In this document: positions 1-64,000 of the stretch, one piece after another | Layout: each line of letters begins with the position of its first letter | Position numbering within the stretch: position 1 is the first letter of the stretch | The notes under the pieces: generated by a model | Databases searched by the model: none | What the model saw: only the letters and a program-made list of their open reading frames with translations | Told to the model about the DNA's origin: nothing | Made by a program: the position numbers and the translations under genes | NCBI GenBank assembly: GCA_040954595.2 | Contig: CM082577.2 | Span: 3,181,703 to 3,245,702 of the forward strand | Direction: 5' to 3' | Length of the DNA: 64,000 nt | Origin: Balanoglossus misakiensis | Lineage: Eukaryota > Animalia > Hemichordata

Positions 1-553
1 TATACATCGGCGAGTGTGGGCTCGGTGAGATCGTTTTGTCTCACCATGCGCGCCGATTGTCACTGGTCCGTTTTGACGTAATCGGCTTTAATATTTACGC
101 AACATGCCCTGCAATGGCAACTGGTTGAATTTTACCCCCCCCCCCCCCTTTACCAGACCATTGGTGACAAATTACGTTAACGCTTTCTGCAGCTGCGTGA
201 TTTCGATGATTATGCAGTCGCGGGTTGCAGAGAACAGCAAAATCACTGATCCCATAGACTGGTAATACATGTACATACATAGCCTGGTTATAATAATATG
301 GGAATGCAACACCAGCGTCGGCCGTATTATTTGACAGTTGACAGCGCCCTCACACAAACACACAAAAACCAAGATCTTAACAGACGACGTTAAATTGTCG
401 TCATACAATGACACCACACACATTTAAGCTAGTTGTAAAATTCACCGGCACGACCCTCAATTACTCATTAGCGTCATGTATGATTAGCACTTTACATTAA
501 GGCCTATACCATAGACAATATTATTTTTGTCGAATGAAACAGTGCATACTCAC

Positions 554-3500
554 AGTCTATCGGTGCTTCAGTCGTGAGATCAACCCCAGGCAACGTGGTA
601 TGCGACGGTGCGGCGGTGGAAATATGCAGGGCAGGCGGAGAGCTGCCGGTTGTCGGAGGACCCGTCGTCGGACGCGCCGTCGTGACGGTCTCAAACTGAC
701 ACTGGGCACCTTCGTAACCCGCGGCACATTCGCAGATGAAGTCCGTGGCGTCGCTGTAGCAGGTTCCGCCGTTTTGACATGGACCGGAACTGCACGGCGA
801 TACCTCTGTTTCCAAATGACGAAAAAAGGGAACATTGGTGAGATATTGCATAAAACGATAACCGTCTCCGATAGTGGTGTATTAATAATAGTACATTAAC
901 TTCACAGAAAGAATGTGTTAATTTGCAACACCCTCATCTCTTCGTTAGCATGTCATGGTCTGCCTTTGTTGAAAGTGACACTCAGATGTCGTTGCACATG
1001 ACAATGTCACAGAACATGAACACATACCAACACCACAGAACATAAACACAGTCCAATGTCACAGAACATAACACATACCAACACCACAGAACATGCCAAT
1101 GTCACAGAACATAAACACATGGTAAAGGCACATGAAACATACCAATGTCACAAAGTGTGCCTGTGAATCCAACTATGCAGATACACGTGTAAGAATTGAA
1201 ACCATCCGCACACGTGGCTCCATTCTGACACGAGTGATTTTCGCAGTCATCAACATCTGCATAATGAAAATGGTGATGGAAAAATAAAGATCTTTTAAAA
1301 CCCGGAGAATTGTTCAAAACACTGGGGGCTTCATGTCTCATTCACGGATATGTCGCTCCACCAAACCCTTTGCACTTTTGAATGTTTGAGTAGTAATTAG
1401 TCTGACTTAGAAGATCGTAATTGACATGTTGGCTTAGTACATTGACCAATTTATTACCAATTCCCATATAAGACTCACCTGTTTCACAGTAAGTACCGGC
1501 GAAACCCTCAACACAGGTACACGTGTACGAGTTAAGACCGTCGACGCACGTGCCGCCATTTTGGCATGCGTGGTTCACGCAATCGTCAACATCTGTACGT
1601 GGGGGGAAAGTAAACTGTATTAGCTTTTATCACACATCACTGTTACATACCTCCTTGATTATCAAATTAGCAATCAGATTATTTTTTGCTTTGCTCTCCG
1701 TCGGCGAAATCCCAGCATTTTTTAGTACCACATTGATATGAAGTAAAAATACTGTATTGGTGTTAATAGCGTTAGTGAATGAATGAAGTTGCTGCCAAGA
1801 ACGAATACCACTCGACCTCGAATGCTCAAGGTACAATACAGTCATCTTTCACCTTGTAACCGAATCTATTATACCATAACCTGACATAACATAACATAAC
1901 ATAACATAACATAACATAACATAACATAACATAACATAACATAACATAACATAACATAACTTAACATAACATAACATAACATACAGCGAGTCAACTGACA
2001 ATAAAAATGGGGAACATGCAGGTAGCCAAATAACCCGGATGACGAACATGCAGATTAGTATAGCCGGGATAAAAAGGTTTGACCGCAACGCAACTATAGG
2101 TCTGCGGCTATACTAGTATATAGAGTGTGGCGGTTTTTATGAAATATAACTGTCCTTAGATTTGGATTGTTCAGTCGTTAGTCATCACCATGCCAAGATA
2201 TGTCGCTTACTGATTTCGCAAAATCTGCCTTCGGTGTTGGGGAAACATATACAGGAGACCACGCCGTCAGGTGACATGAAGCAGGTTCCACCATTGTGAC
2301 AGGGGGCGTCTGCGCATGTCACGCCTTAAAGACGGTGTAATAGAAATGAAGAAATGAAGAACTAATAGTTCACACGCATGCACATGAGGGCTAGGATTTG
2401 GCTGCACTTGTCATCTTTGAGTTCGAACTCAAGAAACATCCGTGTGCGTGTACAAACACACAATTGCAATGCCTCGATCAAGAACACAGTGACCCGGCGT
2501 CTTTTCGTTTGCACACGCCTTCAGTGCTGTCCAGACAGCGTACAGCCTGAAGCGACGAAAAACGAGCAAACAAGCAGATAAACACGAAAAGGGGGTTTGC
2601 GAGAAAAGGCCCTTTCTGTGAGAAGACCTAGATATGAAGAGGTTAAACAAATATTTCTATACTTACTTAATTCGCAGTTGGTTCCCGTAAATGCGGGTGA
2701 GCACCGACATGAATATACATCGCCCTGAGAGGTGCACTCGCCGCCATTTTGACACGGTTGGCTGATACAGGCATCTGCCGCATCTGGGGAAGAATACAAG
2801 GAATTGTCGTAAAATTACATAGTTATTTCGCAACAGTGAGAGCCAGACCGGTTTTACGACACATCTACTCATTATCCTACAGTAAAACGTTCTTCCCGGA
2901 AACGGCAAAATTTCCCATTATTGCCACGGAATTTTGTTGGCTTTGGGATACGAAATAAATCGACCATGTACAACTTAAACGGTTTTGTTTCAATTTATGT
3001 GATTTTATCTCTCAGGCAATTGCCAACAGACCAGCTATAGAACTAAACCAGGTATAATCGAATCGCAAAATTCCTTGACTCATCCAAAATTCTTCTAGGG
3101 TGACAGTTCTCTAAAACCTGTCTTTATGTTCAATGATCATTAGTCTAGTTTTGCTCAAAACCATGTGTCTCTCGCGTGAGTAATTTCCTTTTTAAAACTC
3201 GATATTACTCAAAATTCCAGTCCATACCCAACCCATTTATGACTGTACATGTACGGTCAGGGGTGGGGCATTGCTTAGCGTGGTTTTCACCGGGGTGACG
3301 TTAACAATTATGCACAGCTCGATCCCGGCAAAGTTGACAAGACTGTTCTAAAAATCATTATGCGCACCGGCTAGGCATATATGTACCGGGTGAACACACA
3401 CACGAGAATGAAAACTAAATAAAACAACAACAGACACTTCAAACCACTTGTCGTTGCAACGAAAAACTCCTTCTGGCCGAGAATCTAGACTAAATAGACG

Positions 3501-6500
3501 CCCAAATCCCACGCCCCGAAGCTAGATAAATACACTAACAATGAAATGCGAACATATTCAAATCTATTCAGTGGTGAAAATCCTTGCTCGCTACAGATGA
3601 AAAGTAGCGTCAATGGCACTGTGCTCCCATTTGACGGGAATTGGAACAATTATACTTACTTTGTGTCGTTGGGAATGCAGGCAATGATGGCAGTGGCGGT
3701 GGATTTGTACCCAACTCCTCGGCTATGACAGATGACCTCACATTCAACCAATAAACATCGTGATTCACAGCAATAGTGGCCCTGCGAAAATCAAGCAAAT
3801 TGGGGGGGGGGGGGGTTTCAGGGCGTTTGTTAACATTTGTTGCCTGCGGTTTTGCGGACATTGTAAGTTATGGGTGACCAAACATACATATATAATGCGG
3901 GGTCAGGTGAACATCTATCGCACAAGCTTTGACAGTTTGGCCTGACAGCAACAGCATATTCTGCACTCTGACACCCAGACGCAAGTCATCCATGCAAGAA
4001 AGTTGGTGAAACATTACATTTTTTTGCAAACTCTCTTTTCAAGAATAAAGCGATCTGTGGTGGAACGGTAACACAAATATCTAGCTGACTTATCGGACTG
4101 TCGCGTGTTTTGTTTGATATGTAAAATGGCAAAGAAAACCCCCCATTTCAGTCTTGGAGGAAACAATTCGCCGCGGGGTCAGGTCATTTAAATTAAGAGT
4201 TGTAAGCCATCATCCTAAAGAAATATTCGTTTTGTTGCGGCGCAGTAGCTTCAGGTGGTGTAATGGTATACCGGGCTTTGCCATGCTCCACTGGAGCCAG
4301 AATAGCGCTATGTTTGGCTTAACTTGATGCACACAAAACCAAAAACGCACAGAACCATGTCATTGTACAAAGCACACAAACAGGTCTCACTGGTTCGTTT
4401 GCAGTTCGACAGGGCAATAATGGACATGCGCGGATTTGACAATTTACACTTCTGTGCTGGTACAACAACCACTTTCTTCAATGCATGTGGAAACGGAATA
4501 CCCTCCAACCTTTTGTACACAACCGAACAGCGTGGTCGAATCTGCTCCCTGTGTCACGTGTTGTCAATTGACTCTCTTTGGAGCGGACAATATGGCTGAT
4601 GATTGCGTGTTTAGTGCTTGTCCAGCGATTCAATTTGTCTGAAAACACTGCGTGTTGCATATATACACAGTGATTGAGTGAGCGAATAATGGCAAACTCA
4701 GGCTAGAATCTATATATCGCATCGGGTTTCTCGCTCGGAGCGAAATCCCCGAGACGACACCGAGATTCTATAAATTTACTATCAATCCAACAATAGTACA
4801 ACTGTCACGATAATATGAAGAAAACCATAAAAACACGAATTTCAAAATTAAAATTCCCAGAGTCAGTGTCATAAATCCAATAACAGTGTCAAGGTTGATT
4901 AGCATAACCATTGTCGAGCTGCATTTCTGAAGCATATAAATTCAGAAAGTGTGCCAAAGTATGGCAATTTTTCACGTTCCACACATGGATCATTGCAAAC
5001 GGTGCAGGACAAAAATGTACATTTGCTTTATGCCACGTCTATCGACTTTGACCGGTGTGACAAGGGGAGATGGACCTTGAAGGTGAGAATTCGACTTTGA
5101 ACTTGTTTATTTACATACATGTTGGTCTTGAAACTCGCACAGTGTATGTACTTCTGATATGTAATATTTATCACGGTATAGAGGATAATAAAATTGAACG
5201 TCGAATCCTCAATGTACATATACTTACACGAAAACCACATCACCGACCCAACTGTCCGGGGCGATCCACGTGAACACCGGATAACGCTTCGCAATGTTCC
5301 CCGTGGAATGCGTCATGGAATCGTCCGGATTGCCGCAGGCGATTGCTTTCGTTGCCACGGGGAAGTCCGTCCACGTACCGACGGGGGTGTCTTGGCCAAC
5401 CTGGCGGGCTTGCAGCAGGATCCCTCCGAAGGCCTGTCCAATTATTTCCACTGTGCATGGGAAGAAAATCAAGGGTTGTAGATTTAGCAGCGAGTTCGAT
5501 AGAGCGTGAACTGACAAACGATACATGAGGGACGGGCCCCTAAGTTTCTGTCTGCAATGCTATAGTGTAGTCGGCACTGTCATGCCACACACAGGTGTTA
5601 TTGTTGATCATGATGTATGCGTATTTTTTTCAGCGGTCGATGGAGGACTTTGGATTTTGCGCACACAAGAGAAAAGATGACAAACTGCGGTTCCAAATAA
5701 AAATACGTCTAACAGATGTGCATATAAGGCTGCATTCACAAACACCTCTGGAGGGGGGGGGGGCAGGAGAATTGAGGGGGGGATTTGAAAAAATTGAGGG
5801 TGTGTAAGGGGGGGGATTTGAAATAATTTAGGGACTGAAAGGGGGGGACTTGAAAACTTTAACGACTAAATATTTATTTTGAGTCCACAAAAATGCAGTT
5901 TCGCGCCCTTTATTTTACAAAATTTTCTAATGTGGGAGGGGGACACCCCCTCCCACACCCACCCCCTCCATTCATCAACACCTTTCAATCATTGACTGGT
6001 TTATCTAGTGTCCCAGGTCAGGGGACTTGCCCCACCCCATGACAACTTTGAGCGGCGACGGTTAAATTTGTCCTCCCCAACATACCGGTAGTTGAGTTAA
6101 TTTGCTTTTGCCGGGTTCATTAAAATGCAGCTTTGAGCTCTGTATTTTAGAAAATTTTCTTACGTGGGAGGGGGACACCCCCTCCCAAACCCACCCCCTT
6201 CAATTCTCGGTTTACAATGTCTCCCAACACAGAATACAAATATATGTACTTAAAAAATAAAAACAATGTTCAGTTTTAATACCCACTGATGAGGGAAACA
6301 TCAGTTTCAAATTCTTTTCATGGGAGCGCTGTTTTTCTTTTTACAAGATAGATAGGTGATGTGTTTTGCTCTGTGAAAGAAAATGGGGGGGGGGATTTCA
6401 AAATTTTGGCAGTTCGGAAGGGGGGATTTGAAAATATTGGCAGTTCGGAAGGGGGGCATGTGAAAATTAACGGTAAAAAAAATTGAATTCTCCCGCCCCC

Positions 6501-9500
6501 CCCCTCCAGAGGTGTTTGTGAATGCAGCCTAACTGAGGTTAATAGCGTCAGTCGTGTTGTTTTGTGGTGCGGCGAACCACTTTTGAATCGCCACGTCAAA
6601 GAAAAAATATGTCTTCCGTCCGGTGAAGTATTGATATCAGTATTTTACTAGAAAGTAAAGGGAAGTTAGCGGATACAGGTAAAAGTCACTGCTTTTGGTT
6701 TGTCTTAGTTTCTTTAGATCGCGGAGTCGGAAGCTACTACGTATACCACCATGTTTGGATAGATGTACTTCCCCTCCACTTCATATAAGAGTGGGGGAAT
6801 TGTAAGGAGCCTCTTCAGAGATTGGGGGGTAGACACACCACACTGCAGTGAATGTGCCACGATTGTCAACGCCTGATCAATGTACTGTCTCTCTGTATGT
6901 TTTCCTCGGGAATGGGAGCACGGTATAGCAAGGGGATATTTGTCAACTTTGGCGTTCGCTTCTTGTCGGCGGTGGCTCCATAAGAACGAGTTCAGGGTCT
7001 TCAACAATGAGACGATATTAAAGTTAACGACCTATCCTGCAAAAGCCGACTTGAATCACCGACTATACTATAGCCAGTATTGCCATTGTAAAACATACAC
7101 GTTTGTGTGCCTTGCGTATGTCGCTTTACACATGACACACAAAAACCCTCGCAAAGAATGCCACATTCCAACCAACCAAACCTGAATATGTGACGAGCAG
7201 CAAAGGACAATATGTGAATGACTTTTCGCGCATTGTGGACTTTTAGAGCAAATAATGGTTTTGTGTATGACCCCCCACCCCCACCCCACGCATGTTGCGG
7301 TCTTCACGCGACTCGGATTTCGACAATCGTACAAAATCGTCCCCTTTTCGGGTGAACTCGCGCGAACAGTCAACGAATTGCCACAGGCAGTCCTGCGACG
7401 ATTAAAGCGCACGAAATGGCAAATATGCAACAATTCACGAGTTTCAACCATTCCGTATCACTATTCAGTTTTATTTACTGGCAAAGACCACAACACATAC
7501 GACCATGGTCAATTTTGTCGGTACTGCACCCAGCTGGTCAGCTGTGAAAGTTTTCCTTCCAACATGTCAAAACCACAAATTACCGAAATGCCTCAAATAT
7601 ATCATCCAGACTTCAGTTTTCCCCAATTCAACCACGTATAAAGCGTACAAAGGCGCCATCTGCCATAAACTTAACTGTTTTTGTGAGTGTGGACCAATTC
7701 ATATTGTTCAGCGACATCATAATATTATACGGCGCAGCTTTACTACAACGAGTTTCCGCAGGCGAAAGTCGGTCACTGAAGTCGCAAGAATCTGTGAAAT
7801 TCTGTGTGTGGTATTCTTGTATCGGAATGCACGGCTACAAATATCAGGAGGGGGAAATCTCGACAATTTTATTACAAATACCTACATTCTTCATCAGATC
7901 CTATGTCTCTTTGCTTTGCTTTACTATAAACTTAATAGACACAACCCCACCCATTCCGAAGCCTACGAACTTTGTATGAAATTGGCACACAATGGAACGA
8001 AAGTATTTAGAATAAGTCATTGCGAATGTCACTACCCACTGAGAGTAAAATAAAAAAAAATCGCACAAAAATTCAAATAGGATACCGCTCTCATCGAGTA
8101 CTCGATAATCCACTCCAAATGGAAGTGTCCCCCAATCTGACCCCGCGAACCATGAATCTGCTTCGTACACACACCGACCTCAGAAATGACCCTATCATCA
8201 ATTGTGTCTGCAACGCCACCCTTTGTTGGTTTAAGTACCTAATAATGCTGTAAATTTTAGAGTCTGCGATAATCTCGCGGTCACCGGAATATGAAGGGGC
8301 TGAACGGGATCTTGCGAGAGGTGGTACACGTTGAAGCCACCTCACCACAAAACATGGGATCTCTCATGTCCCGTTTCTCGCCTGCTTGGTTTGCCATCAA
8401 TCGCTTTTGTCCGTTTATTGAAATCGACACCCTTGAACCATGTTCACGCTCCACAGGCAGAACCTGTCGACGTTTGTACATTGCAAGGCCGGTGAAATGA
8501 ATGCACTGATTGTCATACGAACATTAGCCAAAGAAGAAACACCACCGCACACATGAGCGAATTCTTTGGGATTCTGACTGGCCTCTCTGGGGAGTTCAGT
8601 GGTTTATGGTTGTTGGTAGTTTTTGTTTTGTTTTGAACTACAACAAAAGAAGGGCAAAAAATGAACGACAACTTTCGGTCAATTTCCACCGAAGCATGGC
8701 ACAATAACAGAATAGAGACCTGACTGCCCCAAAAATAAACGTCTTAATAGTTCGAGTTAGGGCAGCCCACACTGACAGCAAACTGAAATGTTGAAAGGGA
8801 ACGGCAGTTTGTAAAGAAAGGTACACACAAATTGATGACAACAGCCCACTAGCCTAATTGAAAGTCAACACGCCTCAGTCAACTTCAAGTTTCAGCAATA
8901 CGCGTCGTTGTAGAATATAGTTTTCACATCGTGAGACAGGCGGGCCACAGATAGACGACCAGGCACTCAGCAACGAACTAGTATTTGAATTCCATCACAT
9001 ATTTGTCTTAGAAAATGGTAGAATGGCAGATTGTTTTTATTTGAATCGCATAGGTTCTCTAACAAGCCGGTATTTGAATATAACTGTTTGTACACGTCTG
9101 AGTTGATGGAGCGGTGTGGTCAAACACCGACACTTGGTCACACTTTAAACAATTATATAACTACTCGACATTCAGACTTCACCATTAGCCGACAATTGTC
9201 AGCGTCTCCTCCGCCAAAGTCTTTGGAGAACGGAGAAATATTGCGACGGATAACAAAAGAATCAAAACATTCAACACCCTCAGATTGTAAAACTAAATGT
9301 TTGACTTCCATTCGGGCGAGCAACCAACTACGTCGGTCTTCCAGCTCTGTGCCTTGAAAAAAACCCATTCTCTTCCATCTTGAATCAAACGTAAGAAATC
9401 TATTTAACGCTATATTGTATGATTTTTCCCATATCAATAAATGGATAAAATGAACGGTTTGAATATTAGTTTTCAGTCGTTTTCAGAGCATGTAACCTGC

Positions 9501-10406
9501 AAAACAGCGGCGAAGGGAGGGACTGAACAACCCACGTTACACTTTTAACCCCTTTCACCCCATTTCCCTGTGTAGAGGTCGAACATTGCCATAGAATAAA
9601 AAATTGATGTGGACCGAAGAATGGTGGTGAAAGGGTTTAGGCGTTTTCCACGTACATGTGATAGAGGGACTGTGATCCAAATTACAATGCGTTCACTCAG
9701 TGATTCACCACTGATCGCGGTCAGGATCGCAATCAAACGTACAATCCCCTTACCTGTGCATTGCTATGTGGGAAGGTTGGGAACGGGGATGGAGGGCCGG
9801 GTAATGGGATGTTATACTCGATGGGAGAAAATATTTGTAAATAAATAGGGTCAAGTGATTAGTAGATATTTGTAAATAAATAGGAGCAAGTCATTCTTTC
9901 GTTTGGTTTGAATACAAAAGAGTTGTCAGGTCAATTGATGCACTCGAATGAATGGCTATAACATTGTGTAGTATACAGAGGTTTCTTCGGTTACGAAATC
10001 TTTTCAGCAATTTTCACGGACAATCATGTATTGGCCGATTTGAGCCCAAACAGATTGACAGTGGGTCTGGTCAAGTGAGAGTAATGTTTAACGGGAATTT
10101 TTCAACAATTATTATATTTAAAAAAACGAGGACTCCCAAAAATTTAAATGCCAGCCAAACATTTGTCCTCGAGTCAAGTTCAAACCCAAATCGTTACTTA
10201 CGGGTGACGGTCTGACCAGGTGTGTACAGCGACGTGGATGGCAACATCTCGAACGAGGGCACCGATTCCTGCGGGGAGATGTTGATGTGGCCCGGTGTCA
10301 TGTGCACGCATGCCGAGAGCGGCGCCCCGGTGTTGTAAGACAGAGCGGCGTCCAGTAAGATAACGAGACAAAACAGCGAAAGTGGTCGCAGAACGCCGGT
10401 CGCCAT
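554..10406 (-). CDS. Secreted Reeler-domain + EGF-repeat protein (3' end beyond the left edge of the window)
   Basis: Exons 10202-10406 (signal peptide [23 protein letters not shown], then [17 protein letters not shown]), 5228-5450 (FGGILLQAR...VGTW...MTHS...FTWIAP) and 3660-3781 ([16 protein letters not shown] + Pro linker) form a Reeler domain. EGF exons follow at 2667-2783, 2211-2324 ([14 protein letters not shown]...[13 protein letters not shown], absent from the ORF track), 1479-1592, 1143-1256 and 554-805 (EGF + Thr/Pro-rich stretch). All have GT/AG ends and the EGF exons are phase 1-1. A donor at 553 shows the gene continues. Confidence 0.88.
1001..1152. repeat. Intronic minisatellite containing copies of the EGF exon end/donor region
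   Basis: Imperfect tandem units such as ccaatgtcacagaacataaacacata; ccaatgtcaca matches the exon 3' end at 1142-1152. Confidence 0.75.
1885..1982. repeat. (ATAAC)n microsatellite
   Basis: About 19 near-perfect ATAAC units. Confidence 0.97.
5728..6529. mobile_element. PIF/Harbinger-type (Tourist-like) MITE in the Reeler-gene intron
   Basis: TIRs GGCTGCATTCACAAACACCTCTGGAGGGGGGG...GGAGAATT at both ends, TAA on both flanks (5725-5727, 6530-6532), an internal ~80-bp direct repeat at ~5890 and ~6122, and no transposase ORF. Confidence 0.85.
9545..9640. mobile_element. Short piggyBac-like MITE (TTAA-CCCTTTCACC...GGTGAAAGGG)
   Basis: Terminal inverted CCCTTTCACC/GGTGAAAGGG next to TTAA-like sites; related copy at ~32387-32478 and a partial end at ~35385. 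Confidence 0.6.
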
Positions 10407-12459
10407 TTTAACCGACGGTGGTACCGCTGTGTACATGTATGTAGTGGACTGTCAGCTCGGGCTGAACGCAGCGCAGACGCAGCTAGGGAAAGGTTTCGAC
10501 CTTGTGTACACAGGGGATTTATTGTGATGGAACGCCTTCTCTTTAATAGCCCTTCTTTATCACACGCTCATTCAAATATAAGTCTGCATATGAATGGGGG
10601 AACAGGTATAGCGTCGTATTCGTCACGACTGGCAGCAGAGGAGGGGTGCGTGTTGTGATCTCAAAAGGGATTTGTACAGGCGAGTCCCGCCCGCTTGGAC
10701 TGACCGTCCGAAGCTCATGACCTCAGCATCCTTCGGTGGTCTACAATTCACCGATAAAAACCCTCGCTGGGTTTCCATACTTGCACACCACCGGTAAATT
10801 AATTATACACGTTGGGAGCGTGGCGTGGTCTTTGCCAGTCGGCAAGGAAACTTTCCCTTTACACAGGCGAGAAAGCATTCAAAAAGGGCGACACCATTCG
10901 GATTAATAACGCCAATTGAGTCTGACAGTGCGAACGCCACAGATTCCGTCACCTGCATGACAAAACTGAGTTCAATACAATTGCAAAGCGATATAATCGA
11001 AAGCGCAGGGTCCTTTTATGTCTCCGGGTTAGTATCTGTACTTATTATTGCGCTGTGATCTGTTAACAGAAATCGGGGCAAACCTTTGTTGTGGAGCTCT
11101 CTCACATAAAAGATTACATGCAACAGGATAAAATGTTCTGTGGCCTTAACCCGCTTCCATCCAGTGTCAAGTGTCTGGTCTTTGTGAAATTTTTGGGTTG
11201 TTAATAGTGAAAGTTATTGTCTGGTGCCATTTTTGTGAGATGAAACTGGCCACTCGGGTTAGGCCGGTACATCCAAGTGTTGTGCGAAGGTGGCAGGCTT
11301 CGCTGATTGCATTTTCAGAGTCTGGCGTAGCCAGGTTTTCTTTCTTTTAATTTCAGATAAGGAAACCCACGAATATATATATGATTTTGGTGGACTGTAG
11401 GGAACACCTGTTTTCCCCAATTTCATTAACATTTTCGTCCCGATCGTCCTAATGTTCCATAAATCACCACCAGAGCTATCCGATACTGATGGAGCGAATG
11501 TCAAAAGCAGATGAAAAAATCCCGGCAACTTCTGTGTGTCATGATGAATTTGCAAAGGGCAGGAATTACCTCCTTCTTTACACACTGGAATTCTTTATTT
11601 TGGGGATGGGGCGGGGTACGGCACATGAGGGATGTGTCTGTTTGTACCGGTTGTCAGTAACACTATGACTTTTCTGAATAGAACAAAAGGGTAAAAGGAA
11701 TTTTTGTGTGAAAAAGTGCAAGTGCCCTAAAGAGAAAAAATGACCGCTCCACTAAACACCCTAAAGCGACGGTTAGAATTCGTAATAAACTGACGAAAAT
11801 GCAACTCCTTTACGTATTTATTGTATTTTGTTGGTTGTGAACATATATTCTACTGTGATCGTTTCTTGGCTGCTGGTCGGCATTTTCGTGGTATCTGTTC
11901 TGAGGTATCATGTCGTATGCTTCTACCAGTTATACATGACATGTACTCCCGAATTCGTTGTATGATAGTACATGTACACAGATGTATTTAGGTCAAGGTG
12001 TTTTGCAAAATCGTAAAACCCGAAAATAAGCAAACGTTTCGGTAACCACAGCAAATCATTAAAACGCGACTTTGAAGTAATAAAACCGGTATTTTGTGGG
12101 CTTTGTGTCTGGGTGAATTTAAATGTTAAAGAGGCTATTATTCCAACGTTTATTATAAAACCCAATTGATACGACAATATCACTTGGCATCATTGGGCAT
12201 TATTGTATACGACGGTGCACTGACACTGACAATTCCCTTGTGTAAACGCCGAATGCCACGAAAACTATAGCTGACCAAGTAAATGTAAAATAATTTGAGT
12301 CTATTGAGGGCGCTTTCACCATCCCCGCACTCACTTCTTGAAAGATGCATTGCAGGGTGGTATTATTTCTGTCAACTGATTTCAAGTCCGGAGCAAATTC
12401 ATGAAAGTATTTGGCCAGTCTTATCAAATTTTGGGAGTGGTTTGCGTTCAGGCAATAGA

Positions 12460-12700
12460 ATCAGTGAAGTCGCAACCACCATTCAGAATTCCTCTGGACA
12501 CTGCCGTCAATGCACCTAATTAAAAGCATTTGAACCCAGCACTTTATACATCGCCGGAAGAATCTCGCACTGCACTGTTTGACAGAAGTGAACAAACAGA
12601 GAACTGCCAACTTGTACACGTTTGGGAAAAGGTGTGAAAAGCGTGTTTTTGAGACAGGCATTTTGGAAATAAACATTGAATACAACGAGTTCACTGGGAA
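12460..12700 (-). pseudogene. Possible decayed hAT transposase fragment (C-terminal dimerisation region)
   Basis: The minus strand reads LFPNVYKLAVLCL followed by a frameshifted NSA..CE.FF-like segment, resembling the hAT FPxLxxLA...SAxxERxFS motif; no intact ORF. Confidence 0.3.
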
Positions 12701-13337
12701 CCGTGTATTTGGGTTTGGGATTGCAATGTCAACACTTTCCTTTCTTTCTCTCTCTAATGCTGAAAGATGGAGCCATTGCTGGGGACATTCTGAACATTGT
12801 TGAGGCAAATAGGTCGGAAGGTGTGGTCGCTGCCACCCAAAAAACCGAGAGAAAACTTCTGCGATAGGTCACTGCCAATTTCAACACACATCACAAGATA
12901 CAACTGTTGCACGAGATGTTAACTCATATTAGGCAGTTTGGAGTGTCTTTTTCGGTCTGACATATGGCTGTATATCATATTATTTGTCAGGCACTTGCAT
13001 GAAGTGCAACCTTGTATGTTGAAACTACAAAATATATCCTGGCTGTTGTAAATAATGTGAAAAATAGAACCCGTTTATGTAAAAGTTATCTTTCTAGTAA
13101 GTTAATTTACGAATCTTAAACTGTAATTATTCCCTGTTCTTCCCATTATTCATCTACCAATTTGACCATTGATTCCATGTTTGTAAATTTTGTCACTCAT
13201 AAAATCACAAACTCCTTCGAGTTCTGATGTCATGATTTTTGTCAGATCACTACTCAAAACTACAGTCTTCTAAACTTTACAACAGAAAAAAAGGCATATG
13301 TTATCTCAGAAGGATAGTTGGAATCAAGTAAAAAGTA

Positions 13338-13499
13338 CAGTCGAACATGTCTATAGTGGCCAGTCAAGAGACGTTCCTAAACGGGCCTTTATAGACAGGT
13401 GGCCTTCACAAACAGGTCAATTAATGTACATGTAAATTGTGCAGGGACTGTAACAAAATGGCAACTATATAGAGGTGGTCACTAACACATGTTTGACTG
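13338..13499. mobile_element. Tc1/mariner-type MITE
   Basis: TA|CAGTCGAACATGT...ACATGTTTGACTG|TA; the internal ggcctttatagacaggtggc...gtaacaaa.tggc.actatatagaggt is shared with a copy at ~37820-37993. Confidence 0.75.
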
Positions 13500-13542
13500 T
13501 AAAGAAAGGGCGTTGCTGAGTTTTGCGCCCGCTGCCCATTGT

Positions 13543-16500
13543 CTACACCATGGTGTCCTCATCCTCGGTGGCCCGGCCCCATTCTTTGTTTCTCAGTTCA
13601 ACTCTTCGTATCTTGCCACTCACCGTCTTGGGCAGAGAGTCGACAAACTCGATCTGGAATCAATCGAAGAATAACATATCTCAATGAGGAGGAAGGAGGG
13701 GGTGACATCTTGTATTTGAACAGGATGAGGAATGTACATTGTATTTAATTTGAACTGTGTCATTTATGGAATCATAAGTCATTGGACCATCTGTTGAAAT
13801 AACACAAGGCACAACACTGGCCAAGCTGTAACTTTATTAGTCATGCTGGGAATTTTACAATTAGACTGATACATGTACATTACATGTAAACATGGCCGCC
13901 TCACCTTCCGTGGATACTTGTACGGTGCAGTGGTTTCTTTGACGTGGTCTTGCAACTCTTTGGCCAGAACTTCTTTATCCTTCGTTTTGTATTCGTTGGT
14001 GAGGACGACAAAAGCCTTGACCACCTTTGAGGTGAAGAAATTCAGTCACTTTATCAAGCAAATTGCAGATTTTTCAGTCTGGGCTTCATACACTAAGCAG
14101 CACCTTGTAAGCACTGAAGTTCGACTTCACAGGAATATATATCCCAGTTTCATTCAAAAAATCAGACAAAATAACACTAATATATCCCTACCTCGCCTCT
14201 CACTGGGTCCGGGCTGCTGACCACAGCGGACTCTAAAACACCATGGTGTTCAATCAAGGCACTCTCCACTTCAAAGGGTCCAATGCGATATCTGCAGAGA
14301 CACGGAAATGTTCAGGAAATGAAGGCATGCATCACAGGTTCACATCATATGTTCATGGGGGTTGTTCAACGACTTTCAGAGTGTTTCAAACGCTGGAACT
14401 TTCCAGGATTTGTCAATCATGGTCTAAATAAATTTTTACTTGTTACACAACTTACCCGGCTGACAGTATGACATCATCGGCCCGTCCCACAAACCAGAAG
14501 TAACCGTCAGAATCCTTGTAACCACGGTCACCCATCAGATAATAGTCGCCTCGGTAAGAAGCAGCTGTACGTTCCGGTTCATCCTAGATGCGGCGAAGAA
14601 ACGAGGAAGAATTTAGATACCAGAAGCATTTTCTGGAACCCCTTGCTCTACAGTGTGGGGGCACACTGGTTTATATTTGCATCAGAAATTCTTTCAGTAA
14701 CAGTAGCATGCTCACCTGCAATTTCAAAATGGCTGTTGATGTCTATGTTAAATCTATGATGAAGAAATAACTGAATACTAGTACATGTACAGTGAAACCT
14801 GTCTATTATGGAAGCCTCTGGGACCAGAAAATCTGTCCTTAATAGAGAGGTGTCCTGATTAGAGGGGTGTTCGTAATGACAGGTTTCACTGTATAACGTA
14901 CAGAACCATGTGAAACCTACCACATATCCTGTGAACAGTCCCACTGGTCTGTCTGGCTTCACTTTGACAGCGATGTTTCCCTCCACACCATCCTCTAACA
15001 CATTGCCATCGTTGTCAACAATATCAACGTCAAAGCCCGGACACACTTTGCCGAACGAGCCCGGTCTGTGCAGAATGCAGCGATATGTGGCACACACGAG
15101 AACCTGAAATGCACAAGAGGAAAGTCGCTCTGTTTAAGTTATGTTTGAGTGTGCATACATGTACATGTATATGTACCATTTGCATATCTTAGTATACTGC
15201 ACATGAGCCAAGTCTGAATGAAATTGGTTTTGGCACAGATGGACACAGCAAACAAACAAAAATATGTACATATGCGAATTTTAACATAAAACAAAAGCAA
15301 ATGTCCCTGTGATTGGTGGGGAGTTTTATTTTTCTTCTCCAGTTATTGTCAGCTCGATGAAGCGCCAATCACCCCATTGGTATGAAAACTAAACTCACCG
15401 TTTCAGTCTGTCCGTATCCTTCCAAGATTGACAGTCCTGTTGCTTCCTTCCACTCGTCGATGACTTCAGGGTTCTGTAATATTTGGATTCACAAATGTCT
15501 ATCACACAGTTCGACCAGAAACTTTATATTATTGGCTTCAGCAGTTAAGTTTCAGTTGTTAGAATGACCCTGATAGTTTACATGCAGTAAGGTAGATAGT
15601 AGATATATATTTGGACATTTTTTCGGTTGATTTTATGGCGACTTACCAGTGGCTCTCCTGCACTGACAGTGTGCCGAAGTGATTTCAGATTGAACTTGGA
15701 CAAGTCTTCCTTTACCAGCATACGGTACACAGTGGGAGGGCCACAAAATACGGTGATGGGATACTTCGCCAGAATCTGCAACAGAAAAAGGGAATATATA
15801 CTCATTGTAGAACATGTCTTGTTATTTATGCTGGGTACACCCTTTTCATAAGTCTAGCACCCTCATGCAACTCAAAGTGAGGCCTGTGGGGAAAGTTGAC
15901 CAATCACATCAAGGGGATTTCCCCATTGGCCTCGCTTTGAGTTCAAATTCACGATGGTTGCATGAGGGTGCCAGACTTATGAAAAGGGTGTATTGAGCTG
16001 AAATGGCCTGTGACGGCTTGGAAAATCTTAAGATGCATGGTGTCAGAGGTGAATGCACGTCTTACCTCCAGAGTTCTGATCTGATCAAATTTTGGTGTGT
16101 CTTGAATGAAAATGCATGAACCTAGTAACCATGGCGCAAACAGGGTGTAAGCAGACTTGGCCCACCCTGTATCAGACAAACTCCAGAAGAGGTCTGTTGG
16201 CGTCAAGTCCAACCAAAACCTGCAGAAAAAGACCAGTCGCTATGTTGAGAGAACGTGTGTAGAGTGTGGTACAAGTATGTGAAATATTCTACAGTTTCAA
16301 CATTTCTCAAAAAATGAACACAGTGGTTAATATTTCACTTTTTCATTCATTCATTCATTCACTCCCTTCTCTTTCTCTGTCTCTTCTCCTCTCTCCCACT
16401 CACCCAACCCACCCACCCACCAAATCAACCATGATACACTTACTTTCCTGTTATGATGTGGGCTAACCCATAACTGGCATGGCTGTGTTCAGCCATTTTG

Positions 16501-19053
16501 GGATGATCTGTTGTGCCGCTGGTGAAAAAGACGATCATTGGCTCATCAGCCTTTGTCTTGACACACTGCAGACACAGGAAAGAAAACAAGATTAATCAGA
16601 AACAGTACATTATGTAATGTACATGTTCATAAATTTCTTCAACACATGAACAATTGAAAGACTTGTCTAATTCCTAAAACCATGTTCAATTTTCAATCAA
16701 ACCAGTCCTGTGTGAGTATGCCCAATGGTACAAGCGATAAAACAACTTTACAGTGTGTTTAAACATTTTTGATTGATGGTCTGTCCGTATTTGGTCAGAA
16801 CATGGCCTCGTGGGGGCGCTCCTCTCATTTGACTGCTAACTGTGCAACTAATTGTAAGCAACTTAGAGTGAGGCCTATAGGTGGATAATCAAATCAACTC
16901 TATTATGGTTACACTAATAATGTGTGCTAGCTTTCAAGTACCTGGTGATCTTCAGATGCCTTGGCATATAATGAATTGAAATCTTTCCATCCAGGCCTTC
17001 AAAAGAAATGAAGGGAAAGAATTTTATGAAAACTTATAGTATTTCAAGGTGTAATTGTAATAACCAATCATGGATAAGCATTGCATTGTCTTTGTAATCT
17101 TATTGTAATGTAATGTATTGTAATGTAATGTGATGTACTGTATTGTTATGTACTGTAGTTTGTTGCATTATATTCACTCTACTGCATTGTACAGAATTGT
17201 ATTGCACTGAATTGGATTATATTGAATTGAATTGAATTGAATTGAATTGAATTGAATTGAATTCAGTTGAATTGTAGTTTGGTACATGTAACATCATCAA
17301 CAGTTTATACTTCTGGCATATGCATTATTCACTGGCATTTGTTGAATACCAGCCAGGTTAAAAATTTTACCAGCAAAACATAAGAAAACTCCGAGGCAAC
17401 AATATTCTCACCTTGATTTCCCATCTCTTGATAAAAGCAATTTCTCTCGAACTTGAGGACATTCATCTATCACCTTGAAAATGTGGAAAGAATCTTTGAA
17501 TTCAGATAAGACATTTGCCTACCCTGGTACATGTGTGTGTAAAATCCAAGTTTTCACACGTCGTGCCAGCATAATTTGGGCAAGTTGAGACTTGATGGTC
17601 GACAATTAAAAAAAATAATTTACATAAAACAGAACAAAACAATAAAACAAAACAAAAACAGAACAATACCAAACCAATACATGTATACCAGTAATGTCAA
17701 GCGAAGGGGTTTCTGAACAAAATCGAGCACTGACCTCATCAACTGCATCAGCACAGTCAGAATCTGTGATAATGCATGTGGCGTGTGAGTTCTGAAGTCG
17801 CCCTTTGATGTCTCTGCTTTTAAGCTGCGTTGTACCCGGGCTCAATACGATACCTGTAGAGAATGCAGTATACATGTATTTTGGAAAGTCACTGATAAAA
17901 TTGTCTTAACTTCAGAAGATTGCTCTGTGCTCATGCACAATTCCACATTCAGAATTGCCATTTGTACCACTAAATATTTGGTCTAATAATTTCATTATTT
18001 TGAATATGTGCAATACAGTTATTGGTCACGTTACCTGCCCTTATACATGCAATGTTAATCAACCACCACTCTGGAACTCTGGGTAAAATGACAATCACCC
18101 TCTCCAGTCTCTGCACTCCACAGTCTTGGGTCAAAATGTTGGCAACTCTGTTGAATAATACAAAACAATTTGTTATACAATGATATTCCTTCTCTGCCAT
18201 CTTTGGTTTCTTAGCTTGCAATTTCCAATTCAGAGGTACAGTGAAACCTGTCTAAACCAAACCCTGTATAATCTGGTGTTCCTGCACACGGTGCTATATG
18301 ATTCTCCGGTCAGTCCTAACGCACAGATCAAAATTACATTTGACAAAAATAATGAGCAAACTGGGTATGAGAAGATTCAATGGGCAGAACTTACTTCTTC
18401 GATTTTGTGCTCAAATCTTGGAATGTCCACTTCAGTTCATTGCCGTTGTCATCAATCCACCAAAATGCCGGCAACTTCTTTTTTAATTTACCTGACTAGA
18501 GAATAAAAGAGAATGTTAAAATTAAAGGGACAAAGTCTCTCTCCTGCTGCCCTTTTTCCATTGTTTGATACAAAACACCGTTTATGTTTATGTACATGTG
18601 TATACATGTATGTAGTGAATGAACGTTCAACCACACACAACTTCCATCCCGCTTGTTGATATGGAGGGGATTCCTGTAAAGACTTCCTACCTGTTCCTTG
18701 TCTGCCCACACATCTATCACATCGCTGGCAAAGTTATAGTATTCCGGAACATCCAGCTTGAAATTTTTCCTGCCCACATCGTAGTCATTGAAGCCTGTCG
18801 ATGAAATGGTCGACAGGAAGCCTCTTCTCTGTTGGAGCGCCTGTGGATGTGGTTGCCATGGTGACAGAAATTGCTCCCGTGTATGCCCAATGCCTCTGTA
18901 CTCCGGACAACCAACCGTTGCTATGGACACCGCTCTTGTGCCTCTGCGCAATGCTCCAAGTAAATATCTCGATTGATGAAACCGCTGGCAGTTTGTGGTG
19001 TTGAACTTTGACCTCACGATCAGAGGTAAGCCTCCTGCAATCTTGCTTGCCAT
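13543..19053 (-). CDS. ACSM3: Mitochondrial medium-chain acyl-CoA synthetase (ACSM3-like)
   Basis: About 15 exons: Arg-rich leader MASKIAGG..., [38 protein letters not shown]-binding [15 protein letters not shown] (~16480-16530), [63 protein letters not shown]; stop TAG at 13543-13545. Confidence 0.92.
14790..14891. mobile_element. Tc1/mariner-type MITE in an ACSM intron
   Basis: TA|CAGTGAAACCTGTC...GACAGGTTTCACTG|TA; the same left end recurs at ~18239. Confidence 0.8.
15836..15992. mobile_element. Fold-back MITE with nested inverted repeats in an ACSM intron
   Basis: Outer ~36-bp arms TACACCCTTTTCATAAGTCT(A/G)GCACCCTCATGCAAC and inner arms ACTCAAAG.GAGGCC..TGGGGAAA / TTTCCCCA..GGCCTC.CTTTGAGT. 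Confidence 0.75.
17100..17275. repeat. Degenerate (ATTGT/AATGT)n grading into perfect (ATTGA)n microsatellite
   Basis: Pentamer runs, perfect ATTGA at 17221-17262. Confidence 0.9.
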
Positions 19054-20392
19054 GATGATTTGTAACACTTTGAGACTCCACGGACGGGATGTTATCAATT
19101 CATATTAATACCTATAAACAAAATGATGGCAGTTGTGAAAATGTACGACATGATATTCCCGTTAAAACCTTTTTGGCTGAAAAATGAGCAATTATTTTTA
19201 AGGCAACTTTATGTGAATCAAACATATGAGCCAATCACAATAGACTGTGCTCATACGTAACCTCTGTCATGGCCCCGGAGAGTCGCCACGTGCCACGCGG
19301 ACATCGCCACACAAATACTAGTATCATTGGCTAGGATCAGAAACAGTATCCATATAGTACCGGTACGGTGTAACGAGAGCGTCCTCTGGGTGGGGGTCCC
19401 CCGGGGGAGGGCGTCTTCGCAGCCACGGGTACAGCCGCAGCGAGGCGCAGCCATGGCTCGATGTCCTAGTTTTGGTGATTCTACACACTATCAGCAGTTC
19501 ATTCGTTTTAAATAGCACTTACTTTTTGTGTTCGCTAAAACACGAAGTACCTGAGCAATGTCAGCTGATTCCGGAGCCCCGTACGGTCTGCAGTGTCGCT
19601 CCTGGCGTCGGCCTGTTTATGTAGACTTCTGATTCCGTCGTTCTCGGAGAATGAGGTTAGGTCGACCAGTTTGTGTAAGACTCGGGCGACAAAATGGGTC
19701 ATAGTACTATCACTATAGCCCTACTTTTTTGCATATGTGATCCTTGACCTGATGTTGACATAGATCTGCTGCCCCTCCCCCTTTCAACCCCCTGAGTCCC
19801 ATGATGCCCAAGGTCATCACAACCTAGAAAAGACCACCTATTCATAACCCATATAAAAGAACCGTTTATCAATGGAAATCCCTTTCTACGAATTTTATCA
19901 CAAGTCTTGCATTGTGCACTACTTTCAGGTCGTGTTGTAGAATGACTATTGATATCTCAGGGTAACCATATGGGGTACTAGTAACACACTTTTTCAAGTA
20001 GGCCGAAAACATGCCAAAACATTTCATGAAAGACATGACGCGTTTCCACACGCAAAACATATTTTATTTTCTGTATTTCAGTGAAAGCAAAAACATTACT
20101 CTTGCATCCATGTAAATGTTGATGAAGAAGGCATATTTAAATCATATCTCGACACGAGAGTTTTGTTTGCTTTCGTCCACCCTCCAGTCTTTACACTGTT
20201 CATGGCCACGCCCAAATGTGTTCACGACACAATGTGCGACCTTGGTAACGGAAGTGAAAGACTTTCATGGCGGAACATGCAGAACATCCGTTATACGTCA
20301 CTTGCAAACTGGATTTTGCAGCATGATAGTAGAAAAAAAACGAATCAAGGTGTATTTTATATTATGCTGGTTTTGAGAAGTTCTGGTCGCCT

Positions 20393-23050
20393 TTATTTGC
20401 CTTTGTTTTTCTTCAGGTCTTCTTCGAAATCTGCTCGAATCTGTTTCATGACGTCATCACCTCTGAAGAAGACATCGAGAACCGTCGTAGCCATGGCCTT
20501 GGCTTGAGTCAAGGTCGGTTTCTGAGCCTCAGGTGCGCCTAAACACATACGTGTAGAGTAAGATGAAAATCCAATCAATCAGAGAAAAATGTTGACTCAG
20601 CGTTTTCCACAATATTTTAGGCCCCCTAACTGAAAAAGTAGGATGGGAACACTCCGTTTTCTCTCTATTTTGTATTTAAAATTAAATGATGTACAATGTA
20701 TAAAGAAAAGGCATTAACTCAAAGCAAATTATGCATTGGTTATTATTGATCAACAATGTTACGATCTGTGTGACCAGGGCAATCGTTTCGGCGTGGAGGT
20801 ACGGAGCGCCCTCAATTCAAACGAATTGACTGTACCTTACAGTCTATGACCAGGGGTAAACAGTTGGTATTAAAACCCACAATTGTGACCACTGTATTTA
20901 CTTGTAGCACATACCTGCGGCTGCGGTGAAACCTTGGGAATGGTTGACGGAATCGGTTTCCAAACCATACATGGGGTGGATGGAGGGCACCTCGTAGCTG
21001 ACATTCCCCATATCAGTTGACCCCGAAGACATTTTGGCAACCTGCTCGTCGGTTAGAAACTCCACTCCCATTGTCTGGGCGTTCTCAACGAACAGCTTGG
21101 TCAGAGGTGTGTTTGGAATCATGTTGGAGTAACTATCGTGGAATCTGACTTCCATCTACAGGAAAATGGGTCGAAACTAGTCATATATACTGAGCGAAGG
21201 TCTATCTCAATTGCTTGTTAGATTGCTTGTACGTGTTCTAGCATCTAGAGATAGGCTAGAGAAGCGATGAAGCAAGACATAGGCACGATAGATTGAAAAG
21301 TATATGCAGACAAAAAGCGGTAGTCCACATACTTTGCACCCTGTTGCCTTTCCAGCACCCTCAGCGCAAGCCAGTGTTCTGTCTTTCAACTCTGACAATT
21401 CACTGTCTGTTGGTGTTCTCAGTATGTAGTTGACTACGGTCTTCTCTGGAATGATGTTTGGTTTGGTGCCTCCGTTCGCGATGATACCTGCATGTACGTG
21501 TACGTTGTGTGAGAAAGCACGACAAGCTGTAAATCCTGTAGCATTTTGAGGCATTCTCACACATAATGGGGTATGGATACCAGGCTAGTCAGACATGCAT
21601 CAGACCCGACGCAGACCTGCAGGTGAACTTCGGTTGTGTATAAAGGACCAAGTCGACATCAATTACAGCGGCCGAGATAAACGACATTAGTTCCATGCAT
21701 GGACAACTCAACATGTGGTTTACTAACACTGGAGCGTGTTTTGTTGCCATGGCTATATTGCTTACCATGAGTTCTCCATGTTGGTTTCATCTGTTGTCTC
21801 ATCACTGACATACTCTGATAGAACATGACTGCAGCATCCAGGGCGTTGACGCCTTCCCAGGGCGCATAGGCTGCGTGGGATGCCTTACCATAGAATGTGA
21901 CATCCAAACTGCAAAAATTGAAAGAAAGAAAAAAATCGGAATACCGTAATTTATCACATTATACGTATTTTAACATTCTTATTGCGCATACAGCATGACT
22001 CCTCTTGTCGAGACAAAGATCCCCAAAGTCATTTCAACGGGACCAATATAGCAATACAGGATCGGAGTTTGTGACAATTGGCCAGTCTTTAGCTACTCAC
22101 CTTGGTTGAAATGCATACGTTCGAAATGTAGACGTTCACAGGTGATGATAATATGGTACTATTAACATTTGACAACTATAACTAACCTGCAATGTAGAAG
22201 GTCTGAACTCTACCTACTGTATTAATGACAACAATGGCATAGACGATATAAATAGCTTATTGCACGGATGGACCATCATTGCAAGGTCAATGTCCCTGAA
22301 TGCCCCGGCGTCTATCAACTTGATTTTCCCTCCGCCACCTTCTTCGGCTGGCGTTCCCAAGACGGTCAGCTGTGTGGAAGAGAAGATTCGTGATGACAGA
22401 GCGCAAATACATAAATATAAATCGAACAGTTTTTCTCGAAATCGTCGCTCAGTCATTCTGAATTGTGAGACATCGTATGTACAGTGGAGCCTCGCTGCAA
22501 CGAACACTATTATTACGAACATTCGGATATATTTCGGTATTTTGTCCTTTTCTGTACTGAAATTGAGTTCGTATCGGGGTTTCAGTACAGAGAACTCTTG
22601 GATTGAATCATAGTCTTACCACTTCTTCTACTGGCCCTGGAAAAAAATCAACACACGTCATGTCCAAATTACCTTTCCCAGTGGTTTTCCAGCTGCTTCC
22701 AGAGCCGCCTTGATTCCCAATCCAGCACCAGCTCCGGCCTCTGCGATCAGGTTGTGTCCGCACGCGTGTCCAATCTCAGGCAAGGCATCGTATTCACAGA
22801 TCACACACGCGTTGACGCCGCCCTTTTCTTGAGTGCCAAACGTAGCTCTGAAGGCGGTGTCCAAAAGAAACTTCCTCTCGACGTCGAAACCACGATTCTC
22901 TAAAAAGTCAGTCAGAACTTGATGGGCGTGGTGTTCTTTAAAATTCAGCTCTGGGGTTTTCCAAATTTCTTGACTGAGTGCATTTAGGTCAGCTGCCGCC
23001 CGATCGATGGTTTCACAGGCGATCTTTTTCGCATTCTCCAGGTCGGCCAT
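20393..23050 (-). CDS. PM20D2: Peptidase M20 domain-containing protein 2-like (Xaa-Arg dipeptidase/amidohydrolase), copy A
   Basis: Six exons (22673-23050, ~22218-22369, ~21765-21908, ~21332-21487, ~20914-21155, 20393-~20538) with motifs [74 protein letters not shown]. Confidence 0.92.
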
Positions 23051-24329
23051 ACTGTATGCACACAGGTGTAGAATTAATTTATGCATATAGTGAACGAGTT
23101 CGGGCAATATAACACGAGGGGCGTAGCTGTCAGTTGCTTAAAACATATATGTTTTTCCACTCGCTTGTCAGAAGTGTAAATATACCCCAACCTCTAACCT
23201 TGTTTAGCCTTTGAAACATGTACAAGTGAACCTCACTCGACCGCGTGATTTCCAAGATAAATCGCCTGCAGGCTGCAGTAATATATTGAGGGACAGATTC
23301 TGTCGGGAGATTATATTACTGAATCGACGCTATGCCTATATGCATGTCACACGCTCAATCTGCGTGCGTTCTGATCTGAGCCCGATTGAAACGCATGCTT
23401 GTAATAAAAATACAATTCTTACAATCCGCCGCAGCGCTGTCGGCGGTATCCTAGGAAATTTGCTGTCGAGTTTTCTGATATTATTCTCTGTCATGCTTAC
23501 CTCGTGTGTTTTGCAGCAGGTCAGTTGCAGTATCTGGGTCAGAGTAATTGCGCACAAGGCCGTCGTGCACGTTGTTTCTGACCTGCCTATATGCATATGA
23601 GCTGGGGTTAGTATTCAATAAAACGAGGTGTACCTATAAAAAGGCTCTATTTGCATGAAAAAGGTGACGACGTACACACGCGGGAAGATTTTAAATGGCC
23701 CGCGGACCCTTTATCAAATGTTTCTCATCAGCTGAAAATGGAAAGTATTGCGAAAGTGGCATATCTGTGTAAACACGTTTTTTGTATGATAGTCGGGTGT
23801 TTTTTCCATCATTCAGATATGATACATGGTCCGATGTGACCAGACAAAACTTGCTCATCACCAAAATTTAAAAAATAGAAATCTGCGTTCTGGGTGCCTT
23901 TGCAGGGTCACCAGTTGACCCCATATCTTATAAACACTCTTTGGGGCGATAACATAGTGAATATATAGAAGTACTGCGCGTTTCGAGCAGTGACAACATA
24001 CAGGTAAGTTGCACTTCGCGTGGGATAGCTCAAATGATCCGCAAAGGTTCAACCTAGTTTACTCTATACAATGTGGTATAAATGGATGAAAAGGGAAAGC
24101 TTTTGATGTTACCAATAGCTTTGAACAGCTACGCATGCCGCTCTGCTGTGCGGATCCCAAATTCATCAAGGTGACCCCGTCGGGAGAAAGTGCACAGTAA
24201 CTGCATGAGTAGGCCTAAGTGGGCGTGAGTGGCTGGGGACAGGACAGCGTTTTTTTGCATTTCACCACCAAGCAAAGTCAATTTACAACTTTTACGTAAA
24301 CATCGGCACACTAGTAGTGTAGAGCACAC

Positions 24330-24490
24330 TTGGTTAGGGTTTAATAGGGTAAGGGCTGGGGTCACGATTAAGGTTAGCATTGGGTGAGGGTTAGGGTTCA
24401 TTCACTCCATATACATGTATATACACACATATATGTGTAATACATGGAGTGATTCTGTGGAGCGAATACACCCTAACCCTAACCGTTGAA
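24330..24490. repeat. Degenerate GGGTTA/TAACCC-rich repeat remnant
   Basis: ggttagggtt...gggttagggttc at 24332-24399 and ccctaaccctaacc at 24471-24484. Confidence 0.5.
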
Positions 24491-24585
24491 TATACCTTAA
24501 CTCTAACATGTCAACAAACAAACGTGACCATATTTGTAAAAAAAAAAAAATAAACAGACATTTTTTGTTCATTATATCAATCAAT

Positions 24586-24621
24586 AACAAACAAACAAAC
24601 AAACAAACAAACAAACAAACA
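24586..24621. repeat. (AAAC)n microsatellite
   Basis: About 9 AAAC units. Confidence 0.9.
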
Positions 24622-25809
24622 ATTTTGTTTATTTTGTCAATAACAACAAAATATTTTTTATTATATCAGTCAATAACAAAAACAAAAAGCAAACATACAT
24701 ACACACTACAGACAAGAGGAAGAGCTCCCTGTGATCACAGGTGCAGATAATTACAAAGTGATTGTTACTACCATCCACTAATCAGAGTACTCTCATTTTG
24801 ACTCGTACCTAATTACTGTTGCCTATTTCTGTTCAAACCAATCGCTCTGATTTATAAACATGCGGGTTTGCAAGTCTCGTATGTCAAACAAGTTTTAAAA
24901 CAAGCTGGTAATTCACCCCAGAAATAGAACCCGGAATATCAGTTTAAGCCGGGATCTCCTCTGAGCCGTTGACCTATTCCACTAGAAGCTTTGGCGGCGA
25001 TCCCACATCGCAGATCCCATTCGAAAGGTATACGCGAAATTGGCGTATACAGTACACTGCAGGTCCGATCTCGAATCTGGACACTTGGGAACCACCCACA
25101 GAATAAGGAGGTAACAATACACGTTGTCTGCGTTTAAAATTCAAAACCTCGGTGTTTTGCATGATAGCGTCGTCTGGGTTTTAACATATCATACGCATAG
25201 TAGCTATGCAGCTCTTATTTTGTGTTGCAATTGGAACTTGGAGGGTATTGATTTTTGGCCTATGTTGGGGAAAGCCGCGTACGATTTTTAGCGCAGTGGA
25301 GACTGAAAAAAAGTGCTCCGACGCCCCTCTGATAATTTTATTATGTAGCACATTTTGTGAGATTTCCTAGCACCAGCTTCTCCCGCTACAGGATTCTACT
25401 ATGGAGATTTAGCTAGTATTGAAATCAAAGATTAGTTGTGTACTTCAAACACGCGCTCATCTATCAGACTATTGTCGTCTACGCCCTTTTACTTTCTTTG
25501 TTGAGTCTTGCATTGCACCATGTTGGAAAACAAGCGAAATTGCGGATCTCTTATGTGTAGGTGGCTATCTGCCCACCACTATATAGGTTATATGTCAGAA
25601 TCATGAAAGAAATATTGCATTTTGACGCCGTTTTTTTACAATGTCTTTCTTGCCATTTAAAGTGGTGGTTTAGCCATTAGATAGTAAATGAACCATAATC
25701 AGAAGATGAAAGAACGTGAAAATATGTTTAATGGTAAACGATTAAACACTTTATCGTTAGTTTTTGCAGTAAATAGTGTCCGCCCTACACGTCAAGCGCC
25801 CAGTACAGT

Positions 25810-28172
25810 ATGGCCGATCTGGATAACGCAAAACAGATCGCTTGTGAAACCATCGATAAGGCAGCAGCTGACCTGAACGCTTTAAGCCAAGAAATATGGA
25901 AAAACCCAGAGCTGTATTATGAAGAACACCACGCCCATCAAGTTCTGACTGACTTTTTAGAGAATCGTGGTTTCGACGTCGAGAGGAAGTTTGTTTTGGA
26001 CACCGCCTTCAGAGCTACGTTTGGTTCTCAAGAGAAGGGCGGCGTCAACGCGTGTGTGATCTGTGAATACGATGCCTTGCCTGAGATTGGACACGCGTGC
26101 GGACACAACCTGATCGCAGAGGCCGGAGCTGGTGCTGGATTGGGAATCAAGGCGGCTCTGGAAGCAGCTGGAAAACCACTGGGAAAGGTAAATTATCCCG
26201 TCGTTTACTTCAAAGTTGTCTGAATCCACCCGGCTTTACTGCTTGTACTATGTGTTCACGCTTATAATTTCTCTCCGTCGCAGTCTAACGAGTATTTGGT
26301 TATTTACAGTTGACGGTGCTGGGCACACCAGCCGAGGAGGCAGGTGGCGGAAAAGTGAACTTGATCGACGCTGGTGTATTTCAGAACATTGACCTTGCCA
26401 TGATGGTTCATCCAGCGAATAAATTAACCGTTTCCGCTCCTCCATTTGCGGCAAAAATACAGTAAGTGTGTTTAAAAAAATGATCATCCGGTATTACACA
26501 CTTTGACGTGTTAGTAACTGTCTCATACGGGCACATTTACCAGCACGCCCCCCCCCCCCCATTCTAAGAACGTACTAAAAATGAAAACTTATATATGGCA
26601 TGCTATTATTTGACTATTTTAATAGTAAAGATTAAAAGAAATAACTTCTCTAATATATTTCCATTTGACTGTGTTACAGCCTCGACGTCACATTCTATGG
26701 TAAGGCATCCCACGCAGCCTATGCACCCTGGGAAGGCGTCAACGCCCTGGATGCTGCGGTCATGTTCTACCAGAGCGTGTCAGTGATGAGACAACAGATG
26801 AAACCAAAATGGAGAATTCAGGGTAATGAATGACTTAGAGCCCCAATAGCTGCCACTTTCAGCTTTAATTCGATAAAATACTGCAGTGTTATCCTTAGCT
26901 GACAGACGACCCCATGTGCCCCCTCCCATTTTCTCTACGACCGCCCGCCATCTCCTGTCCCATCCCAGGGTACTATTTTGATATCCTTGCTTATAGGGAT
27001 CATATCTAATGGAGGAGCCAAAGCAAACGTTATACCGGAGAAGAGTGTTGTCAACTTCTCGCTTTTAACACCAACGCAAGCTGAACTATCAGAGTTGAAA
27101 GAAAGGGCACTGGCCTGTGCTGAAGGTGCAGCCAAAGCCACCGGGTGCAAGGTATTTTATTCAGTAATAAAACACCATCGGGTTACGGTATTCCACGAAA
27201 TTTTGGCCAATTCACGACATAAACGCACGCACGAGAGATTGATTAAACTGGTCATGAGCGACTGGTATACAAACATTGTATGCGGTCGTGGTTTATTTGC
27301 TATTATATTACTCCATTACAGTATAAATTCAAGTTTTGCATAGCTTCCAACCATGGTATATATCATGGACGCAGCACTTATTTCCGCGCCTCGGCCAATC
27401 GGATCGCTCAATTAGCACCGTCAATATGCACGCGTACTGGTAAAACCTTTCTTTAAATCTCAACATTGATTATTGGCATCTTAAAACAATTTGCACACAG
27501 ATGGAATACAGCTACAACACGTATTACGCCGACATCATCAGCAACAAGTCGCTAGTCAGTCTTTTCGTGGGAAATGCTGAAAAAATTGGTGTACAATTCA
27601 CACCTGAAGCTGAAGTGGACAGGTTGCAATTGAGCGCGTCATCTGACATGGGCAATGTGACCCACCACGTACCCGGCATCCATCCCACGTATGGCCTGGA
27701 AACGGATTCTTTCAATCACTCCCAGGGTTTTACAGTAGCGGCAGGTATGTGACGTTTATATTTATTGTTGTGCTTTATATTTTAAATCGGAGAAGCAACA
27801 TGGTGTGCATATATTGCCGTATGTCTCAAGGTGTGTAAGTTCTTGGTATCAATTTGTGAAAGCCAATATCATGCCTTCTTGAGAAAAATAATGCCACAGC
27901 TTAATTTATTTTCATGCAATTAGCTTTGACATATAAGTCAAGAGTGGCTCCTAATTATAACATTGAGTGTGTGCCTTTTGTTATTCACACATACAATTGC
28001 ACCTTATTCACTGTATGCATGTCTAGGTGCGCCGGAGGCTCAGAATCCGACCTTGACTCAAGCCAAGGCCATGGCTATGACGGTTCTTGATGTCTTCTTC
28101 AGAGGTGATGACGTGATGAAACAGATCCGTGAAGACTTTGAAGAGGACATGCGCAAGAGTGGAAACAAGTGA
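25810..28172 (+). CDS. PM20D2: Peptidase M20 domain-containing protein 2-like, copy B (head-to-head with copy A)
   Basis: Six exons (25810-26187, ~26310-26461, ~26680-26822, ~26997-27151, 27501-~27744, ~28028-28172) with the same motifs ([30 protein letters not shown]). Confidence 0.92.
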
Positions 28173-28868
28173 ATTCAACCAGTTTAAAATTATTGAATTT
28201 AATTATGTCATGAGCAATATGTGTTTGGCATTTAATCCTTGGGTATCTTTTCCAATCGTTATTACCGAATCGAAACAATTTTATTCAGCAGTAAGATATC
28301 CCATTTTTTATAAACTTAAATTGCTTTTCGGTTATCCTAATAAATCACTATTCATCTTGGAAGTGGGTAGTATTTTATTTCACTTCCTTAATTCGTTTTG
28401 CCCTTTATAAGACAGTTGGCGTGCCCGAGACAAACTCATTAAAATACAAAAGTGAAACTAGGAAAACACACCACCCTTGTTGAAGAAAAAAAAAACACAA
28501 CTCATTGTTGGTATCCCCTGGTGTACCACAGCAAAGGTTGAACCAATTCCTCACGATATAAGCCCCCTTCCTTCCACTTTGCTATGGTGGAGTTTCCGGG
28601 TTGCCAAATTTCATACATCCTGCCACGGTCACTGTGTGTGGGGTGAGCGTGCATGATCCTGCAAACGGTCGCTGGGATGAAACACGGGTAGGCCCCACCA
28701 ATGTAAACTAACAAAGTAGGCCTACAACATGCTAAGCGTGTATAGTCGCCTTGTAGGCACAATCTACCAATCTTTAACTTAGATCCCACAAGCGAGATTG
28801 TGCTGTGTGGTACATAGTCCGTTACAAACGATATACTATACCATAGCGCCATCACTCTAAGTCACTAT

Positions 28869-28878
28869 GTCACGTGAC
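28869..28878. promoter_or_regulatory. Perfect palindromic GTCACGTGAC (CLEAR/USF/MiT-TFE E-box) ~125 bp upstream of the Hedge/M15 gene ATG
   Basis: Exact 10-bp match to the CLEAR consensus; function inferred only. Confidence 0.5.
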
Positions 28879-29003
28879 CATGGTACTTCCTGATGCTAAT
28901 CAAACTTTAATACAAGGAAGTTCCGAGTAGTTGACGTACACTCAAAGGGAAGGCAGCCGAAGTGTTGCAAGTGTCTCAAGAAGTCCACGAGCAAGACAGA
29001 ATA

Positions 29004-32000
29004 ATGGCACGATTCCTACCCCTGCTTCTGGTGGGGCTAGTGTTTTCGCCTTCTTCAAGTAAGTAATCGCAGTGGCTGCCGGGTGAATATCCTTTGCCTT
29101 ATACGCTCGACGCGAGTGCGATCCTGAAGACACCGAACTTTTCTGTTACAAGTTCAAGGTCATATATTTCTGAGTTGAAACTGTGGTATGACATATCGGG
29201 TTGCTACGCCAGCCATCGAAACTTTCAAGTTTAAGTTTTAGCTCTTTGGAATTGAGTGACGAACGAACCTATACTGTTTTAAGTGTCTGTTGTTGTCGTT
29301 CATACGTCATGTTGTTTTGTTTCTTTAGTTCAACAGTCATGGACGGTGACGCTTCAAACCCGACACAACTTTCGTACGTGTTATTGTCAACGTCAATGTA
29401 CCGTTAGACCGAGAGTGTAAACTTCGCGATGAGACCATTTTTCGGGTGATCAAAGCTTTTTTTCGGAACACCTAATGTTGGACGCGACGGGACATATATG
29501 TGTTGGTTGAGGGGGGGGGGGGGTTCCGTAACTGCAAGGGGGGGGGTCATTAGCGTATCAGTCGCCGATATCTATGAGACCACTTTTAAGTTTTATAATA
29601 AAACCTACAAAATGATAGTACACTAGCCACGATCAGCACAATAGACGTTTTGTTGTTGTTGTTGTTTTTTTTTAGCTCGGACTATATTATCATTTTGTTG
29701 GTTTTATAAGTTGTCATTTGTGGCATATATTACTACTTATTATGGAATACACATACAGCTGATACACTTAATTAATATATGCAACAAACATATGTGCTGA
29801 AGTGATATATGCAGCAAACTATATATTTCACCACACAATTTACACTTTAAATTATTTTTAGGTGACAAATATTGTAAACTTTATGATAGCACTAGTATAT
29901 GATCACTAGAAAAAATTTCTCATGTCAATAAAAAAAATAAACCTTTAAAAGTTCAATTTTATTATCTTGGCAGGTGCATCTGATGGTGTCTTATTCCCTA
30001 GTGGTAATGTCTTTCAGCCGGTTGAGTTAACTCCTGGTAGCGATGCGGAAGAAAATCATGAGGACCCTTTCAACACAGGAGCCGAGCTGTTTGACTCCAC
30101 GGGACAGGAAAACATGCGACTGTCACTTAACTACCACGTGAAAGATTTCAAATCCAGCTCCTCACAGTACTACAGAGCACACCCAGTGCTTTTACAGTGT
30201 CTGCAGAAAGTCAGAACAGCCATGTACAAGCAAGGAGAAAAGGTATAAAATAGGCACAATGTGTATGTGTGTTCAAAATCGCAAACCTATAGGGTCTTAA
30301 TATGCAAATAATATTATTAACCAATTAGAGTCAGCCATAAATAAAGTACCCCTATCTTACTTGTAACCAATAGCTCTTATTATACGTGTCACTCACTCAA
30401 AGGCCGAGTAATGTTGTCAGCATAGAACATGTGCTAAAAATAAAATACTAATTAAGTGTGAATATAAATGATGAAAATAAGAAGGCAGAGAATTATCAAA
30501 GCATTTCTGAATAATAGAAACTGTTGCTCATGGCCATCTCTCGAAGATAGCTGGTGATTAGCTGTCGTGTATTTTGATTGCAACTTCAGTCAGTTGCACA
30601 GCTAATCAATTTCCTTGAAGTTTTCTGTCTGGTGAATTATTCTTTCATCTAGTTTTTAATTCAGCTCAATCAGAATACAGGATAACACTTTAAATTTGTA
30701 CTCTAACAAACTGAGGACCCACATTTAGCAAGTGGTTCAGCCAGTGGTCAAAAGTGTGCCCCAATTTTATTGGGAAAGAAAAAAAATCAATAGATAGCAC
30801 ACAGAGTTTGTAGTCACGCATTGTTTGATAAATACCAATGGTTGCTTTGAATAACCTTTGTTTAACTCTATCACAAATCTATTGTGGTAATGAGATCATA
30901 AACTATGTTGGCTTCACTGTTTCCAAAAACAACACATTTGTGATTGATTTTCTGAACTGCAGTGGTGTGTAAAAATAGCCTTTCGGTACCACTGGCACTT
31001 TTCAGTTCATTCTGTAGCAACATGTGCATGTATGTAAATTTATGAAATCGTGTTCCATTTATAAATAGAAGATAAATAAACAAAATTAACATTTCATTAA
31101 ACGGCTAGTCCATGGCAACTTTGGCCAACCGAACAGAGATGTAAAATATAACAGAAAAAAACAACACTCAGTGACCTTTAAGCTTGTGTGTTTATACGTA
31201 ACCAATGCGTTGCTATGTAATGCTGGCTTTATCTGCATCGTGACTTGGTTGATCATTTGAGGGAAAAATATTTTAGTTGTACTGTTGATATGGGCTTTTT
31301 GTTGGAGCAGCTCAAATAAACTGGTTTTCGGAATTGGTCCACCACATATCCTGGACCAGGCTTTGTTTTCCAAAAGACGTTTTTGTGTGGAATAAGTGTT
31401 TCCTGGTTCATTAAACCTGTTTCACTGAAAAGAAATCTTCAGTTCCATTGTTGTCAATATTTGGACATCACCTAGTATTACACGGGGAAATGGCAATTGA
31501 GAGGTTGGACCAAAGTAAAATGGATATAAATTAAAGTCCATGCCCGTTTTACCAGTTTTTAAGTGGGAGACCAGAGAATGGTCTGATTACTGCAGGTTGT
31601 TCAAGTAATTGTCTTTTTTTCTTGCTTGCTCCAAGCTAACTAGATCGATGCCCAGACATACATCCAACATGTGTGCATTAGGAACTGAGATTCCAGACGT
31701 TCTGAATAAACAAGGAAATAAAAATACCTGCTTAGACATACACGCCATAGAAGTATTGTGAGCATTCACAATACATTACCTTGACCAGCTGTTTTCTTCA
31801 GCTTACACCGTCAGCTTACACCTTAAGTGAATTTACATATACAAGGCTGTTTGTTATTTGTACAAACAATTCAGCTTTTTGGCAATTACATTTCATACCA
31901 TCATTTAATTCTTTTTAAATTGTAAGATTTGAAAGAAGAATAGGTAGTTGGCTGTAGTGGAATTATGCAAAATTAAAGAGATTTTATACATAATATATAC

Positions 32001-35000
32001 ATGTAGAATTACAGAGATACATGAACCTAACAATTTCATTTTGATATCAACGTTTGGAAATAGTAAAAAGAATTTCCTTGCTTCAGTTATAATTGGCCTA
32101 CATGTGCTGACCAGGTGTTTTTTTTCCCCACTCTCACAGGTGGTGATAGCGACAGCCTACCAGACCAGAGACGATGTGTCCGGTTCAACCGACACACACA
32201 TGCAGTACTTGAGGTCCGGTTCTGCTGCAGAGATAGAATATAAAAATGGCGGCACTGGACTGAAGACTGCAGTGGACTTGGCAGATGTAGTTGTCAGACA
32301 GTGCATCACTCTTTTTCATGTAAGACCTGATTTTTTTGTTCATGCCTAAACCTTTCTAAGGGACTTTAAAAACCTGTACTACTGGTTTAACCTTTCACCC
32401 CTGTTTCCGCTGTAGAGGTCCAACTTTACCTTAGAAAACAATGGATTAGGACCAAACCATGTTGGCGAAAGGGTTTAAGGTCACTCTTTGATGCTAAAAT
32501 GTGTTCACCACTCTGTGGAACATTGCCGTTTTATTGCTTTAGCCTTTGTGTGTTGACACACAGAGTTGGATCTACCGCCAATCTGGATACACATACATGT
32601 ACATGTACACACATACACATTCATGGAAACGACCTTCCAAGACATTACAACGCAAACAAACTGTTTGAAAGTAGGCAAGTAGTCCTTTAAGTCTAGTGAC
32701 GTACATACATGTACTGTCCATGTACTGTCCGTGTACATATGATTCAACAGCTATCGAAGAAACAGTCCCAAAACCAGTTTAAACGTGATGACATGACAAT
32801 GCATTAGCTGTTGTTAAAATTTCATAATTATCTTGAACATTTTAAATACAGCCTCTGTATTTAAAACCCAGCAAATGAAATTTACGTGTCATTCAGCTTC
32901 ATCTTTTAGTAAAAATGCCAAAATCACCTTGAGAATTCACAGTTGCCTGCAAAATGAAAACAAACTCTATAGTTCCTGTTATCAAGGGATGATTATGGAA
33001 GTCAGGAAATGTATCATTGCATCCTGTGATAAGCCCGTGTGTGTCTCTAATATTGGTGACATGTTTGCAGGTTATTATGTCTCCGATACAAAACTCGCTT
33101 CCAGTGTGTGAGAATTGCAAATATAATCTGAGTGGTCATTTGTGCCTATTTGATAAAATCCTAGAGTAGACACACACATTTTACTTGTCTTGCTCCACTC
33201 ATCAGGTCACAAAACATTAATACACCACTGTGTATTTTATTCATGTTCCAGGGCATACAGCGAGATATTGGTCTGTATCTGTATGCAGATAAAGTCCATG
33301 TCCACATCCAGGGCCCTGATGAAGAGACTGCTTACTACGGTGCGGCCAGTGATGCGGACAAAACTGCGGCTGAGCTGGAGGCAAGAGTCCTTGACATCAC
33401 GGATGAAGTCTATGGTAAGGTCTTACTCTATTACCCCTCACCTGTACTATGGCACCCTCAAATTTATTGCTGAGAGTAACATAGTCCCAATTATCTGAAT
33501 ACCACATATTTCTTAGATTTTCATTGGTGAAAACATTTAAGGAGAGTTTTCAATCTAGCTTGGTTTGTCCTGGGCTGTCAGTAAGTTCAAGCTTTTTCTG
33601 AAATTTTATTTTATTTTGATTTTTGCAAATGTGTGACAATGAATTCTCACAGATCCTGCCAGGTCTCCAGATTGTGATCTGACTGAGCACAGTCTGTCAA
33701 ATGGAGATCACTACCCTACCAGTGTCAACTCGGCTGAGGAAGCGGTCGGTGCTTTGGACAGAAAAGTTACAAGAACAATGGAAGCTGATTTTGGCAGGTA
33801 GTGATACTCAGATTGTGGTTAAAAATTTTTGTGGCAGGACATTTGCGTAATCGTATCGGTTAAACAGTTTGAAAATTGTGCAGCTGGCAGTCTTGAAGTT
33901 TTATAGTGTATTTTGAGTGTCTTGACAGTGTTTTGTCTTATGAAACTCTTTTTGCCCCATTTTCCTGCAAAATCACATCCAGATCCACATCCTTCTCCTA
34001 CTGTTCAAGTTTCTTATGTTTTGCAAACATTAATAACACATACTTCTCTCTTCTCAGACTCATTCAGTATGCTGGTAGAAACATTGAATTTGAAAACTCT
34101 GAGAGATCGGCATCATGGTGTGGCAGCAGTGGACGTGCGTGCGTCGATTGCAGTGCAGGCATCAAAGGATCAACACCAAACAGCAGGTCTGTTGTAAAAA
34201 GATTTTACATCATCTGCAGGAGGGATGGTGACATTGATCAAAGCTATTTCCCCTTCCTCTTCCTGCACACTCATGCCTGGCACTACAATCATTTCAAACA
34301 ATTTACCAAGAGCCATTGTATACAGGCCTAATCTGATTTGCTATCATCGAATTGAAGATGACACATTATCACCAGCTATCTTGATTGCCATCCTTTTGTC
34401 CTGGTATCTTAAATCCTCTACTTTGTGTTAGTTATCTGTTGATCATGTGAGATAGATCTGATAATTGAATTTCCGCCTTCCCCCCCCCCCCCCTCCCCAA
34501 ACTGGTGATATGTGGTGAATGGTAATTGGTATGATCTCACTGATACATAATGCAAAATGATAATATATAATTTAGCCAACAGTATAGTTGAAAGGAAATT
34601 TTAAATGACAAACGTTGGCTGGCTAAGATGTGTGTTAACATTAACTATACCTTGAAATCAGAGATGACAAAATACATTTTCAATTGAACACAAATTATAT
34701 TGTCGTGACTATTTTTATGCTTAATTAACTTGGACTTCCTGGTGACTTTGGCCAATTGTCTCGTGAATATCGATCGAACCATAACCTTTGTCCTGATTTC
34801 TGCCACAGATGTTCCGATCGTGTGATGAGTACCAGGCTGAACAATGTCATCAAATATTTACAGATGATGGTCAGAAATCAGTGGCCGGGAGGTAAGAACA
34901 TCATAAATTATGAGTAGGTCACCAGGGGTAAAGGTGTGGACAGGTTAAGTTCAAGGGCACCTTGACATAAAGGACAAAGATTTCCTGTTACATTGAGCTG

Positions 35001-38000
35001 TTATTCTATGACAATTTTTTGTGCCTTGTACAATATTACCTCTTGTATGCATCCTCAAGGAAAGCAAATAAAAACAAAAATCTCCAACAGAAAAATTTAT
35101 TTTGAATCATATGACATTCCTCATATTAATTATTGTTTTCTTTCTGTTGCAAAGTAAAACTGAAGGTGACAGAAGCCTGGGACGAACCGTACTACGGAAG
35201 TCCCTACCCTGATGGAGACCATGCACCCGACTCTCTGCACTATGAGGGCAGGGCAGCGGCACTGACTGTTTCCGACGATGACAATGGTAAACTCACCAAC
35301 CTGGCGTCGTTCGCAATATGTTCAGGAATGGACTATGTACAACACAATGGTACGATGAATTAGGATTGCTTTATATCTGTAGGGTTTAATCCTTTCACCC
35401 CCAATTCCCTTTTCAAAGGTGCAACCTATCATATCCCCACATGAAGCCAAGCAGCCCTTGGAACTTTTTGACAAAATGCCTGATTTCTGTTTTCACATTC
35501 ATCATCTAATACTTTCAGGCGATCACATCTTTGTGGCAGTCAGGAAGCAGGATGGCCCCCAGCAGAGGCTTGTCCATTTCCCGATTGCTGACCTTTTGGC
35601 CGCCGAGGCTCCGGCCGATGACGTGGACATCTACGCCGTACCGGACGGCTACAGTGAGGAAGACAAGGCAGAAATGTACCTCTTTGACAGTGATCACAAA
35701 GTGAGTGGAAATTTTTTTATTATGATTACCTGGAACATTGTCCCAGCTGTGTCCAGCCTTGTAATTTGTATCAGCATTTGCAACCAATACGTTAATGTTT
35801 TAATTCCCGGGAATTTTGATTGAATTCCAGGAAGAGAAGAAACTGTCGAACAATGCCACGATTAAAGACTTCAAGTCACCTTCCAGTAGATACTTCAGAC
35901 TTAATCCACGATTGGTGGAATGCTATCAACACATTGTGACCAGAGAAAACAAGGCCAGGAAAGAGAATGGTAAGGCAATGTTGGTTTACCATGTGACTGC
36001 CATGTGACATTTCGCTTAATCTACGACAATCTCTGATTTGACACCATGAAATGTACTTGAATTCGTTCACATCAAATCATGGGTGCAGTCATAATTAAAG
36101 CCAAAAAGTGTAACTTAATTAATACGGTAATATCAAGTTGCCAATTTCCTTTTTTTTTCCAGATCCACCAATCAAAGTGATTGTCGACAGAGCCTACCTG
36201 ACCAACCCAGAACAAGACAGCCAGATTCCCGACGTCGATCCACGATACAACAACCATGTGGTAGGACGAGCTATGCAGATACATTACGACCTCTCCACTG
36301 GACTCGACCCCAAGCACTACACTCCGAACAGGCTTGCCAAGAGAGCTGTACACAAGTGCGGTCCCGTATTTGTTGCTAAACAGTACAGCATTGGCGTTGG
36401 TAAGGAATTGGTTCTTTGTAGTGAGCGTAGAAGGAAAATATCATTAGTGTTTTGTAATATAAAACACCTGAAGACATAAAAGTAGTACTACCTGCCCTGT
36501 AGTCTCAGTGCTGTGGTATATATGATATAGCTTTACATATCAGACATACAAGATGTACGTTAGCATATATTACCTGAATACTTCAGTATGTGTATAAATG
36601 GGTCATTCTGGTCTTTACATGCAGGTCAGGTCAGGGCCAAATATCACAAAGTTCAGTGTTGGGACGTGTTGAATGTGTGTGTGTGGGGGTGGATGCGGTA
36701 CAGTGCACAGGTCACTCATGTGGAACCTCTGTGAAAAAGACAACTTTCTCTCGCAGTGACATGCTCACAGTGTCTGCATTAATGCACAGAGACCTTGGTT
36801 ATTATTTGTAAGCGAAAGAGAACCGCACTGGGTGGAATGTTTATTGTTTTGTTTGTCGGTGCGTAGGAGGTACATGTAGCGTCTCACAGTGCGTCGCGTC
36901 CCACACATTGTTTTGAATGCAATTAAATCTTTTGTCTGGAATTGTAGTATCCTTATGCTACACAGTTTTCTAGGACAGCCAGTTTTGATTCCTGAGGGTC
37001 TAGTCTCGATTGTCGATACAGAAATTCAGCTTGGACAGAATTTACTTGTCTAAAGTTTTGTCTGGCTCATGATCCATTTTCTATATATTCACCAAACTTA
37101 CATTTACATTGGTTGAGTCTGTCATTTCCATTAAGGTGCGCCAGTACATACATTTTGTAAACAAGAAAATATAAAATTTGACCTTCTTGGTGCATTAGGC
37201 AAGTAGGTCAACAGATGTGGATCAGCCGAACTGTGAATTAATTGTCTCCAGCAGGGCACAATGACTAACCTACTACATGTATATGTGGTGTTTTCACACT
37301 TCACATACTTTGGGCCCTAATTAAGCTTATTGACGAAATAACAAACATATATTGTGAAATCTGTGAGAACTAACACCTTGTTAAACTGGAAAAATGTTTG
37401 ATGTAAACATTTGGTCTTTTCCCTACTGATCTGAGGCCCTAATAAACTGAACACCTGGACTATACAGATATGCATTTAGAAAAAAAAAATTATATAAATT
37501 TATTTTGCTTCCCCTATGTATCATATCCACATATCCATAATATCCATACTTTATTTTCCTCTGTCACTGTTTTGGCAGGCATCTATGAGGATTCTGTTTA
37601 TGTTGACATCCGCGACAACTTTGATGCGTGGGTGGAGTCGGAGGATTTACTGCCGGTTAATAAGACAGAAGATGAGTTCCGAGACGACATGGAGAAGTGG
37701 CTGCAGCGATCCGTCGGTGGGTTTTCTCAGCTCATTAAAATACAACAGAAACTCTTAATCTTCAACAAGTGAAATTTTTGTTGTAACTCGCATAATGTGT
37801 GTAACAATTATCACACTGTCTCTTGTGGCCTGCAGTCTCGGGACTTTCCTCAACTGGCCTTTATAGACAGGTGGCTTTATAGACAGGCCAATAAATGTAC
37901 ATTGAAAATTGCACAGGGATTGTAACAAAGTGGCCACTATATAGAGGTGAGGTGGCCACTGTACAGAGGTGGTCACTAACACAGGTTTGACTATCAAATG

Positions 38001-40768
38001 CTTCAGTTGCTTAATTGCCCCCCCCCCCACCCCATAACGGTTGATTGCTGCTCCAATAGCAACAACCTGTAGGTGTACACGTACATATTTTCACATATCA
38101 GCAATCATGACGAGAGATTATATTTGTTCCCCCCCCCCCCCCTCCTTCTTTGGTGTACAGAGGGCCGCGTCATTGACCCTGACAACCCGGAGCGTGCCTG
38201 TCGCGAGTCGGTGGAACCACAGAAACAGTCGCCAGGTTTCAAACACGAACACCCACAATCAGTGAGGCGACGCAGGTCTGCAGGACAGGACCCCAATGAA
38301 TGCCAGGCCAAGACTAACACCAAACATTGCGACACAACCAAAGAACACAGAAATACTGAGGTGAGGGCGTGGCTCTACATACTGTGAAATACTTTATTTT
38401 CACTGGGATTTATTTTTGCTGAAAACAAAAAAAATGTTGAATAATTCTGAGATTTTATATTCACTATTTCTTGTCAACTTGTGTGCAGAGAATAGGAAAT
38501 AAGAGTTTTCGCTCAGATTTTATTTTAGCAGAAAAATGAGTCAAGTGAAAAATAGTGAAAATAATGTCCTAGTGAAAATTAGGTATTCTACACTATGGGC
38601 CGCGTTGCTTCAGATACACTGTATAGTCACCGTTGTGAGATGGTGAGATAGATTTTCATTTCTTTGATGCGGTTTGCAATATCGCTGAAGAAACAGAAAG
38701 TGTGTTTTCCATCTGTTTTGAGAGTTGCACGCAGTGACATAATTTCTTTAATGTTCTGTATGAAACGGAAACTGGCAAGGCTCTCCAAATCAACCAGAAA
38801 ATGCATGACTTGCATTCCTAGGAAACATTACAATGCGATCCAATTAAGTTCAGCGATTAGATGGCAACCTTTGGTCATATTGTAGTGAGTGAGCAATTTA
38901 CCGCTGGAGTTGTTAATACACTGGGAAACTTTGTTTACAGTCGGGGGCTCCTGCATTGCTCTTATGTTGTGCGTTGTTGTTGTCCTGTTACAGGTGACCA
39001 AAATCTGGACCCAGGTAACTCGCAAGCATCTGTATCACGACGCAGATGAGGTTGAACTTGCCCTGGAAGGATGTTTTGGTGTCTGTAGTACCTGCCAATC
39101 AGGTGAGGCGTGTCACATGACAGTCTGCAACCAATGGCTGCAATACTCTGGGAAGGTCGACCCCCCAGTGTTTGCTGATTGGTCATGAAATACATGTAAG
39201 AGAATGTTTGGGTTGACTCAGACACAGGCTGTGCCTATAAGCCAAGGGATAAATTGATGCTAAAGTATAAATTTCTCGCCGCAGGTGATCTCTGGTGGGA
39301 CAAGATTGAGAACTGCAACGAGTTTCTCCACTGGGTTCCATTCGACTTCTACGAGCAACACGACGAGGTTGCGTTCTATGTGAGAGAAAACACGGAGTTG
39401 AAGAATGCTGCCTGCCGGGGGCATTGTCTCGACAAAGCACCGCTGTTTTCACTTGTTGGTGAGTTTCGTGATCCTCGCTGGCTGGTCAGCCATGTTGGTC
39501 ATTATTGTTGTACGTTGCATAGGCCATCCTTTTGAGGCAGGATCGTTCTTTGCATGTAAAAATATGAAAAATATCTAAATATTTCTCACACACTGGAGCT
39601 CTCTGTAAATCAAAATTTCTGTAGTCTTTCCTTCATATTGTTTCTCTCTGCCCCTAAATGCGATTTTCTGAAACAAGATGCTGGATGTTTTGACTCCCTA
39701 TGTTCTTATTTCACTGTTGAATAGCGCCCTCTGTGGAAGAGCTCTTCAGGCCTGACCCCCAGCGCAGTGTGAAGGAGCCCCTGTACTCTGTCGCCAACAA
39801 CCCTCTTCCAGTCTACGACCTCCTGTACAAACTCTACGCCCTGCACGCCACCGGTCAGATCAAAGTCTATGTCAAAGATCAGGCTGAGTTGTCAACTCTC
39901 CGAGGACCTCTGAAGGTGAGATGTTTGGCAGTGCCCTTACCAAATTCTCAGGCACAAAACACACTCCAGAGATTATTACACACCCCAAACAAACCACTTC
40001 CCAAAGTGGTGCCTTTCGGGTATATAGGCAATGACACCTGATTCTATAGCTATAATTCTATAGATGTCTATAGAACCTTTTTTGGAAAGAGCTGAAATGG
40101 GTTTCACCAGTTCGTCATAAACACAAATTAAGCGCTTGGCAGGAGCTGTACACAAAAAGGACTGACGGTAAAAAATCTGTTAATTGTTGGTGTCAGTATA
40201 ACGGACATGTTTTCATTCTGTGTGATGCGTCCAATTCCAGATGGCCATGATCCACAACAAAGCCGTGACGGAGGTCAAGATCTACGTCTCGGATCCGAAC
40301 AAAGTGGATTCCGTCACCAGTTCCATGGAAAACATGCTGCTGGAGTGGACCAAGTCCAGCTGCCCGGATCATTCCAGGGAGTACGTGCCTCCGTTCAGCA
40401 TTGAGGTCATGCCATCAGGTATGGTAGCTCTGTTCTATCTGTTGGTGTTGTTAAGGCCTATTTTTTATACTCGTGATACGACAGGCAATCTCTGAATTGC
40501 TGATTGTAGAGAAGATAGAATTTAGAGAAAATAATCTTCGGTGGTCTTTGGCAGATTTTGTAGGGCAGTCGCCTAAAAACTCTGTTGAGAAAGCTAACAA
40601 ATTTATATGTGCTGTAAACTATGTCATTGTATGTTTTAACTATTCTCTGAATTTTATTTGATGCCAGGTATCACCAAGCGAAGTGCCGAACATGAACTGC
40701 GAGAGGAGATGTTGGCCAACCGCAAAAACTGGGAGAAGAATTGGTTGAAGTCCCATACCTTGCTGTAG
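29004..40768 (+). CDS. Secreted ~955-aa protein: signal peptide - M15-like domain - Hedgehog N-terminal (Hedge) domain - M15-like domain - furin site - Cys-rich C-terminal region; no Hint domain
   Basis: 18 phase-compatible GT/AG exons: 29004-29058 ([18 protein letters not shown]), 29974-30242, 32140-32319, 33252-33414, 33653-33797, 34058-34186, 34809-34891, 35155-35349, 35519-35700, 35831-35969, 36163-36399, 37579-37716, 38161-38360, 38994-39102, 39285-39458, 39725-39915, 40241-40418, 40668-40768 (2868 nt, TAG). Hedge motifs: SDRVMSTRL...[19 protein letters not shown]...SLHYEGRA...[24 protein letters not shown]. Confidence 0.88.
32387..32478. mobile_element. piggyBac-like MITE, same family as 9545-9640
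   Basis: TTAA CCTTTCACCC...tgtagaggtc...GAAAGGGT TTAA. Confidence 0.6.
37820..37993. mobile_element. Tc1/mariner-type MITE remnant, same family as 13338-13499
   Basis: Shared internal sequence and right end cactaacacaggtttgacta. Confidence 0.65.
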
Positions 40769-42436
40769 ATTTGGGGTACCCAATTACACCAAGAAATTCT
40801 CACATTGCTTTGATAGCAGTATTGCATTTACCACAGATTTGTATATTTGAATGTTTTTGTATCATGTGTATATATATATATTCAGGAAATGGACAATTTT
40901 GTGGGTTTTTTAACTCTTCGATTTTAAAATAATTAACCCAAAATAACAGCCTTGAATTATCCATAAACAAGAGTATTACATGTGGGTAATAATAGTACAT
41001 TGTACTTCAGCCATGAATGAAGATTCCTGTTTTATGAAGTGCGCCCCCATAGGCGTGTTTCTTCCTCGCTGAACGTCAAACCGTCCTGGAGTGCAGAATC
41101 ATTTCTGCAATACCATAAAGTTTCTGATAAAAAAACAAAACATGAATATAGTCAAGATTTGAAATTTAGTTTTGCCCAAATCGGGATTTTGTGCAGAACA
41201 CGAAATGTCGTTTGGATATTTTATGATTTCTACTTTCAACTACATTGTACTGTGATATATTTTAATAAGTCAAAATGATTTTATTAATACTCAAGATGAT
41301 TTGTGTTCTGTCCTCGCAAAGTTGCAATAAAATTTCCTTTGTATCCGCGAATGTAAGTATTTTGTATGCAGTTTTTGATTTTCACGCCCCCCCCCCAAAG
41401 CTGTGAGTACAGAGACGTGTTTCTCTATTGGACATGAACGATTTGGTGTGAAACATGAAAGTTTACTCGAAAGTTAAATGAGTGCGCCCTCAAAGGCATT
41501 CAATAAAAATGATTAGAAATCGTTGAATTCCGGTCACTGTCACGGTCTTGAAACTTGAACTTGCCCTGGTTGTGATGATCCACGGTGTCAGGTCCGAGTC
41601 ACGACGTCACGACAATGAAGAGAGATGGGGAAGAAACCATGGTAACCATCACTCACAGCAATGGCTTTATTCCAGCTTGCATCACAACAAGAAGTAAACA
41701 TTTGCATCTGGATGCTGAATATTAAAATCGTGGAATGCATAATAACCCGGAAGAATAATCAATATGAATAATTCATAAGTGTGGTATTTTAACCATGCAT
41801 CCAGCTAATTTGTCCTGGTTGATTTACATTTCCCGCTCTTTGTCACCTAAAACAGATGAGCACGGCAAGCACTCAACCAGGTGGGATTTTTTTTCGCTGT
41901 TCAACATGATATGGTATTTCATATTTTATGCATACTGTTTTCATATATTTATCTATATATTAACCAACAAAACTCTGGTCCTCCGCAGACTCCTGTGAAC
42001 CATATCTGAACATATAACACAGTATAGAATTAAAGAGAAGCTTCGGAAATGACCTACCAGTAAAAGCACAATATAAAACACATGCGTGATATACATTTGT
42101 ACATTTGTATATTTGGCGAGGCTTTCGGTCTTTCCACCACCAAAGGTTTCCCAATGCGACGCTGTGTAAATATCCCATTGCCGCTACGGCGTAACCCCCC
42201 CCCCCCGGGGGTCAAACTTGAAAAGCCACTTTATCATGGATATTTCTAATTATGAATGAATGAATGAATGAATGGACGGATTGTCTGGTGCGTTCGCTTT
42301 CCTTTCATTGTTTCGCGACCACATTGTTGGCATACATTTACACGTATAATTGAGAGGTTTCTATTTTAGCCCCGTCAACACGGCATCAGCCCAGCGGTCG
42401 GACTGTCCACCATACGATACGGGCAGTGGATAAAAT

Positions 42437-45227
42437 ATGGCTGCCAATGACACACGAGTCGTCAAAGTGCTTGTTTTAGGGGACAGTGGGTAAGTGCGAT
42501 AACCCTACCAAATATAGCAGTTTTGTTATACGATCCTCACACACACCGCATTGACTCGTCACGTCCATATATATTTTAATATCATGGTATCCGCGTTTGC
42601 AAGCTAGTATATCGCATTTAGAACGGAGCCTCACTGCACTGGTGTTATATTTACGCACGTATATAGTACTATTGATAATATCAGTACGGTTATCTGTGCG
42701 CAAAATATGAAGGATATACCACAGTATATCCAGATACACTACAGTATATGTTGCCATGGTAATTGGAAAGCCCCGTGTTTTAATTCTGTATCCGATAGGG
42801 CCTCAGATACACATACTGTAAAATGCATTGACCGTACATATGTGTACGCCGGGTCACGCAGCGAACATGCGAAACGTTCCATATGTAGCGTACGATGTCA
42901 AGTCCTTCGACACGACAGCTTGAATATCAGGCGTTGTACAAGGTCGCCACAACTGCAATATGTTGTTTACAGTCATTTAGGCATTTTACGGTGCCATAAC
43001 CAATATTTTTTTATCAGCATATCATCGTTTTGGTCATCAAATATTACAATTACATAACCCATGAACCATTGCATATCTCGAATGGTGACTATTATTACGC
43101 CTCCCAATATGCCCTATTCAAATTTAAATACGCCTGACCTCTGAAATATAAAGACTTAGTGCCTTTACGGATATTCACAGTGCAGGCCTATATGTCAGAC
43201 GAGCGCCACACATAAGAGGATTGTGTGATATCGGCGGCCATGGCATTTCAAGAATTGAGCCGATTTGCATGAGATAACCTTTTGATGCTGTAACTGGTCA
43301 TTATCATACCAGTACTGGTACATGTATGTGATTAAACAATCAGTTGATTGATTGCCATACACACCCACCATTTCGATGAAGGGACATGGACAACGAGAGG
43401 TTCAGTGTGAAAGCCAATATTTTGAGGTTCCGCGCCGCCATTCAAGTTGGCATACGGCGGTCTCAATATAGAGGTAAAATCACAATGCAGCACCACAGGG
43501 AACGGAGCAAACTGACTGATCTGGGTGTATGTTGTTGTTGTTGTTGTTGTCTCATATCTGATCGATCCGAGCTGAACCCACCAAATAGACCAAATAGCTT
43601 TCATTCCCACACAAGAACCACACACATTTTTCAGTCGTCCACGTTCCTTTAAGTCTAAATTCTCTTTTTTCTGGTTTTGCGAATATAGGGTTGGAAAGTC
43701 TTCGCTTGTAGATCGCTACTGCCACGATAAGTTCAAAGACCACTACACACCGACCATAGGAGCCGACTTTGCTGTCAAAGAAGTTAAAGTGGGCGATCAA
43801 ACTGTTACTATGAAAGTAAGTAAAATTTTTAATAAAAGCGCCTAATAATGAAAAGTACGTTGTTTGCACGTTGAAAAATACTGACCACAGCCCGCAACCA
43901 GTGTACATGTTACATCTTGGACTCTTAAAATAACCAAATAATCGCACGTAGGAAAATCTGATGGTATGTGGTTTTACTTAATATGAGCTGAAAAAATTAT
44001 AGTTTGAATAAGATCGTAAACATTGTGGCTGCTGATATGATTATGTTAACATAGTGTACAGGTAGGTAGGCGGTCAGAAGGACAATTGGTATACATGTAT
44101 AGTATTTACACAACATATATTAATTGTGTGCCTAACTGAAATATGGCCGATCGACCCCGCAAATACTGGAAGTTGCTTCAATACACAGGCACAAGTGTGT
44201 CGGATAGTCTAGCCAGCGAAATTGGCCATTTACCCAACTGATTTCTGGACCACCCAGTGCACTTGTGTGGACGGCATCCTGGAAAAGCGGTGACAAAATC
44301 ACTCGAGACTTGTGATAATGCCTCTCTTTGTTCGACCGTAGATTTGGGACACGGCAGGACAGGAGCGTTACAGCAGTCTGGGCATCACCTACTATCGGGG
44401 AACACACTGCTGTGTCCTGGTCTTCGACGTGACGGTGCCGGAATCGTTCCGAGCACTGGACAAGTGGAAAGACGAGTTTGCGCTGCACGCCGACCCGACC
44501 GTCGCAGCGCGCCACACCTGCGTTGTCCTTGGCAACAAGGTGGACGTTGAACTTGAAGAGAGGAAGGTAATAAGGGAAAGTGATATTTTGATTGTAGTTC
44601 CATTGCCGTCTGAAAAAGTTGATTGCCATGGGTTTAAAGAACCACCAGCCTGGAAACCCAGGAGGAATAATTACAATAATGTTCTGCAAAAGACGTGTCT
44701 CTAGGGCGAAATATGAACGCTTGAGTGATTATTATTTTTTTTTACCAAAGGACTTTGCTTGAATAACAAGTAACCGACATGAGGAAAAATTACAATAATT
44801 CTGGCGTTACAATAATCCCATTTTAAAATGTATATTAGTTAAACAAGGCAAAGGCTTGAGTTATATCGATCGCGTTATATGATTTGTCCCTATAACATTA
44901 ATAACAAATTATCGAATGGCATGAAAAGCGCGATGATTTGACCACTTTTTGTCGCACTATTAATGCCATGTCTCTTTTTTTCTGCTATTGGCATTTTGAC
45001 TACAGGTGGCCACAGACGAGGCGAGGAAATGGTGTCTTGCAAACGGCGACATCCCTTACTTTGAGACGAGCGCAAAGGACAATACGAACATAGACCAAGT
45101 GTTCCAATTCATTGCCATGAACGCTGTTTTGCACGTCACGGATGAACCGGACATTCGGTCGGTCTCGGTGCAGCTGGTCGACCCGAACCTCAGAAAGAAG
45201 CGCCAGAAAAACTCCGACTGCTGCTAG
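42437..45227 (+). CDS. Rab7-like small GTPase, paralog 1 (most divergent)
   Basis: Exons 42437-42489, 43689-43815, 44342-44566, 45006-45227; [37 protein letters not shown]-terminal CC prenylation motif. Confidence 0.9.
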
Positions 45228-47053
45228 CGAATGAATAAATTATTTAGGTGTCAAAAATATTTGATATCCTGTATTTATACCAGTATTACTTCGGACTGAA
45301 GCGTATGACATACGGGTCAAGTTACATGCGCACAAATCCATCCGCATGTCTTGTTGCTATATCAGCGCCACAGCGCAGCACTGAGATGCAGACAGCGGAC
45401 GCAGCGATGGCCGGCCGTCACCCCGTATGAACACGTCGCTCGACATCAACATGGAAGATATTTTACGCGATGTGGTAGTAATGTGATACCAGGCCTAATG
45501 TGATATAATGAGGAATCTGCTTGATACCCGGCTCTGCGACGATGTGTTACAGTTGAATGCCAAGTCTGAGATCATCAACCGTACATCCGTGCTGAAATAT
45601 ATCGCTGTGGAAAAACAATCCGCTGAATATGTATTACATGTCTTTCTATGCAATATGAACCTTGCACTACAATTTTGTTTTCGCCAAACAATTAACAAGG
45701 ATAATTGCATCAAGATAACTAGGGGTGATGTCGGGTCGAGGATGGATATGGCACCTGGTTTTATGCATAGAGTGGTTCATCCTGTTGCTGTTCATCTAAC
45801 TTTTTCCAAAGCGTTCATTTTTATCGTCCAGTCCCAAGATTCAATATCAAAGCAGGTAACGGCAACGATTATTGTGACTAAAAGTTCTGATCAGTTTTTT
45901 TTTAAATGCATCGTGGTATGACCGGCAAAATTCCTCCGCTCCTTACTGTGGTACTGCTGACCGGTGATAGAATCATTTCTCTGAACGAAACAGTCGATTC
46001 GGCAAATGATTTACAGTTTCCCGTATTTGTCACCAAACATCTCATTATTTTGACATCTTTTTTTAAGATGACTACAAACGGGCAATTTCCAGTCGCAATA
46101 ATCGTGACATGTACACAATTTACTTCAATGAATGAATTAAATGAATTGAATAAAAATTAGTTTATTTTCAAAGTGAACAACGGGTCACAGTCGTGATTTC
46201 CAAGCAAGCAAACAAGCCATCAAACAAGCAAACAAACAAACACAAGTCGTCGACAATTCCAACATAATTAATGCGTCGACCTTTATCTGAGTCATTAAAA
46301 TCCTATTAAATGGCGCTTTGAAAATTTCTCAGTTATGTAAATTCTGGGTTACTGAGCTACATTGCTTCTTACTGGCACATGGTCCAAACTTCTGTATTCT
46401 ATACAGTCCCACAGTACAAGAAAGTTTAGTTTTACACGTATATGAAAGTTTATAGGTCTAAAGACACTCGACTCTATGGGGCTTCGTCGCGGTATGTGTG
46501 ATCACGGTCGTTGTGTGATATGCAACTTGAGGACCTATTTTAGTATTTTTATGCGATACATCTATTGGCCATGCTTCAGCTTGTTCTGATGACGTTGTGA
46601 ACTTTAACAGATCGGGGGAAATGGGAAACAATTGGCCGTTCACAAAAACGGAACAAATCCCCTTCTATAGTGGTGCGCACCTGATTTGCATGTATTTCAA
46701 TGGCGTCTGTCCCTACAATGCGGACTACTAATATGCATGCAATTGTTTCTATGTCCACGGCCAGTGCATGTATACACACGGGTGTGCACAACCATAGACA
46801 TGTAGATGGGTATAACACACATACAATCACTTGAATGAAATGACGTAGCATAAATAAATAGGTCAGCGCGTCAGTGCATGCGTAGTAAGTGTTTAGATAA
46901 GACGCATTGGTTCGGTAACCTATTTTATACGGCGCTGCGAAGCCATGCCAATAGACGCAGGGAACGTCAGAACTTGTCGGCTAGTGATAGTGTGATAGGT
47001 CACATCACCTATGCCCTCCGGGAGAAAGAGTCACTGGTGCCGGTATATACAAG

Positions 47054-49225
47054 ATGGCGACACGTAAGAGGCGACTGGTAAAAGTCATTTTACTCGGAGA
47101 CAGCGGGTAAGTGTGTAAATAAGTTGACGGTACGAGAACCAACATGTACGTTTGCTTCGATATGACGTCACTGGACCCGTTGTACTTTAGTCGGGTCAGG
47201 CAGGAGAGGGCTAAAAGTCGAGACACGGGGTAGAAGTTTGAATGGAGAAATATTTAGACATCTAAGACAGTACAGAAATGCACTGACATAGGTCGTCGTC
47301 GTACGTTCTTACATATAACGGCCAGCCGTTTTCAGCATGAGTTTTGCAGTTTGATTTTGTGTAAAGTATACCGGTACACATATTAAAACGGAAGTCTTCA
47401 GTGTTTAGGTCCATACCATGGTCCATGGTACTATAGTATGTACCTCTACTGGTGCCCCCGGTTATATTGTAGGAAACCCTTCTTGTAGTGTAGCGAAGAG
47501 ATGTTTGAACACCATGATCTGGAGACCCAGATAATATAAGTCATCTCAAATATGACCATAACCGTGACCTTGACTACAGCGCCATGTAGGGACCGTGGTT
47601 CTACCTGGCGTGTTTCACAAGCCCAGCCGGTGTTCTGCGACCTGCACTGTAGTGTGGGTCGCAGAACACCGGCAACAACACACAACCATGACACGCACAG
47701 TTTTTCATTGCTGTCTCAACTTGTGTCCCGGGAAACCGTCTGCTAATCTTGCGCCTTTCATCACCGTGTCTGCGGATTCGGGTTTCCCGGGGAAAAACCT
47801 CGAGGTACACGATACTCGACTAAATTTTAAACCAAACCGTGGACAAAGGTTTGCATGTAACCCACTTCTATGTCAATTCTTATTCGACAGGGTCGGCAAA
47901 TCTTCACTCGTGGACCAATATGTGCACCATAAATTCACCGATAGGTACAAAGCGACCATTGGAGTTGACTTCACTACAAGAGAAGTTCTTGTCGGCGACG
48001 ACGTTATGACACTGCAGGTAAAACCGATCAGCGGTAAATTGATCTCGGTCACCTTGAAGTAAGCAACCTTGGAAGCTGGAGAATACCGCTTTGATTTACA
48101 ACTAAAGGAAGTTTGGTCTTAACATTCGCCGCTTTTGAATATATCTACTGCCTACACTTTGAAGAAAGCACAATTTGGAACGCTATAAATAGCCGCAGCA
48201 ATAGAAAACAATGGTCGCCTTTGTGGGGACATAGTTGGTCTCTGTGAACAGAGACAGTGAACTGCCTGTTCACAGTCGATTGTCGAACACAGGCTGTAGA
48301 ATTTCAGAAATTTGCCACCGCCTGAGTTCGAACGTAATCACATTTCGTTGGAAATGCCATCTGGTTGTTCAGGCCTGCATATCACAATACGGATGAAATC
48401 TTTTCGCACGTTAATCTATGAATATGTGATATTATAAACGATTTGCTTAAGGCTACGATACGAATATTAATATTTTTCTCCCATCGCCATGTGCTTTTTC
48501 AGATCTGGGACACGGCCGGACAAGAACGCTTCAAAAGTCTAGGCATCTCGTTCTACAGAGGAACCAACGCATGCGTGCTCGTGTTCGACGTCTCGTCTTA
48601 CAGAACTTTTCATTCACTGAACACGTGGAGGGACGATTTCCTCATCCACGGCAGTCTGGCAATAGAGAACGAGGGCGGGTCGCCGTTTTTCGTCATCGGC
48701 AACAAAACCGACTTGAGAGAAAGAGAAGTAAGTGTGTAGAACACCACGAAGCTTTGTCGTCACTGCTTATATGGTTACCGTGGTTTCTTTCTACGGACGT
48801 GATCAGATCGATATACAAGTCACTCTCAACGGCTGCGAATCAAACTCCTTTACCACTGGCTCCGATGTTGTGCTATCGAATTGGGTCTGACATGCAGTGG
48901 CCATTTTGCTTAGACATTGCGAATGTATTATTATACATTTTCACTGAGAGTCTTGGTAAAGTTTTTTTTTTGTTCTTGACAGGTTTCAAGGGATATGGTC
49001 GAATCGTGGGTTAGGAGCAAGAGGGAAGACATGCCTTATTACGAGACAAGCGCCAAGAACAGCACAAATGTCCAGCAGGTCTTTGAGGCAATCGCCACGA
49101 ACGCTTGCAATGCGATGAGAGCGAACCTCAAGGAAGACGGTGCAGATCCCTCGAAGATCAAACCAGTTTCGAACGACGTGGCAGTTGTAAAACAATACGA
49201 GTCAAACTCGAAGTGCAACTGTTGA
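47054..49225 (+). CDS. Rab7-like small GTPase, paralog 2
   Basis: Exons 47054-47106, 47891-48017, 48503-48727, 48983-49225; [37 protein letters not shown]-terminal CNC. Confidence 0.92.
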
Positions 49226-50399
49226 CCACAAGCACGCGCAGTACGTTTGCGCCAACTTAATAGATCTTTTGAACACTGTCGACCTTTTGAGTGGGATGAT
49301 GACGGCTACCGTCTGCGTGACCGCGGGACTTCCCCCACCCAACCTTGATTGAGGAGTATTTGATGTAACAGTGCCACCGTGGGTAATAATTATGTGAAAT
49401 TCACCTCAAGTGTATCTTCTAATCTGGTTTTAAGATCTTAAATGTATATGTTAAAGACTTCCTGCAGCTGTCGACGATATGGAACTTTTAGAGTTTTGAC
49501 CTGAACTTTTTTTTATTAACGAAACTAATTATTTAAAAAATATGACACTGTTCAGTGTTAGCAATGAAGGTACATTTACTGCATCGCTACACAGTTTGTA
49601 CATAAGACAAGTGATGTACCCTGTCAATAGAATATTTCATCATTAAAAGAATAAACGTTAATATTACATGAATTAGAATAGTTGTAAAAACTTGTACAAT
49701 TGACGTTTGTTCGTTCAAACCACAGTTAAATTCCCCCGGATTCTTTAAGCGGGTCAGTCTCGGTGGGGGCGCTAAACTTCGTCCGGAAAAAGGGTCTGGG
49801 GACAGGCACAGTACCACCTGGAAAGTATCTCCAAGATGGCATAGTTATACAGAACAAACTGCGGTTTCATTAGTCGGTGAATTGACATTTTCGAACATAG
49901 ATTACACAATAAGTAAGACAAGTAATATAGTCTGAGGACTAAACTCACAAACTCGGGGACTCAAAGAAAAAGAACACTGACTCAGTGAATATATTAATAT
50001 GACATGGAAGGCTGCCATACAGCGCCCCCAATCGATGCCAACCCAGAATTATGAATGCGCCCTTTGTTCACCTGAAGGTGACCCTGTGTGACCTTAAAGG
50101 ACAATGATCCCTTGTATTGGGGACGTTTGTTTAAGATTTTATTAGACTTGAAATAATCGGTAGTTGCAGCAAGCGCATTTAGTGAATACAGCCACAGTGA
50201 AAAGAACAGAAGACACTTCGGGGTTTGAAAGACACCATTTTTTGTAACCATGAGAGACTGAGTGACCCTGGGCGCCTTAATCGCTGTGACCTCAACGGGG
50301 ATTTACGGTGACGTTGGACTCCCATGCCCGGCTGTCATAGACAAAAGATACATCGTAGGTCATGTGATGACAACATTCAGCGTGTTGGGCGAAGCCCGT

Positions 50400-50411
50400 G
50401 ATGACGTCATC
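50400..50411. promoter_or_regulatory. Palindromic CRE/ATF site GATGACGTCATC upstream of Rab7-like paralog 3
   Basis: Exact TGACGTCA core in a 12-bp palindrome ~220 bp before the ATG. Confidence 0.4.
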
Positions 50412-50627
50412 GCACGAGCGGGTGCTTTCCTTGGATCGAGCGACATTTCTTCAACGTGCGCCAGCTTACACCCACCTCAATCTCAGCTCAGCTTGGATTA
50501 TTAAGCTTAAATAGGAGTGCTTGCAAATTACCTATAACCCTTTTTACGGCGTCTGAACCAACTCCGCTTCCAAGCACGTCTACTGATCTTCGCGGATTCG
50601 ACGAAAATCTCCCCCGTGACCCTCGAG

Positions 50628-52494
50628 ATGTCCTCGAGCAGACGTTCGCTTATAAAGGTCGTCATACTGGGAGATAGCGGGTAAGTCTCTGTCTAAACGA
50701 AACGCCGCATGGTAGATCTTGTTTTAGTAAATGCCGTGTTCCGGACAAAAAAATCAAAATCTTGATTTCAGACAGTGTCAGACTGGCAGGCAGGGAGACA
50801 GACAAACAGATAGGCAAACAGGCAGACAACTAAAATAACATTCACCTTGATTTATGTGCAATTTTCATGGTTTGCGTTTATAGGCCCTATACAACAAATA
50901 GCCCAAAAGAGTGTGGAAGAAAAACTGGCCGATTCCACATTTCTGTCATAAAGTATCCGTGACTCACCGCGTGTACCTTATGTCTCATGCAAGTTAGTCT
51001 TCATTCAACAAACGGCCATCTGGAGAGAATGCAATACAATCACCCCCCCCCCTGCTTTCAGTTTCATACTCGAATTGCCCATATCTCTGCGGAAACAGCA
51101 TCCATATATCATATGTCTTGTTTATGTGTTTCTTTGAACGCCCTCTAGCGTCGGAAAGACTTCACTACTCAACCAATACGTCAACAAGAAATTCAGCAAC
51201 CAGTACAAGGCGACCATAGGAGCAGACTTTTTGTCAAAAGAAACGGTCGTCGATGACAGGCTTGTTACCATGACGGTAAGGCGAGACTAGCCCCTTCTTC
51301 TGATGCCAAATGCCAACGAATAAGCCTTTGGGAATAATATTGGTCTATGTATGATGTTAGTTATAGACAATACACGTGACGGTTCACGTTACTTTGGTTG
51401 TAAATGATTTACTATATGGCTGCAAATAACATGGACATGACTTCATGGTATGGAAGAGTAACCATGGAAACCCCTACAGGGCCTACACATTACAGAATAG
51501 GGGCACGGTGGGCTGAAGGTCAAAACAGACGAACGAAGGATATACAAATATACATGGGTAACATGACCATGTGAAAGGTCGAATAAGGAAAGGGGGAGAG
51601 GGGGGAGGGAGGGAGAGAGTCAGAGAGTTGATAAGTGATAACTTTCAATTTGCACAAAAATACGCACCGACTGAAAGATATATCACTACGGAGCGCCAAG
51701 GAGAGTGGACCTTTTATACAGAGCAACAGATTAATTCCAATTTGATGTATTGGCCCCAGCATGCGATACAGGTATCCTCTAGGTAGACATCAATTATTCT
51801 GCACATGTGTCTCATTCATTCTTGCTTCCCCTCAGATTTGGGACACGGCGGGCCAGGAGAGGTTTCAGAGCCTGGGCGTCGCGTTCTACCGAGGCGCCGA
51901 GTGCTGCGTACTTGTGTTCGACGTCACGTCGCCGATTTCGTTCAAGTCGCTGGACAGCTGGAGAGACGAGTTCCTCATTCAGGCGAACGTGCGAGATGCC
52001 GAGAACTTTCCGTTCGTTGTCATCGGTAACAAAGTAGACCTGAACACGAGATCAGTAAGTTCCGGTCAGTCCACGTGTCCGAAAAATTTCTTTGTTCGTG
52101 CTTGGGCAGACCACTGGCAAATCGTGGCTGTAGTATTGAAACACGAACACGAGAATTTTACCTATAGCTACCTACCTACCTATCTATACCTGCTAGCCAA
52201 CAACCCAATAAAATTGTCAGCTTTAGACGTTTAAACCTCAGAAATTGAAAACGACTGTTACAATTTTTGTTTTAGATCTCGACGCGGAGAGCTGAAGCCT
52301 GGTGTCGCAGCAAACGCAACATACCTTACTTTGAGACCAGCGCCAGGGAGTGTCTGAACATTGACGTTGCTTTCCAAACCGTCGCCAAGAACGCCCTCAA
52401 GAAGGAACTCGAGTCGGAAATTGTCCACGACCTGCCGCCAGAAATAAGGCTGGACGATAGGGAGAAACATTCGAAGCCGGGTTGCAAATGCTGA
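50628..52494 (+). CDS. RAB7: Rab7-like small GTPase, paralog 3 (closest to canonical Rab7a)
   Basis: Exons 50628-50680, 51149-51275, 51836-52054, 52276-52494; [61 protein letters not shown]-terminal CKC. Confidence 0.9.
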
Positions 52495-54242
52495 GAGAAG
52501 AACGATTCCCTTCGGGTACATTTGTAGACTTGTGGTGTTGTCCGAATCGGGGAGGAAGGGAGTGCGCACGTCTCGGAACGCCCATACCCTCATATGATAC
52601 ATTATTCACTACTCTGTTGCACACCTGTTTAAGGATGAATTGACAAAAGAACTGACCAATCAAAAACAGCCTAACGAGACTGCCCGACTCTGAGGCCAGG
52701 GCAAGATACCTTACTTGACAATGGACAATTTACATATTAGTTTCAGCAGGTGGACCTTGCTGTTGGTGGCAAGTATCTTTTTGCCGGGTCGTTTTGAGGT
52801 ATGGCAAGTAAATAAATATCGTTGTACTGGCAGTCCCCTTACACACGTGATGCAGAGCTGAACTCTATCTTTCAAATAGATGAATAGATTTAGAACTACA
52901 TGTACCTGTACAATAAGTCAATAACGGTTGATGCCTTAAATAGGTATGCAATGAACGGAATGCCCACGGGAGACCTTATTTCCTATAGTCTAGAGTACAC
53001 GATTAGCCTATTTAGAGTAGGTGAGACAAGTCATGACACTGAAGATATATAGCATTGCCATTATTGCTGTGTGACTGAAACGGCAACAGTAACTTGAAAT
53101 GCTCCGAGAGCACGCTATTGCACCCCCGCTATAGTACAGCCATGCCCTTTCGTTATTTGACCCCGTTCGATTCACACTCAGTGCGAGCGCCTTCATTTTG
53201 GCATTGAAGTGTATGGTTCAAGGTTTCGTCTTTTGTTAGGGTTTGGTCACAAACAAGGTGACGAGGTTTAATAGCGACAATATTTTTCATTTTTACATAC
53301 ATATATCATTATAAAGGTACTTAACAAGATTGTGGATACCGGGGTAATTTTCTTTTCGCATTCAACACACGGTTTCCCATCTCACTTCGATTCACACTAA
53401 GGGTCTGTTAAATGCTAAAAGTAACTGCATGGCAACGTGCCTTGGTTTTGTATCATGGCCAAATAGTCACAGGTCAATCAAACCTCAAACTCATTAAAAT
53501 AAAATTTCTTTCAAGAAAAAGCTCACCTCTGCCAGTACACCTGACGACTTTAATTAAAACGGTAATAATTCGCACATAGACAATAAAATATGGATAAAGT
53601 ACAATTTTATTGATGACACAAAAACACAACATATCAAAGCACAAGAGTCTGGAGAATATTTTATGCCTAGAAATTAAGTTCGCCTTCTAAAGAGATCTTA
53701 AAATCATGACATGCGTACGGCACCGTGAGTAATTTTAAAGCGTTGCTGAAAACTGATATTTCGGGTCAGTGAGTAACAATGTCGGAATGTTTTCCTTTAT
53801 GCGAAAAAAAATGCAATTTACTAAATAAATCCCATGCTTGGATTCGTACACGGTGACTTCACACGCACGCTGAATTATTAATGTACATTGCATCTATCAT
53901 AAGTAAAACGTGTAAGCGTAAGACAAGTGGTAACTAAATTTTCTAATACTAGTATGCGTCGATACAAAATTCTGAAAAGTCACGGTTGGAAAGAAATCAA
54001 CATCACACAAACTACACTGATCCGCTCATATAGCAATATTAGGTTGACAATGTCTACATGAATGATTAAAAAATATACGGCGGCAATATACCATGCTGAT
54101 CGCATCGTCCAGTTGAGGAACAGCAAATTTTGCCAGACAATTTAGAAAACCCGCACGTGAGGCGAAGCGACAGATTTACTTGCACGTCTATATGTTTGAA
54201 TATAACTCATCCGCCACGATACAATGCATGTAGATGGACGGC

Positions 54243-55070
54243 CTAATCTTGAGTTTCTGCCACCGTAGTCGCCTGTTCTTCCATGGTTTCGTCGCCGCCT
54301 TCCCCCTCCTCATCCTCGTCGCTCTTCCCGCAGTCTCCATGGTGACAGCAAGATGGCGGTGGGTACGGGTGCCAGGACGGCATCGGGGGAGGGTGGGGAA
54401 AACCGCCGAAGCCGTACCCTCCCATCATCATGGACGGGTGGTGGTGCAGCATCATCAGCATCATCATGTAGTGGTGCCACGGGTCGAGCCCGTAGCCGCC
54501 GAAGCCGTGCCCGAATCCGTGATGATGTGGGCCGCCGAACCAGGAGCCGCGTTGCGCGGGGGCTCCCCAACCGCTGTACGGACAACCGTGGTGTGGATCG
54601 GCGAATGCCGCGTGATGCGGGTCGCCCGGACACGTGGACTGATGATGGCCGTGGTGCGGATCTCCCCACATACCGCTCAGGAACGGGCAGCCGTGGACGG
54701 GGTCGGCGGTGTGATTCGCATCGTCGGAGGAGTGATGCGGATCTTCGCTATGCCCAGAGTGGGGTGCATCTTCGTGGGAACCGCTACTAGGCTGATGATG
54801 ATGATGATGATGATCACGAGGGGCGTCTTGGCAATGGTGATGGGGATCTCCCTTACCGTGCCGTCCAGTAGCCGTTTGGTGTCGCGGGGGATAACAATAA
54901 AACGGGCACCGACCACGCGAAGACGTTGCGAAGGGTGGTTGGCATCGGCCTGCTCCCCTTCCCAAGCGTCCTCGGCGCGAAATTCGGCCGCCTGCACAGG
55001 GACACTTCGCAGTGCACTTGCCGGTCGCGGCTGGAGACGTCTCTTCCGTAGATGCCGTGTTTGTCGCCAT
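54243..55070 (-). CDS. Intronless His/Gly/Pro/Cys-rich protein of unknown function (275 aa)
   Basis: GC-rich ORF in AT-rich surroundings, ATG in aaATGG context, TATA box (TATAAAAA on minus, ~55214-55221), repeated DPHH/EDxPH units, Cys-Pro motifs, acidic C-terminus. Confidence 0.75.
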   Translation of the reverse strand: MATNTASTEETSPAATGKCTAKCPCAGGRISRRGRLGRGAGRCQPPFATSSRGRCPFYCYPPRHQTATGRHGKGDPHHHCQDAPRDHHHHHHQPSSGSHEDAPHSGHSEDPHHSSDDANHTADPVHGCPFLSGMWGDPHHGHHQSTCPGDPHHAAFADPHHGCPYSGWGAPAQRGSWFGGPHHHGFGHGFGGYGLDPWHHYMMMLMMLHHHPSMMMGGYGFGGFPHPPPMPSWHPYPPPSCCHHGDCGKSDEDEEGEGGDETMEEQATTVAETQD

Positions 55071-55213
55071 TTCAGATCTTGTCTAATTTTCACCTCGGCC
55101 TATCTTCTTGTAGGAACCTCCAATTTTTAAAGCGGCTTTTCGTACTTCTTCTTCGAAGTATGTCGATTCTGTCGTGTCGCAACCTGACTGTGGCTGCCCA
55201 GGCACGACTCGCT

Positions 55214-55333
55214 CTTTTTATACACGAATAACAACCGGTCACGTGCCTCAAAATGACGTCACCTACTACCTGACTAAGCGAACCGTTCGATGTTCGTCGA
55301 TTCAACGTTGCCGTCTTGTTGGCGGTTGCGCAC
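55214..55333 (-). promoter_or_regulatory. Putative promoter of the His-rich gene: TATA, GTCACGTG E-box, TGACGTCA CRE, TGCGCAC MRE-core match
   Basis: Motifs at ~55214-55221, 55238-55245, 55254-55261 and 55327-55333. Confidence 0.5.
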
Positions 55334-56584
55334 AAGGCACGACACAGAGAATTGTGGGATAGAATTATTGGCCGGAAACTGATATCGTCTGTATGTCCTA
55401 CATTGGTTGTCAACGACCATTGCGCATTATGTACGACGCATGCACGGGGAAATACAGGTACATGTATGTGACATACACTGTTCATGTATTAGTAATACAT
55501 GTCGGCGCGCGAGGAAGAAAAATGCGGGAGACAGGCCGTGGACGACAACAGTGCAGTAACCCTAGTTTATCCAGTTTGATTATTTTGTGGCCCTCAGCAG
55601 CTAGAAGATCAACAGCAGTTATTTTTTTCTAAATAATGAATGTATGTCGTCCTTATTAAAAACAGGTTAACCTAAAAATGGCGCCCTCATCAAGGACAAT
55701 GTACGCCTGTGCTGGGTTCATATGTCATGTATATAAAGGAGTACGCCCACGTAAAAAACAACAACAACCCGACGTCGACTCAACATCGCTGTTGCTTGAG
55801 TAATGACACAATAAACTAACAATCGAGGCCAATCATTTCGGGGGCATAACCCTCCCAATATATTATAGAAATCTTACATCAGAGAACAGTTGTTACTGCC
55901 TCTATAGTTACGGCACAGTGCAGTATTCGTCGCTGCGCTGCTTCTTTGGTTGTTGTGGACCGGGTAGAAATAGTGGCGGGAGCAGCCTCTGTGTTGAGGC
56001 AAGGTTTTAGTCCTGATATTGAAACCGACAGGACGAAAATAGAGTGGAAATCCTGTCAGACGAAAACATGAGCAAGCAATGCTTCTCAGCTCAGTCACAA
56101 CACTTGACGATAAAAGTCTTCGTCGAACACAACGCCCTCTACGTTGAAAATTACTAACTGACGGTGAGCATCTCGTCTGAATGACTGCTGCTTCTGTATC
56201 ACTGTCATCATCTGTGTGTCAGAGTAGAGAATATTTTCGCATTCTCGTCCATGATGGGAATCGGTGAACATAGAAACAGCACAATACACTGTCTGTTTGC
56301 TGCGATCTAACCGTACAAATGCAGTCGACTGAATCAACAGGTTGTCTGATTCACAGTGTCTGATTGGATCCATTAGGAATTCCCGGTGCCACCTGTCCAA
56401 TATTCGAATGGTGCTATCGCAAAGCAGGCGCGCTTTTATAGCCATACATGTTTGTGACGCTATACTGACGTCTGTGACGTTGACTTCATGAAATGCTTGT
56501 CTGGTATATTTTACAGTGTCATTCATCACCGCGAGTCATTGAATACTTCAAAAGATAAAAGAATCGTTGGTACCATGATGTGGG

Positions 56585-56699
56585 CTGGCCCTGCGTACAG
56601 GTCTGTGTGCTCCCGGTGTTACACGGCCTCCACCAGTAGATATTGATGTGGTGGAGGCCATGTAACGCCGGGAGAACGCAGACATGTACGCAGGGCTAG
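56585..56699. mobile_element. 115-bp palindromic insertion (51-bp arms) flanked by a 7-bp direct repeat ATGTGGG
   Basis: Arms 56585-56635 and 56649-56699 are reverse complements with 6 differences; ATGTGGG at 56578-56584 and 56700-56706. Confidence 0.8.
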
Positions 56700-56724
56700 A
56701 TGTGGGATTTGTTTACAACAAGCG

Positions 56725-57555
56725 CTGCATGCAAGCCAACGCCGACATTACCAGTACTTGCTGTGAAAGTCTTTGTTATGATGACGTCAAAAGCTATATT
56801 TAATCAGGGGGCTTCCCAAACTTGAAGTCCAGGTCAATGCTAGAAAAAAGTTGCGTGTTGCTAAAACAGACGATGACTTATTTGTTGACCGAACATTATG
56901 AAACCAAAAGGTGAATAAAAGGGCCGGTCCCTACAACTTGTCTACGTGCAGATGTAACGTCGTCATTAGGACCTTGCATTTTCACGGGAGGGAGACAGAA
57001 AAGACCATGGACACCTCTGTTGCGTTGTCAAATAATCTCTATTGGTACCGTGGTGTGGATTTTGTTTTATCACAACGAACATTTGCACACGCGATGCCAG
57101 GTGCTGATGCAAGCCAACGCCGACATTACTAGTCCATGTTATGATGACGCCATGGGTTATATCTAAACATGGGGCTTCCCAAAGTCCGAGTCAATATTAA
57201 GCCTGGTCGAATGCCAAAAGAGTTGCGCGCTAAACCAGACAATGACTTTATTTGTTGACCGGACAAAATGAAACCGATAGGCGAATTTCATCATACGAGG
57301 TGTATAAGAGGGCCGGTCCCTACAAAGCCTACAAGTCAGTTCTACACGCTTGTCTACGTGCAGATGTAACGTCGTCATTGGACTGTCATGTCGCTGTCGG
57401 AGAACAGTTTTTGTTCATGAACTTTATAAGCATTGCAGTTGATTGACTTTATTTGCTGTTTAAGACTAAAATACCCGTCGTGTTGTACCAGATTTGGGAC
57501 CTTGCATTGTTAACGGAAGTGAGTAAGAAAAGACCTACCATGGACACCTCTTGTG
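56725..57555 (+). repeat. Diverged tandem duplication of a promoter + start-codon cassette
   Basis: ~56725-57020 aligns with ~57105-57555 (gcaagccaacgccgacattac...ggggcttcccaaa...tatttgttgacc...gggccggtccctacaa...cttgtctacgtgcagatgtaacgtcgtcatt...accATGGACACCTCT). Confidence 0.85.
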
Positions 57556-58076
57556 AAACAGGCAACTCATCAACTGGTGCAGTCGGCGTGGAGGCTGCGG
57601 GAGCGACTACCTCCATGCCCATACCTAGTCCAGAGACAAACTCGATCGGCGGAAACGTGCTCAATACTGCTAGTGGCGACACAACTAGCAACCGCGCGGC
57701 GGGCACTGGCAAGAATCGATGGTCGCTGCGTTTGCGGCGCAACTCCAGCGGACAACTGCCGGAGGACCCTACGCAGTCGTCAGGATGCGGAGACGGGGAC
57801 ACGAACAACAACACCAAAGCTGCAAAATGCCCGACGAGCGCACCGGTATGTCACTACGGGTTACCCTACTTTGATAATCGCGGGACTGCTGACGGCAGCA
57901 CATCGAATAACCAGCGCCCGCACGAGTTATACGAGAGGCGTCCTTTCAACCACCGACACCTTCATTACCCAATGGACTGTCACGTGTACTACCGCCTGTA
58001 CTTCAGTCGCTGTGGCGCTCTGAACAAGCCGTCTTGGCCCACCGACACTGACATGATGGTCGGAGGGTGGGACTGA
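57540..58076 (+). CDS. Intronless orphan protein (178 aa; Ser/Thr/Gly-rich N-half, His/Tyr/Cys-rich C-terminus)
   Basis: accATGG Kozak context at 57540, GC-rich ORF, AT-rich 3' flank, upstream TATA-like gtataag (~57302); no recognisable domain. Confidence 0.55.
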   Translation: MDTSCETGNSSTGAVGVEAAGATTSMPIPSPETNSIGGNVLNTASGDTTSNRAAGTGKNRWSLRLRRNSSGQLPEDPTQSSGCGDGDTNNNTKAAKCPTSAPVCHYGLPYFDNRGTADGSTSNNQRPHELYERRPFNHRHLHYPMDCHVYYRLYFSRCGALNKPSWPTDTDMMVGGWD

Positions 58077-60014
58077 AATGATCGAATGGAATCGCCCAAA
58101 AACGCTCAGCAGGGTAAATATGATTGATGGGCATCAATGTCGCGAAGAGGAAATTAAACTCTCAAAATTTAGCAGAAACTACTGACATTTTGACAAACAA
58201 TTTATCAGAGCGTTCTGGTAACATGACAAATGTCGGACAGAGCAAATGACTTTGAACCCTAAGTATAAAGTCCTGATAGTTTAACAGGCCTAGCAGTCTT
58301 ATGTTCATTTACCAAGCCTCATGATGTAGATACTTGTATCCCTTTCTTTGACCATGTTGCGTTGAGAATTTTAATGATTAATTGTACATATTTTCTGTAA
58401 TCTGTTTAAGTCGTGTTGTACATAAATTGTATTCCGTTTTGTTTCAAGTCTATACGTGTTAGAAAGAAAATATTAAACGTGTGACCCACCAAGTATCCGT
58501 GTGATATGGCCGTGTATTGATTATTGAACTACTTATAGCCATATTCCTGAGAATGTGTTCCCTTGGTAAAATCTGTCAAGTTCTCTTATGATGATGCTGT
58601 GTTCTTGTCCGCCTACTTTCAATGTCAAAGTCTGTGACGAGAGTTCGACCTTGAACTCGCCCGCTGCCAGCATACCGCGCGTCACAATTCATCAAGAAAA
58701 AACTAATAAGTCCCGAGAGAAATTCGACACCCGTTCGACAATCAGATATTAAACTGGAAATTAAAATGGAGTCATAATTGACATCCTTGATGGAAAAGGC
58801 GACGTATTAATCAACAGAGTGGCACTTGATATTGGTCCAACACTGTTTCTGATACGATAAAATAATGACAGCTGATTTGACAGATGAACGCTACAATTGG
58901 TTGGCATAGTAAATGCTGGCCTGTCAGTCCATGACACTCAAGAACCTTCTCGCGACCACGTGACCTGGTCATCGCCGTCTCTTCCAAGACTGTCTCCCCG
59001 GTCTTTGACTTCAACTTTAAGGATATCGACCTACCGTTCTTCCCGTCTGGCCGAGTCGCCCAATCCTGTCACCATGGCATCACGTGTTTCTGTTGTTGCG
59101 TCCTTTGATAAATATTGAATCGTGCAAATAACACAAAAACTTGTAAACAAAGTTATCTCGTCTCTGTCATCGTGGGCTTGTTACGAAAACTATCGAAGGC
59201 TTCTTCCCCCCTCTCCCTCCCATTACCCCTCTCACAGACAGGCGACTCAAGATCCCCTCTCACTTATCGCACTATAGGTGGGCCTGAATTACATGTATCA
59301 TTCTTTCCATGGCATCTTTCAGTTCAGTGTCCCCGACAATCCTCGGCCGATTGTTAAAGCATCACTACTCTTTGAAAAGAAAATGCGGTCGTTAACCATT
59401 TATACACTTCAAAGAAACCACTCGTAGAATTGCGAGAAATACACCGGTCTATACCAACACATTAGTTTCTGATTCTGAAGGATCGCATGATGTTTACGAA
59501 AAGGTCAACCGAGCATGACGAATGTAGCCGTACCGCCGTGACCCCGCCGTGTTTACGCCATTTTTACCCCCATTTTAGGGACACTCAATAATACAATATG
59601 CCGGAGAACATGGGGCGTGTTGGGCGAGAGAACGTCCACGGCATAACTCAGCGTCAGACCGGACCACGTGTCCTCGTTTCAACTTTACCGGGTTAATTAC
59701 CACGACCATCTATTTCTGTGTAATGGATTGCACCGGATAGGGGGTTAATGGTGTGCTGAAATCCCACACCCATCCAGCAGATTCCCAACGTATATATATA
59801 TACCGAGGATATTTGTGCCCCTAGTCTAAACAAGCCTAAGGACGTCTCTGCAGTCAGGACCGGGAGCGGACTTGAGCAAGGCTATCTAGCGAAGACTAGT
59901 GGCGATTCCTGTCATTGTCCGACAAGTAAACGTCGTCATCTAGGGAAGAACTTCACGCCATCTTCACTTTCAACTTCTCTGTCGGGTTCTTGATAGCACG
60001 CAGTTGGAGCCAAG

Positions 60015-62914
60015 ATGAATTTGACCCAAGTTTTCCTCGTTTGCTTGATGGCCGTAACTGTCTCACTGGCAAAGAGGGGTAAGTTAGGATAAAACTATTT
60101 TCAAAAGCCCCAGGAAAGCCTAGTGTTCAATGTATACCTTTATTCTTGTCACATTATCATGTAAAATGCCTTTACCATACTATAACCAATCCCCGTGGCA
60201 ACACCACAACCCAAAACTGCATCCTCATCATCGCTATCGCCAAAATGGTATTCATCATCACCCGCATCTTTATGTAACACAGCCGTTACAATTTCATGAC
60301 GTCTTGACAGCCGTAGCCACAAAAGTCTATCCCCTCGCTACATGGATTCAATTTGCAAACCAATTTGACTCTATATCGTCACGGTTGTCTTTTGGTACGC
60401 GTAGCGTATTTATCATCATCAACAAGACGTTGTACTTGTATGTATAAGTTTTGTGCAAAGGATCGGATCAACTTCTATGTGTAGTGTCTATATATCAACG
60501 GAGTTTACCCAGACGACAGTTATGGAGTCCAACTGCCGACACTCGAGGATTTGCGGCCCCGCCAACATTCCGTCGCGTGCGCGTGAGCTACAGACCACAG
60601 ATACGTGTCGACATACTCACTTATTGTTCTTCATCAGATCATGCTCGACGCTGGGCAGGGTATGTGCAGAGAGATCCCCCGGAGCCAAATCTTGAAGTAT
60701 TCCGACAGTAATTACGTAAACACTGTTGCTTCTTATCAAGGGTCTGTCCCCATCCGGTGGAAACGCAACATCAACTCAACGTTGACAGAAATACGCAATT
60801 ATATTTCGACTGTGGCCATCTCAAGTTGCTTCATTTCGATATTTAGTAATTTTGTTTTGCATCGATTCGCTTTGCTCTGTTTTATCTTCCGAATGCATGG
60901 TACGGAACTGCTAATGGAAATGCTATAATTGCATATTTTTACAACTGCGAATTGAAACCGCTTTACTAATGTATCCGTACGACGGATAAGCCATATACAG
61001 TTAATCCGGGCTCGATATTTCCATCCTGCTGAGGTCCAAAATAGACTTTGTTATATAAACTGACGTGCACTTTAGGCCAGTTTTCTCTTATCCATGCAAC
61101 TTTCCGGGAGTGACGACCGTATTTCGTTTAAATTAAGTGGCAAATCCAAGTGACAGAAAAGCCCCTTCGAGCAAAACAACTGTGTCTCTGACGTCTTGTG
61201 ACGTGCGCGTCAGTGTGTGAATGAATACAAGTTCAAGGATTTACAGATGAAATAGCTCCACATAATCTCCGCGGGCATGGGTAGCAGCTAGCTCCCACTG
61301 TCTGCGGCAAGATTGACAACAAAGTCATGAACGTTGCATTTCAGTTATGAATTTTCTTTACCGTCTCAATCAGCACGGCTTCTAAGCGTCACGTGAGGGT
61401 TACCCAACTCGCTTAGCACAAACAGAAGAAAAAATACCAAGTGACGAGAAAAGCTGGAAAACAAAACCGTAGATTATTGCTTTCCGTTTATTTTAAATGC
61501 AGTGAGCCACGACACACCCCCATTTACGCGCCACTTTACCTTGAGTGGACAAAAGGGTCGAGATTGTACGGGGGAGCGCTCGGCTATTGGTACTAGATCG
61601 CACTGCTGCGACGTTTTGATCTTTTAACAATAACAAGAAAACTGTGACGATGGACAAATTCCGTATGTGCTTAACATTGTTTGAAGGGTCCTGGTAATGT
61701 ACATTCCGAACAACGTGTGTAAGATTAGTGTGTTTGGCAAGGATACGGCCAATGAATCCTAGCGTGTTTCACCAGTACTTGTGAAACACGCAACGTCCAA
61801 TCTGTTGCCGTTGTCGATTTTCTCCGTATCAATCACTCACTCTCACTCACTCATGCAATCAGTCAGTCAGTCAGTCAGTCAGTCAGTCAATCGATCGATC
61901 GATCACAATTTCTTCTTTTTGTCAAGTGGCTAATAATGAGTAAGTTGATTTGTTAGTTTGTTAGTTAGTTTAGTTAGTTAAAATGTTATTTAGTTACTAG
62001 TATTAGTTTTTTTTGCTGGCTGGCCAGTTGATGTTAGTACATGTAGTTAATTAGTACGTTCAAGAAAACCTATCTAGCTATCAAGCTAATCGTCATCAAT
62101 CAATAAATTCATGAAGCGTACCTACCCTAATCCAGACGATTACGACATATTTCTTATTTCGACCATAGATCCAAAGATAACGTGCGTCTGCGACCCACCA
62201 TGTAATCGAAAGGATTCCTGCAAGACACGGGGAGCCTGCTACACCAGTTATACGATGAACGGAAACGATGTCATGGTCATCAGAGGATGCGTCAAGTCGA
62301 AGAAAGTAACTGGCATTTGCAACGGTCCAGGGATGATGGTAAGTTTGTGCCTGGAACAGTTTTAACGATTCCGCGATGTTTATGTCGACAGTTCTTTTAT
62401 AGTCAAACGCAGACATTAAGCGCTTGAGAAACGTTTATGTAGGTCAAAGAACGCCTCAACATCCATTTGTTTCCCTCTTAAATTGACAAGCGTTTAATTA
62501 TTTCGGCAAACCTTTGTGGGAAACAGTATAAACGTTATCGAATGACACTGCCAACGCACTCGTAGACGTCACGAGAATTAAAATTACCTTCTCTCGACCA
62601 AAGCATGCGTTTGTTGTTTCTTTCCTCAGGACATCAGCTGCTGCTTTGACAGTATGTGCAACCAGACCCCGTCGGACGAGGACAGCTACTCATACTCCCA
62701 ATACGACAACGCGTACGGCGGCGACGACGCCAACATCGGCGGTGGCGACAAAGGTGACGCCAACGTCGGCGTCAACGATGGCGGTAACGGTGATGGCAAC
62801 GCTGGCGGTGGCGGTGGCGGTGACGGTGGCACCCACACCCGTGGACGTAGAAGTAGTAGTAGCAGCAGCAGCAGCAGTAGTAGCAGCAGTAGCTCCTCGT
62901 CAGAAGAAAAATGA
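60015..62914 (+). CDS. Small secreted protein: activin/TGF-beta type-I-receptor (BAMBI-like) three-finger ectodomain + acidic Gly-rich linker + RGRR + poly-Ser tail
   Basis: Exons 60015-60078 (signal peptide MNLTQVFLVCLMAVTVSLA), 62169-62338 and 62630-62914, phase-compatible; 10 Cys in the pattern CVCDPPC...C...GACY...RGC...IC...SCCFDSMCN; no hydrophobic transmembrane segment before the TGA. Confidence 0.8.
61830..61905. repeat. (CACT)n/(CAGT)n/(GATC)n microsatellite
   Basis: Consecutive tetranucleotide runs. Confidence 0.85.
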
Positions 62915-64000
62915 AATACTGAGTCGAAGAGGTAGCAGAGATGACGGAAAGAATCAGAAATTGAGACATTTATATTAACCTAGAACCAATCTCTGCGGTG
63001 TATACCCTCATCGAAATATAGCAAGGATCGACCCCTGACCACGAGAGCATAGGCCTACCTTGAGATCTAACTTAGACTAGACTTCGCCCGGTCATGAAGT
63101 TAATAGTCATGGATATATATTTCTTATATAATCTGTATATACAGAAGTCATATAAACAGTAAATATTCTTGGGATGCGAGATTTGTGCTTATTACTTCGT
63201 TTCACACGGTCTGACCTATCTTATATTTTCTTCCGACATGAAATTTTTTAACCGACTCTTATACTTCAGGTTTAATACTCCCGGATTAACCCCAACGCCT
63301 CAATATGTTGTTTTAAGATCATAAGCATCACGACACGTGGCACGTTAAAATTGTAACAACATCAATCAGGATCATCTCCGGGCTTATTTACAACAATTGC
63401 TAACAACCGATAATGGAAGTTGGCGCACTTGATCTCTTCATTACATTAATTGAGCATTTCCTGAATGTATAGTTTGGTCAATTAGACATCTTTATCTGCA
63501 TTAAACGTGTCACTGCATGTATTCATAGTGCGATGGCGAAAATAGTTCAAGGAGAAAATTGAAATTGTAGTCATGCTTATCCTGTTCGTCAGTGTGAAAC
63601 TCTAAAAGAAGGACAAACAGACAGACAGAAAGACAGACAGAATTATATTTATTCCTACCCTCTTCTTTACTGAAGGTGTACTTACAGTATTCTGGAATTA
63701 ATACCATCGAGATTAACTACCATTGACAAAAAACAATGGTCACTCAAAATTCCTAACTTTCGAAATGTAATTCTGTCAAAGTGTTAACATGTCCATTTCC
63801 TCTATTTCACATTTTCCTGTACCCTTTCCCCGAAATCATTATGTTTCTCTCGCGAGCCTGAGGCACTTGCAATGATGTAATTTGAATAGGGAGTGACGCC
63901 CCCACGTTTACCTGCAAGGCATGCAGTGAGTGACCAGCTGGACATTCACTAACTCGGACTATTTGTTCGTGTGGCAGCGCTAAGTAAGGTAGTATTATAG

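What the first reader, a model, noticed from the sequence alone, without database searches (positions are those of the whole stretch)
29004..40768. Hint-less secreted Hedgehog-domain protein with the Hedge domain sandwiched between two M15 (DD-peptidase-like) domains
Seen: exons 33653-35560 spell a full Hedge domain ([46 protein letters not shown]...SDRVMSTRL...[16 protein letters not shown]...SLHYEGRA). Two mutually similar domains flank it: [35 protein letters not shown]...GSAAEI...[14 protein letters not shown] and [34 protein letters not shown]...[10 protein letters not shown]...[15 protein letters not shown]. Established: the Hedge fold is homologous to bacterial Zn D-Ala-D-Ala peptidases (M15/LAS family); canonical Hedgehog is Hedge+Hint and hedgling is Hedge+VWA+cadherin. 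Inference: the flanking domains are M15A/MepK-like, giving a triple LAS-fold secreted protein that is neither Hh nor hedgling. It could be a relic or derivative of the peptidase-to-morphogen transition. Similar composites may already sit in invertebrate databases as uncharacterised proteins; I cannot check this.
Basis: partly seen in the sequence, partly recalled or inferred. Interest (0 to 1): 0.9.

Follow-up and report, generated by a model that had tools for sequence, protein, structure and literature searches.

The report
Hedglet hides a CD38-like domain
This acorn-worm-like gene belongs to the little-studied "Hedglet" family, and it joins a Hedgehog domain, two bacterial wall-peptidase-like domains and a previously unnoticed domain predicted to have the CD38 fold into one likely secreted, likely enzyme-dead protein whose relatives in a sponge and a choanoflagellate suggest it is older than Hedgehog.

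Summary
Eighteen GT-AG exons give a stop-free 955-aa protein, colinear with orthologs (81.6% identical to a Ptychodera flava protein). No Hint domain was found. The family already has a name: its Hedge cores match the "Hedglets" of Jägers & Roelink 2021, described only from a ~105-aa core and called enigmatic.

New here:
(1) Both flanks are M15A (Peptidase_M15_3)-derived, from a different lineage than Hedge.
It lies behind a conserved furin motif.
(3) All three peptidase-fold domains lack the zinc triad, and the CD38-like domain has no invariant glutamate.
(4) The whole module occurs in the sponge Oscarella and a choanoflagellate, against the published idea that Hedglets derive from Hedgehog. 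An unexplained Oscarella "Hh-like" EST appears to belong here.

It is not a transition relic: bacterial Hedge proteins are closer to Hh. Best guess: a secreted, processed pseudo-enzyme that binds bacterial wall material (0.4). No function was tested.

The parts
29004..40768 (+). Hedglet gene, 18 coding exons: 29004-29058, 29974-30242, 32140-32319, 33252-33414, 33653-33797, 34058-34186, 34809-34891, 35155-35349, 35519-35700, 35831-35969, 36163-36399, 37579-37716, 38161-38360, 38994-39102, 39285-39458, 39725-39915, 40241-40418, 40668-40768 (955 aa)
   Evidence: GT-AG, stop-free; colinear with P0001, 81.6% identity over aa 22-955
29004..29058 (+). Exon 1, predicted signal peptide (aa 1-~20); no other transmembrane-like stretch
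   Evidence: hydropathy: best 9-residue window 2.8 at aa 5; best 19-residue window only 1.4, also at the N-terminus; no dedicated signal-peptide predictor was run
30081..33660 (+). D1, M15A/Peptidase_M15_3-derived domain (aa 55-225); zinc-ligand positions read L132, E139, H184
   Evidence: (Ply500 Z 6.4, LysB4 Z 6.2, model 69-195)
33667..35553 (+). Hedge (Hh-N) domain (aa 228-418) over exons 5-9. First zinc His kept (H370); Asp, second His and catalytic Glu replaced (A377, F411, N406); four Ca-ligand positions kept (E286, D317, E348, D351)
   Evidence: (Z 22, rmsd 1.5 A to Hh-N)
34107..34812 (+). Four-cysteine insertion of about 26-28 aa inside Hedge (aa ~288-315), between Ca-ligand positions; absent from bacterial-type Hedge and from the choanoflagellate-type members
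   Evidence: alignment; for Hh rows
35662..38165 (+). D3, second M15A-derived domain (aa 455-640); zinc-ligand positions read H545, Q552, Y600
   Evidence: (1lbu Zn DD-peptidase Z 10.2, rmsd 2.4 A, 117 aligned)
38199..38276 (+). Linker: Cys652 (inferred disulfide to Cys904) followed by the furin-type motif R674-R677
   Evidence: motif in 25 of 29 members; Cys652 and Cys904 both present in 63 of 66, both absent in 2
38295..40411 (+). C domain with predicted CD38/ADP-ribosyl cyclase fold (aa 684-920); no invariant Glu; most conserved acidic site E854
   Evidence: fold; conservation in 69 rows
40676..40765 (+). Dibasic K926-R927 and a conserved 28-aa helical tail, possibly a released peptide
41326..41507 (+). 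Two candidate polyadenylation signals (41326, 41502)
   Evidence: pattern match only

Best explanation
The gene encodes a Hedglet-family protein with four enzyme-derived domains (M15A-like, Hedge, M15A-like, predicted CD38-like) that lack their canonical catalytic residues, and it most likely works as a secreted, protease-processed binding protein for bacterial cell-wall material rather than as an enzyme or a Hedgehog ligand. Shown: the ORF, domain order, orthology and loss of the zinc triads. Predicted from models: the folds. Inferred: secretion; cleavage at R674-R677, leaving the N-terminal three-domain part tied to the CD38-like domain by a Cys652-Cys904 disulfide; Ca2+ binding by Hedge; binding of peptidoglycan stem peptides in the empty peptidase clefts, as non-catalytic peptidoglycan-recognition proteins do (analogy recalled); and a non-catalytic or weakly catalytic nucleotide- or protein-binding role for the CD38-like part in feeding on or defending against bacteria.
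For: All three LAS domains come from peptidoglycan-peptidase families. Their intact relatives are stand-alone M15_3 proteins with the full His-Asp-His set, and these branch at the base of the fused domains. Relatives add further wall-enzyme domains to the same module: M15_4 in the choanoflagellate P0044 (E 3e-10) and in unnamed P0045, and M23 in Didymoeca P0056. P0045 keeps a full triad in its first flank. Bacterial-type Hedge proteins are fused to amidase, glucosaminidase, lysozyme and PG-binding domains. Triads are complete in 0 of 31 D1, 0 of 31 D3 and 0 of 30 Hedge domains, yet ~40% identity is kept over ~950 aa from hemichordates to molluscs, which suggests a binding role under selection. 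Furin motif in 25 of 29. Named hosts are mostly microbe-, suspension- or deposit-feeders (feeding modes from general knowledge).
Against: No binding, expression or phenotype data. The arginine before the first zinc ligand, invariant in the 10 intact M15_3 proteins, is kept in only 12 of 31 D1 and 4 of 31 D3, so substrate binding may also be lost. The named hosts include a predatory starfish and grazing gastropods. The furin motif is missing in 3 echinoderms and the sponge. The Cys652-Cys904 pairing rests on two gastropods, possibly one event. Active-site mapping in the CD38-like domain uses range offsets, not a residue-level superposition, and E854 is acidic in 65 of 69 rows.
Confidence: 0.4

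Rival explanations
1. It is an extracellular-matrix or mucus scaffold, or a modulator of Hedgehog distribution: the dead Hedge domain binds glycosaminoglycans or Ca-dependent Hh co-receptors and the other domains are protein-interaction surfaces.
For: Four Ca-ligand positions are kept in 23-26 of 30 Hedge domains and the first zinc His in 29 of 30. Some relatives carry fn3 or cadherin-like arrays. PMC8052667 links the Shh cleft to matrix association (passages).
Against: A four-cysteine insertion sits between the Ca ligands. Many relatives have flank + C domain and no Hedge at all. The module exists in a choanoflagellate, and Hh is absent from that group according to PMC8052667.
Confidence: 0.25
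2. The CD38-like domain is an active, non-canonical NAD(P) glycohydrolase or cyclase, using E854 or another residue. The peptidase-fold domains target it to bacteria, and furin cleavage plus disulfide reduction release it, as in two-chain effector proteins.
For: The fold match covers most of the cyclase chain (205 of 251 residues, Z 11.5). This domain plus one flank is the most widespread core. E854 is Glu in 41 and Asp in 24 of 69; position 791 is acidic in 44 of 69. The furin loop is probably spanned by a disulfide. The same fold is used as an antibacterial NAD-depleting domain in bacteria (passages).
Against: No invariant Glu in any column. Columns 861-873, where CD38 Glu226 falls by range offset, hold Glu in at most 9 of 69. 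No conserved Trp near the expected positions. The papers describe two Glu and two Trp as required. No sequence match to any cyclase at E up to 10.
Confidence: 0.17
3. It is a Hint-independent Hedgehog-type ligand that signals through Patched.
For: Hedge superposes on Hh-N at 1.5 A, and the protein is probably secreted and processed.
Against: The Hedge domain is internal. It has no N-terminal cysteine or basic tail like those of Hh rows. [quoted passage not shown] No cleavage motif frees Hedge on either side.
Confidence: 0.05
4. The exons belong to separate genes or a gene-model artefact.
For: No reads from this species could be laid on the locus.
Against: Stop-free 18-exon frame. 24 further colinear proteins in five phyla or subphyla, including ones on ~3 kb contigs.
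Confidence: 0.01

Closest known systems
Hedglet (Jägers & Roelink 2021, PMC8052667; passages and supplement read)
   Same: Their listed Acanthaster and Branchiostoma Hedge cores match my P0008, P0005 and P0004 by eye. The window protein is 44-46% identical to these over its length. They also note loss of catalytic residues.
   Different: They analysed only a ~105-aa core and, in the passages and supplement seen, give no domain architecture. They list lophotrochozoans, amphioxus and echinoderms and suggest derivation from Hh. New here: hemichordate, sponge and choanoflagellate members, the two M15A flanks, the CD38-like domain and the furin linker.
Hedgehog (Hedge + Hint/Hog)
   Same: Hedge fold (Z 22, 35-39% identity over ~150 aligned residues); part of the Ca site.
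   Different: No Hint, Hedge is internal, zinc triad and catalytic Glu lost, four-cysteine insertion, Hedge split over five exons.
Hedgling (Hedge + VWA + cadherin; Nv 200640 in PMC2362128, passages)
   Same: Hint-less Hedge protein, present before animals, zinc motif incomplete (PMC6027127, parts 1-2 of 4 read).
   Different: No VWA or cadherin match in P0001, no transmembrane segment, Hedge not N-terminal, 955 against ~3600 aa.
M15A / Peptidase_M15_3 Zn D-Ala-D-Ala peptidases (Streptomyces 1lbu)
   Same: D3 superposes on 1lbu (Z 10.2, rmsd 2.4 A). D1 and D3 match intact stand-alone M15_3 proteins at probability 99.6, and those match Pfam at E 1e-15 and 1lbu at E 3.5e-5.
   Different: His-Asp-His triad incomplete in all 62 D1/D3 domains of the core set.
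ADP-ribosyl cyclase / CD38 / BST-1 family
   Same: Predicted fold over most of the chain: Aplysia cyclase Z 11.5, CD38 11.3, BST-1 10.2. All 44 listed Foldseek rows for the second model are this family. Secreted and disulfide-rich.
   Different: About 10% identity, rmsd 4.5-5 A, TM 0.45-0.54; no TLEDTL motif, no conserved catalytic Glu or Trp pair; fused behind peptidase folds.
Oscarella carmela 'Os_hhlike' EST (Bürglin 2008, PMC2362128 supplement S10 part 1 of 2)
   Same: After its Hedge part it continues into a stretch that resembles this family's linker and the start of D3 (by eye).
   Different: Only a 154-residue fragment, reported as having neither Hog nor VWA. Not identical to O. pearsei P0033, so probably a paralog.

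Membership tests
Hedglet | Hedge core orthologous to the listed Hedglet sequences | tested here: met
   (window groups with the hemichordate orthologs, 98*, inside the 29-row bilaterian group, support 81)
Hedglet | Loss of zinc and catalytic residues in Hedge | tested here: met
   A377, F411, N406 at the Asp, His and Glu positions
Hedgehog | Hedge fold | tested here: met
Hedgehog | C-terminal Hint/Hog domain | tested here: not met
   the ORF ends at 40768 exactly as in orthologs
Hedgehog | N-terminal Cys of the mature ligand directly before Hedge | tested here: not met
   Hedge starts at aa ~228, behind D1
Hedgehog | Patched binding and signalling | not testable with these tools
   needs an assay
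Hedgling | VWA + cadherin repeats + membrane anchor after an N-terminal Hedge | tested here: not met
M15A peptidases (D1, D3) | LAS/M15 fold and homology | tested here: met
   D1 alone only Z 6.4, but linked by sequence to intact M15_3
M15A peptidases (D1, D3) | His-x6-Asp plus second His zinc triad | tested here: not met
   0 of 31 D1, 0 of 31 D3
M15A peptidases (D1, D3) | Peptidoglycan hydrolysis or binding | not testable with these tools
   needs an assay
ADP-ribosyl cyclase / CD38 | Two-lobed cyclase fold | tested here: met
   (predicted models, pLDDT 85 and 90)
ADP-ribosyl cyclase / CD38 | Pfam or sequence-level match | tested here: not met
ADP-ribosyl cyclase / CD38 | Catalytic Glu226 equivalent, Glu146/TLEDTL motif, two Trp | tested here: inconclusive
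   no invariant Glu and no Trp near offset-mapped positions; position 791 acidic in 44 of 69; no residue-level superposition was available
ADP-ribosyl cyclase / CD38 | NAD turnover | not testable with these tools
   needs an assay

The most novel reading that the evidence does not exclude
Hedglet is a third, pre-animal Hedge lineage beside hedgling and Hedgehog, and an unrecognised second eukaryotic branch of the CD38 fold. It is a two-chain antibacterial device inherited from choanoflagellate-like ancestors: disarmed wall-peptidase domains dock on bacteria, and furin plus reduction free a non-canonical NAD-consuming or NAD-binding domain.
Probability: 0.17. Interest if true: 0.9.

Novelty: new member of a known kind. 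Interest (0 to 1): 0.64.

Why it matters
Hedglets were named in passing and left as an enigma, thought to derive from Hedgehog. Their presence as a complete module in a sponge and a choanoflagellate reverses that order and adds a third ancient Hedge lineage to the question of where Hedgehog came from. It probably also explains the old Oscarella 'Hh-like' EST. The hidden CD38-like domain extends that fold to a large, unannotated eukaryotic family and gives direct assays (wall binding, NAD turnover, furin processing). Several database entries label these proteins SHH or IHH, which is misleading.

Tried and rejected
No whole genome is held for the window, so paralogs and a true Hh gene in this species were not examined. 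No RNA holder was listed; this is no evidence either way. Per-exon Pfam found nothing for the flanks or the C domain, and a C-domain profile found no PDB sequence at E up to 10; the CD38 link is structural only. The protein atlas did not complete, and VIA on the isolated C-domain model could not be run, so that model was searched by Foldseek only. Rejected: the three LAS domains as a triplicated Hedge precursor, and the gene as an intermediate between bacterial peptidase and Hh. The Hedge tree is a quick tree of 75 of 86 rows; I dropped 3 spurious M15_3 rows and 8 fragments. It holds no true Hh or hedgling sequence, because none came from the tools, and no AU test was run, so it cannot place Hedglet relative to them. 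My 'sponge-like' label for unnamed P0058/P0061 was a guess and is not used. The flank tree used 63 of 129 domains and does not resolve whether D1 and D3 duplicated once. A suspected amidase or PG-binding region in sponge P0033 got no Pfam support at E 0.2. Searches for six locus or accession ids found no paper. Earlier scan notes held nothing on this family. No complex prediction was sent.
Full report
1. The gene. Eighteen exons with GT-AG introns give 2868 nt and 955 aa without an internal stop. Exon 11 alone retrieved one protein, P0001 of Ptychodera flava, 954 aa, which is 81.6% identical to the model over aa 22-955. The host is therefore likely an enteropneust hemichordate (inference). P0001 retrieved 25 proteins including itself, from hemichordates, amphioxus, starfish, Owenia and molluscs. 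They are colinear, and several lie on ~3 kb Logan contigs, as do many oyster members, which implies single spliced transcripts in those species. No Hint was found in 270 window ORFs or by tblastn with a partial Hint (best E 1.3). Neighbours are unrelated: Ras-family genes downstream, and M20, AMP-binding and EGF/Reeler genes upstream.

2. Anatomy. AlphaFold2 on P0001 with 21 rows gave pLDDT 85. Hedge (231-418) superposes on Hh-N at Z 22, rmsd 1.5 A. The second flank (472-625) matches the Streptomyces Zn DD-peptidase 1lbu at Z 10.2, rmsd 2.4 A; the first flank (69-195) matches M15 endolysins at only Z 6.2-6.4. Sequence closes that gap. The profile search found stand-alone relatives P0113 and P0125 that match Peptidase_M15_3 at E 1e-15 and 1lbu at E 3.5e-5. 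D1 and D3 match these at profile probability 99.6 and each other at 99.4, but match Hedge at 10 or less. In a quick tree of 63 of 129 such domains, the 53 fused ones form one group (95*) nested among intact stand-alone enzymes. So the triple-LAS reading is right, but the flanks and Hedge come from different peptidase lineages.

3. The missed domain. Residues ~690-932 match the ADP-ribosyl cyclase family: Aplysia cyclase Z 11.5 with 205 of 251 residues aligned, CD38 11.3, BST-1 10.2. The best unrelated row for this region is Z 7.3 with 107 aligned. Foldseek gave E 1.8e-3. An independent model of a 30%-identical, unnamed member (P0055, pLDDT 90) returned only this family in all 44 listed rows, best E 2.5e-4. 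The match is distant (about 10% identity, rmsd 4.5-5 A) and has no sequence support. Between D3 and this domain lies an R-x-[RK]-R motif in 25 of 29 members; it is missing in three echinoderms and the sponge. Cysteine co-loss suggests pairs 686-739 (22 rows lack both), 785-789 (2) and 652-904 (2) among 66 rows. The last pair would span the cleavage site, but rests on two gastropods. A dibasic site and a conserved helical tail end most bilaterian members.

4. Catalytic state. With an intact protein as ruler, the His-Asp-His triad is complete in 0 of 31 D1 and 0 of 31 D3 domains. Among 67 other domains it is complete in 11: ten stand-alone or prokaryote-like enzymes and the first flank of unnamed P0045. 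In Hedge the first His is kept in 29 of 30 but the second His in none, while 21 of 22 bacterial-type domains keep each ligand. Four Ca-ligand positions are kept in 23-26 of 30 (positions mapped through a bacterial-type Hedge protein, Shh roles from PMC6027127 and PMC8052667). For CD38, papers name Glu226 as essential, Glu146 within TLEDTL (PMC6368836 and PMC12356396, passages), and two Glu plus two Trp (PMC12605009, passages). By the range offsets, Glu226 falls near 861-873, where Glu occurs in at most 9 of 69 rows. No Trp is conserved near the offset positions of CD38 W125 and W189 (these two numbers are recalled). Against a fully dead domain: E854 is acidic in 65 of 69 and D791 in 44 of 69, and I had no coordinates to place them.

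5. Distribution. The profile search gave 1092 hits at E 0.001 and listed 150. I looked up 30 of the 141 new ids. The complete flank-Hedge-flank-cyclase module is in the sponge Oscarella pearsei (P0033, behind trypsin and PLAT domains) and in the choanoflagellate Craspedida sp. UC1 (P0044, behind C2 and an M15_4 domain). Didymoeca and Salpingoeca urceolata have flank + cyclase without Hedge, the former with an M23 domain inside the cyclase part. Many unnamed proteins share this two-domain core. A second class with two Hedge domains, one flank and the cyclase part occurs in bivalves. No vertebrate, tunicate, ecdysozoan or cnidarian name appeared, but most hits were not looked up, so absence is not shown.

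6. What is in print. PMC8052667 (passages and the whole supplement seen) and its preprint (passages) name 'Hedglets' in lophotrochozoans, amphioxus and echinoderms. They call the distribution enigmatic, note loss of catalytic residues and suggest derivation from Hh, using a ~105-aa core. Their listed cores match P0004, P0005 and P0008 by eye, so the gene is a Hedglet. The word occurs in only these two versions of one paper. I found no description of the flanks, the cyclase-like domain or pre-bilaterian members in searches, which cover only open PMC papers and bioRxiv. Bürglin 2008 (passages; supplement S10 part 1 of 2) reports an Oscarella EST with Hedge but no Hog or VWA; its tail resembles this family's linker and D3 start (by eye). 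The original hedgling and sponge EST papers were not read.

7. Evolutionary reading. Bacterial-type single Hedge domains score 145-200 bits on HH_signal, while this family scores 82 or less. In a quick tree the 22 bacterial-type rows stand apart at 99* (no Hh or hedgling included). Hedglet is thus a derived side branch, not the peptidase-to-morphogen intermediate. With sponge and choanoflagellate members, and Hh limited to cnidarians and bilaterians according to PMC8052667, it cannot simply derive from Hh, unless P0033 and P0044 are mis-assigned; their divergence and colinear order argue against that.

8. Mechanism and verdict. I commit, at 0.4, to a secreted, furin-processed pseudo-enzyme that binds bacterial wall material. 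The rivals are a matrix or co-receptor scaffold (0.25), an active non-canonical NADase delivered by the peptidase-fold domains (0.17) and a Patched ligand (0.05). The gene is a new member of a named but undescribed family; its architecture, CD38-like domain and age appear to be new. Interest 0.64.

Noticed in passing
window 43576-52231 (+): At least three tandem Ras-family small GTPase genes follow the Hedglet gene (Pfam hits at 43576-45224, 47574-49222, 51746-52231).
   Followed up: no
window 507-5559 (-), 13782-18251 (-), 21210-21958 (-): An EGF-repeat/Reeler gene, an AMP-binding enzyme gene and M20 peptidase exons lie upstream. A + strand ORF at 27444-27749 also looked M20-like by eye, which may be a second copy.
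   Followed up: no
protein P0191 (unnamed ENA record): The second half of an M15_3-type flank domain (75% identical to P0113) is followed by a partial Hint module (E 2e-19). This may be an independent M15A-Hog fusion paralleling Hedge-Hog, or a mis-called gene.
   Followed up: partly
proteins P0113, P0125, P0187, P0189, P0190: A small family of apparently secreted, intact M15_3 peptidases, two listed in a eukaryote protein set and one fused to a C-type lectin. These are the closest intact relatives of the Hedglet flanks.
   Followed up: partly
proteins P0034-P0042, P0047: A second class (about 900-1500 aa) with two Hedge domains, one flank and the cyclase-like domain behind a long unannotated N-terminal region; the named members are bivalves.
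   Followed up: partly
proteins P0053, P0066, P0070, P0073, P0075, P0083: Giant (2700-4300 aa) unnamed proteins, some with fn3 or cadherin-like repeats, ending in the flank + cyclase-like core without Hedge.
   Followed up: no
proteins P0003, P0011: Branchiostoma lanceolatum Hedglets are annotated 'SHH' and 'IHH' in public records.
   Followed up: no
window 54234-55127 (+), 54246-55082 (-): Long overlapping open frames in a GC-rich stretch (52% GC) without a Pfam match.
   Followed up: no

What the first reader, a model, noticed from the sequence alone, without database searches (positions are those of the whole stretch)
32140..37716. All three LAS-fold domains appear to have lost the full zinc triad, each in a different way
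Established: LAS enzymes and Shh bind Zn through H (SxH), D (seven residues later) and a distal H (HxH). Seen: the Hedge domain keeps H (SLHYEGRA) but has A for D (GRAAAL) and F for the distal H (DHIFV). Domain 1 has L for the first H, E for D and keeps HVH. Domain 3 keeps the first H (NHVVGRA) but has Q for D and Y for H (VYVD). The acidic TEAWDE segment, matching Shh TEGWDE in the Ca-binding/receptor surface, is retained. Inference: a pseudo-peptidase that binds rather than cleaves (peptidoglycan stem peptide or a Hh-pathway partner), or metal sites completed between domains.
Basis: partly seen in the sequence, partly recalled or inferred. Interest (0 to 1): 0.7.

Follow-up and report, generated by a model that had tools for sequence, protein, structure and literature searches.

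The report
Hedglet: four disarmed enzyme domains
This animal gene encodes a Hedgehog-related protein of the barely studied 'Hedglet' family whose three cell-wall-peptidase-like domains all lack a full zinc site, as in 27 relatives from other marine invertebrates, and whose tail is predicted to have the fold of the NAD-cleaving enzyme CD38, so it is likely a secreted binding protein built from four disarmed enzymes.

Summary
Observation confirmed. The stretch is exons 3-12 of an 18-exon gene (29004-40768, 955 aa, all introns GT-AG, 81.6% identical to a Ptychodera protein). Domains 1 and 3 are M15A-type and domain 2 is a Hedge domain. The ligand positions read L/E/H, H/A/F and H/Q/Y. No complete triad occurs in any of the three domains in 28 full-length family rows, so this is old, shared loss, not decay. 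The family is already named Hedglet (PMC8052667), and its Hedge core was already predicted to be non-catalytic. Not found in my literature searches: the two extra M15A domains; a C-terminal domain predicted to have the CD38/ADP-ribosyl cyclase fold (top three of 48,161 chains), apparently without the catalytic glutamate; conserved polybasic sites on both sides of it, with a likely disulfide across the first; sponge and choanoflagellate relatives, which argue against descent from Hedgehog; and secreted stand-alone M15A relatives with intact triads. Best guess (0.4): a secreted, cleaved, two-chain protein that binds bacterial cell wall. A Hedgehog-pathway role is weakly supported. A remodelled Glu/His/His site in domain 1 (7 of 28 rows) remains open. 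No function was measured.

The parts
29004..40768 (+). Whole gene, 18 coding exons, 955 aa (Hedglet orthologue)
   Evidence: All 17 introns GT-AG, no internal stop, 81.6% identical over 936 aa to P0001; tblastn of P0001 hits exons 2-18 in order
29004..29058 (+). Exon 1: hydrophobic N-terminus, likely signal peptide
   Evidence: Most hydrophobic 19-aa windows start at residues 1-8 (maximum 1.38); no transmembrane-like segment elsewhere; no signal-peptide predictor was run
30081..33413 (+). Domain 1 (aa 55-222, exons 2-4): M15A-type LAS fold; L132/E139/H184 at the ligand positions, H186 at the M15A Asp position
   Evidence: hhalign to intact M15A P0113 prob 99.3; D1~D3 prob 99.5; model residues 69-196 match endolysins LysB4/Ply500 at Z 6.3/6.1
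33658..35559 (+). Domain 2 (aa 225-420, exons 5-9): Hedge domain; H370/A377/F411, catalytic Glu absent; acidic Ca residues E286, D317, E348, D351 kept; about 26-aa Cys-rich insertion and 8-aa insertion in the Ca loops
   Evidence: Pfam HH_signal; Z 22.1, rmsd 1.4 A over 148 aa to DhhN; alignments; counts
35671..38168 (+). Domain 3 (aa 458-641, exons 9-13): M15A-type LAS fold; H545/Q552/Y600, Asp602 kept
   Evidence: Z 10.3, rmsd 2.4 A over 119 aa to 1LBU; hhalign to intact M15A set prob 99.8
38199..38201 (+). Cys652, likely disulfide-bonded to Cys904 across the cleavage site
   Evidence: C652 and C904 are each kept in 27 of 28 rows and lost in the same row, P0018; inferred
38265..38276 (+). 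Polybasic site RRRR (aa 674-677), likely proprotein-convertase site
   Evidence: Basic site present in 24 of 28 rows; absent in two starfish, a crinoid and the sponge
38301..40675 (+). Domain 4 (aa 686-925, exons 13-18): predicted ADP-ribosyl cyclase (CD38/CD157/Aplysia) fold, no acidic residue in aa 857-873
   Evidence: Foldseek E 2.4e-4 to 5e-3; Z 10.8 over about 200 aa; a relative's domain alone gives top 3 of 48,161 chains; Atlas row 1, TM 0.54; residue counts
40361..40363 (+). Cys904
40676..40765 (+). Dibasic KR (aa 926-927) followed by a 28-aa predicted helical tail
   Evidence: Basic site in 26 of 28 rows; helices 928-950 at low to moderate pLDDT in the orthologue model

Best explanation
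This gene is an intact Hedglet orthologue whose three LAS-fold domains lack a complete zinc triad and whose fourth domain is predicted to have a CD38-like fold, and it likely works as a secreted, non-catalytic binder of bacterial cell wall. Steps: (1) Secretion by the N-terminal signal peptide (inferred from hydrophobicity). (2) Cleavage at the conserved polybasic sites on both sides of domain 4 (sites shown, cleavage inferred), with the halves likely held by a C652-C904 disulfide (inferred from co-loss). (3) The two M15A domains and the Ca-binding Hedge domain use clefts inherited from peptidoglycan peptidases to bind stem peptides without cutting them (loss of ligands shown, binding inferred), capturing or sensing bacteria in mucus or body fluid. 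(4) The cyclase-fold domain acts as the output module, binding a nucleotide or a partner protein rather than turning over NAD (fold predicted, loss of catalysis inferred).
For: Complete triad in 0 of 28 rows for each domain, while other residues and most cysteines are strongly conserved. The closest intact relatives of domains 1 and 3 are Pfam Peptidase_M15_3 proteins with H-D-H: P0113, P0116, P0157 (foraminifer, fused to a C-type lectin) and P0165 (fused to phage lysozyme); the first three begin with hydrophobic N-termini (by eye). Wider family members carry further cell-wall or digestive modules: M15_4 in P0044 and P0045, M23 in P0057, trypsin and PLAT in P0033, lipase in P0088. Intact Hedge domains nearest to domain 2 are fused to amidase, glucosaminidase or lysozyme domains (P0076, P0130, P0142). 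Named hosts include choanoflagellates, a sponge, amphioxus, acorn worms, bivalves, Owenia and Lingula; that many of these feed on bacteria or particles is my own knowledge. Cyclase fold. Non-catalytic PGRPs are a recalled precedent, not tested here.
Against: No binding, expression or localisation data. The Arg that lines the M15A cleft (R138 of 1LBU by the alignment; its role is recalled) is R/K in 16 of 28 rows for domain 1 and R in 4 of 28 for domain 3, and the window protein has Q116 and L526. Domain 3 has Tyr or Phe at the third ligand in 28 of 28 rows, which may fill the cleft. Predatory starfish and grazing abalone also keep the gene. Domain 4 (mean column conservation 0.59) and the Hedge domain (0.57) are better conserved than domains 1 and 3 (0.47, 0.51), so the main function may not lie in the M15A clefts. 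The catalytic-Glu mapping in domain 4 rests on secondary structure and recall, not on a residue-level superposition. An invariant acid (E854: E or D in 28 of 28) exists nearby.
Confidence: 0.4

Rival explanations
1. Precursor of an endogenous signal or matrix component: convertase cleavage releases the cyclase-fold domain and the 28-aa tail as ligands for animal receptors, and the LAS domains are a carrier or scaffold with no bacterial ligand.
For: Two conserved basic sites (24 of 28 and 26 of 28 rows); domain 4 is the best-conserved part; every deep relative ends in the same dead-M15 plus domain-4 cassette; teneurin is a published case of a dead toxin-derived domain used as a signal (PMC3482391 and PMC3417536 passages).
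Against: The first site is missing in echinoderm and sponge rows; the likely C652-C904 bond would keep domain 4 attached; no receptor is known.
Confidence: 0.22
2. Hedgehog-pathway modulator: the Hedge domain binds Cdon/Boc, Patched or Hhip through its calcium surface and acts as a decoy.
For: The fold is very close to HhN (Z 22, rmsd 1.4 A, 35-39% identity); E286, D317, E348 and D351 are kept in 25, 22, 23 and 23 of 28 rows; Drosophila Hh signals without the triad (PMC6027127).
Against: Two insertions lie in the Ca loops and Pro sits at the D132 position; the Zn pocket bound by Hhip is lost; the domain is internal and lacks the N-terminal segment that binds Ptch1 (preprint passage); the Hedge domain occurs in this architecture in a choanoflagellate and a sponge, which lack Hh.
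Confidence: 0.12
3. Domain 1 has a remodelled metal site (E139/H184/H186) or shares one with a neighbouring domain, and is still a peptidase in acorn worms and some molluscs.
For: E-H-H in 7 of 28 rows and H-x-H in 14 of 28; H184 and H186 lie on one strand, two residues apart; domain 1 of P0045, which has the same three-LAS-domain layout, keeps H-D-H, so this domain was the last to lose it.
Against: Absent from all amphioxus and starfish rows; the cleft Arg is Q116 in the window protein; geometry could not be measured.
Confidence: 0.12
4. Domain 4 is an active NAD(P)+ glycohydrolase or cyclase with a relocated catalytic acid (E854 or D851).
For: Full-length cyclase fold; E854 acidic in 28 of 28 rows, D851 in 24 of 28, R775 in 25 of 28.
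Against: ARC enzymes need two Glu and two Trp in the pocket (PMC12605009). Here the TLEDTL-like position is E/D in only 17 of 28 rows and the helix expected to carry the catalytic Glu has no conserved acid (position 863: K12 Q8 E8). D851-x-x-E854 starts a helix and looks like a capping box (inference).
Confidence: 0.1
5. A decaying copy or an artefact of a wrong gene model.
For: The locus could not be checked against transcripts.
Against: Canonical splice sites, open frame, 81.6% identity to an orthologue, and the same substitutions across phyla.
Confidence: 0.01

Closest known systems
Hedglet (Jagers and Roelink 2021, BMC Mol Cell Biol 22:22, PMC8052667; preprint 10.1101/2019.12.17.880039)
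   Same: Same family. The Acanthaster and Branchiostoma Hedge cores in the preprint's sequence list match rows P0008, P0005 and P0004 of my alignment by eye. Loss of catalytic residues was already stated there.
   Different: The passages I saw treat only the roughly 105-aa Hedge core, call the distribution enigmatic and suggest descent from Hh. They do not mention the two M15A domains, the cyclase-fold domain, the processing sites, acorn-worm members, or sponge and choanoflagellate relatives.
Hedgehog N-terminal domain (Shh/Ihh/Dhh, Drosophila Hh) and bacterial BacHh
   Same: Domain 2 has the same fold (Z 22, rmsd 1.4 A) and keeps the first His and four acidic Ca residues.
   Different: No Hint/Hog domain; internal position; Asp, distal His and catalytic Glu lost; two insertions. 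In a quick tree the one animal Hh sampled groups with intact BacHh-type domains (SH-aLRT 99), apart from all Hedglet-type domains.
Hedgling (sponge, cnidarian, choanoflagellate)
   Same: Hedge domain without Hog and with an incomplete peptidase motif (PMC6027127, PMC2362128).
   Different: Hedgling has an N-terminal Hedge followed by VWA, cadherin and EGF repeats; none is detected in the orthologue. No Hedgling sequence was compared directly.
Peptidase M15A (Zn DD-peptidase 1LBU; Pfam Peptidase_M15_3)
   Same: Domains 1 and 3 share the fold and profile.
   Different: One of three ligands kept in each domain; tandem arrangement in a secreted animal protein.
ADP-ribosyl cyclases (Aplysia cyclase, CD38, CD157/BST-1; bacterial Tox-ARC)
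   Same: Domain 4 matches the whole cyclase chain (Z 10.8, about 200 aligned residues).
   Different: 8-15% identity, rmsd 4-5.5 A, no Pfam Rib_hydrolayse hit, no conserved catalytic Glu in the expected helix, fused behind dead peptidase domains.

Membership tests
Hedglet | Orthology to the sequences listed by Jagers and Roelink | tested here: met
   Window model 44-46% identical over full length to P0004, P0005 and P0008, whose Hedge cores match the listed entries by eye; same clade, SH-aLRT 96
Hedglet | Hedge domain lacking the catalytic residues, with no Hog domain | tested here: met
   H370/A377/F411; no Hint hit in the orthologue or the exons
Hedgehog (Hh) | Hedge fold | tested here: met
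Hedgehog (Hh) | C-terminal Hint/Hog autoprocessing domain | tested here: not met
   No Hint in Pfam scans of 22 aligned members; the C-terminal part has another fold
Hedgehog (Hh) | Binding to Patched, Hhip or Cdon/Boc | not testable with these tools
   No partner sequences in session
Active LAS/M15A peptidase | LAS fold in each domain | tested here: met
   D1 Z 6.3 (weak by structure, prob 99.3 by profile), D2 Z 22, D3 Z 10.3
Active LAS/M15A peptidase | H-x6-D plus distal H zinc triad | tested here: not met
   L/E/H, H/A/F, H/Q/Y; 0 of 28 rows complete in each domain
Active LAS/M15A peptidase | Alternative or inter-domain metal site | not testable with these tools
   No atomic coordinates returned; E/H/H in 7 of 28 rows
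ADP-ribosyl cyclase (CD38 family) | Cyclase fold over the whole domain | tested here: met
   Predicted models:
ADP-ribosyl cyclase (CD38 family) | Sequence match to Pfam PF02267 or to solved cyclases | tested here: not met
   No hit at E<=10 for 22 members or for a C-terminal profile against PDB sequences
ADP-ribosyl cyclase (CD38 family) | Two Glu and two Trp in the active site, including the catalytic Glu | tested here: inconclusive
   No acid in aa 857-873 of the window protein and none conserved there, but the mapping is by secondary structure and recall; E854 is invariantly acidic
Hedgling | N-terminal Hedge plus VWA, cadherin and EGF repeats | tested here: not met

The most novel reading that the evidence does not exclude
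Hedglets are a pre-animal family, older than Hedgehog, assembled from bacterial cell-wall peptidases and a CD38-type NAD enzyme and then disarmed in all four sites. They form a disulfide-linked two-chain sensor in which binding of bacterial wall by the LAS domains is relayed through a nucleotide-binding cyclase-fold domain: an unrecognised bacteria-sensing system of choanoflagellates and marine invertebrates, and a window on how the Hedge fold first entered animals.
Probability: 0.2. Interest if true: 0.85.

Novelty: new variant of a known kind. Interest (0 to 1): 0.6.

Why it matters
Hedglets were named in one paper as an enigma and known only by their Hedge core. The full anatomy gives specific tests: peptidoglycan binding, Zn and Ca content, NAD binding or turnover, and convertase processing. 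Relatives in a sponge and in choanoflagellates, and intact secreted M15A relatives in a foraminifer, bear on the open question of how and how often the Hedge fold entered eukaryotes, and argue against the published suggestion that Hedglets derive from Hh. A second, sequence-undetectable branch of the CD38 fold in animals and choanoflagellates would extend a fold known in animals from CD38, CD157 and the Aplysia cyclase.

Tried and rejected
No whole genome is held for the window. An exon 6 donor at 34219 was not GT and was replaced by 34186. A candidate exon at 33065-33126 was not needed: the orthologue has no matching segment. RNA evidence: no RNA holder was listed, which is no evidence either way. 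Complex prediction of domain 3 plus linker with domain 4: no verdict (score 0.16, mark 0.34, alignment not used). Sequence searches do not detect the cyclase domain: Pfam, and a PDB profile search gave only weak glutamate-receptor hits. An attempt to obtain a cyclase sequence as a bridge for residue-level mapping failed: 0 of 3, 0 of 401 and 1 of 401 prokaryote genomes matched PF02267; the single match was under the cut-off and its ORF looked unrelated by eye. The ESM Atlas feature searches gave only scores under 0.8. The paper search for MepK ligand numbers found nothing relevant, so the M15A register rests on alignments to Hh and 1LBU. Earlier scan notes: nothing by sequence or place; the eight word matches were unrelated pseudo-enzymes. 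The wider test of the C652/C904 pair was mostly uninformative: 38 of 45 rows had gaps, 6 had both, 1 had neither. Rejected: decaying pseudogene; true Hh; Hedgling.
Full report
Gene. The finding lies in an intron-containing gene on the + strand. Eighteen exons from 29004 to 40768 give a 955-aa frame without internal stops, and all 17 introns are GT-AG after one donor was corrected to 34186. The model is 81.6% identical over 936 aa to a Ptychodera flava protein (P0001), and tblastn of P0001 finds exons 2-18 in order. The finding's coordinates cover exons 3-12. The N-terminus is the only strongly hydrophobic stretch, consistent with secretion; no dedicated predictor was run.

Observation. LAS enzymes use H-x6-D and H-x-H, with H141, D148 and H183 in mouse Shh (PMC6027127, parts 1-2 of 4 read). 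Domain 2 aligns to Shh with the Asp, distal His and catalytic Glu replaced. For domains 1 and 3 the reference came from stand-alone relatives with intact H-D-H (P0113, P0116, P0157, P0165; Pfam Peptidase_M15_3 above cut-off). P0113 aligns to 1LBU over the first two ligands, to domain 1 at probability 99.3, and as a set to domain 3 at 99.8. The M15A-to-Hedge profile alignment is weak (probability 30) but places the His of M15A H-x-D on the second His of the Hedge H-x-H. So in domain 1 only the first His of HVH is a ligand position; H186 sits at the M15A Asp.

Folds. AlphaFold2 of the orthologue P0001 (not of the window protein) with a 22-row alignment gave pLDDT 86 and pTM 0.73. Residues 231-417 match HhN at Z 22.1, rmsd 1.4 A. 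Residues 429-626 match 1LBU at Z 10.3, and 69-196 match the endolysins LysB4 and Ply500 at Z about 6, a weak score on its own. Domains 1 and 3 are homologous to each other (probability 99.5).

Conservation. I aligned the window model with 27 full-length homologues, leaving out six partial or mis-modelled ones (P0006, P0009, P0014, P0023, P0024, P0025) and cluster duplicates. The rows are not independent (eight are amphioxus). A complete triad occurs in 0 of 28 rows in each domain. Domain 2: first His 27 of 28, Asp 1 of 28, distal His 0 of 28. Domain 3: His 20, Asp 1, distal His 0, with Phe or Tyr in all 28. Domain 1: first His 1, Asp 1 (Glu 7), distal His 17. Across all M15-type domains collected, 123 of 136 rows had all positions filled and 5 of the 123 were intact: the four stand-alone proteins and domain 1 of P0045, an unnamed protein with the same layout. 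Of 35 domains outside the core set that directly precede the C-terminal domain, none is intact, and 34 keep the Asp two residues after the third ligand. A remodelled site is not excluded: E139/H184/H186 occurs in 7 of 28 rows and H370/H405/H409 in 12 of 28. Geometry could not be measured.

Calcium surface. The Jagers preprint lists E90, E91, D96, E127, D130 and D132 as the Shh calcium residues (passage). The window protein keeps four equivalents: E286 (25 of 28), D317 (22), E348 (23), D351 (23). It has S285 and P353 at the other two. An approximately 26-residue Cys-rich insertion lies between E286 and D317 and an 8-residue insertion follows the acidic segment. Calcium binding is plausible, but the surface used by Shh partners is altered.

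Fourth domain. After a polybasic site (674-677) comes a domain that no sequence search names. Foldseek ranks CD38 and Aplysia ADP-ribosyl cyclase directly after the Hh entries (E 2.4e-4 to 5e-3). VIA-align gives Z 10.8 over about 200 residues, spanning the whole cyclase chain, at rmsd 4-5.5 A and 9-15% identity. A separate model of a 222-aa relative (P0055, pLDDT 78), searched against 48,161 chains without Foldseek, returned Aplysia cyclase (Z 10.2), CD157 (9.4) and CD38 (9.4) as the only three at Z 8 or more, then a bacterial ARC toxin (7.5). The Atlas model gives the same first row (TM 0.54). ARC enzymes use two Glu and two Trp (PMC12605009 passages), with a TLEDTL motif and catalytic Glu226 in CD38 (PMC6368836 passages) and Glu179 in the Aplysia enzyme (PMC2785692 passages). 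By secondary structure and my recall of the fold, the catalytic Glu should lie in the helix before the conserved N869. The window protein has no acid in residues 857-873; position 863 is K in 12, Q in 8 and E in 8 of 28 rows, and E in 1 of 45 wider rows. Against this reading, E854 is acidic in 28 of 28 rows; it follows D851 at a helix start and may be a capping residue, but that is inference. The domain is probably, not certainly, inactive.

Processing. A basic site precedes domain 4 in 24 of 28 rows and follows it in 26 of 28. The protein has 20 cysteines. Co-loss pairs them in single rows: 498/579 in P0033, 292/302 in P0029 and P0031, 785/789 in P0018 and P0032, and 652/904 in P0018 only. 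By elimination C652-C904 would bridge the first cleavage site. This rests on one sequence.

Range. A profile search of 1.84 billion representatives found 64 proteins at E<=1e-30 and 1111 at E<=1e-3; the best 150 were listed. Names were seen for the 25 proteins (22 named) and for 30 clusters looked up (16 with a name). Full four-domain members occur in acorn worms, amphioxus, starfish, a crinoid, Owenia, gastropods and bivalves, and at the end of a 2253-aa protein of the sponge Oscarella (P0033). A choanoflagellate protein (P0044, Craspedida sp. UC1) has the same order of domains behind an M15_4 domain. Other choanoflagellate proteins end in the dead-M15 plus domain-4 cassette without a Hedge domain (P0057, P0058). 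No vertebrate, insect or cnidarian name appeared among those seen, which is not proof of absence. Contamination of the sponge and choanoflagellate records was not excluded. In a quick tree of 82 Hedge domains, the single animal Hh (Capitella) groups with intact bacterial-type domains (SH-aLRT 99), and 27 of 28 core rows form a separate group (96); the tree is unrooted and no Hedgling was included.

What is known. The family is Hedglet: Jagers and Roelink describe Hedglets in lophotrochozoans, amphioxus and echinoderms, predict that they cannot catalyse, call their distribution enigmatic and think descent from Hh plausible (preprint and PMC8052667, passages plus the preprint's figure legend and sequence list). 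The journal supplement was not opened and may hold more. 'Hedglet' occurs in only these two records of the library, and six accession terms led only to the preprint. Searches combining ADP-ribosyl cyclase with Hedge or hedgehog terms and for multi-Hedge proteins listed no paper that describes this architecture, judged from listings and from passages of PMC3482391, PMC3417536, PMC2362128 and PMC9695228. The library lacks most subscription journals.

Mechanism. Shown: intact gene, residue losses and their conservation. Predicted: the four folds. Inferred: secretion, cleavage, the disulfide, inactivity of domain 4, and any ligand. I favour (0.4) a secreted, cleaved binder of bacterial wall, because the nearest intact relatives of all three LAS domains are peptidoglycan-type peptidases fused to lectin, lysozyme or amidase domains. 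The poor conservation of the cleft Arg and the aromatic residue in the domain 3 cleft weigh against it. Rivals: precursor of an endogenous signal or scaffold (0.22), Hh-pathway decoy (0.12), remodelled active site in domain 1 (0.12), active NADase (0.10), decay (0.01).

Verdict. The added value is the full anatomy, above all the CD38-like domain, and the pre-animal range. Interest 0.6.

Noticed in passing
window 25810-28172 (+): Upstream neighbour is an intron-containing amidohydrolase (peptidase M20-like) gene; two exons match TIGR01891 below its cut-off.
   Followed up: partly
window about 42440-44570 (+): Downstream neighbour is a small Ras-family GTPase gene; one exon matches Pfam Ras. It looks Rab-like by eye.
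   Followed up: partly
window 54234-55130: Overlapping stop-free frames of 298 aa (+) and 279 aa (-) in the most GC-rich patch of the window (52%); no Pfam match. Possibly a repeat.
   Followed up: partly
proteins P0034-P0040, P0042, P0047, P0048: A paralogous group of 0.9-1.5 kaa proteins with two or more dead Hedge domains before the same M15-plus-cyclase cassette; one is from the bivalve Sinanodonta.
   Followed up: partly
proteins P0113, P0116, P0157, P0165: M15A peptidases with intact triads and the same N-terminal extension as domain 1; one is from the foraminifer Bolivina and is fused to a C-type lectin, one is fused to phage lysozyme. Candidates for eukaryotic bacteriolytic enzymes. 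P0113 has 29-52% identical matches in nine bacterial genomes.
   Followed up: partly
proteins P0052, P0065, P0071, P0073, P0078, P0084: Proteins of 2.7-4.3 kaa that end in the dead-M15 plus cyclase-fold cassette; three carry fn3, Ig-like or cadherin-like hits. P0052 and P0073 have no name; the others were not looked up.
   Followed up: no
window 40682-40765: The 28-aa tail after the KR site keeps a conserved Arg, Glu and Trp pattern in most rows of the alignment and could be a released peptide.
   Followed up: no
protein P0045: Unnamed relative with the three-LAS-domain layout whose domain 1 keeps H-D-H: a possible catalytically live member.
   Followed up: partly

What the first reader, a model, noticed from the sequence alone, without database searches (positions are those of the whole stretch)
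60015..62914. Soluble TGF-beta type-I-receptor/BAMBI-like ectodomain fused to a cleavable poly-serine tail
Seen: signal peptide, a 10-Cys domain with type-I-receptor spacing (CxC...GACY...RGC...CCxxxxCN), a D/G/N-rich linker, RGRR, then 16 Ser + EEK and a stop. There is no transmembrane, GPI-type hydrophobic tail or kinase. Established: BAMBI is a membrane pseudoreceptor, and S-x-E/poly-Ser tracts in secreted proteins are Fam20C substrates typical of Ca/mineral-binding phosphoproteins. Inference: a secreted BMP/activin decoy tethered to matrix or mineral through a phospho-Ser tail and releasable by furin. The ORF track splits it into unrelated pieces.
Basis: partly seen in the sequence, partly recalled or inferred. 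Interest (0 to 1): 0.7.

Follow-up and report, generated by a model that had tools for sequence, protein, structure and literature searches.

The report
Acorn-worm secreted BMP-receptor ectodomain family
This three-exon gene encodes a small protein resembling the outer part of a BMP receptor, with a signal peptide and an acidic, serine-rich tail but no membrane anchor or kinase; six similar proteins occur in three acorn-worm species, and the family likely binds BMP-type growth factors outside the cell, although no binding has been tested.

Summary
The gene model holds. Three GT-AG exons give 172 aa: signal-peptide-like start, 10-Cys domain, Gly/Asp/Asn linker, RGRR, 17 (not 16) Ser, EEK, stop, no transmembrane segment. 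All three exons map in order onto a 122-aa Ptychodera flava protein (78% domain identity) that also ends without an anchor. A profile search found five more such proteins in Glandiceps and Saccoglossus, so this is an acorn-worm family. The family profile ranks BMP type-I receptor ectodomains first (BMPR1A E=1e-6) and snake three-finger toxins far lower (E about 6). No member matches Pfam BAMBI or UPAR_LY6. Acidic tails are general (7 of 7). The poly-Ser run and the furin-like site before it occur only in this protein (1 of 7), so the furin-release idea is weak. The BMPR1A hot spot Phe85/Gln86 is absent in all seven; ALK1 also lacks Phe85 and still binds BMP9. Best reading: a secreted, receptor-derived modulator of BMP-type ligands with a probably phosphorylated tail (about 45%). 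Main rival: a repurposed scaffold that binds no ligand (about 35%). Expression and binding were not tested.

The parts
60015..60078 (+). Exon 1 coding part: signal-peptide-like residues 1-21, ending in KR; phase-1 donor GTAAGT
   Evidence: (14 of 21 identical to the P. flava N-terminus); in-frame stop just upstream
60079..62168 (+). Intron 1 (2090 nt, GT-AG)
62169..62338 (+). Exon 2: Cys1-Cys7 of the type-I-receptor-like domain, including the 9-residue Cys6-Cys7 loop; phase-0 donor GTAAGT
   Evidence: (79% identity to P0001)
62339..62629 (+). Intron 2 (291 nt, GT-AG)
62630..62662 (+). Exon 3 start: CCxxxxCN box (Cys8-Cys10); N89 begins an N-x-T sequon
62663..62839 (+). Acidic Asp/Gly/Asn/Tyr-rich low-complexity linker with one S-x-E; much longer than the P. 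flava tail
62840..62851 (+). RGRR, furin-like RxxR site; only in this member at this position
62852..62914 (+). 17 Ser + EEK + TGA stop; two S-x-E sites at the end of the run
59791..59802 (+). TATA-like (TA)6 upstream of the ATG; role not tested
   Evidence: seen
63500..63505 (+). ATTAAA, the only AATAAA/ATTAAA hexamer downstream of the stop within the window; possible poly(A) signal, not tested

Best explanation
The locus is a three-exon gene for a predicted secreted 172-aa protein made of a BMP type-I-receptor-like ectodomain and an acidic Ser-rich tail, without membrane anchor or kinase; it belongs to a family found here only in acorn worms and likely modulates BMP-type ligands outside the cell. 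Shown: gene structure, lack of anchor, family membership, sequence grouping with type-I receptors, acidic tails. Inferred: (1) the family arose by duplication of the ectodomain exons of a BMP-class type-I receptor; (2) the domain binds the type-I (wrist) site of a TGF-beta-family ligand, in an ALK1-like way without the Phe knob and probably with modest affinity, and so buffers or redistributes the ligand rather than signalling; (3) Fam20C phosphorylates the tail, making a polyanion that holds the protein on cations, basic matrix or mucus and limits its range. The long poly-Ser run and RGRR are additions in this lineage, not the core mechanism.
For: Three exons collinear with P. flava XP_070580388.1. 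That cluster has one member, and the search of 99-2000-aa proteins with exon 2 returned only it (1 of 1 candidate; the tool calls such blanks weak evidence). Profile search of 1.84 billion representatives: 8 hits at E<=1e-3, of which 6 are anchor-less acorn-worm proteins (one is the query), 1 is a gastropod type-I receptor kinase with two such domains and 1 is a bacterial repeat protein, set aside as noise. In 7 of 7 (six plus the window protein) there are 10 Cys, no hydrophobic stretch after the N-terminus (max 0.72) and a net negative tail (-3 to -14). Family profile against the PDB: 23 of 26 matches are type-I receptor ectodomains, BMPR1A best (32 bits, E=1.1e-6); the 3 toxins score about 10 bits. 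Six of nine Cys spacings equal those of BMPR1A, including the 9-residue loop that carries its ligand-binding helix (read; helix role from PMC2946932 passages); that loop length holds in 7 of 7. The Atlas model's best structural match is a receptor kinase ectodomain, TM 0.59. ALK1 lacks Phe85 yet responds to BMP9 at about 2 pM (PMC3196573 passages). Fam20C phosphorylates S-x-E sites and poly-Ser stretches and is present in invertebrates (PMC7948968 passages). The Glandiceps member closest in identity has 10 S-x-E in its tail.
Against: No binding, expression or phosphorylation data. The positions matching Phe85/Gln86 are G/I here and D/I, R/V, Y/L, E/L, Q/T, N/M in the six others: neither hot-spot residue is kept and the first position is free to vary, which fits a surface not held to one ligand. 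Domain identity between members is only 37-78% and domain charge ranges from -6 to +4. With P. flava alone as query, 14 of 20 PDB matches were snake toxins, nearly tied with ALK4 (E 0.006 against 0.003). Atlas feature search: nematode Activin_recp-only proteins 0.86 and CD59-like 0.85, both leads only. S-x-E exceeds shuffled tails only in the window protein (p=0.014) and the repeat-built Glandiceps tail, not in P. flava (p=0.32) or the three others tested. Some type-I ectodomains bind ligand weakly on their own (ALK4, ALK2; PMC8718839 and PMC12415261 passages), so a monomer may be a poor decoy.
Confidence: 0.45

Rival explanations
1. The domain came from a type-I receptor but has lost ligand binding and serves as a stable secreted three-finger scaffold with another target, for example in mucus, epidermal defence or ossicle matrix.
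For: Hot-spot positions are not conserved and vary among members; paralogues are only about 40% identical and differ in charge. Three Saccoglossus members share one longest-contig length (145,669), suggesting a tandem cluster, a pattern typical of fast-evolving secreted families (own knowledge). Acorn worms have epidermal calcium carbonate ossicles (PMC9490348 passages).
Against: The Cys6-Cys7 loop keeps the BMPR1A length in 7 of 7 and ends in a hydrophobic residue in 6 of 7; ALK1 shows that Phe85 is dispensable. No direct link to ossicles or mucus was found.
Confidence: 0.35
2. One reading: a decoy tethered to mineral or matrix by the phospho-Ser tail and released by furin cleavage at RGRR.
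For: RGRR lies directly before 17 Ser + EEK; the run uses both AGY and TCN codons, which fits selection for serine; Fam20C acts on poly-Ser.
Against: RxxR at this position and the long Ser run occur in 1 of 7 members; the closest homologue has neither. Cleavage in the secretory pathway would remove the tail before it could tether anything (inference). An acidic linker stays on the domain after cleavage.
Confidence: 0.1
3. The gene is really a membrane protein or receptor: either TM/kinase exons lie beyond the window, or a one-base frameshift hides a Thr-rich stalk and hydrophobic segment that the +1 frame of exon 3 reads.
For: Only 1086 bases follow the stop in the window. The +1 frame (62631-62978) is open and gives Thr-rich, then Val/Ala-rich sequence followed by basic residues.
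Against: The +1 frame has no alignment to the P. flava protein, while frame 0 does. No strong donor lies inside exon 3 (best score 2.9 against 5.7 and 6.8 for the two used donors, with a weight table from memory). All six annotated homologues end without an anchor. No kinase exon lies in the window.
Confidence: 0.05
4. It is a Ly6/uPAR or three-finger toxin-like protein, and the receptor likeness is a matter of shared fold.
For: Single-sequence PDB search gave toxins nearly tied with ALK4; Toxin_TOLIP matched P. flava weakly (14.6 bits, cut-off 21.2); CD59-like cluster at 0.85.
Against: The family profile separates receptors (32 bits) from toxins (about 10 bits); UPAR_LY6 matched 0 of 7, Toxin_TOLIP 1 of 7, Activin_recp 5 of 7; the nearest non-family protein is a type-I receptor kinase whose two domains share the first four Cys spacings.
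Confidence: 0.05

Closest known systems
BMPR1A/ALK3 ectodomain (Activin_recp, PF01064)
   Same: 10-Cys pattern, 6 of 9 spacings, CxC start, CCxxxxCN box, 9-residue Cys6-Cys7 loop; best PDB match of the family profile.
   Different: No TM, GS box or kinase; Phe85/Gln86 replaced by Gly/Ile; shorter loops after Cys3 and Cys7; acidic Ser tail.
ALK1/ACVRL1 ectodomain
   Same: Type-I ectodomain that lacks the Phe85 knob (Glu75; PMC3196573 passages); one family member also has Glu there.
   Different: A signalling membrane receptor; only a weak profile match (E 0.14-0.21).
BAMBI pseudoreceptor
   Same: Kinase-less relative of type-I receptors with a proposed inhibitory role.
   Different: BAMBI is membrane-bound; Pfam BAMBI matched 0 of 7 members; Saccoglossus has a separately described bambi (PMC1551926 passages).
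Plakobranchus ocellatus type-I receptor kinase GFO20829.1 (two Activin_recp domains)
   Same: Nearest non-family hit (E=1e-7); first four Cys spacings identical; 28-38% domain identity.
   Different: Has TM and kinase; Cys6-Cys7 loops of 7 and 10 residues.
Nematode short Activin_recp-only proteins (Atlas cluster, 118 aa)
   Same: Similar length and Pfam label (64% of members); top feature hit at 0.86.
   Different: A lead only (under 0.9); not found by the profile search; relationship untested. It shows that Activin_recp-only proteins as such are not unprecedented.
Fam20C-substrate phosphoproteins (phosvitin, casein, SIBLING proteins)
   Same: Poly-Ser and S-x-E tracts in a predicted secreted protein.
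   Different: Compositional likeness only; no homology; phosphorylation not shown.

Membership tests
Activin_recp domain (PF01064) | Pfam score above the gathering cut-off 20.9 | tested here: inconclusive
   The window's exons scanned separately gave no match and the spliced protein was not scanned. Its 78%-identical homologue scores 27.2; of five other members one passes (24.1), three fall below (20.7, 16.3, 14.3) and one has no match.
Activin_recp domain (PF01064) | 10 Cys with CxC start and CCxxxxCN box | tested here: met
   BMPR1A and ALK4 patterns read
TGF-beta type-I receptor | TM helix, GS box and Ser/Thr kinase | tested here: not met
   In-frame stop at 62912-62914; no hydrophobic segment; no kinase match in the window
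TGF-beta type-I receptor | Phe85/Gln86 ligand hot spot of BMPR1A | tested here: not met
   Gly/Ile here; neither residue kept at its position in any of 7. ALK1 also lacks Phe85.
TGF-beta type-I receptor | Three-finger fold with a helix in the Cys6-Cys7 loop | tested here: inconclusive
   Two AlphaFold2 models of the P. flava protein had pLDDT 48.6 and 51.5 and placed a helix there; fold searches gave no significant match; the Atlas model matched receptor ectodomains at TM 0.59
TGF-beta type-I receptor | Binds a TGF-beta-family ligand | not testable with these tools
BAMBI | Pfam BAMBI/BAMBI_C match | tested here: not met
   0 of 7 rows at E<=10 (the window row was exon 2 only)
BAMBI | TM helix and short cytoplasmic tail | tested here: not met
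Ly6/uPAR and three-finger toxins | Pfam UPAR_LY6 or Toxin_TOLIP above cut-off | tested here: not met
   UPAR_LY6 0 of 7; Toxin_TOLIP 1 of 7 at 14.6 bits, cut-off 21.2
Ly6/uPAR and three-finger toxins | GPI signal (membrane Ly6 members) | tested here: not met
   Highest C-terminal 12-residue hydropathy is -0.8 here and at most 0.31 in the family
Fam20C-substrate phosphoproteins | S-x-E or poly-Ser in a secreted protein | tested here: met
   3 S-x-E and 17 Ser in the tail
Fam20C-substrate phosphoproteins | Actual phosphorylation and Ca/mineral binding | not testable with these tools
   Needs proteomics or an assay
Acorn-worm soluble ectodomain family (defined here) | Signal peptide, 10-Cys domain with spacing near 1,3,5,5,n,9,9,0,4, acidic tail, no anchor | tested here: met
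   (the seven rows separate from the two gastropod receptor domains at 98/96; no wider outgroup)

The most novel reading that the evidence does not exclude
Acorn worms have evolved a family of dedicated, naturally secreted type-I-receptor ectodomains that act as BMP/activin ligand traps, each paralogue tuned to a different ligand and held in place by a phosphorylated acidic tail: an undescribed class of extracellular BMP modulator in a key deuterostome lineage.
Probability: 0.3. Interest if true: 0.72.

Novelty: new variant of a known kind. Interest (0 to 1): 0.52.

Why it matters
Hemichordates are a reference lineage for BMP-Chordin axis evolution. The modulator lists seen in passages of PMC1551926, PMC11226491 and PMC13121700 name Chordin, Tsg, Cv2, BAMBI, Noggin, Gremlin and others, and no secreted receptor ectodomain. 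Soluble receptor ectodomains are familiar as engineered ligand traps; a gene family built that way by nature would add a class of modulator and show how a receptor domain can bind ligand without the Phe85/Gln86 hot spot. If the family binds no ligand, it still shows a receptor ectodomain turned into a free secreted scaffold. Both readings can be tested in Saccoglossus and Ptychodera, where the homologues are annotated but uncharacterised.

Tried and rejected
No whole genome is held for the window, so sequence beyond 64000 could not be read. No RNA holder was listed. Pfam on the separate exons: no relevant match. A second search with P0001 (1 hit of 2 candidates) and one with alignment A3 (4 hits of 1046 candidates) added no member. 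P0007 (Spiroplasma repeat lipoprotein) was dropped as noise from the 8 hits. AlphaFold2 models were low-confidence; Foldseek gave nothing at E<=0.001, with type-I ectodomains at ranks 1-3 (E 0.5-0.7); the VIA wide search gave best Z 4.5 on unrelated folds; neither was used as evidence. The second Atlas search did not complete. The metagenome scan gave 4 loci from 108 pattern matches; the two read (L001, L002) are short chance matches in bacterial-looking ORFs; L003 and L004 match the same query stretches and were not read. No second family member and no receptor kinase exon lie in the window. A recalled BMP-response motif occurs once in the window, 50 kb from the gene, at chance level. The +1 frame of exon 3 as a hidden TM segment was rejected. 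No complex was predicted because no ligand sequence was held. Ten paper searches listed no description of the family; the search for six of its accessions gave 0 papers. Main texts only were searched and no supplement was opened, so the genes may stand in transcriptome tables. PMC3431715 was not held. Three look-ups of earlier findings returned nothing.

Full report
Observation. The window holds a clean three-exon reading frame on the + strand: 60015-60078, 62169-62338 and 62630-62914. Both introns are GT-AG with GTAAGT donors, phases 1 and 0, and the product is 172 aa. It has a hydrophobic N-terminus, a 10-Cys domain at residues 27-88 (spacing 1,3,5,5,16,9,9,0,4), an acidic Gly/Asp/Asn linker, RGRR, 17 Ser, EEK and a stop. 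Nothing after the N-terminus is hydrophobic enough for a TM or GPI signal (highest 19-residue mean 0.66). The signal peptide is judged from hydropathy and homology only.

The gene model is backed by a homologue. Exon 2 finds one protein among the longer sequences of the 5.8-billion set: Ptychodera flava XP_070580388.1, 122 aa, 79% identical over exon 2. All three exons match it in order, its Cys positions are the same (27-88), and it ends in a 34-residue acidic Ser-rich tail with no anchor. The window is therefore likely from an acorn worm close to Ptychodera; this is inferred from one gene. I tested a hidden membrane form: the +1 frame of exon 3 reads as a Thr-rich stretch and a Val/Ala-rich segment, but it does not align to the homologue, while frame 0 does. 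Exon 3 has no strong internal donor. Sequence beyond the window could not be read.

It is a family. A two-sequence profile searched against 1.84 billion representatives gave 8 hits at E<=1e-3: the P. flava protein, two from Glandiceps talaboti (185 and 150 aa), three from Saccoglossus kowalevskii (110, 125, 163 aa), a Plakobranchus type-I receptor kinase with two such domains, and a bacterial repeat protein that I dropped as noise. All six acorn-worm proteins are annotated as uncharacterised. The three Saccoglossus ones share one longest-contig length and the two Glandiceps ones another, which suggests linkage. In 7 of 7, counting the window protein, there are 10 Cys, a hydrophobic N-terminus, no later hydrophobic stretch and a net negative tail. 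No echinoderm or chordate member appeared, but the profile was shallow and the follow-up search depends on shared words, so the range is open.

What the domain is. Activin_recp matches 5 of 7 rows, two above the cut-off; BAMBI and UPAR_LY6 match none; Toxin_TOLIP matches one, below its cut-off. With the P. flava protein alone the PDB search was ambiguous: ALK4 came first, but 14 of 20 matches were snake toxins at nearly the same score. The seven-row profile resolves this: 23 of 26 matches are type-I receptor ectodomains, led by BMPR1A (32 bits, E=1.1e-6), then ALK4, BMPR1B, ALK2, ALK5 and ALK1, with three toxins at about 10 bits. Six of nine Cys spacings equal BMPR1A's and five of nine equal ALK4's (read). 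The 9-residue loop between Cys6 and Cys7, which in BMPR1A forms the ligand-binding helix (PMC2946932, passages), has that length in all seven. My own structure models were too poor to use (pLDDT 49-52). The Atlas's model matched receptor ectodomains best (TM 0.59), with a Ly6-labelled cluster at 0.57.

Does it bind ligand? This is the open step. BMPR1A's hot spot is Phe85/Gln86. The matching positions are Gly/Ile here and Asp/Ile, Arg/Val, Tyr/Leu, Glu/Leu, Gln/Thr and Asn/Met in the others. BMPR1A-like high-affinity binding of BMP2/4 is therefore unlikely. ALK1 has Glu in place of Phe85 and still responds to BMP9 at picomolar levels (PMC3196573, passages), so binding by another geometry remains possible. 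ALK2 and ALK4 ectodomains bind weakly alone (PMC12415261 and PMC8718839, passages), which would make a monomeric decoy weak unless its tail concentrates it. No ligand sequence was held, so no complex was predicted.

The tail. Acidity is general; S-x-E is not. Counts are 3 here (p=0.014 against shuffled tails), 2 in P. flava (p=0.32), 10 in the repeat-built tail of one Glandiceps member (0 of 10,000 shuffles, but repeats are not independent), and 0-1 in the other four (the 13-residue tail of P0002 was not shuffled). The three members richest in S-x-E are also the closest in domain identity (50-78%) and have basic domains. Fam20C phosphorylates S-x-E and poly-Ser stretches and occurs in invertebrates (PMC7948968, passages), so phosphorylation is likely. 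Acorn worms make epidermal calcium carbonate ossicles (PMC9490348, passages), which keeps a mineral role possible, but nothing links this gene to them. The RxxR site before the Ser run and the long run itself occur in 1 of 7, so furin release is at most a property of this one protein.

Mechanism and odds. Most likely (0.45): a secreted, receptor-derived ectodomain that binds the type-I site of a BMP-type ligand with modest affinity and is held locally by a phosphorylated acidic tail. Rivals: a scaffold that has lost ligand binding (0.35), the full furin-released mineral tether (0.10), a hidden membrane form (0.05), a Ly6/toxin-type protein (0.05). It is not BAMBI: there is no TM and no Pfam match, and Saccoglossus bambi is a separately described gene (PMC1551926, passages). 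It is not a receptor. It works like a type-I ectodomain only if binding is shown.

Novelty. Ten searches of main texts listed no description of these proteins, and the accession search gave 0 papers; supplements were not opened. Passages of PMC4729200, PMC11175523, PMC13121700 and PMC11226491 on hemichordate genomes or BMP modulators mention no secreted receptor ectodomain. Short Activin_recp-only proteins exist in nematodes, so the architecture is not without parallel. I rate it a new variant of a known kind, interest 0.52, rising to about 0.72 if ligand trapping is shown.

Noticed in passing
window 54243-55082 (-): Open frame of 279 aa rich in His, Gly and Pro with poly-His runs and an acidic C-terminus; no Pfam match. 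Could be a metal-binding low-complexity protein.
   Followed up: partly
window 57447-58076 (+): 209-aa open frame (ATG at 57540) just upstream of the gene, no Pfam match; a roughly 250-nt stretch upstream appears duplicated (about 56680-57010 and 57100-57400, seen).
   Followed up: partly
window 44342-52234 (+): Exons of about three tandem Rab7-like small GTPase genes (Pfam Ras on two of them; the Rab7 label is recalled from the motifs).
   Followed up: partly
window 21207-23137 (-) and 25777-27343 (+): Two nearly identical, divergently oriented genes that look like M20 peptidase domain (PM20D2-like) genes; the label is recalled, and the two exons scanned gave no Pfam match at E<=0.01.
   Followed up: partly
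window 504-5559 (-) and 14648-19104 (-): Exons with Reeler and EGF domains, and exons of an AMP-binding (acyl-CoA synthetase-like) gene.
   Followed up: partly
P0005 (Glandiceps XP_077980611.1), residues about 130-136: Ser-Gly in an acidic context right after the domain, resembling a glycosaminoglycan attachment site (motif recalled); another possible way to give the tail negative charge.
   Followed up: no
P0004 (Plakobranchus GFO20829.1): Type-I receptor kinase with two tandem Activin_recp ectodomains; the nearest non-family relative.
   Followed up: partly
P0008 (Saccoglossus XP_006812301.1): The last box is CC-x5-C without the Asn and is followed by a further Cys; may be a divergent member or a gene-model error.
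   Followed up: no
window 62339-62629: From memory, human BMPR1A also has a phase-0 intron between the seventh and eighth Cys of its ectodomain; recalled, not checked by any search.
   Followed up: no
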